Position numbers and translations under genes: made by a program. The notes beneath the pieces are model-generated. The model was not told where the DNA came from and did no database searches. It saw only the letters and a program-made list of their open reading frames with translations. DNA of 64,000 bases from Chloroflexota bacterium (lineage in GTDB: Bacteria; Chloroflexota; Anaerolineae; Anaerolineales; UBA11579), in assembly GCA_013112575.1 (NCBI GenBank), contig JABFGG010000003.1, positions 324,997-388,996 on the forward strand, read 5' to 3'. This document shows, in pieces, positions 1 to 64,000 of the stretch (its first letter is position 1; every line of letters begins with the position of its first letter).

Positions 1-573
1 CTCTTCCCCGATGTGAATATCACAAATAAAAACAGCATAGTGTTTATGCTGTAATAAGGCGCTAGCCTCGCTTATGGTAGCTGCCAGGTCTACGTCATAA
101 CCCTTTTTCAGCAATGCCTTCGAGTAGATCCTACGCAGGTCGGGGTCATCTTCGACTACGAGGATACATTTCGATGGCACGACATTGAGGTCCTCTTTGG
201 AGGGTTTATTGATCAGGTATTGGATAGCTGGCAATAACTCCAAAACCACATGTGTCTTGGCCACGAATAGGTCCGCCCCCGCCTTTAAGGCAGCCGTGCG
301 ATATGCATCGGCACTATGCATGCTGAGGGCGATTATGCCCACTTCGGGGAGAATCGTTCGGAGTTGGTGAATGACCTCGATGCCTGACATTTCTGGCATA
401 ACGAGGTCGATGAGGACAATGTCCGGGTTGACTTCCTGAGCCTTAGTTATTGCTTCCATCCCACTGTTAAAACATGCAATAACGCGTAACTCTTCATTTG
501 ACTCCAAGAAATTTGAAGTCACTTTTAAGAATTTAGAATTGTCATCAACCAGCATAAGAGTGGTTGTTTCCAT
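1..573 (-). CDS. Response regulator with two tandem receiver domains (runs off the left edge)
   Basis: Not in the ORF track. Manual translation from ATG at 573: METTTLMLVDDN..DIVLIDLVMPEMSG..LSMH..FVAK (NarL-type REC), then CILVVEDDPDLRRIY..ICDIH (second REC). Frame open to base 1. Confidence 0.85.
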   Translation of the reverse strand, partial: METTTLMLVDDNSKFLKVTSNFLESNEELRVIACFNSGMEAITKAQEVNPDIVLIDLVMPEMSGIEVIHQLRTILPEVGIIALSMHSADAYRTAALKAGADLFVAKTHVVLELLPAIQYLINKPSKEDLNVVPSKCILVVEDDPDLRRIYSKALLKKGYDVDLAATISEASALLQHKHYAVFICDIHIGEE

Positions 574-663
574 GTTAATCACCTTGGAGCCGCTGTTCAG
601 AGTGAGTGTGATTGCGGTGTCAGCAGCTACTCAAGACAAATAAATCTACGTATACCCGCAGAA

Positions 664-803
664 AATATAGTACTTAAGTCTATAGCCTGAGTCGATACGA
701 AAAGTTCGTAATAAGCTCGTATTTACCCCTATTACCACCTACAATTGTGAAAGGTGGCACGAAATTAGTGAATTTTTGTACTACTGGTTCTTTGGAAGGA
801 TAA
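664..803. repeat. Copy 1 of ~140-bp direct repeat (copy 2 at 4509-4648); duplicated promoter region
   Basis: Near-identical to 4509-4648 at constant offset 3845; contains TACGAA-N3-TTCGTA (696-710) and CCACCT..AGGTGG (735-757) inverted repeats. Confidence 0.9.
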
Positions 804-902
804 TTAGTTGAGTTTGAGGGGATAGCCTGACAATCTGCCTGAACACATGCAGGCCATTTAAGCCTAACAACATAAGATCAAGTAAGGGGATTTTGGGGGA
901 TA
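781..902 (-). pseudogene. Relic of the NarL-type regulator gene 4626-5285
   Basis: 781-803 matches its last codons and stop; ~804-902 is a degenerate copy of ~5045-5143. Confidence 0.75.
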
Positions 903-911
903 CTTAATAAA

Positions 912-937
912 AAATAGCGACCCCAAGGCCGCTATTT
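912..937 (-). terminator. Probable intrinsic terminator after protoglobin
   Basis: aaatagcg..cgctattt hairpin followed by a T-run on the minus strand. Confidence 0.55.
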
Positions 938-970
938 CTGAAAGATTATAAATCTACTTTTTATGTTGAA

Positions 971-1528
971 TCACTTGGAGTGTTTTTCCAACATATTTTC
1001 AATTTCAATGTGCATCATGCGATCAACTAATTCTACGTTCAAACCTCCGACATGCACCATCGCTTCAACATAATTAATGAAGTAGCCTTCGGCGATTAAG
1101 CCAGCGATAACATCCGTCAAACGCTTGAAGGCTCCGAAGATTTCCTCAACTTGATCAAGGGGAAACTCCTGCAAACACTTTCCTAGAAATAATTGCTGGA
1201 CGCGGCTCATCATTCCAAACATGTATGGATTAGATACCTTTCTCTTTATATGAACGAGACCAACAAACCATTGATGATTCCAGAAGTCTTTTGGGAGTTC
1301 TCCACTCGTGACTTCGAAATACCAGTTTCGTAATGTCTCTTCACGATCTGGGCGCTCACCTTTTCTGAAGACTTCAGAGGTTGAACTGTAGCCAAAGAGA
1401 GTATCGTAAAAGTCTTGTACGATCTCATCTCCCCATGACTGCGTTTGATCTTTATGTTTTTTCAACACAGTGTTATCTTCGTCAGTAAATCCTGTTAGCG
1501 TTACCAGGTGACCATAAATCTCATCCAT
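971..1528 (-). CDS. Protoglobin / single-domain sensor globin
   Basis: GFTDED..L start, IVQDFYD (B10 Tyr region), TLRNW, VGLVH (proximal His F8), typical of the protoglobin/globin-coupled-sensor family. Confidence 0.85.
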   Translation of the reverse strand: MDEIYGHLVTLTGFTDEDNTVLKKHKDQTQSWGDEIVQDFYDTLFGYSSTSEVFRKGERPDREETLRNWYFEVTSGELPKDFWNHQWFVGLVHIKRKVSNPYMFGMMSRVQQLFLGKCLQEFPLDQVEEIFGAFKRLTDVIAGLIAEGYFINYVEAMVHVGGLNVELVDRMMHIEIENMLEKHSK

Positions 1529-1576
1529 ACATGCTCCTTAGATTAATCTGAATAGTCAGCAGATTCAGTTTTTTGT

Positions 1577-2050
1577 CTAGCGACCATACAAACAAACATA
1601 TTTGTCCATCAATTCATCAACTTCTTCTTTTGATAATAAATCCTGGTCGGCAATATTCACGGCTCCAGTACTGGATTTACAAGCAATCTGTTGAAAAGAT
1701 TCTCCGACTTTTCCCCTGCGCATACCCTGGTGAATACCACAAAATGCGGATACCCATGCTCCCCCAAGCTCATTGGCTTCATCAGCAAGTATCGTTATTT
1801 CTTCAGGTAATGTATTGCAGCAAGATTCAAAAGATTCAATAGTATCTGTAAATGGACAGGCAGCGAGAGCTACAATTCCAGGCTGGATCTCATGTCCTTC
1901 ACCTTCTAATTCTTCAATGCCTAGCTCCGAGTAGTCGGCGATTCCTTTACCCAAATTACGCAACATCCCAATCGCTTGTTTATCAAACAGGGCATAGTAC
2001 TCTCGAATTAAGTGAACAAGGGAAGCTTGTCCCATATCGTATTTTGTCAT
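1577..2050 (-). CDS. Hypothetical Cys-rich protein, possible V4R/MetOD-like ligand- or metal-binding domain
   Basis: CPF, FCGIH, IACK and VCLY motifs; operonic with Roadblock genes; SD upstream. Confidence 0.55.
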   Translation of the reverse strand: MTKYDMGQASLVHLIREYYALFDKQAIGMLRNLGKGIADYSELGIEELEGEGHEIQPGIVALAACPFTDTIESFESCCNTLPEEITILADEANELGGAWVSAFCGIHQGMRRGKVGESFQQIACKSSTGAVNIADQDLLSKEEVDELMDKYVCLYGR

Positions 2051-2082
2051 GATCAGTTCCTTTCAGTATGATGTTAGTAATG

Positions 2083-2799
2083 TTAAAGGATCGTGAGCAA
2101 CTGATCCACCATTCCTCGCACTTCAGCAAAAGCCATTCCCAAATTTATCTCCTTGGGAGTTATGCCAACAAAGAGGGTATTTGTATCCAAAGCGGTCACA
2201 ATAATATTGCCATCTTCGCCTTGAATAAGTGTCTGCCGGAACTCGCCCCGATCGAGTTGACCAGTGCTACGCACACTTAATCCCAAAATGGCGGCGGAGG
2301 ATGCTCCCACCATATTTTCATCCAGTGTTTTTTGCGGAATATTCGTCGAGTAGACTAAACCATCTACACCGACTACAGCTGCCCCGGTGATGTCGGCAGA
2401 AGTCTCGAGTAATCCTTTTAAAGCTTCTGAGAGCAATTCGCTCTTCTTTTTTGTTGCCATAGGTGTCTCCTTTGTATCAATAGCAATAGCGGATTGTTGG
2501 CTTTCATCGAAACGGCGCGCTCCTTCAAGCAGGAGCCCGGACCAGGATCGTTGTATGGTCTCTTCTGGTGATTGCACGTCATTTTCTAGGGTGAATTTGC
2601 CATCCTCCCAAGCAAGCATTTGGAAAAAAGCTTCCTCCCCCTGTTCGTCAGCGAATGAGGCATGGACGACCTTACCACTGGCAAAATAAACGGAAGCATG
2701 ATTCCCGTTACGTTCGATTATTAGTTTTGCTGTTTTATTGTCCTGACAAACATGCTGAACCAGGTCAGCCACAGCCATGTCTTGTAAATTACCTTCCAT
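2083..2799 (-). CDS. DUF4388 (PatA-N-like) + Roadblock/LC7 fusion
   Basis: MEGNLQDMAVADLVQ..YFASGKVVHA..GEEAF..W.DGKF..LLLEGARRFDE, then a roadblock domain GAAVVGVDGL..GAS SAAILGLS. Confidence 0.85.
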   Translation of the reverse strand: MEGNLQDMAVADLVQHVCQDNKTAKLIIERNGNHASVYFASGKVVHASFADEQGEEAFFQMLAWEDGKFTLENDVQSPEETIQRSWSGLLLEGARRFDESQQSAIAIDTKETPMATKKKSELLSEALKGLLETSADITGAAVVGVDGLVYSTNIPQKTLDENMVGASSAAILGLSVRSTGQLDRGEFRQTLIQGEDGNIIVTALDTNTLFVGITPKEINLGMAFAEVRGMVDQLLTIL

Positions 2800-2819
2800 T
2801 TCATTCAGCTTCCATGAGG

Positions 2820-3212
2820 CTATAGGCTCCAGGCCTGCTTAATATTGTTGACTGCGATGTTCGTAAGCCGACGATAGGTTTGTCTCTTGTCTGCAACCAT
2901 GACAGCCAAAACCAATTCATGACCGTTAGCGTTAAACAGTCGGCATACGAGTTTGCGACCTTCCATGTCAAACATGGTGATTTCATCAGTTTGGCCAAAA
3001 CCGAGCTGGTTCCGTACCTGGGCAGCAGTTTTCTGAAGCAGCGCCACTACGGCTGCTTGTTTGGTGGAATCTTGGTCGGCCATGGCTGCAGAGGCAATTG
3101 GGAAACCATCTCGATCGGTAAGGACTGAAACAGGGAAATCACCTTTTTCATTCATTGTGTTCAAGATTTCAGCTAATTCCGCGGAACCAGTCCTGGGTAA
3201 GTCATTATTCAT
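2820..3212 (-). CDS. Roadblock/LC7 (MglB-like) protein
   Basis: SVLTDRDGFPIASA..AAVVALL; 130 aa; directly after mglA. Confidence 0.85.
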   Translation of the reverse strand: MNNDLPRTGSAELAEILNTMNEKGDFPVSVLTDRDGFPIASAAMADQDSTKQAAVVALLQKTAAQVRNQLGFGQTDEITMFDMEGRKLVCRLFNANGHELVLAVMVADKRQTYRRLTNIAVNNIKQAWSL

Positions 3213-3213
3213 A

Positions 3214-3825
3214 TCACTCTCGCGTTGTGGGGACAGGGCTAACTAATTCTTTTTGAATGTTTTGAAGAACCCCATTGAGTACTACTTTTAGTGTATCGAA
3301 AACTCCTTGTCCCTGAAGGGCCACGGCCTTGGTTGTGGGGTAACCATTCAATGACATTTGTCTACTTAGAATTTTAGAAGGGAGCTTGGTAGTTAGATCT
3401 TGTTTGTTGAACTGAACAACGACTGGAAACTGTGGACATAGTAGTTCCAGTGAACTAAGATGCTCGAACATATCGTTCCAGGCCTCAATATTTGCCCCTA
3501 AAGATAGCCTGGATGAGTCCGCAACAAAAACTACCCCGTCGGCTCCACGCAAAACTAATTTGCGGGTGGTTTCATAAAATGGCTGCCCCGGGACAGTATA
3601 AAGATGGATTTTTGGAGTTAGTCCAGAAATTTTTTCTAACTCCATTTGCATAAAATCAAAAAACAGGGTGCGGTCCCCTTGAGTCTTCAGCGAAATCAAT
3701 TCACTTTTCTTCTGTGAAGCAGTATTGCCATGGATAAATTCTAAGTTCGTGGTTTTACCGCTTAATGCAGGCCCACAGTAAACAATTTTCAGGTGGAGTT
3801 CGCGCGAGTTCCAATTAATCAGCAT
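3214..3825 (-). CDS. mglA: MglA-family small GTPase
   Basis: G1 GPALSGKTT, DRTLFFDF (intrinsic Arg finger/Thr), TVPGQ, G4 NKQD. Confidence 0.93.
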   Translation of the reverse strand: MLINWNSRELHLKIVYCGPALSGKTTNLEFIHGNTASQKKSELISLKTQGDRTLFFDFMQMELEKISGLTPKIHLYTVPGQPFYETTRKLVLRGADGVVFVADSSRLSLGANIEAWNDMFEHLSSLELLCPQFPVVVQFNKQDLTTKLPSKILSRQMSLNGYPTTKAVALQGQGVFDTLKVVLNGVLQNIQKELVSPVPTTRE

Positions 3826-3828
3826 TAC

Positions 3829-4410
3829 CTATTCCCCACTATCGCCAAGCCATATCGAGTCAATGGCGTCCCTAACTTGCTCACTCATTGTCTCTTGATT
3901 AAATTCAAATTGCTCAACTTCCTCACGGTCCGGCAATATCTCAAGAATCTCTTTTAATCTCTCGCAAACTTCCCTCATTTTTAATCGCGACCACCCTAAT
4001 GGCACGTGAGAGAGAACTTGGACTAGAAGCACCAGGTGAGGCCCTGCTTCTGAAACGATCATGTTGGTCTCTTCCCCTTCACGCATGATGGTCTGGTGTT
4101 CTCTATATTCACCAGTTATCCGAGCCATCTCTCGGCTTGCAGCTATGTCTCCAGCAACGAGGGATCCCAATGCCGCGATGCTGTTATCGCCTCTGACCCC
4201 AGCGATAGTAACAATTTGGCCTCTTGTGTCCGCTAGCAGAATAAAATGTGCAGGAAGATCATTTAATAGATCATTTAGCACTTGATCAATTTCTTTTTGC
4301 TGGGACGGATATATAGTTACCCCGCTACGCAAATCAAAATTTTTTCTGGGATCATTTGGTTGCGTCATCGAAGAGTTCATTGATTTACCTGATCCTAGCC
4401 TTATTTCCAA
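3829..4410 (-). CDS. Roadblock/MglB-like GAP candidate (true start may be slightly downstream)
   Basis: ILLADTRGQIV..ALGSLVAG..A.REMARITGE..VPLGW.RL, as in MglB; directly upstream of mglA. Confidence 0.82.
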   Translation of the reverse strand: MEIRLGSGKSMNSSMTQPNDPRKNFDLRSGVTIYPSQQKEIDQVLNDLLNDLPAHFILLADTRGQIVTIAGVRGDNSIAALGSLVAGDIAASREMARITGEYREHQTIMREGEETNMIVSEAGPHLVLLVQVLSHVPLGWSRLKMREVCERLKEILEILPDREEVEQFEFNQETMSEQVRDAIDSIWLGDSGE

Positions 4411-4508
4411 TACACTCCTTATTTAAGCTGATCGAAAGTGCATGGATTAGATTATGATGAAATCACTTTCCACCATTGGGAAAAATGGACTGAAATGTGA
4501 TATTCGAG

Positions 4509-4648
4509 AATATAGTACATTTGTCTATAGCGCGAGTCGATACGAAAAATTCGTAATAAGCTTGTATTTATCCCTATTTCCACCTACATTTGTGAAAGGT
4601 GGCACGAAATTAGTGATTTTTTGTACTACTGGTTCTTTGGAAGGATAA
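4509..4648. repeat. Copy 2 of ~140-bp repeat; promoter region of the Roadblock/mglA operon plus 3' end of the regulator gene
   Basis: TACGAAAAATTCGTA palindrome at 4541-4555; minus-strand TACTAT -10-like hexamer near 4512-4517. Confidence 0.9.
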
Positions 4649-5285
4649 GCCCCCGGCTCAAGGCTACACGATATAGCTCTGCCTGGTTTTCTAAATTTAG
4701 CTTTTGCATGATATGCGTCCGGTGTGAATCAACCGTACGTTCACTGATAGAGAGTTGCGCAGCGATCTCTGTGCGGCTATGCCCCTCTGCCAACAGTTGC
4801 AGCACCTCTCGCTCACGTCCGGACAATGGCTTCCAGGGATCGAATTGGCCAGTCTCGATCTTCTTCAGGTAATCCTCTAGCTCATTTTCAGATAACGGTG
4901 GGCTAAGGTATCTACGACCGGCAAGCACTTCCCGGATGGCAATGACCAGATCTTGAGAGGCCGTGGCTTTTAGGACATAGCCCTGAGCTCCGCTATTGAT
5001 AGCCTCCACTACATAAGCTGTCGTACCATGCATTGAAAGGATAATGATTTGAACATGGGGGGATTGCCTGACAATCTGTTTGGTCACATCCAGGCCGTTT
5101 AAGCCCGGCAGCATAAGGTCAAGGATAAGGACGTTGGGGGATAGTTGTTCAACGCAATCGGCAACCTGGATGCCATCATCTGCTTCACCAACAATGTTGA
5201 AATCTGGTTGAGTTTCCAGCACACGCCGCAACCCTTGCCGCACAATAGAATGGTCGTCTACGATCAGGATTTTCGTTTCATCCAT
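4626..5285 (-). CDS. NarL/LuxR-family response regulator
   Basis: IVDDH, LDLMLPG, LSMH, YVLK; LSGREREVLQLLAEG..HRTHIMQKL HTH. Confidence 0.95.
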   Translation of the reverse strand: MDETKILIVDDHSIVRQGLRRVLETQPDFNIVGEADDGIQVADCVEQLSPNVLILDLMLPGLNGLDVTKQIVRQSPHVQIIILSMHGTTAYVVEAINSGAQGYVLKATASQDLVIAIREVLAGRRYLSPPLSENELEDYLKKIETGQFDPWKPLSGREREVLQLLAEGHSRTEIAAQLSISERTVDSHRTHIMQKLNLENQAELYRVALSRGLILPKNQ

Positions 5286-6519
5286 AGACCGAATCCCGAA
5301 TACTAATCCCTTTATTTACGGGCAATTTTGCCAGTACCTGTGTGCCTGTCCCCGGAGCTGAAATCAATTTTAATTCTCCTCCCAGATTCAAAGCTCGCTC
5401 ACGCATGCCGACTAATCCAACCGCTTCCCCTGTAGCCATGGTTTTCTGGTAAGAAAAACCATCTCCATGGTCCTCAACCAATATGACCAATATTTCATTG
5501 TCTAAGACCAATTGAACCTGTGCTTCTTTTACATCGGTATGGCGGGCTATGTTGGTTAAACACTCCTGTACAATGCGGTAAGCCGCTGTTTCCAGATCCT
5601 GGGGGAAACGCTGTTGAATGTCCTGATGTTGAAAATGTACGTTTACGCCAGTTTGGGACGTATAACGATCAACATACCACATCAAAGCCGGTAACAATCC
5701 TAAGTCATCCAGCATACCTGGGCGCAGGTCAAGCGAAAGTTCCTGCACGCGTGAAATCAGTTCGTGAATAGACTCCTGCGCGAATTGGAGGTCTTTGTTA
5801 CCTTCGATCCGTTGAGTAGGATGATTCATCTCAAGCGTGATCTTTAATCCCGTAAGAGCTTGCCCGATTTCGTCGTGGAGTTCTCTGGCGATATGCCGGC
5901 GTTCATTTTCCTGCATCTTAACCATATGTTGAGATAAGCGATGCAGTCTTTCCCAACCCAGTTCAGCTTCTCGCTGCAATAAATCCTGCGTAATAGCTAC
6001 AGAAAGCGAACTCGCAAGTTCACTTACCTGTTGGGACTGCCTGGATTCAAAATTGTTGGCTGCTTTTGAAAGAATGATTAAAACCCCAAAAAGCTTCTCC
6101 TGGCTAACTAGTGGACATTGGACATACGAAAATATTTCTTGGTCCAAAAAGCTTTTATCCAGAGGTGAGGGATTGATCAACCTGCGGAGGTCATTCGCAA
6201 GTACAGCTTTCCCTTCTTCTAATCGTCGACGTGGAAACGCATTTAGCCGGAACGACTTCCCACCCCACATATCTTGGTCAAAATCAAAATCTGTATCAAG
6301 CACATCAGCCAGTGCTGTTTCATAATCAAAATGAAATATTAGCGATCCGTTGCAATTAGTGATGAGGTGGCGAATGTTATCAAAGACAATCCCAGTAATC
6401 TTCTCAACAGGCTCTCCTTTTAGGATCGCCTGGTTGATGGTATGCAGATTGTCCGAACTCCCTAAGGCCTCAGCATATTTAGTCCGGTCATGTTCTTCGA
6501 CTTCTGGATGAGATGGCAT
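5278..6519 (-). CDS. GAF-domain sensor histidine kinase (HisKA_3), cytoplasmic
   Basis: ERRHIARELHDEIGQ H-box, QECLTNIARH, DHGDGF, GLVGMRER; N-terminal GAF; no TM segments. Confidence 0.93.
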   Translation of the reverse strand: MPSHPEVEEHDRTKYAEALGSSDNLHTINQAILKGEPVEKITGIVFDNIRHLITNCNGSLIFHFDYETALADVLDTDFDFDQDMWGGKSFRLNAFPRRRLEEGKAVLANDLRRLINPSPLDKSFLDQEIFSYVQCPLVSQEKLFGVLIILSKAANNFESRQSQQVSELASSLSVAITQDLLQREAELGWERLHRLSQHMVKMQENERRHIARELHDEIGQALTGLKITLEMNHPTQRIEGNKDLQFAQESIHELISRVQELSLDLRPGMLDDLGLLPALMWYVDRYTSQTGVNVHFQHQDIQQRFPQDLETAAYRIVQECLTNIARHTDVKEAQVQLVLDNEILVILVEDHGDGFSYQKTMATGEAVGLVGMRERALNLGGELKLISAPGTGTQVLAKLPVNKGISIRDSVYG

Positions 6520-6544
6520 CTGGTGTTTTTCCCGTAACTTTGTC

Positions 6545-7771
6545 TCAAACGTTTGCGCTTATTGTATCAAGGGGATTTCGACGCTGCACCCACCAAAAAC
6601 GCAAGGTTACAAGAAGGAGCAAAGCTGCAACAGCAATGTACATATATTCAATCCCAGCCAAAGCATCAATCAGGGAAAAGGCCAACAGGGGCCCAATGGC
6701 TGCCCCAGCATCAATGGCGGTATTAAAAAAGCCGACGAACAAATGGGGGCGGTGTGTACTGGATGCCAGCCCGCTGGCCGCTGCGTTGCCTGTGACAAAC
6801 ATCCCAGATCCGGCAATGAAAACACAAACGAGAGATAAAAGCAGCGCTATGCCATCCAATTGGACAGCCCCAAGCATGCCCAAAAAGATAACAAGAGCAA
6901 GTATCAGCATGGTTGGTGCTTGCCCGATTCCATCAGATATGCTGCCGATCAACGGTGCAAAGAATAGGTCCGCAGAAAAACGAGTGGCTAATAGCGCCCC
7001 TGCCAAAGTACCGATGCCAAGGATCGAAAAGTCTGCACTGAGGCGCGAGGCCAAGAAAAGGGAAGCAGTCGCTACTAAAATCCCTTCAAATAGGATATTC
7101 ACAAACCCCAAAATGGAGATCCAACGCCGCGATGTGTTTCGAAGTGCAAACTGCAATCCTGTCAGCGTGCTACTCCTTGCTATCTTGCTGACAGTTTTCT
7201 TTTGAGGCCAGGACAATCGGAGTGTGGCAGGTATAACGAGGGCACTAAAGACTGCAATGACGAGCACAGTATTTGAATAACCAAACCGGTCATAAAGCAC
7301 TCCCCCTAACAATACACTCGCAGCGCTTCCCAATCGCATCCCGCCCCATAAAATTCCCATTAGGCGTCCCTTGATGTTTTCGGGCGCAGACCACACGGCC
7401 AGATAACCACCATGCCGAAAAACAGACCAAGCCAGGCCCCACCCGATTCGGGCTAACAGAAAAGCCATAAAACCCCAACCAAGACCATACATCAATGTCG
7501 TGATAACGCTCAATATACTGGCAAAGATAAAAGGCAAACGGGGCCCAAGGCGCTCAAAGGTCAGGCTGGCCCAGGTGTTCGACAATAGACGAATAATGCG
7601 ATTGGCACTGAGCAGAACCCCAACCAAACCTAGTGGGATGCCGAGGTTTACAGCTTCTAGGGGCAGTAGGCTGTACATGAGGGAGTTGCCCATATTGGCC
7701 AGTGCTAAGACAAGTGCTATTTGCCCCACGAACCGGGCTGGGCGATGAACTGATTGATTTAGGGATGACAC
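6545..7771 (-). CDS. MFS transporter
   Basis: About 12 hydrophobic segments; GSISDGIG motif-A-like; R..WG. Confidence 0.88.
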   Translation of the reverse strand: MSSLNQSVHRPARFVGQIALVLALANMGNSLMYSLLPLEAVNLGIPLGLVGVLLSANRIIRLLSNTWASLTFERLGPRLPFIFASILSVITTLMYGLGWGFMAFLLARIGWGLAWSVFRHGGYLAVWSAPENIKGRLMGILWGGMRLGSAASVLLGGVLYDRFGYSNTVLVIAVFSALVIPATLRLSWPQKKTVSKIARSSTLTGLQFALRNTSRRWISILGFVNILFEGILVATASLFLASRLSADFSILGIGTLAGALLATRFSADLFFAPLIGSISDGIGQAPTMLILALVIFLGMLGAVQLDGIALLLSLVCVFIAGSGMFVTGNAAASGLASSTHRPHLFVGFFNTAIDAGAAIGPLLAFSLIDALAGIEYMYIAVAALLLLVTLRFWWVQRRNPLDTISANV

Positions 7772-8699
7772 AAGGTTATTGTAAGCTTGCTACGTCATAG
7801 AGCAGCAGAGCTAACCTTTTTGTTTATCAGAATATTCTTCTCTCTTGTGCAACTACGGTGAAACCTACTTAAAAAATTAATTGATGAAGTGGAATTTACA
7901 GACTGTTTTCCCTCTGTATTTTCCTAATACTAGTAGTCAGTTTTATTGTTCGCGTGTCGCACATTCGTTGATGGTGCGAAATGGCATCCAGATTTTGTAG
8001 GGCAGTCCAAATTAACCTAACTTTTACCAGTTGCAAATCTCCGCCTCTGGTGCAGATAGAAAAGAAATTGTGGAAACAGTATTTTTTATAGACGCTTGAT
8101 GAACCCATATATGAGGATTTTAGTCTACATAGACCCTATATTCAGCTGACACAGATGCTTTCGGAAGAACTGGGTCCCCAACCTACTGATTCGAAGTTCT
8201 CAAGGAGTGCGCATTTCCTGTGTATATGGGGGATAATAAGTACTCCAATCCCACATATGCGGGTAAGAAGTCGATTGAAGTGGATAGATGGTATATAAAC
8301 TACTCCGGTTGCAGTAAACGTGTTCATATACGGTAAAAGGTATGGTAACCAGTAACCTTAGTATTATAATAGGAACCAACGCTAATGACGCCTAACAACC
8401 TCATTTGGGACGGTCTAGGTTCACCCGACTTCCCTATATAATACCCCCGAGATTTAGGGGGAATAAGTAAATTTATCTAAAACCACATAGTTAGCTTTCA
8501 GCAATTAAATTCGTATCGCGGTTGGTTGAGGGGGTACCTTGGAGAGTATTTCCGTGATCACTATTTCATTGTCTAAATCGATTATAAAAAATCCAATAGG
8601 GGAGCGAAATCGACATCAAAGTATTTGGGAAGCAACGTCCAATATCATCTGCAATGTCTAGAAAAGGATTTTGCTCTCCAGGCAGAGGCTCCGTTATGG

Positions 8700-9420
8700 T
8701 TACTCATGACCTAGATTGGACACCAGCTTCTTATTATTTGCTTCTGATTGGTGTAGCTAAGGGATTCTTGGTGGGCGGGGAGTGTTCAGAATTCGCATTT
8801 GTCTTTCAGCCACTGAAGTGAAAACTGGTGGCCTCTTTCTAGTACCCTTCAATATTTGAGTTGATATGCAAATTAGTTGCTTAGTTTCTTCATTAAAGGC
8901 CTCTGATTCTAGTTTGATTCATCCAACTAAGAATCCCTACAATTTGATCTCTTGTATCTCTAATTGCTTCTAGCGATTCTAATCCGCAAGAGATTCGAAT
9001 ATATATTTTCCCTCGATTGTGTATTAGGAACGTTGTTTTATTAAATCCAAAACTTGTTCTAACCCACGGCTCAGTAAAGTAATCATTATATACGGAGTAC
9101 CAGAATTTGTTTTCTAATACAGCATATATTAAATCTTTCCCTCTGAGGTTTTCATAATCTCGTTTTGGTAATCCTAACCTAGGGAAGCCTTTTGGAATTA
9201 GGTCTTTTGCTTTTTCACTCTATTCATTATTGATTTGAAGCCAGATGATATTTGTAGGGTCAGGATTGCTATTAATCACAAACCACTTTTCTTGACCATC
9301 ATAAGATGTTGATAATAATTGCTTTAGTACATCGGCGTTCCTTTTCATTCTGGCTAGCCGAATTTTTAGGATATCTGGTTCCGGACAAATTGTTTTCGCC
9401 AAGTTTGTGTCAGGGCGCTG
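8700..9420 (-). pseudogene. Interrupted hypothetical gene inside the island
   Basis: The frame of ORF 9220-9402 stays open ~100 codons past its TAG (SEKAKDLIPKGFPRLG..FWYSVYNDYF..), then appears to frameshift. Confidence 0.4.
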
Positions 9421-9698
9421 CCCAATTTGAACTATTATTTCATTCGTTTTGCACGCAATTTCCCTAATATCTTCCGAAGCAGACTCGAATATATGATGGC
9501 CAAACCACCCATGGCAATGTTTGTACCTAACTGAGCATATTTTGCTAGGCTTTGGAGTTGAATAAATATCCCATCAAATTTGCTTAAATGCAATTCTGAG
9601 AAGAAAAATGGTGCTGCAGTTGTGTCCGAAATAATGAATTTGCACGATGTATCAATTGCAACTCTCAGTACGTCTTCACAATCTGGGGCACTGGACAT

Positions 9699-10171
9699 TT
9701 GCATATACAACGTCAATTGCAGCGGGTAACCGGGCAAGGCAAAGTGTTCAAGCCACCAAAGACAGATGCTGGCAGAAGATTGGTTGTGCTAGGTCCCGCG
9801 ACTCTCGCAAAACTACGAAATCACAAAAAAATGCAAGTCATGGACAGGCAAGTCGTAGGGGATAGATGGAAAGATCAAGGTTTAATTTTTCCGTCTAAAT
9901 CGGTATGCCTATGGAACCAAGGAACATCTTGCGGCATTTCAAGAAAATTCTGATAAAAGCAAATTTACCGGAAATGCGATTTCATGATCTCAGGCATACG
10001 GCCGCTACGATTATGTTGGGGCAAGGGATTCATCCAAAGGTTGTCCAAGAGCGTTTGGGGCATTCCACAATTGGTCTAACTTTAGACACTTATTCCCATA
10101 TATTACCTGCGATGCAGGCCGATGTTGCTGAAAATCTTGATGAATTATTGAAGCCGGTTGCAGTAAATTGA
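9699..10171 (+). pseudogene. Tyrosine recombinase/integrase, 5'-truncated and frameshifted (~9900)
   Basis: PPKTDAGRRLV..LIFPS in one frame, then RFHDLRHTAAT..VQERLGHSTI..TLDTYSH in another; N-terminal half absent. Confidence 0.9.
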
Positions 10172-10250
10172 AAGAGCTCACCAAAATGGCAAGCTCTCTC
10201 ATGGTAAATGTGGGGGTCTCACACACAACTGGAAACCCCTACAGGTTAGG

Positions 10251-10323
10251 CGCACCCGGAGGGACTCGAACCCCCAACCTACTGATTCGAAGTCAGGCGC
10301 TCTATCCATTGAGCTACGGGTGC
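10251..10323 (-). tRNA. tRNA-Arg(TCG), CCA not encoded
   Basis: GCACCCG acceptor stem, TAGCTCAATGGATAGAGC D-arm, CTGA-CTTCGAA-TCAG anticodon arm, GGTTCGAGTCC T-arm. Confidence 0.95.
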
Positions 10324-10354
10324 GGGTACCCAATTGTACCGCCTATACAGTGAA

Positions 10355-11347
10355 TTATTCTGGTTTTTGTAAAGCTCTTGTTTCTGAGGTTTTATTTAGA
10401 AAACCGAGTACTTCATCTAATTTGGCAAAGGCCAAAGCGGTGACCGTGTCAGCTCCGCCATAATAAATCGCAATGCGGCCGGTAGGCTCATCGTAGAGTG
10501 CGGCACAAGGGAAAGCTACATTGGGCACATCGCCTACACACTCGTAATTGGTTTGAGGGGAGAGCAGGTAGGGGCCGCCACGATGAATTACTTTCCAGGG
10601 TTCATCAAGATCAAGCAAGGCTGCACCGAAGCTGTATACGAAGCCATTGCATGAAGTCAGCACCCCGTGATAGATCAACAACCAGCCCTCTGGCGTTTCA
10701 ATTGGAATCGGCCCGGCCCCAATTTTTGTGCTTTCCCAGCCGCGCGTTACTCCCATGACAAAACGGTGCTTGCCCCAGTGAACCATATCGGGGCTTTGAC
10801 TCAGGTAGATGTCGCCAAACGGGGTGTGTCCGTTATCGCTGGGGCGGCTGAGCATTACATAGCTATCGTTGATCTTACGCGGAAAGAGCACCCCATTGCG
10901 ATTGAAGGGGAGTAGCGCATTTTCGAGAAAGGTGAATTTTTCAAAATCGTAGGTGTAGCCAATGCCAATCGTAGGGCCGTGATAGCCGTTGCACCAGCTG
11001 ATATAGAAACGGTCCTCGATCCAGACCACGCGAGGGTCGTAACGATGTTCGAAACGGCTTAGTTCCGAATCAGCAAACTCCCATTGGATGGGGGCGTCTT
11101 CAATTTGCCAATCAATACCATTATCGCTAAAGCCACGATGGATATTCATCTCGCGCTTTTTATTGTCACAGCGGAATACCCCTGCAAATTTGCCTTGAAA
11201 GGGCACCACAGCGCTATTAAAGATACTGTTGGAGGAGGGGATCAGATCTCGCGGGATGATGGGGTTGGCCGTATAGCGCCAAACCACGTCCGCAGAATCC
11301 GCCGGTCGGTCTTCCCAGGGGATATTTGGCAGAGAGCTGGTGGTCAT
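10355..11347 (-). CDS. GH130 beta-mannoside phosphorylase (UhgbMP/RaMP2-like)
   Basis: [50 protein letters not shown]; start chosen at the ATG behind AAGGAG. Confidence 0.92.
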
Positions 11348-11385
11348 AAGGCTTGAAGCTCCTTTATACATTTTTCAGAAAGTAG

Positions 11386-11414
11386 TTGACCCATCATTTG
11401 AAAGTGTGTATAAT
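11386..11414 (+). promoter_or_regulatory. Sigma70-type promoter of lacI
   Basis: TTGACC-17 bp-TATAAT with extended TG. Confidence 0.8.
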
Positions 11415-11420
11415 GAATTC

Positions 11421-11444
11421 AATTATGAGAGCGCTCCCATAATT
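11421..11444. promoter_or_regulatory. LacI operator (CelR/CebR-box-like)
   Basis: AATTATGAGAGCGCTCCCATAATT near-perfect palindrome; core is one mismatch from TGGGAGCGCTCCCA. Confidence 0.8.
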
Positions 11445-11518
11445 ATAACAGATTCTTAACAAAACACGGCAAAATTAGCATCTAAACCAAGATATTGATT
11501 AATTTTGAGTGAAAGTAG

Positions 11519-12574
11519 ATGAGAGCGGTACCAGAACAGGAACAAACTGCGGCAAGCCTGACCCTTGAAGATATTGCCAAATTGGCGGGTGTATCCCGTT
11601 CTACTGTCTCTCGTGTGGTCAACGAGCAGCCCAATGTGCGTAATGACGTTCGCCAGCGTGTTCTGGATGTTATTCAAACTACCGGCTACCAGCCCAATGC
11701 CGCGGCCCGGGCGCTTGCTTCACAACGTTCCTGGACTCTGGGCATGATATTGCCTCACAGTGTCAGCTTTTTCTTTACCGACCCCTATTACCCCCATCTA
11801 ACAAAAGGCATAGCCCAGGCTTGCAACCAACACGACTATACTTTGGCCTTTTTCCTTGTTGGATCCAAAGAAGATGAGGAGAAGATCTTTCCGCGGGTTT
11901 CAAGACGCGGCTTGCTTGATGGCGTGTTGGTGCAATCAGGACACCATGGTGACCAAGAGATCATCTCTCATTTATTGGATGCCAACATACCCCTGGTGGT
12001 CGTTGGCCGTCCATTCCGCTATGATAATGTTAGCTATATCGATATTGATAACGTGAATGCCTCATTTAATGCGGTTGGCCATCTTATGCGTCTCGGATAT
12101 CAACGAATTGGGACAATCACAGGCCCACCCAATAGTACGGTAGGTATCGACCGCAAAAAGGGTTACCTGAAAGCTTTAACGGAGAGAGGCCGGGAAATCG
12201 ATGAAGCTTTGATCGTGGAAGGGGATTTTACTGAAACGGGTGGGTATTATGCCATGCAAAAGTTGTTGAGCTCCAAACCTGATGCAGTCTTTGCTGCTTC
12301 GGACATCATGGCCATTGGCGCGATGCGCGCCGTGCGCGATGCCGGTCTGGCCATTCCCGATGACATCGCGTTTGTTGGCTTTGACGACCTGCCCATTGCT
12401 ACTTTTTCAGACGCAAAATTGACCACCATGCGCCAATCGGTCGTGGAATTTGGCGAAAAATCCGTTGAGCTATTGATCGATCTTATCGAAAATGGTTCAC
12501 AAACACCCCATCACATCATCTTGGATACGGAACTTGTCATCCGCGATACCTGTGGCGCCAAGAAAAGAAATTAG
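11519..12574 (+). CDS. LacI-family transcriptional regulator
   Basis: TLEDIAKLAGVSRSTVSRVVN HTH, YQPNAAARAL, VGFDD. Confidence 0.96.
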   Translation: MRAVPEQEQTAASLTLEDIAKLAGVSRSTVSRVVNEQPNVRNDVRQRVLDVIQTTGYQPNAAARALASQRSWTLGMILPHSVSFFFTDPYYPHLTKGIAQACNQHDYTLAFFLVGSKEDEEKIFPRVSRRGLLDGVLVQSGHHGDQEIISHLLDANIPLVVVGRPFRYDNVSYIDIDNVNASFNAVGHLMRLGYQRIGTITGPPNSTVGIDRKKGYLKALTERGREIDEALIVEGDFTETGGYYAMQKLLSSKPDAVFAASDIMAIGAMRAVRDAGLAIPDDIAFVGFDDLPIATFSDAKLTTMRQSVVEFGEKSVELLIDLIENGSQTPHHIILDTELVIRDTCGAKKRN

Positions 12575-12798
12575 GGAAATGGACAATCAGTTATTGGTTT
12601 TTCATCAAGTGAATTATCAGAAATCTGTAATTATGGAGGTGATACAGCGTATTGAAAACTAACTGTTGTTCTTCCAAAAAGTGACGTCCGGTACAAAAAA
12701 TGATACCGGACGCCATTTAAAGAGGAAACCTGCCATCTTTATCAGGGAGAAGCAGGCTTCCTTCTCTGAAATATACCATAAGCAAAAGGAGCACGAAG

Positions 12799-14604
12799 AT
12801 GAAACGCTTGTCAGTTGTTTTGTCGATTCTTGTCGTAGTCAGCATGCTTTTCGCTGCCTGCACTACAGCACCGCCAGAAGAGCCTGCTGTAGAAGAACCG
12901 GCTGTTGAAGAACCCGTTGAGGAGCCTGTGGAAGAGCCCATGGAAGAACCCATGGAGGAACCTGCAGCTGATATTCCTACGGAATATCCTCGCAATGAAA
13001 CACTGTATGTCAGTGGCGCGGCCTGGGGCCCTGCTTCGACTTGGAATCCCTTCCAGCCTGGCAGCCTGGCTAACACAACAGGAACCATTGGTTACGTATA
13101 TGAATTCCTGTATGCCTTTGACCCGCAGACTGGTGAGTTGACCCCCTGGCTTGCAGAAGATGGCGCCTGGACTGACGATTTCACCTTTGAAGTCACCTTG
13201 CGCGAAGGCCTTACCTGGAGTGATGGCGAAGCCCTAACTGCTGAAGATGTAGCCTTCACCTTTGAACTGGGGAACCAGTACGAAGCCCTTTGGTTTAGCC
13301 CCATGTGGCGTTATATGGAAAGTGCCACCGCTGTCAGTGATACAGTCGTGCAATTCACATTCACTGACGACCCCCTCTACCAGGAATTCTCAAACAACCT
13401 CTACAATATCCCCATTGTCCCAGAGCACATTTGGGCCGATAAATCAGAAGAGGATATCACCGTTGGGGCGAATGAAGAACCTGTCGGCTCAGGCGCTTAC
13501 ATGTACCTGACCAACGCCGAAGATCGAAACGTTTGGGTCCGCAATGATGCCTGGTGGGGTCAGGATGTGTTCGGTACGCCCGCACCCAAGTACATTGTTG
13601 ATATTCGCACCTCGAGCAACAGCGTTGCCCTGGGCATGGTTCTCAAGGGCGAGCTTGACCTCAGTAACAACTTCCTTCCGGGTGTGGCAGAACTGGCTGA
13701 AAAAGGTTACGTCTCCACCTACTTCGAAGGCCCACCTTATATGCTTTCTGCCAATACGGCAGTACTGTTCTTGAACACGACTCAGCAACCCATGGATGAT
13801 GCCGGATTCCGCAAGGCACTTGCTTTTGCCATCGACGTTCCATCTATCGTGAACATTGCTTATGCTCAACTGGTCGCAGCCTCCAACCCGACCGGCTTGT
13901 TACCCTCCTTGAGTGATTTCTCGGATCAAGCCGTAGTTGATGAGCTTGGATACAGCTTCGATACAGAACAAGCCAAGCAGCTGCTTGCTGATGCTGGATA
14001 TGTGGATCTTGACGGTGATGGCTTTGTTGAGGCTCCCGATGGTTCCACCATTGAACTCCAGGTCACCTGCCCGAATGGCTGGACCGACTGGATGGCAGCC
14101 ATTGATATCATCGCCTCCAGTGCCCAGGAAGCTGGTATCAATATCCAATCTTCCTATCCTGACTATGGCGCCTGGAACACCGAGTTGCAGGGGGGGACCT
14201 TCAATATGACCCTGAACAACTGGGCTGCTATGAGTAATACACCGTGGACCCTGTACAATCTCTTGTTCAGGCATCCCATTCAAGATCAGATGCAGAGTGG
14301 TAACTTCGGCCGCTACGATAGCCAGGAGCTTTTTGACCTGGTAGATGCCCTTGCCAGGGTACCCGCTGACGATATTGAAGGCATGCAGGCGATTACCTCA
14401 CAGATTCAGGAGCTCATGCTTACAGAAGTACCCATGATTCCACTTTGGTACAACGGCATGTGGTCACAGTGGAGTGAATCGACCTGGACGGGTTGGCCGG
14501 ATGAAACATCCGCAACACCCACCCTGCCCACAACGTGGTCAGGGTACTGGCAACTGGGCGGTTTGCTTACGCTCATTAATCTGGAACCAGTTGCAGTTGA
14601 GTAG
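12799..14604 (+). CDS. ABC family-5 (Opp/Dpp-type) solute-binding lipoprotein, probably for oligosaccharides
   Basis: Lipobox FAAC, EEP-repeat linker, LREGLTWSDGEALTAEDVAFTF, GWTDW; glycosidase context. Confidence 0.9.
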   Translation: MKRLSVVLSILVVVSMLFAACTTAPPEEPAVEEPAVEEPVEEPVEEPMEEPMEEPAADIPTEYPRNETLYVSGAAWGPASTWNPFQPGSLANTTGTIGYVYEFLYAFDPQTGELTPWLAEDGAWTDDFTFEVTLREGLTWSDGEALTAEDVAFTFELGNQYEALWFSPMWRYMESATAVSDTVVQFTFTDDPLYQEFSNNLYNIPIVPEHIWADKSEEDITVGANEEPVGSGAYMYLTNAEDRNVWVRNDAWWGQDVFGTPAPKYIVDIRTSSNSVALGMVLKGELDLSNNFLPGVAELAEKGYVSTYFEGPPYMLSANTAVLFLNTTQQPMDDAGFRKALAFAIDVPSIVNIAYAQLVAASNPTGLLPSLSDFSDQAVVDELGYSFDTEQAKQLLADAGYVDLDGDGFVEAPDGSTIELQVTCPNGWTDWMAAIDIIASSAQEAGINIQSSYPDYGAWNTELQGGTFNMTLNNWAAMSNTPWTLYNLLFRHPIQDQMQSGNFGRYDSQELFDLVDALARVPADDIEGMQAITSQIQELMLTEVPMIPLWYNGMWSQWSESTWTGWPDETSATPTLPTTWSGYWQLGGLLTLINLEPVAVE

Positions 14605-14632
14605 ATTGGAACTGGTTAGTTAGACTGTAAAC

Positions 14633-14660
14633 CCGCCCCTCCTCTTTGGGGGAGGGGCGG
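14633..14660. repeat. GC hairpin (REP-like or mRNA stabiliser) after the SBP gene
   Basis: CCGCCCCTCCTC-TTTG-GGGGAGGGGCGG. Confidence 0.7.
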
Positions 14661-14692
14661 TCTGTCGAAGCTATACTGGATAAGGAGCAAGT

Positions 14693-15685
14693 GTGAAACG
14701 GTACTTTGGACGAAAGCTTTTAATTTATCTCCTGACCTTTTTTCTGGCCGTCACCATAGATTGGATGATCCCGCGCTTCATGCCGGGTGACCCTGTTTCG
14801 AATATGTTGACCAGAACCTCTGTGAATAGTAATGCATACGAGGTGATGTACGACTATTATTCGCATGTCTTTGGCCTGGACGTCCCCGTATGGCAGCAAT
14901 ATCTCAATTTCTGGGCTTCCCTTTTCCGGGGCGACCTCGGGATAAGCACATACCTTTTCCCAACCCCGGTGACTGAGGTGCTCTTACGGGCTGTCCCCTA
15001 TGACATTGCTCTACTGGTGCCCGCCATTCTCGTGGGTTGGTATGCAGGAAATAAATTTGGCGCTTTCGCGGCCAGATCCAAGTGGCTTGACAATACCATT
15101 TCCCCCCTCGGCTATATCCTCACGGCAACTCCTTATATGTGGCTTGGCATCCTGCTGGCCTGGTTCCTGGGGATTGTTGTAGGTATCTTTCCCATTGCGG
15201 GTGCTTATAGCTTTTCCTTAGCACCCAGCTTCTCCTGGAAATTCATCGGAAGTGTCCTTCACCACTGGTTCTTACCTTTTGTTTCGCTCCTGCTGGTCGA
15301 ATTTGGTGGGTGGGCCATTGGCATGCGCAACTTGATCATTTACGAGCTTGAAGCCGATTATTCTAAATATCTTCAATCGCTGGGGGCTACCAACAAATTG
15401 ATCCGCAATTATGCTTTTAATAATGCAGTCCTCCCTCAAATTACTGGGCTGGCCCTGAAGCTGGGTGTTATCGTGGCCGGCGCTCTGGTAACTGAAGTTG
15501 TGTTCTCCTATCCTGGGATCGGTTACCTGCTGCTGCAGGCCATACAAAATCAGGATTACTTCCTGATCCAGGGCTGTTTCCTTTTTATCATCATAGGTGT
15601 TCTATTGGCGAACTTCATCATTGACATCTTGTACATCATCGTTGATCCAAGAACGCGACGCGGCATGATGGGGGAAGCTTCATGA
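14693..15685 (+). CDS. ABC permease (OppB/DppB-like)
   Basis: PRFMPGDP, GDLGIS, EVVFSYPGIG, IVDPR. Confidence 0.93.
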   Translation: MKRYFGRKLLIYLLTFFLAVTIDWMIPRFMPGDPVSNMLTRTSVNSNAYEVMYDYYSHVFGLDVPVWQQYLNFWASLFRGDLGISTYLFPTPVTEVLLRAVPYDIALLVPAILVGWYAGNKFGAFAARSKWLDNTISPLGYILTATPYMWLGILLAWFLGIVVGIFPIAGAYSFSLAPSFSWKFIGSVLHHWFLPFVSLLLVEFGGWAIGMRNLIIYELEADYSKYLQSLGATNKLIRNYAFNNAVLPQITGLALKLGVIVAGALVTEVVFSYPGIGYLLLQAIQNQDYFLIQGCFLFIIIGVLLANFIIDILYIIVDPRTRRGMMGEAS

Positions 15686-16542
15686 AGAAAGAAAAGAAGC
15701 AAAACGAACTGATCTATTTTGCATTCAGAAATGTGAAGTTGATCATCGGTTTGGCTATCATTTTATTCTTCCTGGTGCTCGCAGTTATTGGGCCAATGCT
15801 TACGGACAATGACCCCTTTGATTTTGTAAATCCTTTGGGCGCACAACCGCCATCTTCTGAATACTGGTTTGGAACTACATTCTTTGGGCAAGATGTGTTC
15901 TCACAGTTTGTACATGGCCTGCGGGCAACTTTTATTGTGGGTCTCTTTGGTGGTGGTCTCGGCACCCTTATCGGCATCCTGATCGGCTTTGTTGCAGGTT
16001 ATCGCGGCGGCATTGTAGATGAAATACTTAATGTACTCACGAATATCGTTCTGGTGATCCCAACCCTGGCTGTGCTGCTCATCATCGCTGCATATCTTGA
16101 AGTCCGTAGCATCTTTACGGAACTTATCTTTATCGGATTTACTGCCTGGCCCTGGACGGCGAGAGCCATCCGTGCGCAAACTTTTTCTTTACGCACCAGG
16201 GAGTTCGTTGACCTTGCCAAGCTAAGCGGCATGAAACCTCTCAGGATCATCTTCACAGAAATTGCACCGAACATGATGTCGTACCTGTTGCTAGTCTTCA
16301 TTCTTCAATTCGGGGGCGCAATTCTGATCGCGGCTACATTGGACTTCATCGGGCTTGGCCCCACCAACGCCATTTCCCTTGGGCTTATGATGCAATTTTC
16401 GGTCATCTGGGGGGCTATGCAGCTTGGAACCTGGTGGTGGTTTATCCCACCGGGCCTGGCCATTACAGCCATTGTAGGGGCCTTATACATTATGAATGTT
16501 GGTTTAGACGAAGTCTTTAATCCCAAACTCAGGGAGATGTGA
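15682..16542 (+). CDS. ABC permease (OppC/DppC-like)
   Basis: FGT..GQDVFSQ, REFVDLAKLSG, WWWFIPPG, FNPKLR. Confidence 0.93.
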   Translation: MKKEKKQNELIYFAFRNVKLIIGLAIILFFLVLAVIGPMLTDNDPFDFVNPLGAQPPSSEYWFGTTFFGQDVFSQFVHGLRATFIVGLFGGGLGTLIGILIGFVAGYRGGIVDEILNVLTNIVLVIPTLAVLLIIAAYLEVRSIFTELIFIGFTAWPWTARAIRAQTFSLRTREFVDLAKLSGMKPLRIIFTEIAPNMMSYLLLVFILQFGGAILIAATLDFIGLGPTNAISLGLMMQFSVIWGAMQLGTWWWFIPPGLAITAIVGALYIMNVGLDEVFNPKLREM

Positions 16543-16545
16543 GCG

Positions 16546-17508
16546 GTGAGCCTAAAAGTTGAGAATCTAACGGTTTATTACCAAACCCTGAGAGGCGATG
16601 TACAGGCATTGGAAGATGTCAGCTTTGAGATTGCGGATGGCGAGATCATGGGCCTGGCGGGTGAATCCGGCTGTGGTAAAACCACCCTTGCGCATAGTCT
16701 GATTTATCTATCCCCACCGATGAAATACGTGAAAGGGTCGGTGCAGTTGGATGGCCGAAATCTGCCGGTCGAACGGATGCAGGATATGGTCAGCTTCAGG
16801 TGCAATGATATCTCGATCATTCCCCAATACGCTATGAATGCCCTCAATCCAATTCGGAAGATCGGTAAGATGATCGAAGAGTTGGTGGAAGCAAAGAAGA
16901 TGGATTTCGAGGCAATCAAGCCGGAGCTGTTGCGAAGATTGGATCTCGTCAAGCTTCCGCGTGAAGTTTTAGATATGTATCCAATTGAACTTTCCGGCGG
17001 CATGAAACAAAGAATGGTGATGGTGATCTCTACAATACTGAACCCTTCGCTGCTGATTGCTGATGAAGTCACATCTGCCCTTGACGTAGCCAGCCAGAAA
17101 GCTGTCGCCGAAATGCTAGTCGAATTCCGTGACCAGGATTGTACGAACAGTATGATCGTCGTCACACACGATATTTCTATTCTTTATCAGATCGCAGACA
17201 GCATCATGATCATGTATGCGGGACAACTGGCCGAGAAGGCCTCCACCAAGACCATTATCAATTCACCCCGCCACCCTTACACCAAAATGCTGATTTCCTC
17301 CTTGCCGGAGATCGGTGTGAAATATACCGACAAACGATTGGAAGGCATTCCCGGGAAGCCACCGCTTTTGCTTGATCCCCCCATAGGATGCCGTTTCCGC
17401 GAGCGCTGCCCCCTGGCCTTTGATAAATGTGAGGAAGTGCCTCCATTCATTGAAATAGAAGAGAACCACTTCGTAGCCTGCTGGAAGGAGACGGAAGACC
17501 TTGCTTAA
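16546..17508 (+). CDS. ABC ATPase (OppD-like)
   Basis: GESGCGKT, LSGGMKQR, IADE, HPYT, C-terminal Cys cluster. Confidence 0.95.
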   Translation: MSLKVENLTVYYQTLRGDVQALEDVSFEIADGEIMGLAGESGCGKTTLAHSLIYLSPPMKYVKGSVQLDGRNLPVERMQDMVSFRCNDISIIPQYAMNALNPIRKIGKMIEELVEAKKMDFEAIKPELLRRLDLVKLPREVLDMYPIELSGGMKQRMVMVISTILNPSLLIADEVTSALDVASQKAVAEMLVEFRDQDCTNSMIVVTHDISILYQIADSIMIMYAGQLAEKASTKTIINSPRHPYTKMLISSLPEIGVKYTDKRLEGIPGKPPLLLDPPIGCRFRERCPLAFDKCEEVPPFIEIEENHFVACWKETEDLA

Positions 17509-18451
17509 ACTCGATAAAGTAACCAAGACCTACCGAATAGGGACCTTCGGCTCTAAGGAACTCCATGCCGTAAGCGATGTGAGTTTCGATATCAAGGATG
17601 GCGAGGTTGTATCCCTGATTGGCGAGAGTGGCAGTGGGAAGACCACCATCGGCAAAATGGTCCTGCATCTCACCCCCATTTCATCTGGAACGATTCTGTT
17701 GGATGAGACGGATGTATCTGCGCTGAAGGAAGACGAAGAAAAAGAGTACTATCGCACGGTTCAAGGGGTTTTCCAGGACCCTTTCAGTTCTTATAACCCG
17801 ATCTTCAAGGCCGACCGTATCTTCGAGATCATTCATGATATCTTCTATCCCGATGTTGATGAAGAAGCATGGAAGGAGAAGGTGCATAAGGCCTTGAAGG
17901 ATGTTGGCCTGAACCCCGAACATGTTCTGGATAAGTTTCCACACCAACTCAGCGGTGGACAGCTACAACGATTTTTGATTGCCCGTGCACTATTGCTGGA
18001 TATCAAATTCCTGGTGGCTGATGAGATCATCAGCATGTTGGATGCATCCACGCGAATCGATGTCCTCAATCTGCTGGCCGAACTGAAGAAAAAAGGGCTT
18101 TCAATCCTTTTTATTACCCACGATCTGTCGCTTGCAAATTATATTAGTGAGCGCGCCGTGATCCTTTATCGTGGCTGTATTGCAGAAATGGGCACAACCG
18201 AAAAGATATTTAACAGCCCACGCCATCCATATACCCAAATGCTGATCGCTTCGGTTCCGCGCCTCGACCAAAAATGGGACAAAGCGGTTACTATTGAGGA
18301 GAACAGCGATCCGATTGGCTATGAGGACGGTTGCGTTTATTATGGTCGCTGTCCACTTGCATACGAGAAGTGCAGAGAACGACCTGTTCCGGTCGAGATC
18401 GATACAGATCATTTTGTAGCTTGCTGGAAAGTGACTGACCCGCATACATAG
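17501..18451 (+). CDS. ABC ATPase (OppF-like)
   Basis: GESGSGKT, LSGGQLQR, VADE, HPYT. Confidence 0.95.
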   Translation: MLKLDKVTKTYRIGTFGSKELHAVSDVSFDIKDGEVVSLIGESGSGKTTIGKMVLHLTPISSGTILLDETDVSALKEDEEKEYYRTVQGVFQDPFSSYNPIFKADRIFEIIHDIFYPDVDEEAWKEKVHKALKDVGLNPEHVLDKFPHQLSGGQLQRFLIARALLLDIKFLVADEIISMLDASTRIDVLNLLAELKKKGLSILFITHDLSLANYISERAVILYRGCIAEMGTTEKIFNSPRHPYTQMLIASVPRLDQKWDKAVTIEENSDPIGYEDGCVYYGRCPLAYEKCRERPVPVEIDTDHFVACWKVTDPHT

Positions 18452-18514
18452 AAAGATCAATCTTGTGCATTAGGGTTGGGAAGGCACTAACATTGTCAAT
18501 TTTACGGAGCCTAT

Positions 18515-21055
18515 ATGCGTTATGGCCATTTCGATGATGAACGCCGCGAGTATTTAATTACGCGGCCAGATACTCCTTTGCCGTGGATAAACTACCTCGG
18601 TACTGAAGACTATTTTGGGCTGATCTCCAATACAGCTGGCGGCTATTCTTTTTATAAAGATGCTCGCCTTCGCCGCCTGACCCGTTACCGCTACAATCAT
18701 GCTCCTTTAGATATGGGGGGACGGTATATTTACCTGCGTGACGATGCCCCCAGTCTTTCTGAGCCTCAGGTTTGGTCCCCCTCCTGGATGCCAGTTCAGC
18801 GTAAATTAGATTCCTACGAATGCCGGCATGGGATGGGTTACACCACGATCCAAACGCAACTGGCAGATATCGAATCCCAAACCCGCTATTTTGTGCCGCT
18901 TGATGAAAGTTTAGAGATCTGGGAACTGAACCTCACAAACCATCGCTCTGAAGCCGCGGACCTATCCATCTTCTCTGCTGTCGAATTCTGTTTGTGGGAT
19001 GCGTTGGATGATGCTACAAATTTCCAGCGCAATTACTCCATTGGTGAAATTGAGGTCTGGGCCGACCTCGATTCTTCTCCTTGGCCCCTCCCTCACCAAG
19101 GGGGAGGGGCTTCTCCTGGAGAAGTCATCATTCATAAAAGCGAATATCGTGAACGTCGTAACCATTTTGCCTACTTCACTTGCTCCGAAAAACTGGCTGG
19201 CTACGATACCGACCGCGAAGCTTTCCTTGGCCTCTCGCATGGCTGGGATGCTCCTGTAGGAGTGGAAGCGGGCCAATTGTCGAACTCGATCGGACTCGGC
19301 TGGCAACCCATCGGGGCACAACACATCAAAGTCCACCTGGAGGCAGGGGAGCAAAAGAAGATCATTTTCCTCCTTGGCTACCATGAGAATCCCAAAGACG
19401 ATAAATTCGATCCTCCTGATTCGCAGAACGTAAATAGAAAGACTGTTTTACCCATAATCAGTAAATACCTGGATCCCAATGAGGTGCAAAAGGCATTTGA
19501 GGATTTGCGTGAATACTGGGATGAACTGCTTGGGAAGTTCACGGTGAACACACCGGATGTGCATACCAACCGCATGGTCAATGTCTGGAATGCCTACCAG
19601 AACATGATCACATTCAATCTGTCTCGTTCGGCTTCTTATTTTGAGAGCGGCATTGGGCGCGGTATGGGTTTTCGTGATTCCAATCAGGATTTGCTTGGGT
19701 TTGTACACCTCATCCCTGAGCGTGCCCGGGAGCGCATCCTGGACCTGGCAGCCACACAACTGCCTACTGGCGGAGCCTACCACCAGTACCAGCCGCTAAC
19801 CAAACGCGGCAACAACGATATCGGCTCTAACTTCAACGACGATCCCCTCTGGTTGGTGCTATCCGTGGTGGCCTACGTCAAGGAAACCGGGGATTGGAAC
19901 ATGCTGAATGAACCTGTGCCCTATGACAACCAGCCGGGTAGCGAGGCACCCCTTTATGACCATGTGCAGCGCTCGATCAAATACACGATGGATCGCTTGG
20001 GCCCGAATGGATTACCTCTCATCGGGCGTGCCGATTGGAACGACTGCCTTAATCTGAACGCCTTCTCCGATTCCCCCGGGCAATCTTTCCAGACCACGAC
20101 GAACAGAGATGGCAAAGTGGCTGAGAGTGTCTTCATTGCAGGTTTGTTTGTGCTCGCAGTGGGTGAACTTATTGAATTAACTAAGAAATGGAATGCAGAT
20201 CTATCTACGGCCGATTTCCCACTTAGTCTTCAAGATATGCAAAATGCAAAGGACAGCATTGAATCTGCTGTCTTGGGCGCGGGGTGGGATGGGGATTGGT
20301 TTCGCCGAGCTTATGATAACTTTGGCCACGTCCTTGGTTCGAAAGAAAACGATGAGGGTCGCATCTTCATTGAGCCGCAAGGGCTTTGCATTATGTCTGG
20401 TATGGGCCTTGAGGATGGCCGCGCCCAGAAAGCTTTGGACTCTGTAGCAGAACATCTTGCCACACCCCACGGCATTGTGCTGCACCAGCCTGCCTTCACA
20501 AAATACTATTTACATCTCGGTGAGATCTCGTCCTATCCTCCCGGCTACAAGGAAAATGCCGGGGTTTTCTGCCACACCAATCCCTGGATCATGATCGCCG
20601 AAACCAAAATTGGGCGCGGCGATAACGCTTTCGATTATTACCAACGCATCAACCCTTCTGCGCGAGAAGAGATCAGTGAGGTGCATCGCTCTGAGCCGTA
20701 CGTTTATGCCCAAATGATCGCGGGTAAGGATGCACCTAAGCATGGTGAGGCGAAAAACTCCTGGCTGACGGGGACGGCTGCCTGGAACTACGTCGCCATA
20801 ACCCAGTGGGTCCTTGGCATCCGCCCGACCTACGATGGTTTACAGATTGCACCCGTTGTCCCAGCTGATTGGGATAGCTTTGAAGCTGAACGCAGCTATC
20901 GGGGTGTGCGTTATTTGATACATGTAGAGAGGACTGGGCCGGGGAACGAGGTGGTCTTAGAGTTTGACGGAAAACCTCTTGAGGGAAACATTGTGCCTAT
21001 CCCAACGAATGGAAAAACAGAAGTTCAGGTCAAGGCTAAATTAGGAAAAAAGTGA
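18515..21055 (+). CDS. GH94 cellobiose phosphorylase
   Basis: MRYGHFDD..EY.IT.PDTPLPWINYLG, GRGMGFRDSNQD, ADWNDC, GYKENAG.F.H, SWLTGTAAW. Confidence 0.92.
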   Translation: MRYGHFDDERREYLITRPDTPLPWINYLGTEDYFGLISNTAGGYSFYKDARLRRLTRYRYNHAPLDMGGRYIYLRDDAPSLSEPQVWSPSWMPVQRKLDSYECRHGMGYTTIQTQLADIESQTRYFVPLDESLEIWELNLTNHRSEAADLSIFSAVEFCLWDALDDATNFQRNYSIGEIEVWADLDSSPWPLPHQGGGASPGEVIIHKSEYRERRNHFAYFTCSEKLAGYDTDREAFLGLSHGWDAPVGVEAGQLSNSIGLGWQPIGAQHIKVHLEAGEQKKIIFLLGYHENPKDDKFDPPDSQNVNRKTVLPIISKYLDPNEVQKAFEDLREYWDELLGKFTVNTPDVHTNRMVNVWNAYQNMITFNLSRSASYFESGIGRGMGFRDSNQDLLGFVHLIPERARERILDLAATQLPTGGAYHQYQPLTKRGNNDIGSNFNDDPLWLVLSVVAYVKETGDWNMLNEPVPYDNQPGSEAPLYDHVQRSIKYTMDRLGPNGLPLIGRADWNDCLNLNAFSDSPGQSFQTTTNRDGKVAESVFIAGLFVLAVGELIELTKKWNADLSTADFPLSLQDMQNAKDSIESAVLGAGWDGDWFRRAYDNFGHVLGSKENDEGRIFIEPQGLCIMSGMGLEDGRAQKALDSVAEHLATPHGIVLHQPAFTKYYLHLGEISSYPPGYKENAGVFCHTNPWIMIAETKIGRGDNAFDYYQRINPSAREEISEVHRSEPYVYAQMIAGKDAPKHGEAKNSWLTGTAAWNYVAITQWVLGIRPTYDGLQIAPVVPADWDSFEAERSYRGVRYLIHVERTGPGNEVVLEFDGKPLEGNIVPIPTNGKTEVQVKAKLGKK

Positions 21056-21063
21056 GGAAATAA

Positions 21064-22401
<1,338 letters not shown>

Positions 22402-22415
22402 AACAAGGGACTCTT

Positions 22416-24812
22416 ATGCAATACGGGCACTTTGACGATCAAGCCAAAGAATACGTCATCACTCGCCCGGATACTCCCCAATCGTGGAGTAACTATCTCG
22501 GCTCGACAGAGTACGGCGCTATCATCACCAATAACGCAGGTGGTTATGGTTTTTATCGTTCCGGGGCGCGTGGGCGCTTTCTGCGTTTGCGCTTCAACAG
22601 CGTGCCGCTGGACCAGCCAGGGCGCTATTTCTATGTTCGTGACAATGCCAATCAGGACTATTGGTCAGCATCGTGGCAGCCTGTGGGAAAGCCACTGGAT
22701 GAGTACCAGACAACCTGTCGCCACGGTACCGCCTACACGGTCATCGAGTCACGCTATGCGGAAATCGCCACAGAAGCCACCTACTTTGTTCCGCTTGGAC
22801 AAAACTTTGAATACTGGCGACTAAAAGTCACCAATCAGAGTGACCATCCCCGCGACCTTTCCCTGTTCACCTTTTGCGAATTCACCAATCAGTGGGACAC
22901 GTTTCAGGACAGGGTCAATCTTCAGTATTCGCTTTTCATTGTGCGCGGCGAACAAACAGATGACAAACTGCTGCGGATTGCTATTCAGGATAATTTGACT
23001 CGCGAAACGGAAGAAGACCTCCAGCAGGACATAGCCAGTCTTTCCTGGATGGGGCTAGTAGGTTCCAGTATTGATGGCTTTGATACCAGCCGTGAGGCTT
23101 TCCTGGGCAATTATCGCAGTTACCATAATCCGCTCGCGGTAGAACAGGGAACTTGCACCGGTAGCCAGGCTTATGGCGATAATGCCTGTGGCAGCCTGCA
23201 AAGTAACCTCATCCTCCAGCCAGGTGACTCCCGCGAGATATTGGTTCTGCTTGGCATTGGTGATGCGCGTTCAGTGGGCAAGAAGATCATGGCTGAATTC
23301 GGCTCGCTTGAACGTGCCGAAGCCGAGTTGAAAAGGCTCAAGGATAACTGGCATGCCAAACTCGGCAGCCTCACTGTAGAAACACCTGATGAGGAATTCA
23401 ATCACACTCTCAATGTATGGGGCTTATATAACTGCCTGATCAACTTTGCATGGTCGCGCGCGGCCAGCCTCGTTTACAACGGAGAGCGTGATGGATTGGG
23501 CTTCCGTGACTCTGTACAAGATACCCTTGGGGTAGTGGCTGCCATTCCTGAGGAGGCCCGCCAACGGCTGGAACTTATGTTGACCGGCCAACTTGTCAAC
23601 GGTGGAGCCATTCCCATCATCAAGCCCTTTGAACACCAACCGGGCCATGAAGCGCCCCCTCCTGATGAAGAATACCGCTCTGATGATTGTCTATGGTTCT
23701 TTAACGCCGTACCGGCCTATGTAAATGAGAACGGCGACTTCGAATTCTACAACAAGGTGTTGCCCTACGCCGACCAGGGCGAAGCCACTGTCTTCGGACA
23801 TTTACGACGAGCGCTGGAATTCAATCTGGAGCGTATGGGTTCCCACGGACTGTTTTGTGGCCTCTCTGCGGACTGGAATGACTGTTTGCGGCTGGGTTAT
23901 TTTGGTGAAAGCCTGTTTGTCGCTTTTCAGGTGCGCCTTGGTTTGACCGTCTATGCAGATATAGCAGAACAACTTGATAAAGTTGAAGAAGCAGCCTGGG
24001 CTTTAGGTCAACGCAGTATATTGGATGATAGCATCCAGACCCATGCCTGGGATGGAGACTGGTTTATCTGGGCGATCGGTGAAGATGGCACTGTTTACGG
24101 AACAAAAGAGTATGAAGAAGGTCAAATCTATTTAAACACCCAGGTTTGGGCAGTTATTAGTGGGGCGGCTACGCCTGAACAAGCCACCCGCTGCATGGAG
24201 ACTGTCCAGGAAAAATTGGCAACTCCCTACGGGTTGATGCTTTCCTCTCCGCCTTTTGTGAAGACACCCATTGATGTAATGCGGGCTGTGGTGTTTAATC
24301 CGGGCATCAAAGAGAATGCTGGCATCTTCAACCACACTCAGGGCTGGGGGGTGATGGCCGAATGTATGCTGGCCAACGGCGACCGTGCTTTTGAATACTA
24401 TCGGACCGCCATGCCCGCTGCCTATAACACGCGTGCTGAAATTCGCCAGTCCGAACCCTACGTGCAGGCACAAACCACGTACTCTACCTACTCTCCCCGT
24501 CCAGGCAATGCACGCACTTCCTGGCTAACCGGTGCGGCAGCCTGGAGTTATTTCAGCGCAACCCAGTATATTCTTGGTATCCGCCCAGAAGCAGATGGCC
24601 TGCGCATCGACCCTTGCATCCCTTCAGCCTGGGATGGCTTTTCTGCCACACGCCATTTCCAGGGCAAGATTATACAGATCGACGTCCATAACCCCAAGCA
24701 TATCTGTAAAGGCGTTTCCAGGATGATCGTGGATGGAAAAGAAACCATGGGTAATATGATCACCGTAGATTTACCTGGCGATAAACACAAGGTTGAGATC
24801 TGGCTGGGATAG
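22416..24812 (+). CDS. GH94 phosphorylase (chitobiose/cellodextrin phosphorylase type)
   Basis: RDGLGFRDSVQD, ADWNDC, GIKENAGIF.H, SWLTG.A.W. Confidence 0.9.
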   Translation: MQYGHFDDQAKEYVITRPDTPQSWSNYLGSTEYGAIITNNAGGYGFYRSGARGRFLRLRFNSVPLDQPGRYFYVRDNANQDYWSASWQPVGKPLDEYQTTCRHGTAYTVIESRYAEIATEATYFVPLGQNFEYWRLKVTNQSDHPRDLSLFTFCEFTNQWDTFQDRVNLQYSLFIVRGEQTDDKLLRIAIQDNLTRETEEDLQQDIASLSWMGLVGSSIDGFDTSREAFLGNYRSYHNPLAVEQGTCTGSQAYGDNACGSLQSNLILQPGDSREILVLLGIGDARSVGKKIMAEFGSLERAEAELKRLKDNWHAKLGSLTVETPDEEFNHTLNVWGLYNCLINFAWSRAASLVYNGERDGLGFRDSVQDTLGVVAAIPEEARQRLELMLTGQLVNGGAIPIIKPFEHQPGHEAPPPDEEYRSDDCLWFFNAVPAYVNENGDFEFYNKVLPYADQGEATVFGHLRRALEFNLERMGSHGLFCGLSADWNDCLRLGYFGESLFVAFQVRLGLTVYADIAEQLDKVEEAAWALGQRSILDDSIQTHAWDGDWFIWAIGEDGTVYGTKEYEEGQIYLNTQVWAVISGAATPEQATRCMETVQEKLATPYGLMLSSPPFVKTPIDVMRAVVFNPGIKENAGIFNHTQGWGVMAECMLANGDRAFEYYRTAMPAAYNTRAEIRQSEPYVQAQTTYSTYSPRPGNARTSWLTGAAAWSYFSATQYILGIRPEADGLRIDPCIPSAWDGFSATRHFQGKIIQIDVHNPKHICKGVSRMIVDGKETMGNMITVDLPGDKHKVEIWLG

Positions 24813-24985
24813 GGAAGAAGCGAAAGCCTTCCCCTTTAGGTAAACTTAGCTTTGATTAGAGTAAATCAGACCCGATAACAGGATTTGTAGCTCTGATTTT
24901 GTCGGTATATTAGATGCGTAGGGGAAGCATCTAATACTTTAAAGCAAAATAGCGCTCAAACGGGCGCTATGATGAGGACTATTCT

Positions 24986-25186
24986 TTACCCAACGTGCTC
25001 CGGACAGGCGCTTTTGTCCTGGAGATTGCAAATGGAGTAGTGCGAGCAGTTGCGTTTGGATACGCGCGGCGGGTCGGGGAGCAGGTCTATGGGAAATACC
25101 ATGACGGTTTCAATGGCAACCTGGCATTGGGCATGGTGACAGAAGGGGGTTTCCAGTTTGTCGGTCTCAGTAGGAACTGTACTCAT
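24986..25186 (-). CDS. Small Cys/His-rich hypothetical protein
   Basis: 66 aa; CHHAQC and CSHYSIC..C motifs; GGAGAG SD; upstream palindrome and downstream hairpin. Confidence 0.5.
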   Translation of the reverse strand: MSTVPTETDKLETPFCHHAQCQVAIETVMVFPIDLLPDPPRVSKRNCSHYSICNLQDKSACPEHVG

Positions 25187-25372
25187 GACACTCTCCTAAG
25201 TATCTGGTTGTGCAAATTGAGTGTATTAGATTTATAGCCTGGCAACATGTGTCAACTGTCATTCTATTCGGAGGACGTATGTCCTATTCCTTCAGTTATT
25301 TATCTGGAAGAGGGCAAAAAAAGGAGCCACAATATTTATGACTCCTTGATATTTAGATCGATTGTAAGGTGG

Positions 25373-25957
25373 CTAACGATCTAAAGCTGCGGAAACCTGG
25401 GAAGCCAGGTCAAGGATCGGCACGTACATGACGCCGCCATTTTCCGGAGCGCCGTAATCGCGGATCCAGGCGATATGACCTGTGCTATCTACAAGCACAA
25501 AAGTATGCCCGGGTTCACCTGTGCCCACGGCCCATTGAAGCACATCATAGCTTTCGGATACTTCTTGTGTGCTGTCGGTTAATAGGGGTACCCCGAAGAT
25601 GCCATACTCATCAGCCCCTTGAGAGAGTTCCTGCTGACTATCAAATGCAATGCTGACTACATCGACGCCAAGTGCCTGGAATTCTGAGTCGTTTTGCAGA
25701 TCAACGATCTGCTCCATGCAAGGCGGTCAACCCATTGCCATATGGAAATAAAGTAATACGGGCTTCTGCCGGTTTGTGTAGTCTGTCAAGGAAACACTCT
25801 GCCCGTTGGCGTTGGTCAAGGTGAAGTCTGGAGCTTGATCCCCAATTGCCAGTCCGCTTGTATCCGATCCGCAAGCAGCTAAAGCAAGGCTAAGCAACAC
25901 TACTAAGCTGACAAAAGCTAGTTTTTGCATGCTCTGTTGATCAGCATATCTCTTCAT
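25373..25957 (-). CDS. Selenocysteine-containing AhpC/TSA (thioredoxin-fold) lipoprotein, UxxC
   Basis: ORFs 25727-25957 and 25373-25717 are in frame across TGA (25727-25729): LLYFHMAMG-U-PPC-MEQ; lipobox LAAC; GDQAPDFTL; SECIS-like hairpin at 25696-25712. Confidence 0.88.
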
Positions 25958-26134
25958 GGAAATCTCCTTTCATTTGGTTAAAACCATTATTGGTGATTGT
26001 TTGTCTTATTTGTCTTCTAGTATGCCTGTTCATGGGGTAGATTCAGGGGGCAATTGTCCCCAAAAGGGGGTGACATTTGTAGCTTTTTGATAAATATGCT
26101 GGGTTTATACAGGCAACACCTTTATAATCAGGAC

Positions 26135-27034
26135 ATGCGCAAACTTATCCTTCTTTCCCTGCTTTTCGTTCTCTTTGTTTTGCCGTTAAATGTAGCTGCC
26201 CAAGAAAGCATTCTCATCGATACAATGCTGGTCCAATTGTGGCCAGAGTACGATCGTGATGAAATGCTGGTGATCTATCGCATCCAGCTCTCGGCAGACT
26301 TAAATTACCCGGTTGCAATCAGCCTACCCATGCCTACTGCGGCAGGCGAGCCCAATGCTGTTGCCGTGCCTGGTGATGCCGGTAACCTTGTGCTCACACC
26401 CTATGAAATGGATGAGCAAGGGGAGTGGACCTTTGTTAATTTTACGGTGGAAACGCCCATTGTGCAGTTCGAGTATTATGACCCTGGCTTATCCACTAGT
26501 TCGGACGAGCGCCAATATCAATATCTGTGGGAAGGTCAGTATGCTGTCGAAGCGTTTTCCGTTCAGGTGCAACAACCTGTTGGGGCTTCACAAATGCAAA
26601 CATCTCCTGGACTGGATGCGCCAGTTCAAGGGCCGGATAGCTTGCAATATCACAATGGAGATCTTGGGTCTGCATCTGCAGGACAGGAAGTCACCCTGGA
26701 TATTTCCTATACCAAAGCAGCAGATACACTTTCCGCAGAGGCCGTGAGCCAGACCGGCGCTGATGACCCTGGGGTATCCGTGGTTGCCAATTCCATCGAT
26801 TGGGTGCGTTGGGTTGGTTGGGGATTAGGTATCCTTGGGGTGGGCATATTGGGATTTGCCGGTTACCGTTGGCTAAACCCTGTCGCACAAAAAGATACTT
26901 TCCGGCAGGGGCGGCGGGGAACAGCCAGTAAGAAAACCAGAAGTAGCATAAATGTCTTTTGCCACAATTGCGGCATGCAAGCGAAGGCAGGGGATAAATT
27001 CTGCAGGGAGTGCGGTACGGCCTTACGGTTGTGA
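26135..27034 (+). CDS. Secreted/membrane protein with C-terminal zinc ribbon
   Basis: Signal peptide MRKLILL, one TM segment, CHNCG..FCRECG. Confidence 0.75.
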   Translation: MRKLILLSLLFVLFVLPLNVAAQESILIDTMLVQLWPEYDRDEMLVIYRIQLSADLNYPVAISLPMPTAAGEPNAVAVPGDAGNLVLTPYEMDEQGEWTFVNFTVETPIVQFEYYDPGLSTSSDERQYQYLWEGQYAVEAFSVQVQQPVGASQMQTSPGLDAPVQGPDSLQYHNGDLGSASAGQEVTLDISYTKAADTLSAEAVSQTGADDPGVSVVANSIDWVRWVGWGLGILGVGILGFAGYRWLNPVAQKDTFRQGRRGTASKKTRSSINVFCHNCGMQAKAGDKFCRECGTALRL

Positions 27035-27048
27035 TTCAAGGTAGATGC

Positions 27049-27083
27049 AAAAGAGCTCCTCGTCAGAGGAGCTCTTTATTTTT
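27049..27083. terminator. Bidirectional intrinsic terminator
   Basis: aaaagagctcctc-gtca-gaggagctcttt between convergent genes. Confidence 0.8.
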
Positions 27084-27114
27084 AATGGTTCAGGTAAAGT
27101 TCTAGAAGCTAGAA

Positions 27115-28887
27115 CTACTCAGCAACATATTCAGCTGTGGCATAACCGGCATCGGCCCAACCACTGAAGCCACCTTTGAGGCTACGTACGTCTGTGTAAC
27201 CGTAGGCCCACATAATGGCTGCTGCGATGGTGGAGCGGTGTCCGCTGCCGCAATAGACAACGATGGTAGCATCCTTGTCGGCAGGCCATTCGTCGATCAT
27301 GTCAATGAAAGACTCAAGCGGAATGTGTTGCCATTCGCCTTCTGTGGCCACGATGCCTTTATCTTCCAGTTCTTCGAGGCGACGGCCATCGATCAGGATC
27401 AGATCCGGGTTTTCAACCAGTTCGGTGTTGAGGGCGTCGGCGGTGACAATGCCATATGGTTCCGGCATTACTTCAAGAGCCTGGGCCATGATCTCAACAT
27501 AGCGGGGGTCAACTTCGGCTGCGTTGAGCATTTCGGCTTCCGGCTCAATGCCTGCAACAACGGGATAACCAGCATCTACCCAACCACCATAGCTGCCGCC
27601 CTTGAGGCCGCGCACATCTTCCCAACCAGCGCCTTCCAGCAGGGTCAGGGCGATGGTGCAGCGCCAACCGCTACCGCAATAGGTCACGATGGGAGTGTCG
27701 AAGCTGGGCAAATAAGCCAGGTTGTCGGCCAGTTCGGGCAAGGGGATCAACACGGAACCTTCTATGTGGCCGCTGTCTTCCAACTCGGAGGCATTGCGCA
27801 CGTCCAACAGGAAGGGCGGTTCCTCGATCAACATAGTGTTGAGGGCGTCCAGGCTCATGGTGTTGTAGCCTTCCATGTCAGCAATGAAAGTGCTGAAGGC
27901 CGTATCCAGGTCATAAGCGCCACCAATGACGGGATAGCCATCTGCTACCCAGCCACCAAAGCCACCCTTGAGGCTGGAAACGTCGGTGTAGCCGTAGGCC
28001 CACAAAATGCTCATGGCGATAGTGGAACGGTGTCCACCTGCACAGTAAACGGCAATGGGGGCATCCAGGTCGGCGGGCCACTCGTCCTTCATGTCAATGA
28101 AGGTTTCCAGGGGGATGTGTGTCCAGTTAGCAGCTTCAATCGTGCCGTTGGCTTCCAGTTCTTCTGGGCGGCGGGCATCGATCACGATCAGGTCAGCGTT
28201 TTCTGCAATGGCGGAAGTGAGACCTTCGGCAGTCAGGACGCCGTAGTTCTCGGGCATTGTGGTGGAAAGAGCTTCATCGATGATGCTGACGAAAGCCTCG
28301 TTGGGGGAAGCACCGTTGAGCATTTCGGCTTCCGGCTCTGCGCCTTCAACGACGCCATAGCCAGCATCCACCCAACCACCGTAGCTGCCGCCCTTTAAGC
28401 CTTTGACATCTTCCCAGCCCAAGCCTTCCAGCATGGTCAGGGCGATGGTGCAGCGCCAGCCGCTACCGCAATAGCTGACGATGGGGGTATCGAAGCTGGG
28501 CAGATAGGCCAGATTGTCGGCCAGTTCGGGGAGGGGGATCAGCACGGAGCCTTCAATGTGACCGTTGGCTTCAACTTCTGAAGCATTGCGCACGTCCAAC
28601 AGGAAGGGCGGGCTTTCTGCCAATTGGGTGTTGAGGGCTTCCAGACCGATGGTATTGTAGGCTTCCATATCGGCCAGGAAAGTGCTGAAGGCTGCGTCCA
28701 TGTCTTCTTCAGCAAACTCGACCATGGGCTCTTCAACAACCGGTTCTTCGACGACCGGTTCTTCAACAACAGGTTCTTCAACGACTGGTTCTTCGACAAC
28801 CGGTTCGGCCACCGGGGTCCCGCAGGCAACAAGCAGCAGGCTCAGGAGGGCCAAGATGGTTATCAGTGTGAGGAAACGATTCTTCAT
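27115..28887 (-). CDS. Four-domain rhodanese (sulfurtransferase) lipoprotein
   Basis: Lipobox LVAC, EEPVV linker, four active-site loops CGSGWR, CAGGHR, CGSGWR, CGSGHR, each with LKGG..GW; internal 2x duplication. Confidence 0.92.
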   Translation of the reverse strand: MKNRFLTLITILALLSLLLVACGTPVAEPVVEEPVVEEPVVEEPVVEEPVVEEPMVEFAEEDMDAAFSTFLADMEAYNTIGLEALNTQLAESPPFLLDVRNASEVEANGHIEGSVLIPLPELADNLAYLPSFDTPIVSYCGSGWRCTIALTMLEGLGWEDVKGLKGGSYGGWVDAGYGVVEGAEPEAEMLNGASPNEAFVSIIDEALSTTMPENYGVLTAEGLTSAIAENADLIVIDARRPEELEANGTIEAANWTHIPLETFIDMKDEWPADLDAPIAVYCAGGHRSTIAMSILWAYGYTDVSSLKGGFGGWVADGYPVIGGAYDLDTAFSTFIADMEGYNTMSLDALNTMLIEEPPFLLDVRNASELEDSGHIEGSVLIPLPELADNLAYLPSFDTPIVTYCGSGWRCTIALTLLEGAGWEDVRGLKGGSYGGWVDAGYPVVAGIEPEAEMLNAAEVDPRYVEIMAQALEVMPEPYGIVTADALNTELVENPDLILIDGRRLEELEDKGIVATEGEWQHIPLESFIDMIDEWPADKDATIVVYCGSGHRSTIAAAIMWAYGYTDVRSLKGGFSGWADAGYATAEYVAE

Positions 28888-28961
28888 AATGTCTTTTCTC
28901 CTTATGACATTGATAGATTCATAGAGGTGAATGGCCTCTTAGATCGTTAAGTGGGTAGGGT

Positions 28962-30416
28962 TTATGGAATAAGTGGTGGGATACTTTCGATATATACATC
29001 CATGTTGGCTGCAAATTCTGCCAGATCGATCTTGTCCTGGGTGAGGAAAATATCGGCGTTGCCGTGGCAAGAATTGCAAGTCTGGTTTTGCGGGGTGATC
29101 AACTGGATATTGTGTGGTGTTGCGTACTTCCAGGTCGGGGATGCGTCAAAATCGGTTAGTAGACCCGACTCGTAGAAGCCATAACTTTCGGGGGAAATCG
29201 GTACGTGTCGTACCGGAACGAAACTATAGGGGCGATCAAAGGTCGGATTGGGATTGCGACCGATAAAGAAGGTCAGGTAATCACCTTCCGTCCTGAAAAT
29301 GGGATTGCCACTTTCTTCGCTTATTGAGACATGGCAGCCATCACAACTGGTATAAGCTACCGAGTGACACACTTGGCAGGATAGTTCTGTGCCGTGTTGG
29401 GCATGCATCTGGATACCGTCAGTGCCGGTGGTCACCGGGGCATGACAGGTCTCACAGCGGGGTTGCTGCAAACCATCGTAGCGATGATCGGCTGGAGCGA
29501 ACTCGGCTGCTTCTGGTCCGGTGTGGCATTCCTGGCAATCAGCGGGTGCCCCATGCATTTCATGACCGCTGTGGCAATCTGTGCAGGTCATGCGTCCCTG
29601 ACGGAAGTGAACGTCGGCCTGGAAGTCTTCATGTTTCCCGAGATATTCGTTGCCTACGCGGCTGCCGTGGCAGGCCGTGCAGTTACGCGTCATTGAGGGA
29701 GTCTCATTAAAGACGTGGCCCTCGATAAAGCCACCGCCAACAGAAGCGGGTTGGCTTACGTGGCAGTCGCCGCAGGATGTGTGACAACTACTGCAATGGT
29801 TGCCAAACATTTCCTGAACGGCGGGGTGTTCAAAATCTGCACCACGCGCTTCAATGGCGGTCTCATAACCTTTAAGGGTCACATGCAGACTGTTGCCGAA
29901 GGTCTCCACCACGTTTGGATGGCAGCTCTGGCATGTTTCGCCATTCTCGCTGGGGCGGGCCACCATTTCCGTGTGCGCGGTATCTTTGTCGGCAGATTGT
30001 TGACCACCATGGCATTCACTGCAGGACAATTGGCCATGCACTGTAATGTCGAATTTTTCTGAGTCAACCAGGACTTTTTCCCAAGGCTCCAACGGAGCCA
30101 CTTCGCCCCCTCAACCGGCGCCTTCATTTTCGGAGTGGAGATCTACCTCAGGCTCGGCTGTATCGATAAGCATTTGCTTGTCGGTGTGACATACAATGCA
30201 TTCGTCGGTGCTTTGCACCTCGCCTACAGGGTCATCTGTGCTAGTTTCCTCGTCCGAAACAGGCTCGTCAACTGCAGCATGAATAGTGGATGTTGCCTGG
30301 GGCTCAATTTCTTCAGTGACTGCATCCCCCGAACCAGGCTGACAAGCAGCAAGCAGGAAAATGCCCGCCAGCAATATCAATACGATGATGGTGTAACGAT
30401 GATTGTTTCCGTGCAT
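28962..30416 (-). CDS. Putative selenocysteine-containing dodecaheme cytochrome c lipoprotein (484 aa, U102)
   Basis: ORFs 30111-30416 and 28962-30101 are in frame across TGA (30111-30113): SENEGAG-U-GGEVAPLEPWEK; 1+11 CxxCH; only the 5' part has a signal/lipobox (LAAC); SECIS-like hairpin at 30085-30099. Confidence 0.8.
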
Positions 30417-30447
30417 ATTTATAACCTTGGCCCGGAAGGGCAGAAAT

Positions 30448-30630
30448 ATGTGAATGAAGGTACAAATTCGTGATAAATTTCACTTTCATTATAAACATTA
30501 GCTATGTAAAATCAAGCTCTTCAATAGGTTTTAGCTATAGGTTTTGGTTTTGCGTACCTATAAGTAAAAATTATCACAAACTATTAGCTGCCTATTGAAA
30601 GGAACGGTTAGTTTGTTATAATATTCACAA
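30448..30630. promoter_or_regulatory. Divergent control region with Rex-like and LysR-like boxes
   Basis: TTGTTATAATATTCACAA (30613-30630), TCGTGATAAATTTCACTT (30468-30485); ATA-N9-TAT at 30491, 30524 and 30560. Confidence 0.6.
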
Positions 30631-30649
30631 AAGTCTGGTAATTTTTAGA

Positions 30650-31171
30650 GTGTTTATATGTTTAGTGAGAGTGGTGGGGATGAAAATGCCAATTTGGCTG
30701 ATTGCTAAGGAGCCACCTGTGTTTATTTGTAAGTTTAACCATCCTTCCATCAAAGGCATCTTGATTTGCCTCGGCCTGTTGCTTATCCTGATCTTGTCTG
30801 GCTGCAGCTCCATAGGCGCTTCAGGTGTGCAAGAGGGAGGAACGATCACAGGGCGTGTCTGGCTCGATGAAAATGCAGATGCAGAATGTGATGATTGTGA
30901 GTGTGAGTTTTATCTGGAAGATATCCCCATCCGGTTATATGAAGCACCGTGTGGTGGTCTGATCGTCAAAACCGTGATGACTGATGCAGAAGGCATTTTT
31001 TCATTCCCTGATCTGGAACCTGGTTCCTACTGTGTGATGCCCAACGTCAAATTGATCTGTGAAGGTTATCAGGCCACAACCCCCATTACACAAACAGCAG
31101 AACTTAATGCGGGAGAAACCATAGAACTGGATTGGTTCGGCTTCGACCATCACTTTGATGTGAATGAATAA
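30650..31171 (+). CDS. Small lipoprotein with SdrD-B/Cna-like beta-sandwich domain (start uncertain)
   Basis: LSGC lipobox; ITGRVWLDENAD, TDAEGIFSFPDLEPGSYCV; several Cys. Confidence 0.7.
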   Translation: MFICLVRVVGMKMPIWLIAKEPPVFICKFNHPSIKGILICLGLLLILILSGCSSIGASGVQEGGTITGRVWLDENADAECDDCECEFYLEDIPIRLYEAPCGGLIVKTVMTDAEGIFSFPDLEPGSYCVMPNVKLICEGYQATTPITQTAELNAGETIELDWFGFDHHFDVNE

Positions 31172-31183
31172 AAGGGAGTAGCT

Positions 31184-32143
31184 ATGTTAGATGCACACCA
31201 ATTGAATGTTTTTCTTGTAGCGGCTGAAACCCTGAACTTCACGAAAACGGCCAAGCGCCTGCACATGACCCAGCCAAGTGTCAGTCAGCATATACAGGCA
31301 CTAGAGAAACATTTCGGTACGCCCCTATTTGCGCGCAACGGACGGCACCTGGATTTGACCGATGCCGGTCAAACCCTGGTCCCGCAAGCACGTGAAATGG
31401 TGAGAGCATCGATACGAATAGAAGAAACGATGGAATCACTCAAGGGTGAAGTTTATGGACACCTCATGGTGGGTTGCAGCACGACCCCCGGAAAATATGT
31501 CCTGCCACATCTCCTTGCCCGTTTTCATGAGAATTACCCCGAAGTGCGCGTCACATGTAATGTGACCAGCCAGGACAACGCAATTCAGATGTTATGCGAT
31601 GGCAATGTCCATATTGCTTTGACCAGCACCTCCCATGATTTTTGTAAAGGGGCGGAGTTCCGAAAATTCTTATGCGACTCACTCGTGCTGATCGCGCCTT
31701 TGAATCACCCCTGGGCCGAGCGCGGCGTAATAGAACCGCATGAATTGTACGAAGAAAAATACATTATGAGGGAAGAAGAATCGGGCACATTACAGGCTGT
31801 GGCGCAGGGTTTACGTGAAGGCAACATTGATTTCCACAGCTTCAAAACTTTTCTCACTCTGGGGAATTCGGAGGCGATTGCGCTCTCGGTACAGGAGGGC
31901 CTGGGTGTTGGCTTTGTGTCTAAGATGGTTGTCGACAAACTCTGTGAGAACCGGGTCGGTATTGTAGATATCGACGGCTTCAATCTTTGCCGTGATATTT
32001 ACATTGCACGGCAACCCAGCCTACCGGCTTCTGCTGCACTGACCGCTTTCTGGGAATTCATCAGTACTTTTGATTATCCTTATGAAATGTCTCAAAACAG
32101 TATTTTTGCCACCGACCGTATCCCTATCGCTCCACCGGTATAG
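31184..32143 (+). CDS. LysR-family regulator (CysL-like)
   Basis: NFTKTAKRLHMTQPSVSQHIQALE, GCSTTPGKYVLP, REEESGT. Confidence 0.93.
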   Translation: MLDAHQLNVFLVAAETLNFTKTAKRLHMTQPSVSQHIQALEKHFGTPLFARNGRHLDLTDAGQTLVPQAREMVRASIRIEETMESLKGEVYGHLMVGCSTTPGKYVLPHLLARFHENYPEVRVTCNVTSQDNAIQMLCDGNVHIALTSTSHDFCKGAEFRKFLCDSLVLIAPLNHPWAERGVIEPHELYEEKYIMREEESGTLQAVAQGLREGNIDFHSFKTFLTLGNSEAIALSVQEGLGVGFVSKMVVDKLCENRVGIVDIDGFNLCRDIYIARQPSLPASAALTAFWEFISTFDYPYEMSQNSIFATDRIPIAPPV

Positions 32144-32418
32144 AAAATGGCAGTATTTTGCAATCTGGAAAAAGTTCATGATCCAAGAAAACGGGAGAAA
32201 AATACTCCACAATAAGCAATCATTTGAGAGACATATAACGATTTAATCGAATGAAGCTGAAAATAAGTCTTAATTTGACAAATAAGGTCTTATTGTCCTC
32301 CTAAAAAGGGGACATCTGTCACTACGGTGAAGTACACGGTACGGCTACGATTCAATAGGAAAGACTTATCTTTTGGCGACTATAAACATTTCAATTGACA
32401 AAGGAAATAGAGGCACCA

Positions 32419-33435
32419 ATGACAAAGAGCAGACGTATTAAAATCGCCATCATAGCCGGCATTTTCAGCGGTTTATTCGCCATGCTGCTTACCAACGGGT
32501 TCGCACTGGCCAGCCCGGTTTCCCAGGATGAAGATCCCCCTGATGACTTTCTAACTTCAGAACAATGCGCTGCATGCCATCTGGACGTCACCAGTCATTG
32601 GGAAACCAGCCCCCATGCCAATGCTTATGCTGATCCTGTGTTCCAGGAGCGTTGGACGGGGCTTGGTGAGCCAGAGGAATGTTTAGCTTGCCACACTACA
32701 GATTATCGTGCCAGTACAGGTGAATATGCTGCTGAAGGTGTTGACTGCAGTGCCTGTCATGGGGATGTTCCGAGCGACCATCCTGCCTCATTTGCCTCGG
32801 TAGTAGCAGATACGGATTTCTGCGGAAGCTGTCATACCACCACACTCAGTGAATGGCGTAGAACCGGCCATGCTTTGGGTGGGGTTGGCTGTATCGACTG
32901 CCACGATCCCCACAATCAGCAGCCTCTTTTTGAAGACCCTGATGATCTATGTATCAATTGTCATCAAGACTCAATGGAAGACTATCTTGAGGACCTGCAT
33001 ATACAAAAGGGTATAGGTTGTGTGGATTGCCATGCTTTGGTCATCCCTCCTGAAGAAGAGCCGCAAGACGGTATCGTACCTACGGGGCATGGTTTTAACA
33101 TTACCCCGGCTACCTGTGTGGCTTGCCATACGGACGCCCTGCACGCCGGTTTCTCATTGCCCGGATACACACATCCGAGCCTGGAAGAAGTTGATGCTGA
33201 AGCTCAACCTGGGTTGCTGACCGAGGCCACCGAAGCCGAACATGTTGTTGCTGAAGGACAGCTTTCTGAGCAACAGCGTATTCAGGCGCTGGAAGCCGCG
33301 GCTGCCAGCCGTAATCTTTCTGTTCTTTTCCAGGGCGGCATCATTGGTTTGGTATTAGGCAGCTCAACGGCCTGGTTGATTTTGAGTAACCTGCGTCGTC
33401 GCGAGCAACAGGACGAAAATGGAGCCCAAGAATGA
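32419..33435 (+). CDS. Membrane-anchored octaheme cytochrome c
   Basis: Signal peptide, 8 CxxCH motifs, C-terminal TM helix. Confidence 0.9.
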   Translation: MTKSRRIKIAIIAGIFSGLFAMLLTNGFALASPVSQDEDPPDDFLTSEQCAACHLDVTSHWETSPHANAYADPVFQERWTGLGEPEECLACHTTDYRASTGEYAAEGVDCSACHGDVPSDHPASFASVVADTDFCGSCHTTTLSEWRRTGHALGGVGCIDCHDPHNQQPLFEDPDDLCINCHQDSMEDYLEDLHIQKGIGCVDCHALVIPPEEEPQDGIVPTGHGFNITPATCVACHTDALHAGFSLPGYTHPSLEEVDAEAQPGLLTEATEAEHVVAEGQLSEQQRIQALEAAAASRNLSVLFQGGIIGLVLGSSTAWLILSNLRRREQQDENGAQE

Positions 33436-34259
33436 CAGATAATGCCAAAGAGTCTAAACAGACCGAACCGCTCCTCTCCCGACGGGATTTATTAAAGGTC
33501 GCTGGTGCGACCCTGGGAACGGTAGCAATTACAGAACTGGTCATCACGGGGCCATTATCGCCAGCGGAGATCCAGGGTATTGAGCGTGAATCGCATGGCG
33601 CCATTTCTGGTGAAAACGAATGGCATATGGTCATTGACCTCGAGAAGTGTATCGGCTGCCAGTATTGTATGTGGGCTTGCCAGGGGGTCAATGATGTGCC
33701 CACTGACGAGATGCGCTGGAATGTCGGTTTCCCTGAAGTCACTGATAACGGCACCGAATTTTTCATGACGCGGCCCTGTTTACATTGTTCAGATGCTCCT
33801 TGTGTCAAGGTCTGCCCGGTGGGCGCTACCTGGACACGTGAAGATGGCCTTGTGTCGATGGACTATGACCGCTGCATTGGCTGCCGGTACTGCCAGGTGG
33901 CCTGCCCTTATGATGCCCGCCGCTTTAATTGGGAAGTTTCCGAACAGGAAAATCCCTATCAACCTACCTGGGGTACAGCCGAGGTAGAGAGGCGCACACG
34001 CGGCGTGGTCGAAAAATGCACCTTTTGTGAACACCGCATCGATCGTGGCGTAGAGCAGGGACTTGTACCTGGTGAAGATGTCCAGGCGACACCTGCCTGT
34101 GTAAATGTATGCCCGGTTGGCGCACGCGTATTTGGTGACATTAAGAACCCTGAATCCAAACTTTCTCAATATCTGGACAACAACGACACTTTCCGTTTAC
34201 GCGAAGACTTTGGTACCGAACCGAAAGTGCATTACGTACGCCCTGAGAGTGAGGTCTAA
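33432..34259 (+). CDS. Tat-exported 4Fe-4S protein (NrfC/PsrB-like)
   Basis: SRRDLLK Tat motif; CIGCQYC..C, CLHCSDAPC..C, CIGCRYC..C, KCTFC..C..C. Confidence 0.93.
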   Translation: MTDNAKESKQTEPLLSRRDLLKVAGATLGTVAITELVITGPLSPAEIQGIERESHGAISGENEWHMVIDLEKCIGCQYCMWACQGVNDVPTDEMRWNVGFPEVTDNGTEFFMTRPCLHCSDAPCVKVCPVGATWTREDGLVSMDYDRCIGCRYCQVACPYDARRFNWEVSEQENPYQPTWGTAEVERRTRGVVEKCTFCEHRIDRGVEQGLVPGEDVQATPACVNVCPVGARVFGDIKNPESKLSQYLDNNDTFRLREDFGTEPKVHYVRPESEV

Positions 34260-34260
34260 G

Positions 34261-35496
34261 ATGGCAACATTGGAACTTCCAAGAAGACAAAATCTGACGC
34301 CTTTCACGATCTGGATGGCCGGATTGGTTCTGCTGCTGGCTGTTGGAGCCATTGGTATGGCCATTACCCTGATTTACGGTTTGCAGGTTACTGGCCTGCG
34401 TGATCAGGTCCCCTGGGGCCTGTGGATTACACACGACCTGTCTGCAATTGCCCTGGGTGCCGGTGCGTTTACCTTTTCGGCGGTGGTGTACCTGTTCAGG
34501 ATAAAGCGTTTTGAACCTATGGCGCGTGTAGCAGTATTTGTCGGCTTTTTGGGCTACTCTTCGGCCATGCTTGTACTGGCCATGGACATTGGCCGTCCGG
34601 ACAGGTTCTGGCACCCACTTATTTATTGGAATGTTCATTCAGTTCTCTGGGAGATCACCTGGTGTGTGATCCTCTATTCCGGAGTGTTGATCGCTGAAGT
34701 ATTTCCAATTGTGACTGAACTGAAGTTTTTTGACCGTTACCCTAAGATCCGCGAATTTGGTCATTCCCTGCACCGTTTCACCTGGGTCTTTGCCATATTT
34801 GGCCTGGCGCTCTCCTTATTGCACCAGTCCTCTCTAGGTGCTACCTATGGTGTGCTCTCCGGTAGAGCCATATGGTTCAAGCCTTCTCTTCCAGTGATGT
34901 TCATCATTTCAGCGGTTGCGGGCGGCATGTCCCTGACCTTGCTGGCCACCCTGGTTGTAGGTCTGGTACGTGGCGTGGAATTGATCCCGCGTGACCTGAT
35001 CCGCTCTATCTCCCGCGTGATCGCATTTGCTTTATTGGGTTACTTGTATCTAAAGCTTTGGGACTGGGCAGCAACTTCCTATTACAGTAGCTCCCCAGGA
35101 GCCGCAGATGCACTTGCCCGTTTGCAGGCAACGACTCCTTATACGACAACCTTCTGGTGGTTGGAGATAGTGCTGGGGGGCCTGGTTCCGGCTGTCATCC
35201 TTCTCTGGTCGCAATTGCGTCGTAATCCTGCCTACCTGGTAAGTGCACTTTCTCTCATCATCATGGGAGTGGTCGTGAACCGCTGGAATGTAACCCTATC
35301 CGGTCTGGTCGTGCCACCGCAGTGGTCTCCTGGAGTTACCGGTGGTACTTTGGCAGTTTCCTATTTCCCCTCAGCCGTTGAGGTCATGGTCTCACTTGGG
35401 GTGCTGGCTTACATGCTAACGGCATTTACCCTGGGCGCTCGTTATCTGCCCTTGTTCAAGAAAATAGGGGAGCAAGAAGCAGCCCATGCTGATTAG
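34261..35496 (+). CDS. NrfD/PsrC-family quinol-interacting membrane subunit
   Basis: VPWGLWI, DIGRPDRFW, SVLWE, LHQSSLG; ATG at 34261 after GAGG. Confidence 0.92.
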   Translation: MATLELPRRQNLTPFTIWMAGLVLLLAVGAIGMAITLIYGLQVTGLRDQVPWGLWITHDLSAIALGAGAFTFSAVVYLFRIKRFEPMARVAVFVGFLGYSSAMLVLAMDIGRPDRFWHPLIYWNVHSVLWEITWCVILYSGVLIAEVFPIVTELKFFDRYPKIREFGHSLHRFTWVFAIFGLALSLLHQSSLGATYGVLSGRAIWFKPSLPVMFIISAVAGGMSLTLLATLVVGLVRGVELIPRDLIRSISRVIAFALLGYLYLKLWDWAATSYYSSSPGAADALARLQATTPYTTTFWWLEIVLGGLVPAVILLWSQLRRNPAYLVSALSLIIMGVVVNRWNVTLSGLVVPPQWSPGVTGGTLAVSYFPSAVEVMVSLGVLAYMLTAFTLGARYLPLFKKIGEQEAAHAD

Positions 35497-35571
35497 CCTG
35501 GATAGGTAGGGCAATTGCTGCTCGAATATGCTTTGAGGGAAATACAAGCTAGTTGCTAATTACTGAAAGTC

Positions 35572-35601
35572 AAGACCACCCGGAATAAGGGTGGTCTTTT
35601 T
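35572..35601 (+). terminator. Intrinsic terminator
   Basis: aagaccaccc..gggtggtctt followed by a T-run. Confidence 0.75.
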
Positions 35602-35806
35602 CGTTAGCGATTTAGTGAGTTGCTCACATAGGCCGAAAGGCATCGCTCCAAGCACAAATGAAAAATCATTTTCATGCAACAAATAAGCATGGTGTGTTTA
35701 TCTAGAGAGGTCTGTCCAGGTAGATCAATCTATCTATTCGTGTATCCCCCCTCTCTAACCTGAGTGTGCCGAGTTTTATTTACAACTTGCCGAAGATATA
35801 AAAGAA

Positions 35807-35839
35807 AACCGGGCACATGTTCATGTGCCCGGTCCTTTT
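35807..35839. terminator. Intrinsic terminator after the decaheme gene
   Basis: accgggcacatg-tt-catgtgcccggt hairpin with A/T flanks. Confidence 0.75.
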
Positions 35840-35861
35840 GTGCTTAGAACTTAGTTGCGAA

Positions 35862-37991
35862 CTAGGGTCGCACTAAGCCTGCGGTGCTACCGCCAATATC
35901 CTGGATGGAGTCGAACAGGACTTGGGCAACGTATTCCGCATTGTGGACGTACGCTCCGGGGTCCTTCTGGGAGTATTGGTAGTTGTAGGCAGCTTGCAAC
36001 AAGCGAGGCGTCCAGACATTGTACTGGTTGCCGTAGTTCGCTTCGCTGGGGCCAGCCGACTCGCCGTCACCGTCCGTATCAATGAAGAAATACGGGTAAG
36101 CGTGGGAGTCGTAGATGATGGGCGTGCCGGCCTCGGCAGCATATTCTTGAATCGCTGCATAGAGGATCTCAGCCAGGCCATCGATCTCGCCTGCTACACC
36201 TTCTTCTGTGTCACCATCACCATCGTAGTCCAAGGTGGTCTCAAAGCGGATGTTCTTGAAGTCTGCCGCAGTGGTCACCTCAGTATGGCATGCGGTGCAT
36301 AGAGTGGCATCCACTTCGAGAGCGTGGGCGTTGTGGCAGTCGGAGCATTCAGTAGCTCTTTCGACGTGCTCGAACAAGCCAGTGTAGTTCTTACCGTCGT
36401 ACTGGAACGCGCCTTTGGCAACGTCACCGAAGCGGGTTGCACCGGCTGCGAAGTAGTGGATGTTGATGAAGCGGATTTGGTCCGTGGGGGTATCTGCGGG
36501 TAATCCTTCAACTGCGCCATTGACCGAGTTCGTGGATGAACGGCCCTGGTGGCAGGTCATACACAGGGAACTCTCACTTTCAACCGTAGCTCCACTGGGG
36601 AAAGTCACTTCAGTGACTTCGTAGAGGGCGTAGGTATCCAGATCTGTGTGACAAGTCGCACAGGTGAAACCGTTGCCGGGTTCCTGAGAGATCTCGACGC
36701 CTTCCGTGAGGAACAAGCCGAGACCCTCGGTGCTGTGGCAGCGGCTGCAGGAGCCGGGCACTGCACCGTCTTCGTCCCAGTGACGGAAAGCTTCTTCCGA
36801 ACCGGCGAAGTGGCCATGGTCGATGCGGTTAGCGGTGGAGATGTCGATACCTGTGTTCAGGTCTTCGATCGAGTCGTACAGCAATTGAATGATGTACTTG
36901 CCGCCGTGGGCATAACCACCCGGATCCTTAAGGGAGACCTGGTAGTTATAGGCTGCTTTGAGCAGACGTGGTGTCCACGAAGCATATTTGTTGGGGAAGA
37001 TGGCTTCGCCATCATCTACTTCGCCGTTTCCGTCATCAATGAAGAAGTACGGATAAGCGTGCGAATCGTAAACAACGGGTGTGCCAGGTACTTCTGCTGC
37101 ATAGGCCTGAATGGCCTGGTAAAGCAATTCCTGCAAGCCAGCGATCTCGAAGGCAATGCCTTCTTGCATGTCGCCGTCGCCGTCGTAGTCAACCAGGGAA
37201 CCTGCCATACGCACGTCCCTGAGGTCTTCTACGCTTTCCACACCGGTGTGGCAGCTTGCACAATCCGCCACTTTAACTTCCAGGGTGTGGGAGTCGTGGC
37301 AGTCGATACAAGTTTGGGAGCCTTCGACGTGGTCAAAGCGCGCATCGTATGTATTCCCGGCGTATTCGTAACCGCCTTTGGTCAGCGTACCGTACTTGGT
37401 GGCTGTGGCTGCGTAGTAGTGGATGTTGATGAAGCCAAGTTCTTCATTGACTTCGTCTTCACCCTCAATGCCCAGTTCAGCGATGGTCTCATCAACTGCT
37501 ACTGATGAGGCGCGCCCCTGGTGGCATTGCATACAACGAGCTTCAGCACCCAATCCGGAGATCTCGACGCCTGATGGCATGACAACGCTGTCCATTGAAG
37601 CTGCAGCTTCGTTGTGGCAGGTGTCGCAGGTGATAACTTCGCCTACAGGCACTTCTGCATCAACGACGCCGAACTCACTACCATCGGCACCCAGGAAATC
37701 TTTGTAACCACTGGCAGCGTGGCATTTGGCACAAAATACGGGGATCACGGCCGGATCGTCTTCATCCCAATGTACGAAGGCTTCGGCAGAAGCATCTGCA
37801 TGCGGTGATGCCTGCCATTCTTCTAGAAATGGGACAGTGACTTCAGGGGCCATGTCTTCTTCCGGCATCGCTTCCACAATTTCAGTGACAACGACGGTTT
37901 CCTTGACTACCTCAGGGGTAGTACAAGCGGAAATGACCAATACGAGCGCGACGAGCGCTAGTAGCAGGAAGAGAGGGATTGATTTTTTCAT
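35862..37991 (-). CDS. Decaheme cytochrome c lipoprotein built from two tandem pentaheme repeats
   Basis: Lipobox ISAC; 10 CxxCH; duplicated SAEAF.HWDED, INIHY, DYDGDGD, YDSHAYPYFF, WTPRLL.AAYNY, DPG.Y.H. Confidence 0.9.
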   Translation of the reverse strand: MKKSIPLFLLLALVALVLVISACTTPEVVKETVVVTEIVEAMPEEDMAPEVTVPFLEEWQASPHADASAEAFVHWDEDDPAVIPVFCAKCHAASGYKDFLGADGSEFGVVDAEVPVGEVITCDTCHNEAAASMDSVVMPSGVEISGLGAEARCMQCHQGRASSVAVDETIAELGIEGEDEVNEELGFINIHYYAATATKYGTLTKGGYEYAGNTYDARFDHVEGSQTCIDCHDSHTLEVKVADCASCHTGVESVEDLRDVRMAGSLVDYDGDGDMQEGIAFEIAGLQELLYQAIQAYAAEVPGTPVVYDSHAYPYFFIDDGNGEVDDGEAIFPNKYASWTPRLLKAAYNYQVSLKDPGGYAHGGKYIIQLLYDSIEDLNTGIDISTANRIDHGHFAGSEEAFRHWDEDGAVPGSCSRCHSTEGLGLFLTEGVEISQEPGNGFTCATCHTDLDTYALYEVTEVTFPSGATVESESSLCMTCHQGRSSTNSVNGAVEGLPADTPTDQIRFINIHYFAAGATRFGDVAKGAFQYDGKNYTGLFEHVERATECSDCHNAHALEVDATLCTACHTEVTTAADFKNIRFETTLDYDGDGDTEEGVAGEIDGLAEILYAAIQEYAAEAGTPIIYDSHAYPYFFIDTDGDGESAGPSEANYGNQYNVWTPRLLQAAYNYQYSQKDPGAYVHNAEYVAQVLFDSIQDIGGSTAGLVRP

Positions 37992-38189
37992 TGTTGGGTC
38001 CTCTCACCTTTCGTTAAAAAGAGTGATAAACAAAAAAGTGTACACTTCTTTGACCAAGCGTATGCTTGGTGAGGTCTAACCGTATGGCTAAACCGGGGGG
38101 GCGAATTCTCTAGATGATTATGAATTTGAATGTAGGCACCTCCTGGATGGATAGTTAATCCCTATGGTTTTCTATACACGTAAACAGAC

Positions 38190-38381
38190 TTGTGCATGTA
38201 TGCACAAAACTGCATACTTTATACGATAAATATTGTCGCATTTCTTTGAATTTCTTGGCAGTGACAAATGTCCCAACCGCACCGGGCATATGTCCTTTTG
38301 TAGATTTGCATAATTTTTGATGAGAATCAGATTAATTGCACTAGGTGGTAAATGTCCTCCTCAATATGGGACAAATGCACC
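38190..38381. promoter_or_regulatory. Divergent control region: Rex-like box plus paired GGGAC-N4-GTCCC-like boxes
   Basis: TTGTGCATGTATGCACAA (38190-38207); boxes at 38261, 38283, 38345 and 38368. Confidence 0.6.
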
Positions 38382-38530
38382 TGCAATTAATCGGACAACA
38401 TCGGTAAACTTATCGCCGAAATATAGTTAGTTCAGGTTTTTGCAGTTGGCTATTTTCATTTTGGCCTAATCGTTATTACGAAATTGAATTAGTGATAAAA
38501 GGTATAATCCCATAATCTCAGGAGGCTTGA

Positions 38531-39049
38531 ATGGCAACTACACTGGATGCCCAACCTATAGCTAATCCCAACCGTTCCAAGTTCATTTTGGGTGGATTGT
38601 TGCTTTTGGTTGCGGTGGTTTATTTGATTGTTTCATCTACGATCGCTGGCGCCCAATATTTCTTTACTGTTGATGAGTTGATGACCCGCACAGATGATGT
38701 TGTTGGGTCGCCTTTGCGTGTCTCTGGTGCAGTTATCGGCGAGACCATTGATTACGATCCGGATACACTGACCCTAAAGTTCACTGTGGCCCACATGCCC
38801 GGCGACCAGGCATTATTGGATGAAGAAGGTGGCCTGGCCGAAGCACTTTATACCGCCGTGAATGACCCTGACCGCACACGTATGGAAGTGGTCTACGTTG
38901 GTGTTAAACCCGACCTCCTGCGGCACGAAGCCCAGGCGATTATGGCCGGGACGATGGGTGAAGACGGTGTTTTCTACGCCGATGAACTTTTACTCAAATG
39001 CCCTACCAGGTACGAAGAAGCCGCACCTGACCAGGTCAGCGACAACTAA
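38531..39049 (+). CDS. ccmE: Heme chaperone CcmE, Cys-type
   Basis: N-terminal TM, LRVSGAV, KPDLL, LLLKCPTRY (CxxxY). Confidence 0.9.
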   Translation: MATTLDAQPIANPNRSKFILGGLLLLVAVVYLIVSSTIAGAQYFFTVDELMTRTDDVVGSPLRVSGAVIGETIDYDPDTLTLKFTVAHMPGDQALLDEEGGLAEALYTAVNDPDRTRMEVVYVGVKPDLLRHEAQAIMAGTMGEDGVFYADELLLKCPTRYEEAAPDQVSDN

Positions 39050-39109
39050 TTACTGTTTATTTCAGGATCAGGAAATCACTTTTCTGATCCTGAGTTTGGA
39101 GAGAGGTTT

Positions 39110-41209
39110 ATGTTAGCTAGTCTTGGTTATGGCGCCCTTGTAATTACTTTTTTGGTCTCATTATATGGTGTGGGCGCAGCTATCTATGGTGTTACACAGA
39201 ATAAAGCGAGTTGGGTGGATAGTTCCCGCAACGCCATGTTGCTCACTTTCCCCTTATTGACCATTTCCGCACTAAGCATCACCCTCCTGCTCATACAAAT
39301 GGATTTTCAGGTTGAGTACGTGGCCAGTGTCACCAGCCGCAGTATGCCTATGTACCTGCGCATTACAGCCCTTTGGGGTGGGCAGGAAGGCTCGCTCGTT
39401 TTTTGGGCCTGGTTAATGGCTGCATTTGCCTCAGCAGTAACTTTGCGCGATTGGAAACGCGATCGCGAATTCCTTCCCTGGGTTGTAGTGGTCTCGCTGA
39501 GTACGCTGGCTTTCTTTTTGATCTTGATCATCTTCTTCGAGAATCCCTTTGTGCGTTTGTGGCAAAGTTCCTCCGGCGAGATTATTTCAGCAGTCTGGCA
39601 ACCAGCCGGTACCCTACCATTTATACCTGCCGATGGGCGCGGCCTCAATCCTTTGTTACGCCATCCAGGCATGATCATCCATCCCCCCTTGCTTTATCTG
39701 GGTTTCGTTTCCTTCGTAGTTCCCTTTGCTTTTGCCATTGCTGCTCTGATCACAGGGCGCACTGACGATCGTTGGATCCGCGTAACCCGTCGCTGGACTT
39801 TGTGGGCATGGTTGTTCCTTTCCCTAGGCCTGGTATTGGGTGGTCGCTGGGCCTACGATGTTTTGGGTTGGGGTGGTTACTGGGGTTGGGATCCGGTTGA
39901 GATCGCGGCTTTCATGCCCTGGCTAACAGGCACAGCTTTCCTGCATTCTGTGATGATCCAGGAAAAGCGCGGCATGTTCAAACATTGGAATATGTTCCTT
40001 ATTATCCTGACGTATGACCTGGTCATCTTTGGTACTTTCCTGACGCGTTCCGGTGTGCTCTCCTCTGTACACTCCTTTGCCCAAAGTGCCATAGGGCCAT
40101 TGTTCTTTGTTTTCATTGTATTGACCTTGACGATTTCCCTGTGGCTGCTTGTCCGTCGCTGGGCTGAATTACGTGGTGAGGAACAGATCAATTCCTTCTT
40201 CTCACGTGAAGCCTTCTTCTTATTCAATAACCTCATCTTCATGGCCATCCTGGTGATCTGTTTCTGGGGTGTGGTTTTCCCCCTCGTCAGCGAGGCCTCC
40301 GGTCTTATCGGCCAGGCAATTCCTGCGCTTTCGAATGTCTTCACCGGGCAAAAGATCACGGTTGGCCCCATCTTTTACGAACGTGCGACAGGCCCGTTAT
40401 GGGCGGGGCTACTGGTTTTGATGGGTATTGCACCGCTTTCAGCCTGGGGAGCTTCTACTGCTAAAACACTGGGCCGCAAGTTATGGCTGCCCACGATCAT
40501 CTCATTCATTCCTGCTGTAGTGATCTTTTTTCTGGGTGTGAGCGGTGCTGCGTTGCTGGCCTTTTGGCTGGTTTCGTTTGTAACGGCGATCACCTTGTAT
40601 GAGTTTTGGCAGGGAGTGGGGGCACGTGTGCGTACCAAAGGAGAAAATGTGTTCGCCGCCTTCTGGGCCTTGGTTGGGCGTGACCGGCGCCGCTATGGTG
40701 GCTATACCATTCACCTTGGTATTGTGCTTATGGCAGTAGGTATCATTGGCATCGAGATTTTCCAGACTGAGACCCAAGGTACTGTCCCGATCGGTGGCGA
40801 GATCGCCCTGGGAGATTATTTAGTGCGCTACGACTCGCTGGCTGATTTCAATACGCCCGATGGCCGCAACGTGGCGCGTGCATCCATCAGTGTCTTTAGA
40901 GATGGTGAATACCTGACCGAGTTGAACCCCCGTCGTGACTACTATTTCGAATCGCAACAAACCATGACGATCCCTGGCGTGCGCAGCTCTATCGAGGATG
41001 ACTTTTATGTCCTGCTAGTGGACTGGCAGCCGATCTCGACTCAGAGTGCAACCTTCAAGATCTACCACAATCCATTGGTGAACTGGTTGTGGTTCGGCAG
41101 TGTTATCTTGATCGTAGGGACTTTTGTAGCAGCCTGGCCGGAAAAAGACCGAGCCGCGATACGCGAGAACAAACACTTACGAGTTCAGGCACCAGCCAGC
41201 GCGGACTAA
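39110..41209 (+). CDS. ccmF: Heme lyase CcmF
   Basis: WGGQEGS, HPPLLYLG, WGGYWGWDPVE, SVHSFA. Confidence 0.96.
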   Translation: MLASLGYGALVITFLVSLYGVGAAIYGVTQNKASWVDSSRNAMLLTFPLLTISALSITLLLIQMDFQVEYVASVTSRSMPMYLRITALWGGQEGSLVFWAWLMAAFASAVTLRDWKRDREFLPWVVVVSLSTLAFFLILIIFFENPFVRLWQSSSGEIISAVWQPAGTLPFIPADGRGLNPLLRHPGMIIHPPLLYLGFVSFVVPFAFAIAALITGRTDDRWIRVTRRWTLWAWLFLSLGLVLGGRWAYDVLGWGGYWGWDPVEIAAFMPWLTGTAFLHSVMIQEKRGMFKHWNMFLIILTYDLVIFGTFLTRSGVLSSVHSFAQSAIGPLFFVFIVLTLTISLWLLVRRWAELRGEEQINSFFSREAFFLFNNLIFMAILVICFWGVVFPLVSEASGLIGQAIPALSNVFTGQKITVGPIFYERATGPLWAGLLVLMGIAPLSAWGASTAKTLGRKLWLPTIISFIPAVVIFFLGVSGAALLAFWLVSFVTAITLYEFWQGVGARVRTKGENVFAAFWALVGRDRRRYGGYTIHLGIVLMAVGIIGIEIFQTETQGTVPIGGEIALGDYLVRYDSLADFNTPDGRNVARASISVFRDGEYLTELNPRRDYYFESQQTMTIPGVRSSIEDDFYVLLVDWQPISTQSATFKIYHNPLVNWLWFGSVILIVGTFVAAWPEKDRAAIRENKHLRVQAPASAD

Positions 41210-41210
41210 C

Positions 41211-41699
41211 ATGAAATCCAGACTCTTTCTTTTTGTTCTGCTGATCGCCTTGTTGCTGGCTGTGCCGGTTAGCGCGCAGGATAATCCCCCGCCGGATGCT
41301 CCTACGGATGATGAAATCAATGCGGTAGCCAAGAACATGTATTGTCCGGTATGCGAGAATGTGCCCCTCGACGTTTGTCCCACACTGGCTTGCGAACAGT
41401 GGCGTGCCCAGATCCGCGAACTTTTAGCGGAAGGCGCTACTGAGCAGGAGGTCTACGACTACTTTGTGCTGCATTACGGTGATCGCGTGCTGGCAGAACC
41501 ACCTCGCACTGGGCTCAATTGGTTGATCTATATCGTGCCGCCAGTAGTTATTCTGGCTGGTATTGTGGCTCTGTATTTTGCCTTGCGCAACTGGCGCAAG
41601 CCGGTTGCTGCAGCTCCGCAGTCTCAAGCTGAAAAATCGGGTGAGCCTGAAGATGAGTACATGGCTCGCCTGGAAGAAGAACTTGCCAAACGCAACTAA
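41211..41699 (+). CDS. ccmH: CcmH/CcmL thiol-redox subunit
   Basis: MYCPVCEN, YGDRVLAEPP. Confidence 0.9.
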   Translation: MKSRLFLFVLLIALLLAVPVSAQDNPPPDAPTDDEINAVAKNMYCPVCENVPLDVCPTLACEQWRAQIRELLAEGATEQEVYDYFVLHYGDRVLAEPPRTGLNWLIYIVPPVVILAGIVALYFALRNWRKPVAAAPQSQAEKSGEPEDEYMARLEEELAKRN

Positions 41700-41726
41700 G
41701 CGTTTGAATTTGGATGGAATAAGCTA

Positions 41727-42317
41727 ATGGCTGAAACTGAATTAGAACTGCAAACAGATGCAGTAGAAACAGAAGTAGAAAATGAACGCCGTGGTATGTC
41801 CCTTTGGGCTAAATTGTTAGCCTGGGGCCTGGTGCTGGGGTTGTTGGCTGTTGTTGCTGTTCAACTGGTCGCTACCCAACAGGGCAATGTGGGCCCTGGC
41901 GAACCTGCCCCAAACTTCACTCTGACCACCTTTGCGGGTGAAGAGATTGGCGCAGCGGAAATGCAGGGCAAGATCATTGTGCTCAATTTCTGGGCTTCCT
42001 GGTGTAAACCCTGTGAGCAGGAAGCGGCTGATCTTCAAACTGCCTGGGAGATGTATGAGCCAAGTGGTGAAGTGCTCTTCCTTGGCGCAGATTATGTCGA
42101 TACCCAGATCGAAGCCAGCAAATACCTGGAAAAGTTTAGCATCACTTACCCCAACGGCCCTGACCTGGGGACGCGTATCTCGCAGGCCTTTCGTATCCGC
42201 GGCGTGCCTGAAACTTATTTCATTGATAAGGAGGGCAATCTGGCTTACGTCAAAATCGGCCCCTTCACGACCCTGGCCGAGATCACTGACATCATAGACG
42301 GTTTGCTGGATTCCTGA
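41727..42317 (+). CDS. ccmG: CcmG/TlpA thiol-disulfide oxidoreductase
   Basis: LNFWASWCKPC, GVPETYFID. Confidence 0.85.
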   Translation: MAETELELQTDAVETEVENERRGMSLWAKLLAWGLVLGLLAVVAVQLVATQQGNVGPGEPAPNFTLTTFAGEEIGAAEMQGKIIVLNFWASWCKPCEQEAADLQTAWEMYEPSGEVLFLGADYVDTQIEASKYLEKFSITYPNGPDLGTRISQAFRIRGVPETYFIDKEGNLAYVKIGPFTTLAEITDIIDGLLDS

Positions 42318-42318
42318 C

Positions 42319-42834
42319 ATGGATATCGGTTCAATACTTCTCATTTTGGCAGTCTTCGTGATTACTGCAGTATTTGTCGTTCGCCCCTTGATCGATGGGC
42401 AATCTTATATGGTCAGCGAAGAGGAGCAGAATTTGTCCTCTCTTTTAGCTGAACGCGAACGTATCTTGGATGCCCTTGCAGAACTGGACTTCGATCATGA
42501 AATGGGCAAAGTTCCTGAAGATACCTATAAGGCGCAGCGGGCCGATCTGGCGAAAATCGGCGTTGGTATTTTACGCAAGATCGATGCTTCCCAACCGAAT
42601 GGTAGCCGGGAGAGTTCCGGGGATGCTGTAGAGGCTGTAATAGCCGAACGCAAGCAAGTAGTCTCGGCGGGTTCAGGTGGGGATGATCCATTGGAAGATA
42701 TGATCGCCTCGCGCCGCAGCCAGCAATCCGCTCCGGCTACCGGTAAATTCTGCCCGCAATGTGGTCAGGGTATTCATGCAGGGGATAAATTCTGTAGCCA
42801 TTGTGGCACTGTGATTGATTGGCCATACATATGA
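42319..42834 (+). CDS. CcmI-N-like membrane protein with zinc ribbon
   Basis: TM, L.ELDFDHEMGKV..Y, CPQCG..FCSHCG. Confidence 0.75.
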   Translation: MDIGSILLILAVFVITAVFVVRPLIDGQSYMVSEEEQNLSSLLAERERILDALAELDFDHEMGKVPEDTYKAQRADLAKIGVGILRKIDASQPNGSRESSGDAVEAVIAERKQVVSAGSGGDDPLEDMIASRRSQQSAPATGKFCPQCGQGIHAGDKFCSHCGTVIDWPYI

Positions 42835-44726
42835 AATTTTTTCGTCCCGCTTACGTTGTCCTCGCTCTATTATTACTAATCAGCCTGTCAGCCTGCATTT
42901 CACTGGCTCAAGATGTGACCCCTCCCCCCGGTTATCAACCTCCTGTTTTTGAGGACACGCCGGATTTTAGCGAAACTTTTCCATTGGTTTCTCCCAACCC
43001 TGAAACGGGTGCAAGCCTTTATATTGAAAGTTGCGCACCCTGTCATGGTGACACAGGTTTAGGCGATGGCCCTACTGCCGGACAATTGCCTGCAGCCCCA
43101 CCAGCCATTGGTTCTTTTGAAGTAGCCAGCCAGTCTTCTCCGCAGGATTGGTTCCAGGCAGTTACTTTAGGTAATTTGGATGCCCTCATGCCCCCCTTTG
43201 CGGAGGCCATGTCTGAAGGCCAGCGCTGGGATGTGTTGGCTTACACTTATTCTTTAGGTGTGACAGAAGAAACCATTGTCCAGGGCGAAACTGTTTATGC
43301 ACAGAACTGTGCTGCCTGTCACGGCGATGGTGGACAGGGCGATGGCCCCGAAGCTGCTAATTTGGCAGTCCCTCCTACGGATTTCACTGATCAGGCTCTT
43401 ATGGCCCAGTTTTCTGGCGAGGCGCTTTTCACCGGTATCACAGAAGGCGTCAACCCTGTCATGCCTGGCTTCACCGGTCTAAGCGAAGATGACCGCTGGG
43501 CAGTTGTGGCCTATTTGCGTTCCCTTACTTTTTCTACCCTGGCAGATGACGTTGACTTGCAAGTGCAGGCCCCTACAGAAGTTGCTGAGCAACCTGCACA
43601 AGAACCGGTGGAAGAGGAGGAACAGGCCGCGGAAGCAGTAACTGAGGAAGGACTGCCTGCCAGCGTTGGTGTGGTGCGTGGTCAGGTTTCACATGGTTCC
43701 ACTGTAGAACTTCCAGATGACCTGACCGTCGAATTAGTCGCTTTCGACCAAAGCGGCCAAATCGATGAGCAAAGCATCCCTGTGGAAGCAGATGGTTCCT
43801 TTGAATTCTCCGAACTTGATCTGGGACATGATCTGGTTTATTTCGTCACGACCGATCACCAGGATATGACCTATAGCTCTACTTTTGGTGTGTTCCCCCC
43901 GGGTGAAACGGAGATCGAGTTGCCCGTAACGATCTATGACACGACCACGGATGCATCCGATCTGGTGGTTAGCCGTCTGCATATCTTCTTTGAGTTTCCT
44001 TCTGAAGAAGTTATCCAGATTGTGCAGTTGTATGTCATCTCCAATCCTACTGATAAAACGGTCATTCCTGCCAGTATTGAAGAACCTGCTGTGCGATTCA
44101 GTATCCCCGAAAATGCCAGTAACCTCCAATTTCAAGAGGGTAGTTTTGCAGATCGCTTTGTCGTAACCGAAGATGGCTTTGGTGACACACTAGCAATATT
44201 GCCCGGTGCTGGCGACTATCAATTGTTATTCTCTTACGATCTGCCTAATGAGCGCAGCGTAGAGTTGGCCCAACCGGTTAATTTGAACGTCGATGCTTTG
44301 ATCGGATTCGTGATAGAAGGTCAGGCGTCGATAAAGAGTGAAGATCTGCAACCTTCCGCCTCGCAAGACCTCGGTGGTGTGCTATACCAGACCTATGTGG
44401 GGGGGGGCGTGCAGGCTGGCGATGAGATTACTATCGAGATTACAAAACGTGGTTTGGGCTTGAGCGGTATCGATTTCGGGCTCAGCAGCTTGATCATCGG
44501 TGGTTTGGCACTAGCGGTTGCATTGGGCGGTGCTTATTGGATGCTTACACGCGGTCAAAGCAGTCAGGAATTAGCGCCTGTAGCGTCAAGCCCCAATTCT
44601 GCTGAAAGCCTCATGGACGCCATCATTGCTTTGGATGATCGTTATGAGGCTGGTGAATTGGATGAAGCTCAATATCAGGCTGACCGCCAGGCATTAAAAG
44701 ATCAGTTGCGCGAGATGATGGATTAG
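42831..44726 (+). CDS. Diheme cytochrome c lipoprotein with beta-sandwich region and C-terminal TM/CcmI-like tail
   Basis: LSAC lipobox, CAPCH and CAACH each with MP.F, IIALDDRYEAGEL tail. Confidence 0.8.
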   Translation: MKFFRPAYVVLALLLLISLSACISLAQDVTPPPGYQPPVFEDTPDFSETFPLVSPNPETGASLYIESCAPCHGDTGLGDGPTAGQLPAAPPAIGSFEVASQSSPQDWFQAVTLGNLDALMPPFAEAMSEGQRWDVLAYTYSLGVTEETIVQGETVYAQNCAACHGDGGQGDGPEAANLAVPPTDFTDQALMAQFSGEALFTGITEGVNPVMPGFTGLSEDDRWAVVAYLRSLTFSTLADDVDLQVQAPTEVAEQPAQEPVEEEEQAAEAVTEEGLPASVGVVRGQVSHGSTVELPDDLTVELVAFDQSGQIDEQSIPVEADGSFEFSELDLGHDLVYFVTTDHQDMTYSSTFGVFPPGETEIELPVTIYDTTTDASDLVVSRLHIFFEFPSEEVIQIVQLYVISNPTDKTVIPASIEEPAVRFSIPENASNLQFQEGSFADRFVVTEDGFGDTLAILPGAGDYQLLFSYDLPNERSVELAQPVNLNVDALIGFVIEGQASIKSEDLQPSASQDLGGVLYQTYVGGGVQAGDEITIEITKRGLGLSGIDFGLSSLIIGGLALAVALGGAYWMLTRGQSSQELAPVASSPNSAESLMDAIIALDDRYEAGELDEAQYQADRQALKDQLREMMD

Positions 44727-44728
44727 GC

Positions 44729-45451
44729 ATGATCGAAGTCCGCAAACTCATCAAACGCTTTGGCCTTAAATACGTTTTGCGCGGCCTGGATTTTGAAGTT
44801 GAGCAGGGTGAGTTCGTTGCCCTGATAGGCCCAAATGGGGCCGGAAAAACGACCTTTTTGCGTATCTTGTCTTCATTATCGCGTCCCAGTATGGGCGAAG
44901 TCATGCTGGCCGGATACCGTTTGCCCCATCAGGCAGCAGCAGTGCGCTCCCAATTGGGGGTGCTTTCCCATCAACCATTGTTGTATGGCGACCTCAGTGC
45001 TGAAGAGAACCTGACCTTTTTCGGTCGTATGTATGCTGTCAGTGATCTGGAAACTCGTATCGGGGAGGTGCTCGAGTTAGTTGGCCTGAAGAAACGTCGC
45101 CGCGATCTGGTACGTACCTTTTCCCGTGGTATGCAGCAACGCCTGGCGATTGGCCGGTCGGTGATTCATGATCCCCAAATCCTATTATTGGATGAGCCTT
45201 ACACTGGCCTGGACCAGGATGCGTCATCTATGCTGGATGATGTGCTCAAGGCGGTTACTGCTGAGGGGCGCACAGTGGTGATGACCTCTCACGACCTGGC
45301 CAGAGCTGCCGATCTGGCTTCTCGCTTTGACATCCTTTCTCGTGGGGTGATTGCGGCCTCAGCTCTTCATGCAGATATTCCTCCAGATGGCCTCCTGGCT
45401 TTTTACCGCCGTACGATCAACCAGGAAGAGGAGCCTGCTCTTGTCAGTTAA
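44729..45451 (+). CDS. ccmA: Heme exporter ATPase CcmA
   Basis: GPNGAGKT, FSRGMQQR, LLDEPYTGLD. Confidence 0.92.
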   Translation: MIEVRKLIKRFGLKYVLRGLDFEVEQGEFVALIGPNGAGKTTFLRILSSLSRPSMGEVMLAGYRLPHQAAAVRSQLGVLSHQPLLYGDLSAEENLTFFGRMYAVSDLETRIGEVLELVGLKKRRRDLVRTFSRGMQQRLAIGRSVIHDPQILLLDEPYTGLDQDASSMLDDVLKAVTAEGRTVVMTSHDLARAADLASRFDILSRGVIAASALHADIPPDGLLAFYRRTINQEEEPALVS

Positions 45452-46157
45452 AAGTACTTCTGTAAAGCCAATAACTGCGCGAGCTCCCAGTTTCTTGCAG
45501 GCGGTCGGTGCGGTTGTTCGCAAAGACCTGGCCTCCGAGTTTCGCAGTCGCGAATTGCTTTCGGCCATGTTCTTGTTCGCATTGCTGGTCATCCTGATCT
45601 TTAATTTTGCCCTTGAGTTGAACGCTCGCGAACGCGGAGAAATTACCGCAGGTGTACTGTGGGTGACCTTCGTATTCGCCGGACAATTGGGTTTGAACCG
45701 TTCGATGGCCATTGAAAAGGACCGCAACTGTCTTGATGGTCTTTTGTTAGCGCCGGTCGATCGCAGCGCCATATATTTCGGCAAGATGCTGGCAAACTTA
45801 TTGTTCATGTTGATCGTTGAAGCCATTGTTTTACCCATTTACAGCATCCTTTATAACGTCAACCTTTTCCATCCTGGCCTGATCCTCGTTATCATTTTGG
45901 GCTCGCTTGGCTACGTCACTATCGGGACATTGTTGGCCACTATGGCCGTATACGCCCGCACGCGTGACATCCTTTTGCCTATCTTGCTGTTCCCTGTCGT
46001 GGTTCCTTTGTTGATCGCAGCAGTACGGGCCAGCAGTGCATTTCTACAAAATCTATCTATGGAATTTGTGTGGCCCAGCTTAAACTTATTGATCGTCTTT
46101 AACCTCATTTTTATAGCTGTTAGTTACATGACTTTTGACTTCATCGTTGAAGAGTAA
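45441..46157 (+). CDS. ccmB: Heme exporter CcmB
   Basis: KDL..E.RSRE, LDGLLLAP, LLPILLFP; TTG start after GAGGAG. Confidence 0.92.
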   Translation: MSVKSTSVKPITARAPSFLQAVGAVVRKDLASEFRSRELLSAMFLFALLVILIFNFALELNARERGEITAGVLWVTFVFAGQLGLNRSMAIEKDRNCLDGLLLAPVDRSAIYFGKMLANLLFMLIVEAIVLPIYSILYNVNLFHPGLILVIILGSLGYVTIGTLLATMAVYARTRDILLPILLFPVVVPLLIAAVRASSAFLQNLSMEFVWPSLNLLIVFNLIFIAVSYMTFDFIVEE

Positions 46158-46166
46158 GGAGTAATT

Positions 46167-46865
46167 ATGGAAACGAAACCACGCCTCTTGACCATTCTGG
46201 ATTGGTCCTCGATTATTTTGTTTCTTTTTGCCACTGGCATGGTGTTCATTTATGCCCCCATGGAAGCCGTTCTAGGGAACGTACAACGAGTATTCTATTT
46301 CCACGTGGCTGCAGGTTGGGTAGGTATGGTTGCTTTGGGTGTAGCTGTGGTCGCTGCCATTGCTTATCTGCGGACTTCGGATCGCAAATGGGACATCATC
46401 GGCCTGGCCAGCATTGAGATCGGCCTGGTCTTTTCTTTTATCAACATTATCAGTGGCGCCATCTGGGCACGCCCCATCTGGAACACCTGGTGGACCTGGG
46501 ACCCGCGCCTTGTGACTGCCACCATCATGGAATTGATCTACTTAGCCTACTTGATGCTGCGTCAGGGTATTGAAGACCCCGACAGACGGGCCCGCTTTGG
46601 TGCCGTCTATGCAATCGTGGGCTTCCTCAGCGTACCTTTGTCTTTCTTCTCGATCCGCATTTGGCGCACGATCCATCCTACGGTGGTTGGTAGCTCAGAC
46701 GCTGGGGCAGAGGGAGCTTTTGACATGACCCCCAGGATGTTGCAAACCTTCTTCTTCAGTCTGTTTGTGTTCACCATAATTGGCATCGATTTGATCTGGC
46801 ACCGTATTCGTCTGGGCCGCCTGGAAGACGATGTCGAACAACGCAAAATGCAGGTGATGGCATGA
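46167..46865 (+). CDS. ccmC: Heme exporter CcmC
   Basis: FYFHV, WARPIWNTWWTWDPR (WWD domain), RTIHP. Confidence 0.95.
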   Translation: METKPRLLTILDWSSIILFLFATGMVFIYAPMEAVLGNVQRVFYFHVAAGWVGMVALGVAVVAAIAYLRTSDRKWDIIGLASIEIGLVFSFINIISGAIWARPIWNTWWTWDPRLVTATIMELIYLAYLMLRQGIEDPDRRARFGAVYAIVGFLSVPLSFFSIRIWRTIHPTVVGSSDAGAEGAFDMTPRMLQTFFFSLFVFTIIGIDLIWHRIRLGRLEDDVEQRKMQVMA

Positions 46866-47035
46866 GCTATTTGACATTCTTTTTGCAAGAGGGGCCTGCC
46901 GAGACCACCGATTTTATGATTCTCGGCTTCGTATTCATCTTCGGTTCAATGGCCTTGCATCTCGTCAGTCTATATCTACGTAACCGCAATTTGCATCGTG
47001 ATATGGAATTACTGGATGATCTTGGGGAAGAGTAA
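46862..47035 (+). CDS. CcmD-like small membrane protein (57 aa, below the ORF track cut-off)
   Basis: ATGA overlap with ccmC; MSYLTFFLQEGPAETTDFMILGFVFIFGSMALHLVSLYLRNRNLHRDMELLDDLGEE, one TM followed by a charged tail. Confidence 0.7.
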   Translation: MSYLTFFLQEGPAETTDFMILGFVFIFGSMALHLVSLYLRNRNLHRDMELLDDLGEE

Positions 47036-47055
47036 AAAGGCAGAATTTATTAATC

Positions 47056-47088
47056 AAAACGGCGAGGATTATCCTCGCCGTTTTTTGT
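47056..47088. terminator. Bidirectional terminator
   Basis: aaaacggcgagga-tta-tcctcgccgtttttt. Confidence 0.8.
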
Positions 47089-47104
47089 TTTGAGCTTGTA
47101 TTTA

Positions 47105-47908
47105 TTATTCGATAGTGACTTCAGAGGGATCGTAATCGATTTGTGGGTACTGCATGTTGAAGCCTTTGAGTGTATCGATGATGATCGAGCTGATCACAAT
47201 GTTGCGATACCACTTGCGGTTGGCGGGTATCACGTACCAGGGGGCATAGTCCGTGCTGGTCTTGTTGATGGCATCCTCAAAAGCTTGCTGGTAATCGTCC
47301 CATAATTCACGTTCGGTCAGATCGCCAGGGTTGAACTTCCAGTTCTTGTGGGTTTCGTCAAGGCGCGACTGAAAGCGTTCTTTTTGTTCATCCTTATCGA
47401 TGTGCAGGAAGAATTTCAGGATGGTTGTACCTTCTTCGGCCAGCATGCGTTCGAAGTCGCGGATCTGGGCGTAACGTTTGCTCCACACACTCTCTGGTAC
47501 AAAGCTTTTTACGCGTACGATCAGCACGTCTTCGTAATGGCTACGGTTGAAAATAGTGATCTCGCCTTTGGCCGGGGTGTGCTGGTGAATGCGCCACAAA
47601 TAATCGTGGGACAATTCTTCTTTGCTGGGTGCTTTGAAACTGGCTACTTTGACACCCTGGGGGTTGACACCCTCGAATACGTGGCGGATGGTACCGTCCT
47701 TGCCGCTGGCATCCATACCCTGTAAAACCACCAGCAATTTACGTTTACCTTCGGCATAAAGTAATTCTTGCAGGCCTTCCAATTCATTATTGAGTTCTTT
47801 TAAATAGGCCTTGCCTGCTGTTTTATCTCCCTCAAAGGAACTTGCGTCTTTTGCGGGGATGTCTGCTAATTTAACAGGCTTATCAGGTTGAACGCGGTAT
47901 TGTTGCAT
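47105..47908 (-). CDS. ppk2: Polyphosphate kinase 2 family protein
   Basis: QGMDASGKDG, FNRSHYEDV, PWYVIPANRKWYR. Confidence 0.92.
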   Translation of the reverse strand: MQQYRVQPDKPVKLADIPAKDASSFEGDKTAGKAYLKELNNELEGLQELLYAEGKRKLLVVLQGMDASGKDGTIRHVFEGVNPQGVKVASFKAPSKEELSHDYLWRIHQHTPAKGEITIFNRSHYEDVLIVRVKSFVPESVWSKRYAQIRDFERMLAEEGTTILKFFLHIDKDEQKERFQSRLDETHKNWKFNPGDLTERELWDDYQQAFEDAINKTSTDYAPWYVIPANRKWYRNIVISSIIIDTLKGFNMQYPQIDYDPSEVTIE

Positions 47909-47909
47909 G

Positions 47910-49412
47910 TTATTGACCTGCCGTAGTGGGTGGGTTGAAGTAGTTGTAAACTGCGCGTGAGACGTCCCTCATCATCACCGAGACCGGTTCCCAAACCAGT
48001 TGCACGGGATGGTAAGTGAAGATAACCACGGCATAATCACCGTTAGGCGAATATATGATGCCTGCATCCCCGATCGTGTTGATCACACCATTGACGTTGG
48101 TCACCCAGCCGTGTTTATGAGCGATACGCGTGCCGCTGGGTGCGCTGGCCTCTAAGAGCACAGCCGTGCGTGGCGTACTCAACAACTCGATCATTTGCTG
48201 GCATTCCGCTTGTGTCAGCTCTCCTGGGAAAACGGCTGCGAAAGTGCCCCCGCCGGTTTCAGCGCATTGGTAGACGTCTGCCAGCAACATACCCATGTCG
48301 GTCAATGTGGTCTGATTATAGACGTCAGGGTCTGTGGAGACATCTGTGCGTAAATTGGCTGGTGTTTCATAACGTGCCAATAACGGCGAGCCTAATCCGA
48401 AAAAGCCTGCGAGGAAAGTGTTTTCCAATCCCAGCGCCTGTAAATCTTCGGTAACCACTAAGGGGCCAATGTTTGGATCAATGACTTGCTGCATCAGCCA
48501 GTCCGATGGCTCATTGCCGGATTGCTCGATCATGGTTGAAAGCAGTCGCACCACTTCTTCGTTGGGGTTGTCACCAACACGTTTGTATACCGAGACCATG
48601 ATGGGCAGCTTGATCATACTGGCTGCAGTAAAGGCCAGATCCGGCTGGGTACTGATATCTTGGCCATTTTGATAGATGAAATGAAGTTCCTCAGCCGTTT
48701 GCAGGTCGAGGAAATAGACACCGGTAATGCCATCAAACCCTGTCAGGTCGATGGTTTGTTTTAAGAGGATTTCAAGGTTGTTAAAGGAAGGCCGTGCGGA
48801 TGCTACGCTGCTGCTAAGCGGTAACGATACTGACCGGTTAACAGGAGACTGCATGGCTTGTTCGATTTGAAGTACTGCACTATCAAGGTCGATGGCTGTG
48901 CCAGGGATACCCGCTGTAAAATTGACCGTGCCTGGGATCGGCTGGGCGGGTTGTGGCTGTTTGTTGTAACGTAAGCCGATCTCATTTTCTAAATAGCTTC
49001 GCAACAGGTTCTCAGAAAAACTGGCTGTCAGCGGCACGTCTTGTGCTGAACTCTGCCCACCCCACAAGTCGTTCCAGAAACCAGTCCAGAAAGAACCGCC
49101 CTCACGTTCCAGGTCCGCGGCAGCCAACATACTTTCGATGTCTGCTTCAAAGCCTACCACAGCCGGATTCAGCAAGATCACCTGGTCTTCGTAAACTAAT
49201 TCTATTGGTAGTGAATACACTTCCAGTAAACGCTCTGCAGCTCCCTGGCGATCCATTTCACCTACAGGGATACCGGCAATGCGCATACCTGCTGGGTAGT
49301 TGGCCCGCTGCCGACTATATGCCGCCAACTGAATGGTGAGCAGCACAATAGCCACAAGAATCAGCAATACCGATATCCAACGTAAGAGTGAGTAAGAGCG
49401 GCGAATCCGCAC
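47910..49412 (-). CDS. Membrane-anchored serine hydrolase, class A beta-lactamase/PBP-like
   Basis: N-terminal TM, AASMIK (SxxK), SGN, AHKHG. Confidence 0.8.
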   Translation of the reverse strand: MRIRRSYSLLRWISVLLILVAIVLLTIQLAAYSRQRANYPAGMRIAGIPVGEMDRQGAAERLLEVYSLPIELVYEDQVILLNPAVVGFEADIESMLAAADLEREGGSFWTGFWNDLWGGQSSAQDVPLTASFSENLLRSYLENEIGLRYNKQPQPAQPIPGTVNFTAGIPGTAIDLDSAVLQIEQAMQSPVNRSVSLPLSSSVASARPSFNNLEILLKQTIDLTGFDGITGVYFLDLQTAEELHFIYQNGQDISTQPDLAFTAASMIKLPIMVSVYKRVGDNPNEEVVRLLSTMIEQSGNEPSDWLMQQVIDPNIGPLVVTEDLQALGLENTFLAGFFGLGSPLLARYETPANLRTDVSTDPDVYNQTTLTDMGMLLADVYQCAETGGGTFAAVFPGELTQAECQQMIELLSTPRTAVLLEASAPSGTRIAHKHGWVTNVNGVINTIGDAGIIYSPNGDYAVVIFTYHPVQLVWEPVSVMMRDVSRAVYNYFNPPTTAGQ

Positions 49413-49511
49413 GAGCAGCCTCCAAAATAGCGGCGTATATCTTACCTGATTTTATGCTAGAATCTTTTTTGGGCAACACAACTCATATATTTCTAAACAT
49501 CTCTGATCTCT

Positions 49512-50471
49512 ATGCTGCGATCTATCCTTATATATTTGTCGAAAGCCGAGTGGGCCAGGAAACTGGTAATGGGCTTTGGTTTTGCGCGCCGTACCGCCTT
49601 GCGTTTTGTGGCTGGGGAAAGCCTGGACGAAGCGATTGAAGTCGTGCGCGTATTAAATAATAATGGCATGCTTGCCACTCTCGACCACCTGGGTGAAGAT
49701 ACCGCCTCGCCGGAACAGTCTCGCCAGGCCACGGACGATATCGTCGCCATCCTGGATGCCATTCATGAGGCGGGTGTGCAATCCAATGTTTCCATCAAGC
49801 TTACGCAGGTTGGCTTAAAATTAGACCCGGAACTGTGTGCAGAGAATTTAGAGCGCATTGTAAAACGGGGTCAGGAGTTGGACATCTTTGTGCGCATCGA
49901 TATGGAGGATTCCCCCGTGATCGATGTGACGCTGGAGCTTTATCACCGTATGCGCTCCAAAGGTTATGACAACGTCGGTAAAGTTTTGCAATCTTACCTA
50001 TATCGCACAAAAGAAGATACCCAATCCTTGTTAGCTGAAGGCACTCGCATCCGTCTTGTGAAAGGCGCTTATGATGAACCCCCCGAGGTCGCTTTCCCAA
50101 AAAAATCCGACGCAGATGCTTGCTTTGATGAGATAACTACCATTTTATTAGAAGCAGCAAATGCCCAGGATGCACCTGAGGTCAGTTCGGATGGTCACTG
50201 GCCGCCTATCCCTGCTATCGCCACGCACGATGAAAAACGTATTGAGCATACCAAGCAGGTAGCACAGCAGTTGAATTTGCCTCGCAATAAGTATGAATTC
50301 CAGATGCTGCATGGCATTCGTCGTGAGTTGCAGGAACAACTCGTAAAAGACGACTATACCATGCGCATCTACGTCCCCTTTGGCACAGAGTGGTATCCCT
50401 ACTTCATGCGCCGTCTGGCCGAACGCCCGGCTAATGTATGGTTCTTCCTGTCCAATCTCTTGCGCCGTTGA
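49512..50471 (+). CDS. Monofunctional proline dehydrogenase
   Basis: RFVAGE, SIKLTQ, RIDMED, RLVKGAY, YFMRRLAERPAN. Confidence 0.95.
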   Translation: MLRSILIYLSKAEWARKLVMGFGFARRTALRFVAGESLDEAIEVVRVLNNNGMLATLDHLGEDTASPEQSRQATDDIVAILDAIHEAGVQSNVSIKLTQVGLKLDPELCAENLERIVKRGQELDIFVRIDMEDSPVIDVTLELYHRMRSKGYDNVGKVLQSYLYRTKEDTQSLLAEGTRIRLVKGAYDEPPEVAFPKKSDADACFDEITTILLEAANAQDAPEVSSDGHWPPIPAIATHDEKRIEHTKQVAQQLNLPRNKYEFQMLHGIRRELQEQLVKDDYTMRIYVPFGTEWYPYFMRRLAERPANVWFFLSNLLRR

Positions 50472-50519
50472 GGTCAGAATTGTTCCGCAAGGGGAAAGCA
50501 ATATCTTCGATGAGCTTTT

Positions 50520-51173
50520 ATGAGAACCAGCATTCAACTAGAAAACACACATCGGTACGCACTCCCTGTTGAGTTTCAAGACGATGATGTCCGTTATTCT
50601 GAAGGCCTTGTAGAGTATTTCCTGGATGAGTTCACACAAGAAAACGAAATTGTCTTTGATCCTTTTGCTGGATTTGGAACTACATTGTTAGTTGCGGAGG
50701 ATATGGGAAGAGTGCCAATTGGCATTGAGTTTGATGAAGGGCGTGTGCAATATATTCAATCGAAGTTGAAACAGCGAGATAGAATTATCCATGGAGATGC
50801 GCGCCAGTTAGAAACTTACAATTTGCCGACCTTCAACTTCTCAATTACTTCCCCGCCGTATATGGGTAAGAATGACATTGGAAATCCTCTCTCAGGCAAT
50901 ACAGCAAAGCTGGAAGGGTACCCAGAATACTTGCGTGATATTCGAAATGTTTATAAGCAACTAGGCCAACTAATGGCACCTGATGCCACTGTAGTGATTG
51001 AAGTAGCAAATATAAAACAAGGAAATAGCATCACTACTCTTGCCTGGGATATCGCCATGCAAGTTTCTCAGATACTTCATTTTGAAGGGGAAGTAGTGGT
51101 AAATTGGGATGAATACGGCTATGGTTATGATCACAGCTACTGTTTGGTATTCACAAAGCCCCATAAAAGCTAA
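50520..51173 (+). CDS. Orphan N4-C/N6-A DNA methyltransferase-like protein
   Basis: DPFAGFGTT SAM motif and TSPPY catalytic motif; no adjacent endonuclease. Confidence 0.8.
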   Translation: MRTSIQLENTHRYALPVEFQDDDVRYSEGLVEYFLDEFTQENEIVFDPFAGFGTTLLVAEDMGRVPIGIEFDEGRVQYIQSKLKQRDRIIHGDARQLETYNLPTFNFSITSPPYMGKNDIGNPLSGNTAKLEGYPEYLRDIRNVYKQLGQLMAPDATVVIEVANIKQGNSITTLAWDIAMQVSQILHFEGEVVVNWDEYGYGYDHSYCLVFTKPHKS

Positions 51174-51187
51174 CTTAGGAAAAAGAT

Positions 51188-51667
51188 ATGTCCAAGGATT
51201 TGCAAAACATCGCTGACAAACTGGAAAAAGAAGGCCACAAAACACTGGATTTCTTTGCCGGGATTGAGGAAGCTCAATGGCCGGCTGTAGTGTACAGCGA
51301 CGACCAGGATTGGACCGTACACCATTTGCTGGCTCACTTTGTTGAAGTTGAAGAGTCCATCCCCCGGCTCATTCGTTCCATATTGGATGGTGGTTCAGGG
51401 GTCTCTGAAGATTTCGACATCGATCGACATAACCAGAAGCATACTCCGCAGATGGCGGAAAACTCCAGGCAGTTTTTGCTAGAGGAGTTCAAGCGCCTGC
51501 GTAGAGAAACGGTTGAATTAGTTAATGGTATGCAAGAAAGCGACCTTGAGCTTGAAGGACGGCACCCTTTTCTTGAGGTGACCGCCATCAAAGAGATGCT
51601 CAAGTTGATGTATATTCACCTCAACATGCACATGCGCGATATCAAGCGTGTCCTGCGAGGTAGTTGA
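51188..51667 (+). CDS. DinB-family protein
   Basis: WTVHHLLAH, GRHPF, H..MH. Confidence 0.8.
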   Translation: MSKDLQNIADKLEKEGHKTLDFFAGIEEAQWPAVVYSDDQDWTVHHLLAHFVEVEESIPRLIRSILDGGSGVSEDFDIDRHNQKHTPQMAENSRQFLLEEFKRLRRETVELVNGMQESDLELEGRHPFLEVTAIKEMLKLMYIHLNMHMRDIKRVLRGS

Positions 51668-51745
51668 GTATATGTAGAGATTGGGGGCATACCGCATATG
51701 AGTTCTATTTGAGAGTCAATACATAGATTTCCCCGTACTTTATAA

Positions 51746-52192
51746 TTGAACGTAGTTATGGCAGATTTCCAGATTCACGACCTTCACATACATACCCTGA
51801 AAGCCCAAGAGTCAGGCAAAATCATCTTGCGCGATGATGACCATTTGTTACGCCGTTTTGGCCAGGCTGAACTGCAGACAATGGCTGCTGGGACTCAAAC
51901 CGATTTCACCCAGCGCATAGCAGCCGATGAGCTTTGGGCTGTGTTGGATGGCGTGGTTTCCTTCGACTTGATTGACCAACGCCCTAACTCGCCCACGTAC
52001 AATGCCGTTGATTCTTTCTCGATTGCAGCAAAGGATAACCAGGCTTTGTTGATCCCATTTGGCGTGGCTTATGCTTTGGAATCAGATCAAGACAGCCAAT
52101 TGCTTAGATTGGCAACTCATGCCGATGACACTCATACCGAAGATCAAGTCCTGCCAAGAAACACTTTTGTAGAGCGTTTATCACAAGCATGA
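51746..52192 (+). CDS. Cupin, RmlC-like
   Basis: FGQ, LIDQRPNSPTY, LLIPFGVAY resemble the dTDP-sugar epimerase fold. Confidence 0.6.
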   Translation: MNVVMADFQIHDLHIHTLKAQESGKIILRDDDHLLRRFGQAELQTMAAGTQTDFTQRIAADELWAVLDGVVSFDLIDQRPNSPTYNAVDSFSIAAKDNQALLIPFGVAYALESDQDSQLLRLATHADDTHTEDQVLPRNTFVERLSQA

Positions 52193-53109
52193 ATAGCAAT
52201 CCCGTTTCGCTCTTCTTCAGGCTTTCACGTCCCGTGTTTTTGTTGGGGGGCGCTCTACAGTATTTCCTCGGTCTGGGTATCGTGTACTTCTTGGGAATCT
52301 CAATAGATGAGAATATCGCCATAATTGGCCTTTTTTTGGTCTTGGCCATTCAGCTTTCCACCCAATACCTCAATGAGTATTACGATGCCCCCCTTGACCA
52401 GTACAATGAAAACCGTACCTTGTTCACCGGTGGCAGTGGGGTTTTGGGCGATGATGATGAAAACAAACTGCCCCGCAGCGTGGCGCAATATGCAGCGGTC
52501 ATCACCTTAACAGCTGCAGCAATTTTGGCTTTTTATTTACTGCGCAGTAATGCCCTCAGCCCGGCTGCCGGAGTTATTCTGGTACTGGCTTTTCTGGGTT
52601 CCTTCTTTTATTCTGTTCCGCCTGTGCGCCTCTCCTTTACTGGTTATGGTGAGTTGACTACCTCGATCATCGTTGCTAACCTTGTCCCTATATTTGCTTT
52701 CTTGCTGCAAACAGGCGAAACGCACCGCTTGTTAGCAATGGCAACTTTCCCTCTTACTTTCCTACATATGGCCATGCTGGTGGCATTTGCCCTGCCGGAT
52801 TATGGTGTGGATGTGAAGTACCGTAAAACCAACCTGGCTGTGCGCATGGGGTGGGAAAATGCCATGACCTTCCATAATATCTTCATCCTGGCGGGCTTTG
52901 CGGTGCTTGGTCTAGCGACCTCATTTGGTTTGCCTTCCGGGATTGCCCTGCCCGCTTTCCTGCCGTTGATCTTAGGCTTATTGCAGATCTGGTATATGCG
53001 CCGTATCGCCGCTGGCCTCAAACCCAATTGGCGCGCCCTCACACTCAGCGCCGTGATTCTCTTTGCTTCCACATCTTATCTGCTGGCTTTTGCCTTCTGG
53101 ACTCGCTGA
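52189..53109 (+). CDS. UbiA-family prenyltransferase (MenA-like)
   Basis: NEYYD, FTGGSG, YSVPP, GYGE, D..VD..K.NLAVR.G. Confidence 0.8.
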   Translation: MNSNPVSLFFRLSRPVFLLGGALQYFLGLGIVYFLGISIDENIAIIGLFLVLAIQLSTQYLNEYYDAPLDQYNENRTLFTGGSGVLGDDDENKLPRSVAQYAAVITLTAAAILAFYLLRSNALSPAAGVILVLAFLGSFFYSVPPVRLSFTGYGELTTSIIVANLVPIFAFLLQTGETHRLLAMATFPLTFLHMAMLVAFALPDYGVDVKYRKTNLAVRMGWENAMTFHNIFILAGFAVLGLATSFGLPSGIALPAFLPLILGLLQIWYMRRIAAGLKPNWRALTLSAVILFASTSYLLAFAFWTR

Positions 53110-53112
53110 AGT

Positions 53113-54345
53113 ATGCCTGAGTTCCTGACTTTGCTGCCACCCTTAGAGGCGCGGCAAAACCTGCTAGATAACTTTACTCCCAATCTTGAATCGGAAACGA
53201 TTGATACCCAATCTGCCCTGGGACGCGTCACGGCTGGTCCTGTAACTGCGCCCTTTTCACTGCCTTCCTTTGCGCGCAGCACTGTTGATGGCTTTGCGGT
53301 GCGTGCCGCCGACACACATGGAGCCGGTGAAAGTTTGCCCGCTTACTTGAACAATGTAGGCGAAGTTCCTATGGGCGGAGTGCCGGATTTTGGGATTGAA
53401 GCCACCCAGTGCGCCGTGATTCATACCGGCGGCATGTTGCCAGAAGGGGCAGACGGAGTGGTGATGATCGAGTATACCCAAGCCGCAAAAGCTGGTGAGA
53501 TTGAAATCATGCGCGCCGTGGGGGTGGGCGAGAATATATTGCAGGTGGGCGAGGATGTCAAAGAACGAGATGTGGTTATCCCCGCGGGCAGTCATTTGCG
53601 CCCCGCGGAGATCGGGGGCTTGATGGCCCTGGGAATCAAAGAGATTGCAACGGTACGCCCGCCGCGTGTCGCTATCCTGTCCAGCGGTGACGAAGTCATT
53701 TCACCTGATGAAGAACTGAACCCCGGACAGGTCTATGATGTTAATAGTTACACGCTCAGCGCGCTTGTGCAGCAGCACGGTGGTATCCCGGTGCAGTATG
53801 GCATTGTGCCGGATGATGCCGAGAGCCTGAAAGCCGAGGCACAAAGCGCTAAAGGCACTTGTGACCTGGTGGTGATTACGGCGGGTTCTTCGGCCAGTAC
53901 TCGTGACCTCACCGCTGGCGTGATCGATTCGCTGGGCAAACCGGGGGTTTTGGTGCATGGCGTCAACGTGCGCCCTGGCAAACCCACCATTCTCGGCGTT
54001 TGTGATGGTGTGCCCATGATTGGCTTGCCCGGCAACCCGGTCAGTGCTCTGGTGATCGCCAGACTGTTTGTTGCACAAGTGATAGAAGCCATGCTAGGAC
54101 TCGAGACCCCACCGATTACATCAAGCATATCTGCAACTCTGAGCATTAATCTTTCTTCGCAAGCCGGCCGTGAGGATTGGGTTCCGGTGCAATTGCAAGC
54201 AGGTGAAAATGGTTATGTTGCCGAACCTGTCTTTGGTAAAAGCAACCTGATCTTCACCCTTTCGCGTGCAGATGGCCTTGTCCGCATTCCCCCGGCTGCG
54301 AACGGCCTGGCTGCGGGTGATGTGGTTGAAGTGCAATTGATGTGA
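53113..54345 (+). CDS. moeA: Molybdopterin molybdotransferase
   Basis: STVDGFAV, HTGGMLPEGAD, SSGDE, RPGKPT, GLPGNPVSA. Confidence 0.95.
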   Translation: MPEFLTLLPPLEARQNLLDNFTPNLESETIDTQSALGRVTAGPVTAPFSLPSFARSTVDGFAVRAADTHGAGESLPAYLNNVGEVPMGGVPDFGIEATQCAVIHTGGMLPEGADGVVMIEYTQAAKAGEIEIMRAVGVGENILQVGEDVKERDVVIPAGSHLRPAEIGGLMALGIKEIATVRPPRVAILSSGDEVISPDEELNPGQVYDVNSYTLSALVQQHGGIPVQYGIVPDDAESLKAEAQSAKGTCDLVVITAGSSASTRDLTAGVIDSLGKPGVLVHGVNVRPGKPTILGVCDGVPMIGLPGNPVSALVIARLFVAQVIEAMLGLETPPITSSISATLSINLSSQAGREDWVPVQLQAGENGYVAEPVFGKSNLIFTLSRADGLVRIPPAANGLAAGDVVEVQLM

Positions 54346-56306
54346 TGTCCGTTTATCTCCACGATATCCCCCTTCCAGAGGCCCAGCAGAGGTTTAGGGA
54401 GGCTTTACAAAGTGCCGGGCTTGATGGCGTTCTTGGCCAAGAGACAATTTCTCTGGGCAAGTCAGCTTTAGGCCGTACGCTAGCCGGACCCATCTGGGCC
54501 AAACTGTCTTCTCCTCATTACCACGCCGCTGCCATGGATGGCTTTGCCGTGACTGCTAGTGATACGAATGGTGCTTCCCAAAGTGCACCGCTAAGCCTGG
54601 AGTATGTTGCACAGGCAGTTTACGTAGATACGGGGGACGTTCTCCCACTGGATAAAAACGCTGTTATCCCCATTGAAGTTACCGAAGCTCTGGATGCTCA
54701 AGAGCAATTGCACTCCGACCCGCGCCAGCCGCATGCTATTCGCATCCGCGAGGCTGTCACACCCTGGCAGCACGTGCGCCCCATGGGTGAAGATATGGTT
54801 GCCACCGAGTTGGTATTGCCGGAGGGGCACACCTTGCGACCTGTTGACCTGGGCGCCATCGCCGCCGCGGGGCACAGCCATGTAACCGTTGCCAGGAAAC
54901 CGAAAGTAGCGGTCTTACCCACCGGCTCCGAACTGGTATCGATTGGCGAAACTGTAAAACCAGGCGACATTATCGAGTTCAATTCCCTAATTCTCGCTAC
55001 ACAAGTAGAGGAGTGGGGTGGGGAGGCCAGGCAGTTTCCGATAACGCCTGACGATGAAGCTGAGATCAAGGCGCAGGTGCTTGCTGCTGCTCAGGAACAT
55101 GATCTGATCTTACTCAACGCCGGTTCCTCTGCAGGTGCCGAAGATTTTTCAGCACGCATCGTGGAGCAGTTAGGGGAGTTGCTGGTGCACGGCGTGGCCG
55201 TACGCCCCGGCCATCCGGTGATATTGGGCATGCTACAGATTGAAGAACGCCAGGTCCCCATCATTGGTGTGCCGGGCTATCCGGTATCTGCGGCGCTTAC
55301 AGGTGAGATATTTGTGGAACCCTTATTGGCGCGCTGGTTAGGCCGCCAGCCCCGCGAGAAGGTGACCGTCGAAGCCCAACTCACGCGCAAGCTCAACTCC
55401 CCGGGTGGCGACGATGACTATGTGCGTGTAGCCGTAGGTTATGTTGGCGAGCGTTTGTTGGCTGCACCACTATCGCGCGGGGCCGGTGTGATCTCCTCCC
55501 TCGTGCGCGCTGATGGCTTGGCGCTTATGCCACGCGGTTCTCAAGGAGCTTCGGCAGGGGAAAAGGTCAATGTCCAGCTTTATCGTGAGCCTCAGGAACT
55601 GGAACGTACCATCTTTGCGATCGGCTCCCACGATATTGTGCTGGACCTATTGGCACAATTCCTGGCGCCTCAAGCACGTCGTCTGGTGTCGGCCAATGTA
55701 GGTAGTATTGGCGGATTGGTAGCGCTGCGCCGAGGTGTAGCTCACCTGGCTGGTTCACATCTCCTGGACCCTGAGAGTGGTGAATACAATCTCAAATACA
55801 TTCAAGAATATCTGCCCGAAGAGGCTATTAATGTTTTGGGCCTGGTCAACCGCCAACAGGGTTTATTGTTGCGGTCTGGGAACCCCAAGAACATCATGGG
55901 CCTGGAAGATTTAAAGCGCCCGGATGTGCGTTACATCAACCGGCAGCGTGGGGCTGGCACACGTATGTTGCTGGATCACCACCTGAACTTAATGGGGATT
56001 GCTCCTGATGAGCTTCACGGCTACAATCGGGAAGAATACACTCACCTGAGTGTGGCCGCGGCCATCGCTTCTGGCCGTGCAGACTGCGGCCTGGGCATTG
56101 CGGCCGCCGCGCAGGCATTGCAACTGGATTTCATACCTCTCTTCGAAGAGCGTTATGACCTGATCCTACCCAGGCAGTTCCATGATGACCCGCTCCTGGC
56201 CCCTCTGCTGGATTGTTTGCACAGCGCCAGGCTGCGCAAGGCCATTGAAGACATGCCGGGCTACAATACCGCTCCCCTGGGAGAATTGATCGCTGAGGTT
56301 AATTAG
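54345..56306 (+). CDS. MoeA fused to a periplasmic-binding/LysR-substrate domain
   Basis: AAMDGFAV, PGYPVSA, then GSHD, AGSHLLD, INRQRGAGTR. Confidence 0.92.
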   Translation: MSVYLHDIPLPEAQQRFREALQSAGLDGVLGQETISLGKSALGRTLAGPIWAKLSSPHYHAAAMDGFAVTASDTNGASQSAPLSLEYVAQAVYVDTGDVLPLDKNAVIPIEVTEALDAQEQLHSDPRQPHAIRIREAVTPWQHVRPMGEDMVATELVLPEGHTLRPVDLGAIAAAGHSHVTVARKPKVAVLPTGSELVSIGETVKPGDIIEFNSLILATQVEEWGGEARQFPITPDDEAEIKAQVLAAAQEHDLILLNAGSSAGAEDFSARIVEQLGELLVHGVAVRPGHPVILGMLQIEERQVPIIGVPGYPVSAALTGEIFVEPLLARWLGRQPREKVTVEAQLTRKLNSPGGDDDYVRVAVGYVGERLLAAPLSRGAGVISSLVRADGLALMPRGSQGASAGEKVNVQLYREPQELERTIFAIGSHDIVLDLLAQFLAPQARRLVSANVGSIGGLVALRRGVAHLAGSHLLDPESGEYNLKYIQEYLPEEAINVLGLVNRQQGLLLRSGNPKNIMGLEDLKRPDVRYINRQRGAGTRMLLDHHLNLMGIAPDELHGYNREEYTHLSVAAAIASGRADCGLGIAAAAQALQLDFIPLFEERYDLILPRQFHDDPLLAPLLDCLHSARLRKAIEDMPGYNTAPLGELIAEVN

Positions 56307-56308
56307 TT

Positions 56309-56674
56309 ATGACCACCGCTCTTGTAATTGATGACAACCGCCAGATGGCGGATAGCCTTTGCCAGATGCTACAGCTACTGGACGTGGAGGCTGTGCCAGC
56401 TTATGGCTCTCGTGCTGCCTTAATGGCATTAAAAACCGCCCGCCCTAATATCGTTTTCCTGGACATCAACATGCCCGGCGTTAGTGGGCACGAAGTCTTG
56501 GGTTATCTCAAGCGTGAACCGGAGTTGTCCGAAGTACCTGTCGTGATCGTGACATCTGATGATCAGCCAGAGACGGCCCAACGTGTCAAAGATGAGGGTG
56601 CCGCGGCCATGATCATCAAGCCTGCATCGGTAGATACCGTCGAGGCAGCCTTAAAAAAAGCACTGAACAATTAG
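56309..56674 (+). CDS. Single-domain response regulator
   Basis: VIDDN, FLDINMPG, VTS, IIKP. Confidence 0.92.
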   Translation: MTTALVIDDNRQMADSLCQMLQLLDVEAVPAYGSRAALMALKTARPNIVFLDINMPGVSGHEVLGYLKREPELSEVPVVIVTSDDQPETAQRVKDEGAAAMIIKPASVDTVEAALKKALNN

Positions 56675-56684
56675 GAGAAGCTTC

Positions 56685-57149
56685 ATGATCTTGCAGGTTG
56701 GCGCGGACGCGCCTGACTTTGAATTGCTGGATGAAAATGAAACGCCGCGCAAATTAGCCGATTATCGCGGCAAACCGGTCGTTCTTTACTTCTACCCCAA
56801 AGACGATACGCCCGGCTGCACAAAAGAGGCATGCAACTTCCGTGATGATTATTCAGCCTACCAACAAGTGGGCGTTGAGATCCTTGGTGTCAGCCCGGAC
56901 ACGCCTAAATCGCATACCAAGTTTAAGCAGAAATTCGACCTGCCTTTTCCTTTATTAGCAGATACTGAAAAGGAAGTGCTCAACGCCTATGGCGCGTGGG
57001 GCAAGAAGAAATCGTTTGGTCGTGAGTACGACGGTGTATTGCGCACAACCTATGTCATTGATGGGGAAGGGAAGATCGCCAAAGTCTTTGAGAAAGTCCG
57101 TCCGGCTCAACATAGTGAAGCAGTTCTGGATGTCATCAAGGACTTGTGA
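56685..57149 (+). CDS. bcp: Peroxiredoxin BCP/PrxQ
   Basis: YFYPKDDTPGCTKEAC. Confidence 0.93.
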   Translation: MILQVGADAPDFELLDENETPRKLADYRGKPVVLYFYPKDDTPGCTKEACNFRDDYSAYQQVGVEILGVSPDTPKSHTKFKQKFDLPFPLLADTEKEVLNAYGAWGKKKSFGREYDGVLRTTYVIDGEGKIAKVFEKVRPAQHSEAVLDVIKDL

Positions 57150-57178
57150 TTCTTTCCTTTGCCCGAGCTAAGTATGTA

Positions 57179-57208
57179 GGGACGCACTCAATTGCGTCCC
57201 TTTTTTAT
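57179..57208 (+). terminator. Intrinsic terminator
   Basis: gggacgca..tgcgtccc followed by T7. Confidence 0.8.
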
Positions 57209-57261
57209 GAAAAATAGACCCAAATATGCGATTTTTTACCTTTATTGTTGCCCAAAACGAA

Positions 57262-57279
57262 TTGTGATATACTCCACAA
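57262..57279. promoter_or_regulatory. Rex-like operator upstream of the oxidase operon
   Basis: TTGTGATATACTCCACAA versus consensus TTGTGAANNNNTTCACAA. Confidence 0.6.
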
Positions 57280-57414
57280 GTTCCCGTTGTATACAGGCCA
57301 ATTTATAATTTTTCCGGGAATTTCAGAGCGATAAATTTTTACGTATTTATTTTGCGTGACAAATTAATTCTCGTTCATGCGGAGTTGATGTAGCACCCTG
57401 GAGGAGTAGTCTAA

Positions 57415-58485
57415 ATGCGAAGTTTAGTCAACTTAATTAAACGCTACGGGGAATATGTTTTTGTAGCCATCTTTGTAGTTCTCAGCACATATGCACTTGG
57501 TGCCTTCCTTACTGCAGGTGCCGCCAACGGCACCATTCTTCCGCTTCAAGCCAGTCGCGAAGCTGTGGAAATTGATGAGCTTTTTAACGTCCAGTTCTGG
57601 CTGATCGCTTTCTTCTTTTCCCTCATTGTTGTTTTTATGCTTTGGAGTGTGATCTTCCACCGCAGAAGAGGGGAAGATGATGATGCCCCAGGCGAAGATT
57701 TTGAGGGTAACAGTACCCTCGAAATTGTTTGGACGATTATTCCTTTAGGGATCGTTCTCGCCCTGGCAGTGTACGGTGGTAGTGTCCTTTCAAACATAGA
57801 ACGCCGCGCCACCGATGCCCTGGAAGTCAATGTCATTGGTCAGCGTTGGGCCTGGCGCTTTGAGTATCCAGAGTCTGGAGCAGTTTCTTCAGACCTTGTG
57901 CTACCTGTCGATCGCCAAGTGTTGCTGCGCATGCGCTCTGATGATGTCATCCATTCCTTCTGGGTTCCAGAGTTTCGGGTCAAGCAAGACTTATTGCCTG
58001 CCACTTTCGGCGACGAGGACAACACGCGCGAATTGCGTATTACCCCGACGATAAAAGGAGACTACAAGGTTCGTTGCGCTGAGTTATGTGGCGAACTGCA
58101 TTACGCTATGCTGGCCGATGTGATGGTGGTGGAACCAGAAGAATTTGAAACCTGGGCCGCAGCTCAGGCCGCCGAGTGTGACCTTGAAGCCGCCGATTGT
58201 GGTGCCCGCTGGGTAGAGCAATATGGTTGTACAGCCTGCCACTCTTTTGATGGTACGCAGGTCGTTGGCCCCACATGGCTGGGATTAGCTGGCTCTCAGG
58301 TACTTTTGGATGACGGTTCAAGTGTGTTGGCAGACGAAATTTATTTAGAAACCTCGATCATTAATCCTAATGATCAAATTCACGAAGGCTTCCAACCCAA
58401 TGTGATGCCGGTGAACTTTGAGGAACAGCTCACTGAAGAGCAGATCGCAGAAATCGTTGCATTCATCCAGACACTGGGTGAGTAG
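57415..58485 (+). CDS. coxB: Cytochrome c oxidase subunit II with fused cytochrome c (caa3-type)
   Basis: DVIHSFW, CAELCGELHYAM (CuA), CTACH. Confidence 0.95.
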   Translation: MRSLVNLIKRYGEYVFVAIFVVLSTYALGAFLTAGAANGTILPLQASREAVEIDELFNVQFWLIAFFFSLIVVFMLWSVIFHRRRGEDDDAPGEDFEGNSTLEIVWTIIPLGIVLALAVYGGSVLSNIERRATDALEVNVIGQRWAWRFEYPESGAVSSDLVLPVDRQVLLRMRSDDVIHSFWVPEFRVKQDLLPATFGDEDNTRELRITPTIKGDYKVRCAELCGELHYAMLADVMVVEPEEFETWAAAQAAECDLEAADCGARWVEQYGCTACHSFDGTQVVGPTWLGLAGSQVLLDDGSSVLADEIYLETSIINPNDQIHEGFQPNVMPVNFEEQLTEEQIAEIVAFIQTLGE

Positions 58486-58517
58486 CTTTTCTTGTTACAG
58501 GCATTTGGAGGAGTAGT

Positions 58518-60497
58518 ATGACATTTCTCTCAACGGGTTTTGTGCGCGGCTTGATTGCACAGGCTTTGGGAACCCTGGCCGGGTTTGCATTCGTGACCGG
58601 TATCCGTGCATTATCTGGATTAGAGCCATTTGATCCCGTCGAACCCGCTTTGGTAAGCGGTTTTGCTGTCGGCGCACTGGCCTTTTTGTTTGGTGTCGGT
58701 GTTTTCGATGATTGGCTCAAATGGACACGCGGTATTTCCACCTCCGATCATCAGGAACATGACCCCGAAAAACCCTGGTGGTACCGTTACCTTAGTGTGG
58801 ACTTCGACCATAAGGTCATTGGCTTGCAATATGGTGCCGCGGCTATGCTCACCATGGGCATTGGCGGTTCCCTGGCTTTGCTGTTCCGCACGGAACTAGC
58901 CACGGCCAATGTCGATTTCCTTGAGCATTTCATCTTCGGGCAGATTTTTGGGGAAGACCACACTGGCGCCAGTTTGTTCAACACCTTCATCAGCTTACAT
59001 GGCATGATCATGATCGTTACCATGCTGCTAGGTGTGGGCGCATTGTCCAATTACCTGGTGCCCTTGATGATCGGCGCCAACGACATGGCCTTCCCGCGTT
59101 TGAATGCTTTTGCCTTCTGGGTCAATATCCCCGGTGCTATCGTGCTGCTTGCCAGCATGTTTGCCGGTGGTTTTGACACTGGTTGGACGGGGTATCCGCC
59201 TAACAGTACCGGCTATTCGGCGATGGGGGTGTCGCTCTTTATGCTGGCTGTTTATATCGTGGGTTTCTCTTCAATCTTCGGTTCCCTTAATGTGATTGTC
59301 ACCATCTTCCGCATGCGTGTGCCGGGTATGAAGCTCTTCGAAATGCCCATCTTCGTGTGGGCTGCCATGGCCACTGCTTTCATCCAGTTGATCGCAACCC
59401 AGTTCATCGGTCTATCCTTCCTGATGGTCATCTTGCAGCGCCTGTTCGGCATGAATTTCTTCGATTCAACGGCAGGCGGCAGTCCGGTGCTCTTCCAGCA
59501 CTTGTTCTGGTTCTACTCCCACCCGGCCGTATACGTGTTTATTTTGCCGGGCCTGGGCCTGATTAGTGAATTATTGCCTGTGTTCGTGCGTAAGCCCCTC
59601 TTTGGCTACAAATGGGTAGCCTTGTCTTCCCTGGGTATCGCCCTGGTAGGTTATTTTGTGTGGGCCCACCACATGTTCACCGCTGGTATGGCATCTTATC
59701 TACGTGTGCCCTTTATGTACAGTACGCTTCTGGTAGCCATACCCACTGGAGTGAAGTTCTTTAGCTGGGTGGGTACTATGTGGCGCGGCAAGATGCGGTT
59801 TGATACACCCATGCTGTTTGTGCTGGGTTCTGTGGTTGTCTTTTTGCTGGGTGGTGTTACAGGCCCTCCCAACGCAACGGTTGCTAGCAATCTGCACTTG
59901 CATGATACCTACTGGGTAGTAGGCCACTTCCATAACACCATGTTCGGCGGCTTCATGTTCCCCTGGTTTGCCGCCATTTACTATTATTTCCCCAAATTCA
60001 CAGGGCGTCAGATGAACGAATTCTGGGGCAAATTGCACTTCTGGCTGATGGTTCCGGCCTTCCTTGTGATGTCAACATACCAGATGTTGACCGGTTTGCT
60101 GGGTATGCGCCGCCGCATTGCGGGTTATGATGCCGCTCTTGGTATTGAAGGCTATCAAGTGATTGTCACATGGGCGGGCTTCCTGATCTTCTTTGCCGTC
60201 ATCATTTTTGCGATCAATTTTGTGGTTTCTGCCAGGCGTGGCGAAGTTGCTGAAGGTAACATTTGGAAATCTCGCTCACCGATCTGGCAATTGCCGAACC
60301 CGATCCCTTTGCATAATTACGAGAGGCCCTTCCGTGTGGTGGGTGAACCTTACGATTACGGTGATCCCAATGGGCATCCTTACGTGGATCTGGATCCCAG
60401 TGACGATGCCCCCGATGAACCAACTACACCTTCAGACAGTGAGGAGCAACAAGCGCCCGGTGGTGCAGACCCTGCCCCGGCCCCGACAGGCGACTAG
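58518..60497 (+). CDS. coxA: Heme-copper oxidase subunit I, A2 type
   Basis: DHKVIG, HG..M, FWFYSHPAVY, WAHHM, HDTYWVVGHFH. Confidence 0.96.
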   Translation: MTFLSTGFVRGLIAQALGTLAGFAFVTGIRALSGLEPFDPVEPALVSGFAVGALAFLFGVGVFDDWLKWTRGISTSDHQEHDPEKPWWYRYLSVDFDHKVIGLQYGAAAMLTMGIGGSLALLFRTELATANVDFLEHFIFGQIFGEDHTGASLFNTFISLHGMIMIVTMLLGVGALSNYLVPLMIGANDMAFPRLNAFAFWVNIPGAIVLLASMFAGGFDTGWTGYPPNSTGYSAMGVSLFMLAVYIVGFSSIFGSLNVIVTIFRMRVPGMKLFEMPIFVWAAMATAFIQLIATQFIGLSFLMVILQRLFGMNFFDSTAGGSPVLFQHLFWFYSHPAVYVFILPGLGLISELLPVFVRKPLFGYKWVALSSLGIALVGYFVWAHHMFTAGMASYLRVPFMYSTLLVAIPTGVKFFSWVGTMWRGKMRFDTPMLFVLGSVVVFLLGGVTGPPNATVASNLHLHDTYWVVGHFHNTMFGGFMFPWFAAIYYYFPKFTGRQMNEFWGKLHFWLMVPAFLVMSTYQMLTGLLGMRRRIAGYDAALGIEGYQVIVTWAGFLIFFAVIIFAINFVVSARRGEVAEGNIWKSRSPIWQLPNPIPLHNYERPFRVVGEPYDYGDPNGHPYVDLDPSDDAPDEPTTPSDSEEQQAPGGADPAPAPTGD

Positions 60498-60523
60498 GCC
60501 TGTGCTTGTAAGGAGTATTAAGA

Positions 60524-60760
60524 ATGGCTGAAATGACACAAACTGACGAAAAGAGCGAAGAGTATAAAGCTGATCTCAGCGCTGGGAACTGGATCCTGGT
60601 GATGTTGGCTGTATTGACCGTGGGTGAGTTCTTAGTAGGTGTGATTGCTCCTCCCTGGGGCTTTATCCTACTGATCATCGCCTTCTGGAAATCGTATTAC
60701 GTGATCAAGGATTTTATGCATATCGGTCGCTTGTTTGGCAGCGATGAGGAGTCCCACTAA
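60524..60760 (+). CDS. Oxidase subunit IV
   Basis: LAVLTVGE, K..Y..FMH. Confidence 0.75.
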   Translation: MAEMTQTDEKSEEYKADLSAGNWILVMLAVLTVGEFLVGVIAPPWGFILLIIAFWKSYYVIKDFMHIGRLFGSDEESH

Positions 60761-61332
60761 TGGCACACACCACGGACGTACGCGACACTTATGCCCATAA
60801 GTTGGGTAACAATCGTTGGGGCTTGTGGTTATTCATTATCTCCGATGCGGCTGTTTTCATCGGTCTTTTCATCACCCGCTTTATTTTGCTGCCGGGCCAG
60901 CGGCCCGAACTCGATCAAACTATTGGTTTGATCGTAACGGTCATGTTGCTGGCCAGCAGTTTCTTCATGTACCGCGCCGAAGTGCACATGCGCCACGGCA
61001 ATTTGAAAGCTTTCCAAAGAAGTATCTTAACTACCCTGATTCTAGGCGTGATCTTCTTGCTGGGTGTGGTCGCCGTGGAGTGGCAGATCGCCCACTTTGG
61101 CCCCGCCGATGGGCAGGAAGGCGCCATCTTTTACGTGATGACCGGTTTCCATGCCTTCCACGTGCTTACCGGCGTGGTTTTGCTGTATTGGGTGTATAAC
61201 AACAGCAAGCGCGGCGTGTATACCAAAGAGCAACACTGGGGTGTAGAGGCTGCAGCCGTTTACTGGCACTTTATCGATGTGGTTTGGATTTTCTTTTATC
61301 CGGCACTGTATTTGATAGGCACTGTAGCCTGA
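60760..61332 (+). CDS. coxC: Oxidase subunit III
   Basis: GLWLFIISD, TGFHAFHV, YWHFIDVVW. Confidence 0.93.
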   Translation: MAHTTDVRDTYAHKLGNNRWGLWLFIISDAAVFIGLFITRFILLPGQRPELDQTIGLIVTVMLLASSFFMYRAEVHMRHGNLKAFQRSILTTLILGVIFLLGVVAVEWQIAHFGPADGQEGAIFYVMTGFHAFHVLTGVVLLYWVYNNSKRGVYTKEQHWGVEAAAVYWHFIDVVWIFFYPALYLIGTVA

Positions 61333-61391
61333 CGTTTATGTAGCAGTACCAAGTAGTGCCTGTGTAGTATTTTGAAGCAAACTTTGAGAGG

Positions 61392-61430
61392 AGGGTTTGC
61401 CGGAGGAGGTCTTCCGGCAAACCCTTTTTT
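61392..61430 (+). terminator. Intrinsic terminator
   Basis: agggtttgccgga..tccggcaaaccct followed by a T-run. Confidence 0.8.
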
Positions 61431-61450
61431 CTCGATAGGATATCTTTAGC

Positions 61451-62056
61451 ATGAAAGCTCGTACAGTCTTAGTTCTCACCGTGGTCGTAATCCTGGGAGT
61501 AGCAGGTGTGTACCTGGGAGTGCAGTGGGCTGATGCCAATTACGAATACCAGGGTTCACTGATCGAGCCTGCCATGCCGGCTTTCCCAATTGCTTTGGCC
61601 GAGTCTGATGGCGAACTCTTTAGCCTGCAGGCTCACCAGGGTAAAGTCGTCATGCTCTATTTTGGTTATACCAATTGCCCTGATCTCTGCCCCGCCACAC
61701 TTTCGGACTTTAAGAAGATCCATGATAGCTTAGGTGAGCGCGCCGACGAGATCGAGTTTGTGATGGTCACCATTGACCCTGAACGTGATACATTGGAAAA
61801 AACAGCTCAATACGTTTCTGCATTTGACTCATCCTTCATCGGCTTGTCTGCAAGTGAAACGGATTTGCAGGATATTTGGGATGGTTATTTTGTGTTTCGT
61901 GCCAAAAGCGGAGCTGATAGCGCGGCAGGTTATTTGATGGATCACACCACGCGAACTTATGTAATTGACAAACAGGGCAACCTGCGCCTCACCTATCCTT
62001 TTGGGATCGAGTACCAGGCTATGCTTCTGGACGTAGAGCATTTATTGGATGAATAA
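61451..62056 (+). CDS. SCO1/SenC copper chaperone
   Basis: FGYTNCPDLCP, DPERDT, MDHT. Confidence 0.93.
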   Translation: MKARTVLVLTVVVILGVAGVYLGVQWADANYEYQGSLIEPAMPAFPIALAESDGELFSLQAHQGKVVMLYFGYTNCPDLCPATLSDFKKIHDSLGERADEIEFVMVTIDPERDTLEKTAQYVSAFDSSFIGLSASETDLQDIWDGYFVFRAKSGADSAAGYLMDHTTRTYVIDKQGNLRLTYPFGIEYQAMLLDVEHLLDE

Positions 62057-62064
62057 GGTAGCAC

Positions 62065-62601
62065 ATGGATAAAACCCTTGTAGGTTTAGTCATCAATCGT
62101 TTTTTGTTGGTTTTGCTCGTTTCTCTCCTCCTTGTTGTGGCCATAAGTGAGCTTGGTTTTCGTTTGCAGGTTTTGAGTGGTGATACGGATCGTTTGCCGC
62201 AGGATGTTGTGTTGGTCATCCCAGAGGGGACTGCCGAACGCGTTGCTCAGGGGGAAGAAGTGCCTGCCATTCCGGAAGAAATGACCTTCGTTGTGGGTGA
62301 TGTGCTCGTCGTGCGCAACGAGGATTCTGTGGGCCACGAACTCGGGCCTGTCCTTGTAGCTCCGGGGGGCACTGCCAGCCTCCCTATGGAGCAGGCCGAA
62401 CACTTCGCATTGGCCTGTTCTTTCCAGCCCTCACGTTACCTCGGGCTTGAAGTGCGTGAGGCCAGTACCTTGTCCGTCCGTATCCTGGCTATCGTGTATG
62501 CGGTGCCGCCGACTCTGGTGATGTTTTTCATCTATAGTCTGGCGATTTGGCCCTTGCGCCGAGATGACCAGGCACCCCCCGCCAACCCTGCTCAGGCCTG
62601 A
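62065..62601 (+). CDS. Membrane protein with cupredoxin-like domain
   Basis: Two TMs flanking VGDVLVVRNEDSVGHELGP..ACSFQP. Confidence 0.55.
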   Translation: MDKTLVGLVINRFLLVLLVSLLLVVAISELGFRLQVLSGDTDRLPQDVVLVIPEGTAERVAQGEEVPAIPEEMTFVVGDVLVVRNEDSVGHELGPVLVAPGGTASLPMEQAEHFALACSFQPSRYLGLEVREASTLSVRILAIVYAVPPTLVMFFIYSLAIWPLRRDDQAPPANPAQA

Positions 62602-62604
62602 ACT

Positions 62605-63396
62605 ATGTTGCGACGTGCTTTGCAGCCACGTTGGATCATCGGTGGCCTGCTCGTAATAATAGCTGTACCGGGGATGGTGCGTCTTGGTTTCTGGCAACTG
62701 GATCGCCTGGATCAACGCCGTGTTTTTAACCAACGTGTTCTGGCACAAATTGATGCCCCTGAAATGACTCTGGACGCTGATGCACTGACTTCAGATCTGT
62801 ATAACATGGAATTCCGCCACGTGAGTGTGACCGGGCAGTATGATTTTTATGAACAGGTCGTTTTGCGCAACCAGGCCTGGAATAATCAGATTGGTTTTCA
62901 ACTTTTAGCACCGCTCAAAATTGAGGGCACGGATGAAGTTGTTTTAGTGGAGAGGGGGTGGATTCCTGCTGAAAATGATATGCCTGAGAGCTGGGCACAA
63001 TTCGACCAAACAGGGACCGTTACCATCCACGGTATGTTGCGTCGCCCGGAAGAGCTTATTGGAGTAACGAATTTTGAGGCACAGGATGATGCCAGTGGAC
63101 GACAGACGAGTTGGCTATCTGTTGATCTGGAGGCGCTAAGCTTCCAAACTGGATATGATTTGTTGCCGGTCTATGTGCAGGAGTTGCCTCAGGGAGAGGA
63201 TTTTTCCCCGCCTGTGCCTGTTGAGGCGGATATTGAGATCACTGAAGGGTCGCATTTAGGTTATGCTTTCCAGTGGTTTACTTTTGCAACTATAGCGGGA
63301 ATTGGCTTTCCCTTGTTCATGTACCGCGAGTTGCGCAAAGAAGAAGTTGAAGAGAATATGGCTGGAGAGAAGGACCAAACTGTTGGTGAGGAATGA
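62605..63396 (+). CDS. SURF1-family oxidase assembly protein
   Basis: LGFWQLDR, LVERGWIP, HLGYAFQWF. Confidence 0.93.
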   Translation: MLRRALQPRWIIGGLLVIIAVPGMVRLGFWQLDRLDQRRVFNQRVLAQIDAPEMTLDADALTSDLYNMEFRHVSVTGQYDFYEQVVLRNQAWNNQIGFQLLAPLKIEGTDEVVLVERGWIPAENDMPESWAQFDQTGTVTIHGMLRRPEELIGVTNFEAQDDASGRQTSWLSVDLEALSFQTGYDLLPVYVQELPQGEDFSPPVPVEADIEITEGSHLGYAFQWFTFATIAGIGFPLFMYRELRKEEVEENMAGEKDQTVGEE

Positions 63397-64000
63397 TGAC
63401 TGAACTTCCAAAAGATTACAAGCTGCTTGGCCGTCTGAGGTTCTGGCTGCTGGGTGCAGCTGTATTTGTGTATCTGGTGATCATTGCAGGCAGCATCGTG
63501 CGTGCCACCGGCTCTGGCTTGGCCTGCCCCGACTGGCCGACTTGCAACGGTAACTGGTTACCGCCTCTGCGTGCCGATGCTCTCATTGTTTACGCTCACC
63601 GTGTAGTGACCTTGCTGGTTGCACCTGTAGTTCTGGTGGTTGCATATATCGTTATCCGAAGTTTCCGCCATACAAAACTAATATTTCGACCTGTACTCCT
63701 GGCGCTCCCTTTACTGGCTTTGCAGGCTGTGCTGGGAGCCTTTGTTGTAAACCTGGATCTAGTAGGTTGGTTGGTAGCTTTGCACCTGGGTTTATCCCTT
63801 ATCATTCTCGGCCTGCTGGTCATTGCCACCATTATGGCCTTCGTGCGCTATTATGACCCAGCTCAGGCCGACCGCCTCAAATTCCAAAGTTCATTTTCGC
63901 GTCTCACGCTTATCTCCAGCGGCCTGATCTTTGTTGTGCTGGTCAGTGGCGCGTTCGTGTCTGGCAGCAACTCGGGCACAGCCTGTATCGGTTGGCCTTT
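63393..64000 (+). CDS. ctaA: Heme A synthase (CtaA/COX15), runs off the right edge
   Basis: Manual translation: GSIVRATGSGLACPDWPTC, HR, LQAVLG, ALHLG, second repeat GTACIGWP. Confidence 0.85.
   Translation, partial: MMTELPKDYKLLGRLRFWLLGAAVFVYLVIIAGSIVRATGSGLACPDWPTCNGNWLPPLRADALIVYAHRVVTLLVAPVVLVVAYIVIRSFRHTKLIFRPVLLALPLLALQAVLGAFVVNLDLVGWLVALHLGLSLIILGLLVIATIMAFVRYYDPAQADRLKFQSSFSRLTLISSGLIFVVLVSGAFVSGSNSGTACIGWP

Follow-up and report, generated by a model that had tools for sequence, protein, structure and literature searches.

What might a bacterium respire with a gene cluster that sets a selenocysteine (Sec)-containing multiheme cytochrome and a multidomain rhodanese beside a quinone-type membrane module lacking a molybdenum (Mo) subunit? 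The locus that raises this question lies in a 64,000-nucleotide stretch of DNA (hereafter, the window) from a member of Anaerolineae, in which the Sec cytochrome, the four-site sulfur carrier and the membrane module that likely couples them to the respiratory chain would probably serve sulfur respiration without the usual Mo enzyme. Every gene named in the initial annotation was recovered at this locus, beginning on the reverse strand with the rhodanese lipoprotein gene (27115..28887; 590 aa, lipobox C22) and the gene for the 12-heme c-type cytochrome lipoprotein (28962..30416; 484 aa by TGA read-through, lipobox C25). A plasmid search returned zero matches. A second probable selenoprotein is encoded 1.1 kb from the rhodanese gene.

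Codon 102 of the cytochrome gene, a TGA (30111..30113, reverse strand) in the context G-x-G-U-G-G, is almost certainly read as Sec, because the TGA is conserved, homologues carry Cys at the site, a SECIS hairpin covaries and the host encodes SelA, SelB, SelD and tRNA-Sec. The TGA is kept at 29 of the 30 close loci and, class-wide, at 67 of 73, and Cys takes its place in several full-length homologues (P0004, P0018 and P0117). The SECIS-type hairpin (30085..30099, reverse strand) lies 11 nt past the UGA and consists of a 6-bp stem and a 3-nt loop with G as its first nucleotide. Across rows the hairpin is 99.6% paired (0 of 500 shuffles), with a compensatory G-C to C-G swap within the stem in 13 of 43 distinct rows; folded from the single window sequence, it was neither the minimum-energy structure nor significant (z -0.02 to -1.36). 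Codons 107-110 are invariant in 29/29 TGA rows, their synonymous sites being frozen, compared with 49 other invariant four- or sixfold-degenerate columns in which the top codon reaches only 32-88%. The one TGG locus, L004, has lost codons 107-110, and its rhodanese is reduced to a broken remnant. In the host genome, selA, selB, selD and tRNA-Sec all scored above cut-off. The Sec recoding proposed in the initial annotation is thus borne out, and an assembly error or pseudogene was ruled out by the cross-locus conservation, the SECIS covariation and matching contigs from three public sequencing runs, which are identical over 27000-36000 and each of which is possibly this DNA's own source. In an alignment of full-length database sequences, 44 of 64 rows lack both Sec and Cys at this position, a count biased by split TGA forms and a few misaligned rows.

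The window protein contains 12 CxxCH motifs and no Cys besides those of the heme motifs and the lipobox. The earlier label "dodecaheme" therefore fits this protein and fails as a family trait, since the family conserves 11 hemes, with heme 8 (C294) present in 42% of 26 close rows. Eleven invariant non-motif His residues equal the conserved hemes in number, so that every heme could be bis-His ligated, and Sec as an obligatory sixth heme ligand is unnecessary by this count. The invariant K114, R191, R253, R403, Y415 and W429, all basic or aromatic, would suit an anion site. In the predicted structure, U102 sits in a loop rich in Gly that is modelled with low confidence.

The sole significant match to the predicted fold was octaheme tetrathionate reductase (OTR; PDB 1SP3; E 4.6e-5, TM 0.40, 14% identity), and a profile match to OTR placed seven hemes in register (E 7.9e-12), cytochrome hemes 3-7, 9 and 10 aligning with OTR hemes 1-7. 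Sequence searches of the PDB returned zero matches for the cytochrome (P0001), a profile search gave merely weak generic cytochrome matches, and the OTR model TIGR04315 did not match at E 0.01. The cytochrome is a distant relative of the OTR fold with an enzyme-like scaffold. It shares fold and heme order with OTR, to which MmcA is related, but has the Sec loop and, at its N-terminus, two hemes that OTR does not have; where OTR bears its Lys ligand and Cys at heme 2 (GKK..NNFC in the OTR encoded on C1), the alignment here shows different sequence and a gap. A Sec-annotated TIGR04315 member appears in Table 1 of PMC13188914. Judged by its absence from NCBIfam release 20 and from a table of 119 families in a 2026 review, the cytochrome is a new selenoprotein family, and its gene was found in 71 of 301 sampled Anaerolineae genomes, about a quarter.

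The closest functional parallel is the MccSep system of Geobacter sulfurreducens (ExtKL, GSU2937-2936; ExtH, ExtOP; PMC13510729, PMC5877670). In both, a UGA and a hairpin specify the single Sec of an exported multiheme c-type cytochrome, whose gene clusters with those of a rhodanese lipoprotein, a membrane redox module and additional multiheme cytochromes, without molybdenum. The differences are nevertheless extensive: MccSep has 5 hemes versus 11-12 here; its Sec lies near the C-terminus in D-G-U-P, whereas the present Sec lies N-terminally in G-U-G-G; it possesses a heme-ligating C239 and an Ig-like domain, whereas the present cytochrome has no free Cys; and the Geobacter cluster encodes Rieske/cytochrome b and a porin, in contrast to NrfC/NrfD or b561 in a porin-free cluster here. 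The MccSep model NF040886 did not match the cytochrome at E 0.01 or any of five homologues at 1e-5, and in the host genome it touches only another gene (30 bits versus 250). Homology to MccSep/ExtKL was rejected on these misses together with heme count, Sec position and the absence of Cys, so the parallel drawn in the initial annotation survives as analogy and not as descent. By these comparisons, the system resembles Geobacter Ext/MccSep by convergence.

The rhodanese lipoprotein comprises four PF00581 stretches, with active-site loops (C140, C282, C404 and C546) in 4/4 domains, and represents a duplicated two-domain unit (72% identity over 258 aa). The loops are kept in relatives, and this tetra-rhodanese is likely a persulfide/polysulfide carrier. 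As had been predicted, rhodanese and Sec cytochrome are coupled: a rhodanese is adjacent or fused at 55 of 57 evaluable TGA loci and at 0 of 2 evaluable non-Sec loci, and in-frame rhodanese-cytochrome fusions span the TGA in L042, L043, L044 and L046. Database fusions (P0122, P0180, P0185 and P0269) carry the rhodanese at either end. Sec is lost together with the rhodanese in L004, L078 and L096. This distribution makes a strong case for a putative Sec cytochrome-rhodanese partnership, and YeeE, HdrA-like and OTR genes adjoining several Sec loci provide a sulfur context.

The membrane module is encoded on the forward strand by the genes for an octaheme cytochrome c (32395..33435, probable start ATG 32419; 8 CxxCH), an NrfC/DsrO-type Fe-S protein (33432..34259; 16 Cys, SRRDLLK twin-Arg motif) and an NrfD/PsrC-family membrane subunit (34261..35496, ATG 34261; 411 aa), which overlap or abut as a single run that includes no Mo subunit gene. 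The octaheme has an N-terminal signal and a C-terminal hydrophobic anchor; the Fe-S protein matches DsrO (206.3 bits, cut-off 200), and four clusters are expected from its 16 Cys. NrfD gave zero matches in a PDB sequence search. Its polar residues D59, D109, S127, E131 and S190 are invariant in 20/20 rows and are candidates for a quinone site, agreeing by spacing alone with HybB and NhcC residues given in PMC8076601.

The claim that a Mo subunit is lacking held up. A local two-sequence profile detected one near the Sec gene at 0/73 loci, and no orphan Mo partner was found in the host genome (93.8% complete); of its four Mo-family genes, two are FDH-like and belong to NADH-linked operons, and the others are NarG and NuoG. 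The module itself is of a known kind, a point that the initial annotation overstated. According to PMC8076601 and PMC11434368, NhcABCD, MccACD, Cbc4 (CbcSTU), DsrJOP and QrcACD likewise combine a multiheme cytochrome c with four-cluster NrfC-like and NrfD-like subunits free of Mo, and MccACD feeds a heme-only sulfur enzyme. Compared with the Nhc/Cbc4 kind, the octaheme here is C-terminally anchored, and the module likely serves a Sec cytochrome that is encoded separately and paired with a rhodanese. PsrABC with Sud of Wolinella succinogenes (PMC8076601 and PMC6378623) similarly pairs an NrfC/NrfD-type quinol module with a rhodanese-type polysulfide carrier; it has PsrA, whereas the present cluster does not.

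The synteny search that the initial annotation called for showed quinone-type modules recurring alongside the co-conserved rhodanese: an NrfD- or b561-type subunit lies within 8 kb of the Sec gene in 40 of 73 loci, in several layouts. These NrfD subunits come from unrelated NrfD clades, and in P0179 an NapC/NirT-like domain is fused to the cytochrome itself. A membrane module is absent at 31/73 class loci and 20/30 close loci; where at least 8 kb is available on both sides, it is present at 13/22 and 5/18, respectively. The module likely links the Sec cytochrome and rhodanese to the respiratory chain, and a quinone wiring of the cytochrome is supported by this pattern. The window-type module is one input among several that can replace each other, and many Sec genes have no such module beside them.

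Our preferred reading, held tentatively and at slightly below even confidence, is that the Sec cytochrome and rhodanese form a Mo-free cell-surface persulfide/polysulfide reductase fed from the quinone pool by NrfD, NrfC and the octaheme. NrfD would oxidise quinol and hand the electrons to the NrfC clusters, from which they would reach the heme chain of the cytochrome by way of the anchored octaheme. Rhodanese Cys residues would take up sulfane sulfur in the manner of Sud, U102 would attack the persulfide, and reduction of the Se-S bond by a nearby heme would free sulfide. LysR would induce both arms. As a precedent, polysulfide reduction by MccSep depends on its Sec (PMC13510729).

Electrons might instead flow the opposite way, the Sec cytochrome oxidising sulfide or persulfide, the rhodanese removing sulfane sulfur and the module reducing quinone for nitrate or oxygen respiration. 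By potentials, sulfide to quinone is downhill, whereas menaquinol to polysulfide is uphill (about -75 versus -260 mV), which counts against the reductive reading. So does NrfD, which is closest to QrcD, a quinone reductase, HmcC and HybB, all below their NCBIfam cut-offs (as is DsrP); the literature assigns quinone reduction to Qrc, Nhc and Hyd-2. The genome also carries NarG and a bc-type cytochrome b, and a heme-copper oxidase lies within the window. We nonetheless regard oxidation as unlikely, given that MccSep and OTR, closest in function and in fold respectively, are both reductases and that neither dsrA nor soxY, for onward oxidation, was found in the 94% complete genome. The module as a complex III substitute feeding the oxidase is weakened by three bc-type cytochrome b matches.

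The substrate could also be a chalcogen species other than polysulfide (selenite, elemental selenium, thiosulfate or tetrathionate), handled in detoxification, supply or respiration. The LysR regulator (31184..32143, forward strand), labelled CysL-like in the initial annotation, finds its best NCBIfam match in the selenium-metabolism-associated NF040786 (233.7 bits, below the cut-off of 250), MccSep also reduces selenite (PMC13510729), and the OTR kinship, the YeeE transporters nearby and the second probable selenoprotein point the same way. Against this, MccSep favours polysulfide about sevenfold and does not act on thiosulfate or tetrathionate (PMC13510729); a true OTR is separately encoded on C1 (TIGR04315, 578 bits, cut-off 375); and two to six rhodanese sites with 11 hemes would suggest a high sulfane-sulfur flux. 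We therefore consider a different substrate quite unlikely.

A further, distinctly improbable reading divides the locus into two units, with octaheme-NrfC-NrfD as a general quinol:cytochrome hub for the decaheme, OTR or extracellular electron transfer, merely co-regulated with the Sec/rhodanese pair. A decaheme lipoprotein gene (35862..37991, reverse strand) is indeed the convergent neighbour beyond the cluster and a possible second client, the host genome holds one intact module only, an OTR gene follows the module in L001, L002, L003, L005 and L008, and many Sec loci are module-free. Of 29 more distant NrfC matches, 15 have a decaheme homologue no further than 10 kb away, and 0/29 are near a Sec gene. 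Close relatives behave differently: among 300 genomes sampled independently of the Sec gene, 5/5 full-length close NrfC orthologues (67-72%) lie 2.3-2.5 kb from it, and the same five genomes carry a second, paralogous module beside their decaheme, each paralogue adjoining its own client. The window-type module thus travels with the Sec gene, and an exclusive pairing of NrfCD with the decaheme, which the initial annotation had named as a possible refutation, is not what we find. One partial NrfC match (71%; G145) occurs in a genome without a Sec-gene match, and 65 of 70 other Sec-gene genomes have no full-length window-type NrfC. The window NrfD groups with 13 Sec-linked NrfDs (support 85, quick tree), with a decaheme in the available flank at 0/13 of their loci, and at 35 loci the Sec gene and NrfC-NrfD or b561 genes follow one another on the same strand in a single run. 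In this genome, the module may also feed the neighbouring decaheme.

That the cytochrome is merely a conduit like MmcA, an OTR relative that is an electron conduit and not an enzyme, with Sec tuning or ligating a heme or shuttling to the rhodanese and catalysis falling to rhodanese Cys, would accord with the balanced His and heme counts, the many homologues with neither Sec nor Cys and two features that count against a catalytic U102 (no second Cys like MccSep C239, and loss of the OTR Lys/Cys segment), yet it is very improbable given Sec retention in 67/73 loci with an RNA element constraining the protein sequence, the joint loss of Sec and rhodanese, and the invariant residues that would fit an anion site.

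Anaerolineae are usually regarded as fermenters or facultative heterotrophs. If a conserved Sec-cytochrome/rhodanese unit is indeed tied to the quinone pool in 71 of 301 sampled genomes, many of these bacteria would count as unrecognised contributors to sulfur or selenium cycling. It is conceivable, though we hold it with more doubt than confidence, that the system is a second, independent invention of selenium-heme sulfur respiration, in which an OTR-type scaffold traded its Lys/Cys site for a mobile Sec loop, acquired tethered or fused rhodaneses and drew on several unrelated quinone modules. About a quarter of Anaerolineae genomes would then possess a Mo-free sulfur respiration that escapes annotation, the UGA dividing the gene in two. 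The system would offer a second scaffold for the Sec-heme mechanism recently proposed for MccSep, and candidates for both the electron donor and the polysulfide delivery that the MccSep study leaves open (PMC13510729).

Between the two arms, an SdrD_B-like lipoprotein gene (Pfam; 30650..31171, forward strand) is probably a passenger insertion and was ruled out as a component, with homologues at 0/110 loci. A LysR gene occurs within 8 kb in 19/30 close loci and 21/73 class loci. Promoter-like sites are present on both strands of the divergent region; promoter and terminator scans did not exceed shuffles. All four ATA-N9-TAT LysR-type boxes reported upstream of the two arms exist, but the single box upstream of the octaheme (32355..32369) fits the consensus without being significant alone (P about 0.10). 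The three boxes of the divergent promoter region (30491, 30524 and 30560; 30491..30574) exceed chance (3 versus 0.285 expected; 0/1000 shuffles) and are conserved upstream of relatives, with 37 boxes in 29 regions against a shuffled mean of 6.3 and maximum of 12 (200 shuffles).

All seven genes of the cluster were recovered by ORF, domain and family-model searches where the initial annotation had placed them. On the minus strand, the 12-heme lipoprotein gene (30416-28962; hereafter the Sec cytochrome) comprises 101-codon and 379-codon ORFs in a single frame, with a TGA at 30113-30111 between them; the 484-aa readthrough product carries lipobox Cys25, 12 CxxCH motifs and U102, with no further Cys. 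A tetra-rhodanese lipoprotein gene follows 74 bp downstream (minus strand; 590 aa, four rhodanese domains, a Cys loop in each). The plus strand encodes an SdrD_B-like lipoprotein, then a LysR regulator, and the abutting octaheme (32395-33435), NrfC-like (33432-34259) and NrfD-like (34261-35496, start ATG 34261) genes, here termed the module. Close relatives come from Anaerolineae/Chloroflexota MAGs.

The UGA of the Sec cytochrome is almost certainly read as selenocysteine; a conserved TGA, a covarying hairpin and the presence of selA, selB, selD and tRNA-Sec, each above cut-off in this genome, bear out the original reading from comparative sequence data. Among 30 close loci, the site codon is TGA in 29 and TGG in one. 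Class-wide, the gene is present in 71 of 301 sampled genomes, and the 73 loci that account for every one of the 75 non-self matches carry TGA in 67, another residue in 4 and an unreadable codon in 2. Codons 107-110 are identical in 29/29 TGA rows of the close loci and codon 106 in 28/29, compared with 49 other invariant 4/6-fold columns in which the top codon reaches merely 32-88%. These conserved codons build a 6-bp hairpin 11 nt past the UGA, where pairing holds in 99.6% of 258 cells and one base pair is swapped from G-C to C-G in 13/43 distinct rows, two amino acids changing together in what may be a single inherited event. Pairing and swap were reached by 0/500 shuffles; no significant fold of the hairpin was found from the window sequence alone. 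Counter-evidence comes from 64 aligned full-length database rows, a few of them misaligned, with C at the site in 20 and other residues in 44 (among them W 9, L 7 and M 4). Another 143 database rows start directly past the site, as expected of split TGA genes.

Several observations concern selenium use and other in-frame TGA codons. A Redoxin/AhpC-TSA lipoprotein gene (25373-25957, minus strand), split by table 11, contains an in-frame TGA giving M-G-U-P-P-C (UxxC) and probably encodes a second selenoprotein; no counterpart was found in 110 related loci. On contigs C8 and C9 of this genome, in-frame TGA codons also occur in selD, an FDH-like gene and one bc-type cytochrome b match (C8:8634-9035). 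selA was matched in 264/301 genomes of the class.

Assignment to MccSep/ExtKL, the Sec multiheme cytochrome of Geobacter, was rejected: model NF040886 was not matched, and heme number, Sec position and heme-ligating Cys all differ from those given in PMC13510729. The parallel initially drawn with the Geobacter Ext cluster (layout in PMC5877670) survives as a likeness in proposed working, without homology. Elsewhere in the genome, a pentaheme protein without internal stop (C3:287048-288757) weakly matches the ExtKL model (30 bits vs cut-off 250, positions 198-335).

The AlphaFold2 prediction for residues 63-484 (pLDDT 85, pTM 0.80), with U102 in a low-confidence loop (62), yielded one significant Foldseek match among 143 listed, octaheme tetrathionate reductase (OTR; 1SP3, E 4.6e-5, TM 0.40). 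When profiles of the Sec cytochrome and of the OTR encoded in this genome were compared, seven hemes fell into register (probability 97.5%, E 7.9e-12), with the C208-H212 heme as the counterpart of OTR heme 2, whereas the OTR segment bearing the Lys ligand and Cys, a site described in PMC3769277 and bioRxiv 2023.04.20.537704, is replaced in the Sec cytochrome. Eleven hemes are kept; across 98 rows, eleven non-motif His are conserved at 99% or more, and no conserved free Cys was found. Because eleven such His are available for eleven hemes and a conserved free Cys is lacking, U102 is the sole free chalcogen and does not have to ligate a heme.

The Sec cytochrome appears to represent a new selenoprotein family, built on an OTR-like scaffold. 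Full-text literature searches, judged mostly from listings, returned no description of it. The cytochrome or CXXCH entries in Table 1 of PMC13188914 are ExtKL, GSU2204 and a Sec-annotated TIGR04315 member; none of the three models reached cut-off on the Sec cytochrome. No cytochrome appeared in sections of PMC12013277 and PMC13326102. At the Sec site, family member P0179 reads G-L-C-C, and it carries a NapC/NirT-like tetraheme domain at its N-terminus. The genome's true OTR (TIGR04315, 578 bits) lies at C1:279100-285097 with a heptaheme-cytochrome b561 fusion and YeeE/YedE and YeeE-rhodanese genes; a unit of this type adjoins the Sec cluster in loci L001, L002, L003, L005 and L008.

The reading we favour, and hold tentatively, is that the Sec cytochrome and rhodanese carry out module-fed persulfide reduction to sulfide. 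Electrons would pass from quinol through NrfD, NrfC and octaheme to the Sec-cytochrome hemes, and U102 would attack a rhodanese-borne persulfide, setting sulfide free. Sud is a high-affinity polysulfide carrier (PMC6378623). Redox potentials underlie the argument over direction; operation in the oxidative direction is unlikely, if the foremost alternative. A chalcogen substrate other than persulfide is rather unlikely.

Module-fed reduction draws on the linkage between Sec gene and quinone module. Scored with profiles made from few checked sequences, a membrane subunit lies within 8 kb of the Sec gene in 40/73 loci (NrfD-type 20, b561-type 20; 35 on the same strand); two of the rest have NrfC alone and 31 no module subunit. 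With 8 kb of flank on both sides, the count is 13/22 class-wide; among close loci it is 10/30, or 5/18 with both flanks. Arrangements vary and include a single NrfC-NrfD-multiheme-rhodanese-Sec run, Sec-NrfC-b561 or NrfD, Sec-nonaheme-b561-octaheme and the divergent order seen in the window; the NrfD proteins spread over distant clades in a quick tree with long branches flagged. Because kin are not independent, the 40 linked loci represent a handful of events.

That the module serves other cytochromes instead is decidedly unlikely, and an NrfC-led search bears on it. All five full-length matches at 67-72% sit 2.3-2.5 kb from a Sec gene; of 29 others, none is near one and 15 have a homologue of the decaheme lipoprotein no farther than 10 kb away (one of the 29, partial at 71%, is in G145, a genome without a Sec-gene match). 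The five genomes with Sec-linked NrfC also carry another module next to their decaheme, suggesting a division of labour. Since this genome has a single intact module, besides a decayed copy on C6, that module may serve both decaheme and Sec cytochrome. The recent copy (C6:8591-10612), near a second ccm cluster, has a truncated octaheme, an NrfC lacking ~140 internal codons and an intact NrfD at 94% identity. The decaheme itself (35862-37991, minus strand), a candidate surface electron-export protein with an internal repeat, is matched in 97/301 genomes, its homologues often beside a paralogous octaheme-NrfC-NrfD.

The cluster was said to lack a Mo subunit, and it does: a two-sequence profile detected no Mo gene near the Sec gene at 73 loci, and the genome's four Mo-family genes each have their own partners, with no twin-Arg motif in the inspected N-termini. 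Such a module is not in itself new: Mo-less multiheme-NrfC-NrfD modules are known as NhcABCD, MccACD and CbcSTU (PMC8076601, PMC11434368).

A rhodanese gene adjoins or is fused to the Sec gene in 55/57 evaluable TGA loci vs 0/2 evaluable non-Sec loci, a count that leaves out fourteen short-flank loci and is favoured by scoring any locus with a visible rhodanese as evaluable. One-frame fusions in four loci (L042, L043, L044, L046) run from rhodanese domains through the first heme and TGA to the remainder; in the fusion proteins P0122, P0180, P0185 and P0269 the rhodanese lies at either end. At the TGG locus, L004, the rhodanese is reduced to a broken remnant. A Sec cytochrome acting as mere conduit with non-catalytic Sec is very improbable.

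Four loci (L004, L078, L096, L117) have lost Sec without gaining Cys, lack an intact adjoining rhodanese and keep NrfC/NrfD, possibly as a derived rhodanese-free form. Downstream of the rhodanese, loci L001, L003, L004 and L005 carry an additional LysR together with genes for an HdrA-like protein and a YeeE transporter.

The four ATA-N9-TAT boxes reported initially are present. Upstream regions hold 37 such boxes in 29 regions vs a shuffled mean of 6.3 (maximum 12 in 200 shuffles), and other spacer lengths give 4-14 occurrences. Boxes are frequently paired 34-36 bp apart, as at 30524/30560, and we infer that LysR binds them. An octaheme gene that lies directly divergent to the Sec gene has the upstream boxes in common with it; no box was found before the octaheme in six relatives where it follows lysR, and the window box at 32355 matches the consensus, though at P ~0.10.

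Near the Sec cluster, the window also holds an entire ccm gene cluster for heme maturation and a heme-copper oxidase fused to cytochrome c (38531-46865 and 57415-60497), and two moeA genes lie at 53113-56306.

Follow-up and report, generated by a model that had tools for sequence, protein, structure and literature searches.

A lipoprotein-type multiheme cytochrome c with a predicted in-frame selenocysteine and a rhodanese partner: an uncatalogued selenoprotein family from Chloroflexota and Desulfobacterota

Heme II is the catalytic heme of octaheme tetrathionate reductase (OTR), a sulfur-oxyanion reductase of Shewanella oneidensis (PDB 1SP3; family TIGR04315), and SoxAX acts together with a sulfur-carrying protein. 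The accessible text of PMC3769277 describes an unusual Lys56 ligand at heme II of OTR. A precedent for selenocysteine (Sec) among multiheme cytochromes is MccSep (ExtKL; GSU2937-2936 of Geobacter sulfurreducens; NF040886; PDB 9WT8/9WT9), which the accessible portion of PMC13510729 presents as a polysulfide reductase that contains Sec and five hemes, one of them His/Cys-ligated, and that also reduces selenite, and whose Sec is stated there not to be the heme ligand. Within its accessible text, a 2026 catalogue of 119 prokaryotic selenoprotein families (PMC13188914) gives as heme proteins only ExtKL, GSU2204 and a form of OTR annotated with Sec in GenBank. The cytochrome family described here was found neither in that part of the catalogue nor in NCBIfam, where no family was matched near its cut-off by the cytochrome or its homologues. 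The families of Haft and Tolstoy 2025 (PMC12013261) were compared by way of the PMC13188914 table and NCBIfam, the word "cytochrome" is absent from the main texts of deep-Sep (PMC12013277) and BSepDB (PMC13326102), and a full-text search, with subscription papers mostly outside its scope, found no published description. The family is thus an uncatalogued one, of a kind, the multiheme selenoenzyme, that is already known through MccSep.

The gene lies in a 64,000-nucleotide stretch of an Anaerolineales genome (hereafter the window), the features of which are collected in Table 1. Read on the reverse strand from an ATG at 30416, the frame has a TGA at residue 102 as its sole internal stop, in the context ENEGAG-U-GGEVAPLEPWEK, just as an earlier note on this DNA had placed it (EGAG-U-GGEV); gene callers split the frame into ORFs of 101 and 379 aa. 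Eleven of the 12 CxxCH motifs follow the TGA. The same note had assigned a lipoprotein signal and one CxxCH to the upstream ORF and had seen no export signal in the downstream 11-heme ORF, and both statements are borne out: the lipobox and C73 are present upstream, the 379-aa ORF from the GTG at 30101 has no export signal, and among 106 homologues with complete frames a hydrophobic segment stands 5' of the TGA in 102 and within the first 40 aa after it in none. The heme 1 motif likewise precedes the TGA at 74 of 76 metagenome junctions. A sequencing error at the junction is unlikely, because contigs of four runs from four studies, each of which may be the source sample, agree there with no differing base or gap. 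The two ORFs almost certainly form one frame with UGA decoded as Sec, and the product is predicted to be an exported, membrane- or lipid-anchored 12-heme protein.

Table 1. Features of the window around the cytochrome gene, with the basis of each assignment.
Feature	Position	Strand	Basis or remark
12-CxxCH lipoprotein cytochrome c gene, 484 aa, predicted Sec102	28962..30416	-	frame and homologue junctions
Lipoprotein signal peptide, lipobox LAAC with Cys25, then acidic low-complexity tether	30342..30416	-	sequence
Heme 1 motif C73-H77, sole CxxCH 5' of the UGA	30186..30200	-	sequence
TGA codon, predicted Sec102, within G-x-G-U-G-G	30111..30113	-	sequence, homologue junctions
Putative SECIS hairpin GGCTCC-GTT-GGAGCC	30085..30099	-	loop 17 nt after UGA; conservation
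Residues 148-351: hemes 3, 4, 5, 6, 7, 9, 10 colinear with OTR hemes I-VII	29364..29975	-	profile alignment
His207 and heme 4 motif C208-H212, predicted catalytic site, OTR heme II equivalent	29781..29798	-	inference
590-aa lipoprotein, four rhodanese domains	27115..28887	-	starts 74 nt after cytochrome stop
12-pair stem-loop and T tract just past rhodanese gene	27050..27077	+	consensus match only
Sigma-70-like promoter match (10/12), 5' of cytochrome gene	30488..30515	-	consensus match
LysR regulator	31184..32143	+	best match NF040786 (selenium metabolism-associated LysR), 233.7 bits, cut-off 250
Octaheme cytochrome, QrcC/DsrO-like 4Fe-4S protein and NrfD-family membrane subunit	32395..35496	+	divergent
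ccmE, ccmF, ccmH, cytochrome c maturation genes	38531..41699	+	sequence

It had also been proposed that a conserved TGA or Cys at this column would support Sec, and that TAA, TAG or out-of-frame junctions would speak against it. At 30 genome loci, all titled Chloroflexota, the column holds TGA in 29 and TGG in one (L004); nine of 301 genomes of the phylum gave a match, and 10 of 10 matches contain exactly one TGA. Among the best 80 of 588 metagenome loci, fetched with a profile of 12 distant members and 41-75% identical to a distant member, TGA is the only junction stop in 76, one of the others lying at a contig edge and three being impossible to anchor. No TAA or TAG stands at the Sec column in any assessable junction of these 30 and 80 loci, and no homologous locus showed an out-of-frame junction. 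The 119 nearest database proteins comprise 102 that begin just after the Sec column and 17 of full length. In a manual sorting of 48 full-length proteins, which excluded 7 rows as fragmentary or unalignable, 14 had Cys at the column, four had Cys adjacent to it, giving 18 intact homologues with Cys at or next to the position, and 30 had another residue. Met (four) or His (two) stands in place of Sec in some intact homologues, and most other replacements are large hydrophobic residues. At least 30 full-length homologues have neither Sec nor Cys and retain nearly all hemes; the scaffold therefore persists where the selenol is gone. In a quick tree, non-Sec forms emerge several times within Sec clades, often on longer branches, and Sec with its hairpin is retained over at least two phyla. 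Some of the Trp that database proteins show at the column may have been created by gene callers, that of L004 alone being confirmed by DNA (TGG). The idea that L004 comes from a genome without Sec was rejected, as selA is present there; this query found no second copy of the cytochrome gene in that genome.

The statement in the earlier note that the Sec lies outside any CxxC or CxxCH motif holds for this protein but not for the whole family, as a few homologues have CxxU, CU, CxxC or CC there. These extra-Cys variants (CKGU, CU, CxxC, CC) were seen at loci L040:1603, L055, L062 and L064, the hairpin apex of L062 and L064 differing as well, and in proteins P0155, P0160, P0166, P0169 and P0175. 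At L021, L029, L030 and L073 the TGA and hairpin are intact and the downstream frame is short (178-267 aa or less), which reads as frameshifts or assembly errors. Other homologues carry 6-9 additional hemes (L097:3992-6877, P0129, P0133, P0136, P0185), with up to 18-19 CxxCH after the UGA and, in some, a C-terminal membrane anchor.

The hairpin that the note had described 17 nt after the UGA is present as drawn. Its 6-bp stem, GTT loop, 17-nt distance and energy of -9.1 kcal/mol satisfy all listed criteria of the bacterial SECIS model in the accessible text of PMC13188914 (loop of 3-9 nt with G first, stem of 4-16 bp, 16-37 nt from the UGA, MFE <= -7.5). By chance, among this genome's stops with long frames on either side, a comparable hairpin follows 17 of 3044 TGA against 28 of 4989 TAA/TAG stops, or about 0.6%. 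Over 109 distinct junctions the codon choice within the stem is all but fixed (Pro CCG 99/99, Glu GAG 79/79, Ala GCT 62/63, Leu TTG 100/104), the Gly, Pro and Val codons flanking it vary freely, and 104 junctions have a GTT loop. Each of the six stem positions is paired in 102-109 of the 109 junctions, and the stem arms exchange between clades: in 17 junctions they are swapped (GGAGCC-GTT-GGCTCC), the protein then reading EPLAP rather than APLEP. Covariation, which the note had put forward as a check, is evident in a 37-row alignment in which 99.1% of cells pair, a value matched by 0 of 500 shuffles and compared with 34-56% in slid controls, the rows being related and hence not independent events. 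Because synonymous codons are frozen while the arms are swapped between clades, the hairpin is, on this comparative evidence, a real SECIS-type element. It overlaps the GTG (30101-30099) that gene callers take as a start. Codon +4 is GTG in 77 of the 109 junctions, TTG in nine and CTG in eight, and codons +1 to +6 contain neither ATG nor GTG in 32, a pattern that marks position +4 as no conserved start and the GTG at 30101 as a false one; its use as an independent start, which the note had named as a finding that would count against a selenoprotein, is not borne out here.

The genome encodes selA, selB and selD above their cut-offs, its selD having an in-frame TGA of its own, and a tRNA-Sec gene on contig C23. 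All nine genomes that carry the cytochrome gene have selA, which is uninformative because 231 of 301 genomes do (a tally that includes the unpublished G227, G038, G145, G173 and G272, none of them among the nine). Taken together, the conserved TGA, the SECIS element, the non-conserved GTG and the export signal confined to the upstream part make it very probable that the UGA is read through as Sec, a step that SelB would direct. No RNA runs containing this stretch are listed; the DNA runs that contain it include bioreactor metagenomes. The distant members come, by source names, from Desulfobacterales, Syntrophobacterales and Desulfovibrio ferrophilus. The protein of the last (A0A2Z6AZ70, DFE_1749) begins at the same truncation point, and its TGA is presumed from its clade. 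It is listed, at 0-5 spectra per sample, in three proteome tables of the supplement to PMC8322314 and is unmentioned in the main text of that paper; these spectra show translation of the downstream part, not read-through. DFE_1748 and DFE_1750 are absent from those tables, which says nothing for or against read-through.

The core of the family has 11 hemes, to which this lineage has added heme 8 (C294-H298). Among solved structures, OTR 1SP3 scores best in the profile search (E 1.3e-12), with two colinear stretches, hemes 3-4 with OTR I-II and hemes 5, 6, 7, 9 and 10 with OTR III-VII; a global HH alignment gives a different register, so the assignment of heme 4 is not secure. The sole other profile match in the genome is a canonical OTR-like gene (52.5 bits), compared with a maximum of 35.1 bits in 200 CxxCH-keeping shuffles; this octaheme gene (L125:937-2391, G000 C1) has GKKN..NNFC and lies beside a 918-aa 7-heme frame. 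TIGR04315 does not match the cytochrome itself and matches six of 12 homologues (best E 1.6e-8; 20 bits against a cut-off of 375). A phmmer search against PDB sequences gave 0 matches at E <= 0.01. Foldseek of the AlphaFold model (residues 66-484, mean pLDDT 94, pTM 0.90; Gly-rich loop 85-94) against the PDB gave nothing at E <= 0.001, and the matches listed did not include 1SP3. No conserved Lys in the aligned stretch corresponds to Lys56. By sequence the core is probably a distant relative of OTR, a kinship that Foldseek does not confirm.

Three residues vary with the Sec. H207, beside heme 4, is retained by 98 of 100 Sec forms, 4 of 18 Cys forms and 12 of 30 others (16 of 48 non-Sec forms together); R253 by 100/100, 14/18 and 19/29; and H404 by 99/100, 9/16 and 24/30, the Sec forms having been gathered by similarity and so not being independent. 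As these residues relax upon Sec loss while the hemes stay, we infer that a catalytic role is more probable for them than a structural one. In a mean-field coupling analysis (340 rows, effective depth about 224), the Sec loop is linked through G104-G251, A100-Y258, U102-Y184 and L109-H207, and R253 is linked to H404; the loop couplings are modest (z 4.6-6.1), can reflect joint loss rather than contact, and only G104-G251 and G104-L109 are among the top 40. The Sec loop probably lies at an active-site pocket near heme 4.

The most constant neighbour is the rhodanese lipoprotein, each of whose four domains has an active-site-type Cys (140, 282, 404, 546) in a CxxGxR loop. At 32 of the 39 genome loci a rhodanese gene is adjacent; of the other seven, four lie at contig ends and three have enough flank and no rhodanese. 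At least 45 of 76 metagenome loci have one (Pfam confirmed eight of eight tested, plus one missed by tblastn), none being found at loci such as L044 and L064; loci such as these two and L028 have none of the recurrent partners. Fusions of rhodanese and cytochrome occur in P0122 and P0176, with a further one, P0181, recognised by inspection, and the one match in a search for longer proteins was the P0122 fusion. At L059 (548-1600, -, and 5097-6154, +), a homologue has split YeeE/YedE sulfur transporter genes and two single rhodaneses on its flanks.

In the window, the stem-loop past the rhodanese gene is likely a terminator between convergent genes. The promoter match upstream of the cytochrome is weak, with five such sites found against 3.8 expected; an ATAG-N7-CTAT inverted repeat (30524-30538), possibly a LysR-type box, lies 5' of it. 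A LysR homologue occurs at 22 of the 39 genome loci. Putative electron-supply modules recur. The octaheme, QrcC-like and NrfD-family trio, 2 kb away here, is directly upstream and divergent at 8 of the 39 and is a candidate quinol-oxidising electron source; among the 76 metagenome loci a 4Fe-4S gene is directly 3' in 10, and L118 has a cytochrome b. A 709-aa lipoprotein-like cytochrome with 10 CxxCH (35862-37991, -) and a small lipoprotein that is SdrD-B-like and has several Cys (30650-31171, +) also lie in the window, and neither has a homologue at the 39 cytochrome loci.

Given the rhodanese linkage and fusions, the profile match to OTR and the precedent of MccSep, we lean, with some reserve, towards a membrane-tethered extracytoplasmic reductase of sulfane sulfur (polysulfide or persulfide) that acts with the rhodanese. 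The cytochrome would be exported and its hemes attached by the Ccm system. The rhodanese Cys may bind sulfane sulfur of polysulfide as persulfide and present it to the cytochrome, where an ordered Gly-rich loop would hold the Sec102 selenolate near heme 4, in a pocket of Y184, H207, G251-Y258, R253 and H404. It is reasonable to postulate that the selenolate attacks the S-S bond of the rhodanese-borne persulfide, and that electrons from menaquinol, by way of the octaheme/QrcC/NrfD module or of a fused or adjacent membrane cytochrome, travel along the other hemes so that sulfide is released. As the cytochrome has no free Cys besides that of the lipobox, the resolving step would take place on a heme or on the partner, unlike in MccSep.

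In a variant of this explanation, which retains read-through and which we consider unlikely, Sec102 would itself be the distal axial ligand of one heme (His/Sec), by turns binding the iron and attacking the substrate; such a heme would correspond, with Se in place of S, to the His/Cys-ligated catalytic hemes of TsdA, SoxAX and MccSep. Consistent with such a role are the lack of free Cys and a count of near-invariant spare His (9-10) that leaves one or two of the 11 core hemes without one; ten are well conserved (127, 148, 178, 234, 270, 288, 338, 341, 404, 435). The Met and His that replace Sec in some intact homologues fit this role too, and the large hydrophobic substitutes are as expected against a heme face. 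However, with H207 and H404 counted, Sec forms have 11 spare His for 11 core hemes and all could be bis-His, so the count allows Sec either as ligand or beside the iron; the extra-Cys variants resemble redox dithiol-type motifs, and the Sec of MccSep is, in the accessible text of PMC13510729, no ligand.

The substrate or the direction may also differ, with selenite, tellurite, tetrathionate or thiosulfate reduced, or sulfide or sulfane sulfur oxidised (e.g. in disproportionation). Direction cannot be told from sequence, and kinship to OTR, ExtM matches in 10 of 12 members that are weak and far below the cut-off, the selenium-metabolism LysR nearby and the selenite reduction ascribed to MccSep in the accessible part of PMC13510729 all suit such a role, which we nonetheless hold to be unlikely, as rhodanese, the constant partner, carries sulfane sulfur and the Lys ligand of OTR is not conserved. 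Decidedly improbable is a non-catalytic electron wire, for instance in extracellular electron transfer, in which Sec would tune a heme or protect against oxidation: hemes do persist in homologues with neither Sec nor Cys, the window is a multiheme island (with 8- and 10-heme neighbours) and bioreactors are among the DNA sources, but against such a wire speak the retention of Sec and SECIS across at least two phyla, the active-site-like residues that vary with Sec, the repeated rise of non-Sec forms from Sec clades, often on longer branches, and the linkage and fusion to rhodanese. Last, it is very improbable that the UGA is a true stop with the GTG at 30101 starting a separate 11-heme protein, or that the locus is a pseudogene, since a Shine-Dalgarno-like GAGGGGG before that GTG, the frequent GTG at +4 and the split database entries are outweighed by the absence of TAA/TAG, the many junctions with no ATG or GTG, the missing downstream export signals, the intact Cys homologues and the covarying SECIS. 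Some re-initiation or termination under Se limitation may occur.

The sulfane-sulfur reductase would not be the only selenoprotein of this genome. The note had likened the hairpin apex, C-GUU-G, to that of a hairpin at 25696, and the same apex is indeed found in GCAGATC-GTT-GATCTGC (25712-25696), its loop 21 nt after the TGA (25729-25727) of a lipoprotein redoxin/AhpC-TSA protein with U-P-P-C (25373-25957, -). This is probably a second selenoprotein, of known type (UxxC redoxin); it lies outside the conserved unit, as no homologue occurs at the 39 cytochrome loci. Two further candidates with SECIS-like hairpins were seen in the genome (G000), LLVPA-U-PLC (C2:170645, -), which by motif we take to be GrdB/PrdB-like, and FGSFT-U-PYC (C2:347069, +), presumably deiodinase-like by motif; a C-GNN-G apex is common to these two and the redoxin.

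The family adds to the heme selenoproteins, and many of its database entries are truncated at the Sec codon. Its presence suggests sulfur respiration among Anaerolineae and the Desulfobacterota of sediments and, if the His/Sec arrangement were true, an unrecognised route of it in Anaerolineae, Desulfobacterota and others. That it is a widespread, uncatalogued, molybdenum-free sulfur respiratory enzyme with a natural His/Sec catalytic heme that takes sulfane sulfur directly from a rhodanese is, as a whole, doubtful. With no partner Cys and a probable OTR-like scaffold, the question of a natural selenolate-heme centre is directly testable, and the homologue of the cultured D. ferrophilus, present in a public proteome, allows read-through to be checked in existing raw data.

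Set beside the known systems, the GSU2204-family CXXCH (seleno)protein NF041027 is likewise a heme-motif selenoprotein and differs in being described as MtrB/PioB-like (both from the accessible text of PMC13188914); it gave no match at E <= 0.01. TsdA and SoxAX have, as proposed for the cytochrome, a c-type heme at which a chalcogen serves as ligand or nucleophile and sulfur compounds as substrates (accessible text of PMC13510729), and differ in thiosulfate oxidation and the use of Cys; neither was seen as a match in the profile search against solved structures. OTR shares seven hemes colinear in sequence and the spacer motifs H..P..CxxCH..SH, DVH..CxxCH..H.G and H..H..CQxCH, but has eight hemes and Lys56, whereas the cytochrome has 11-12, three to four of them extra, with no Lys56 equivalent. 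MccSep is also an exported multiheme c-type cytochrome whose gene annotators split at an in-frame UGA followed by a SECIS. Its Sec, too, lies in a loop flanked by Gly and not in a CxxCH, it has homologues of the Cys type, and S-S cleavage is proposed for it. NF040886 gave no match to the cytochrome and the profile reached only E 0.02-0.03 against 9WT8/9WT9, and by sequence MccSep is an analogue, not a homologue. It has five hemes of its own, a C-terminal Sec325, a His/Cys239 catalytic heme and an Ig-like domain, in contrast to the 11-12 hemes, N-terminal Sec102, lack of free Cys and lipid anchor of the cytochrome, which would thus represent, after MccSep, a second and unrelated combination of Sec with multiple hemes, on a probable OTR-like scaffold and with no partner Cys.
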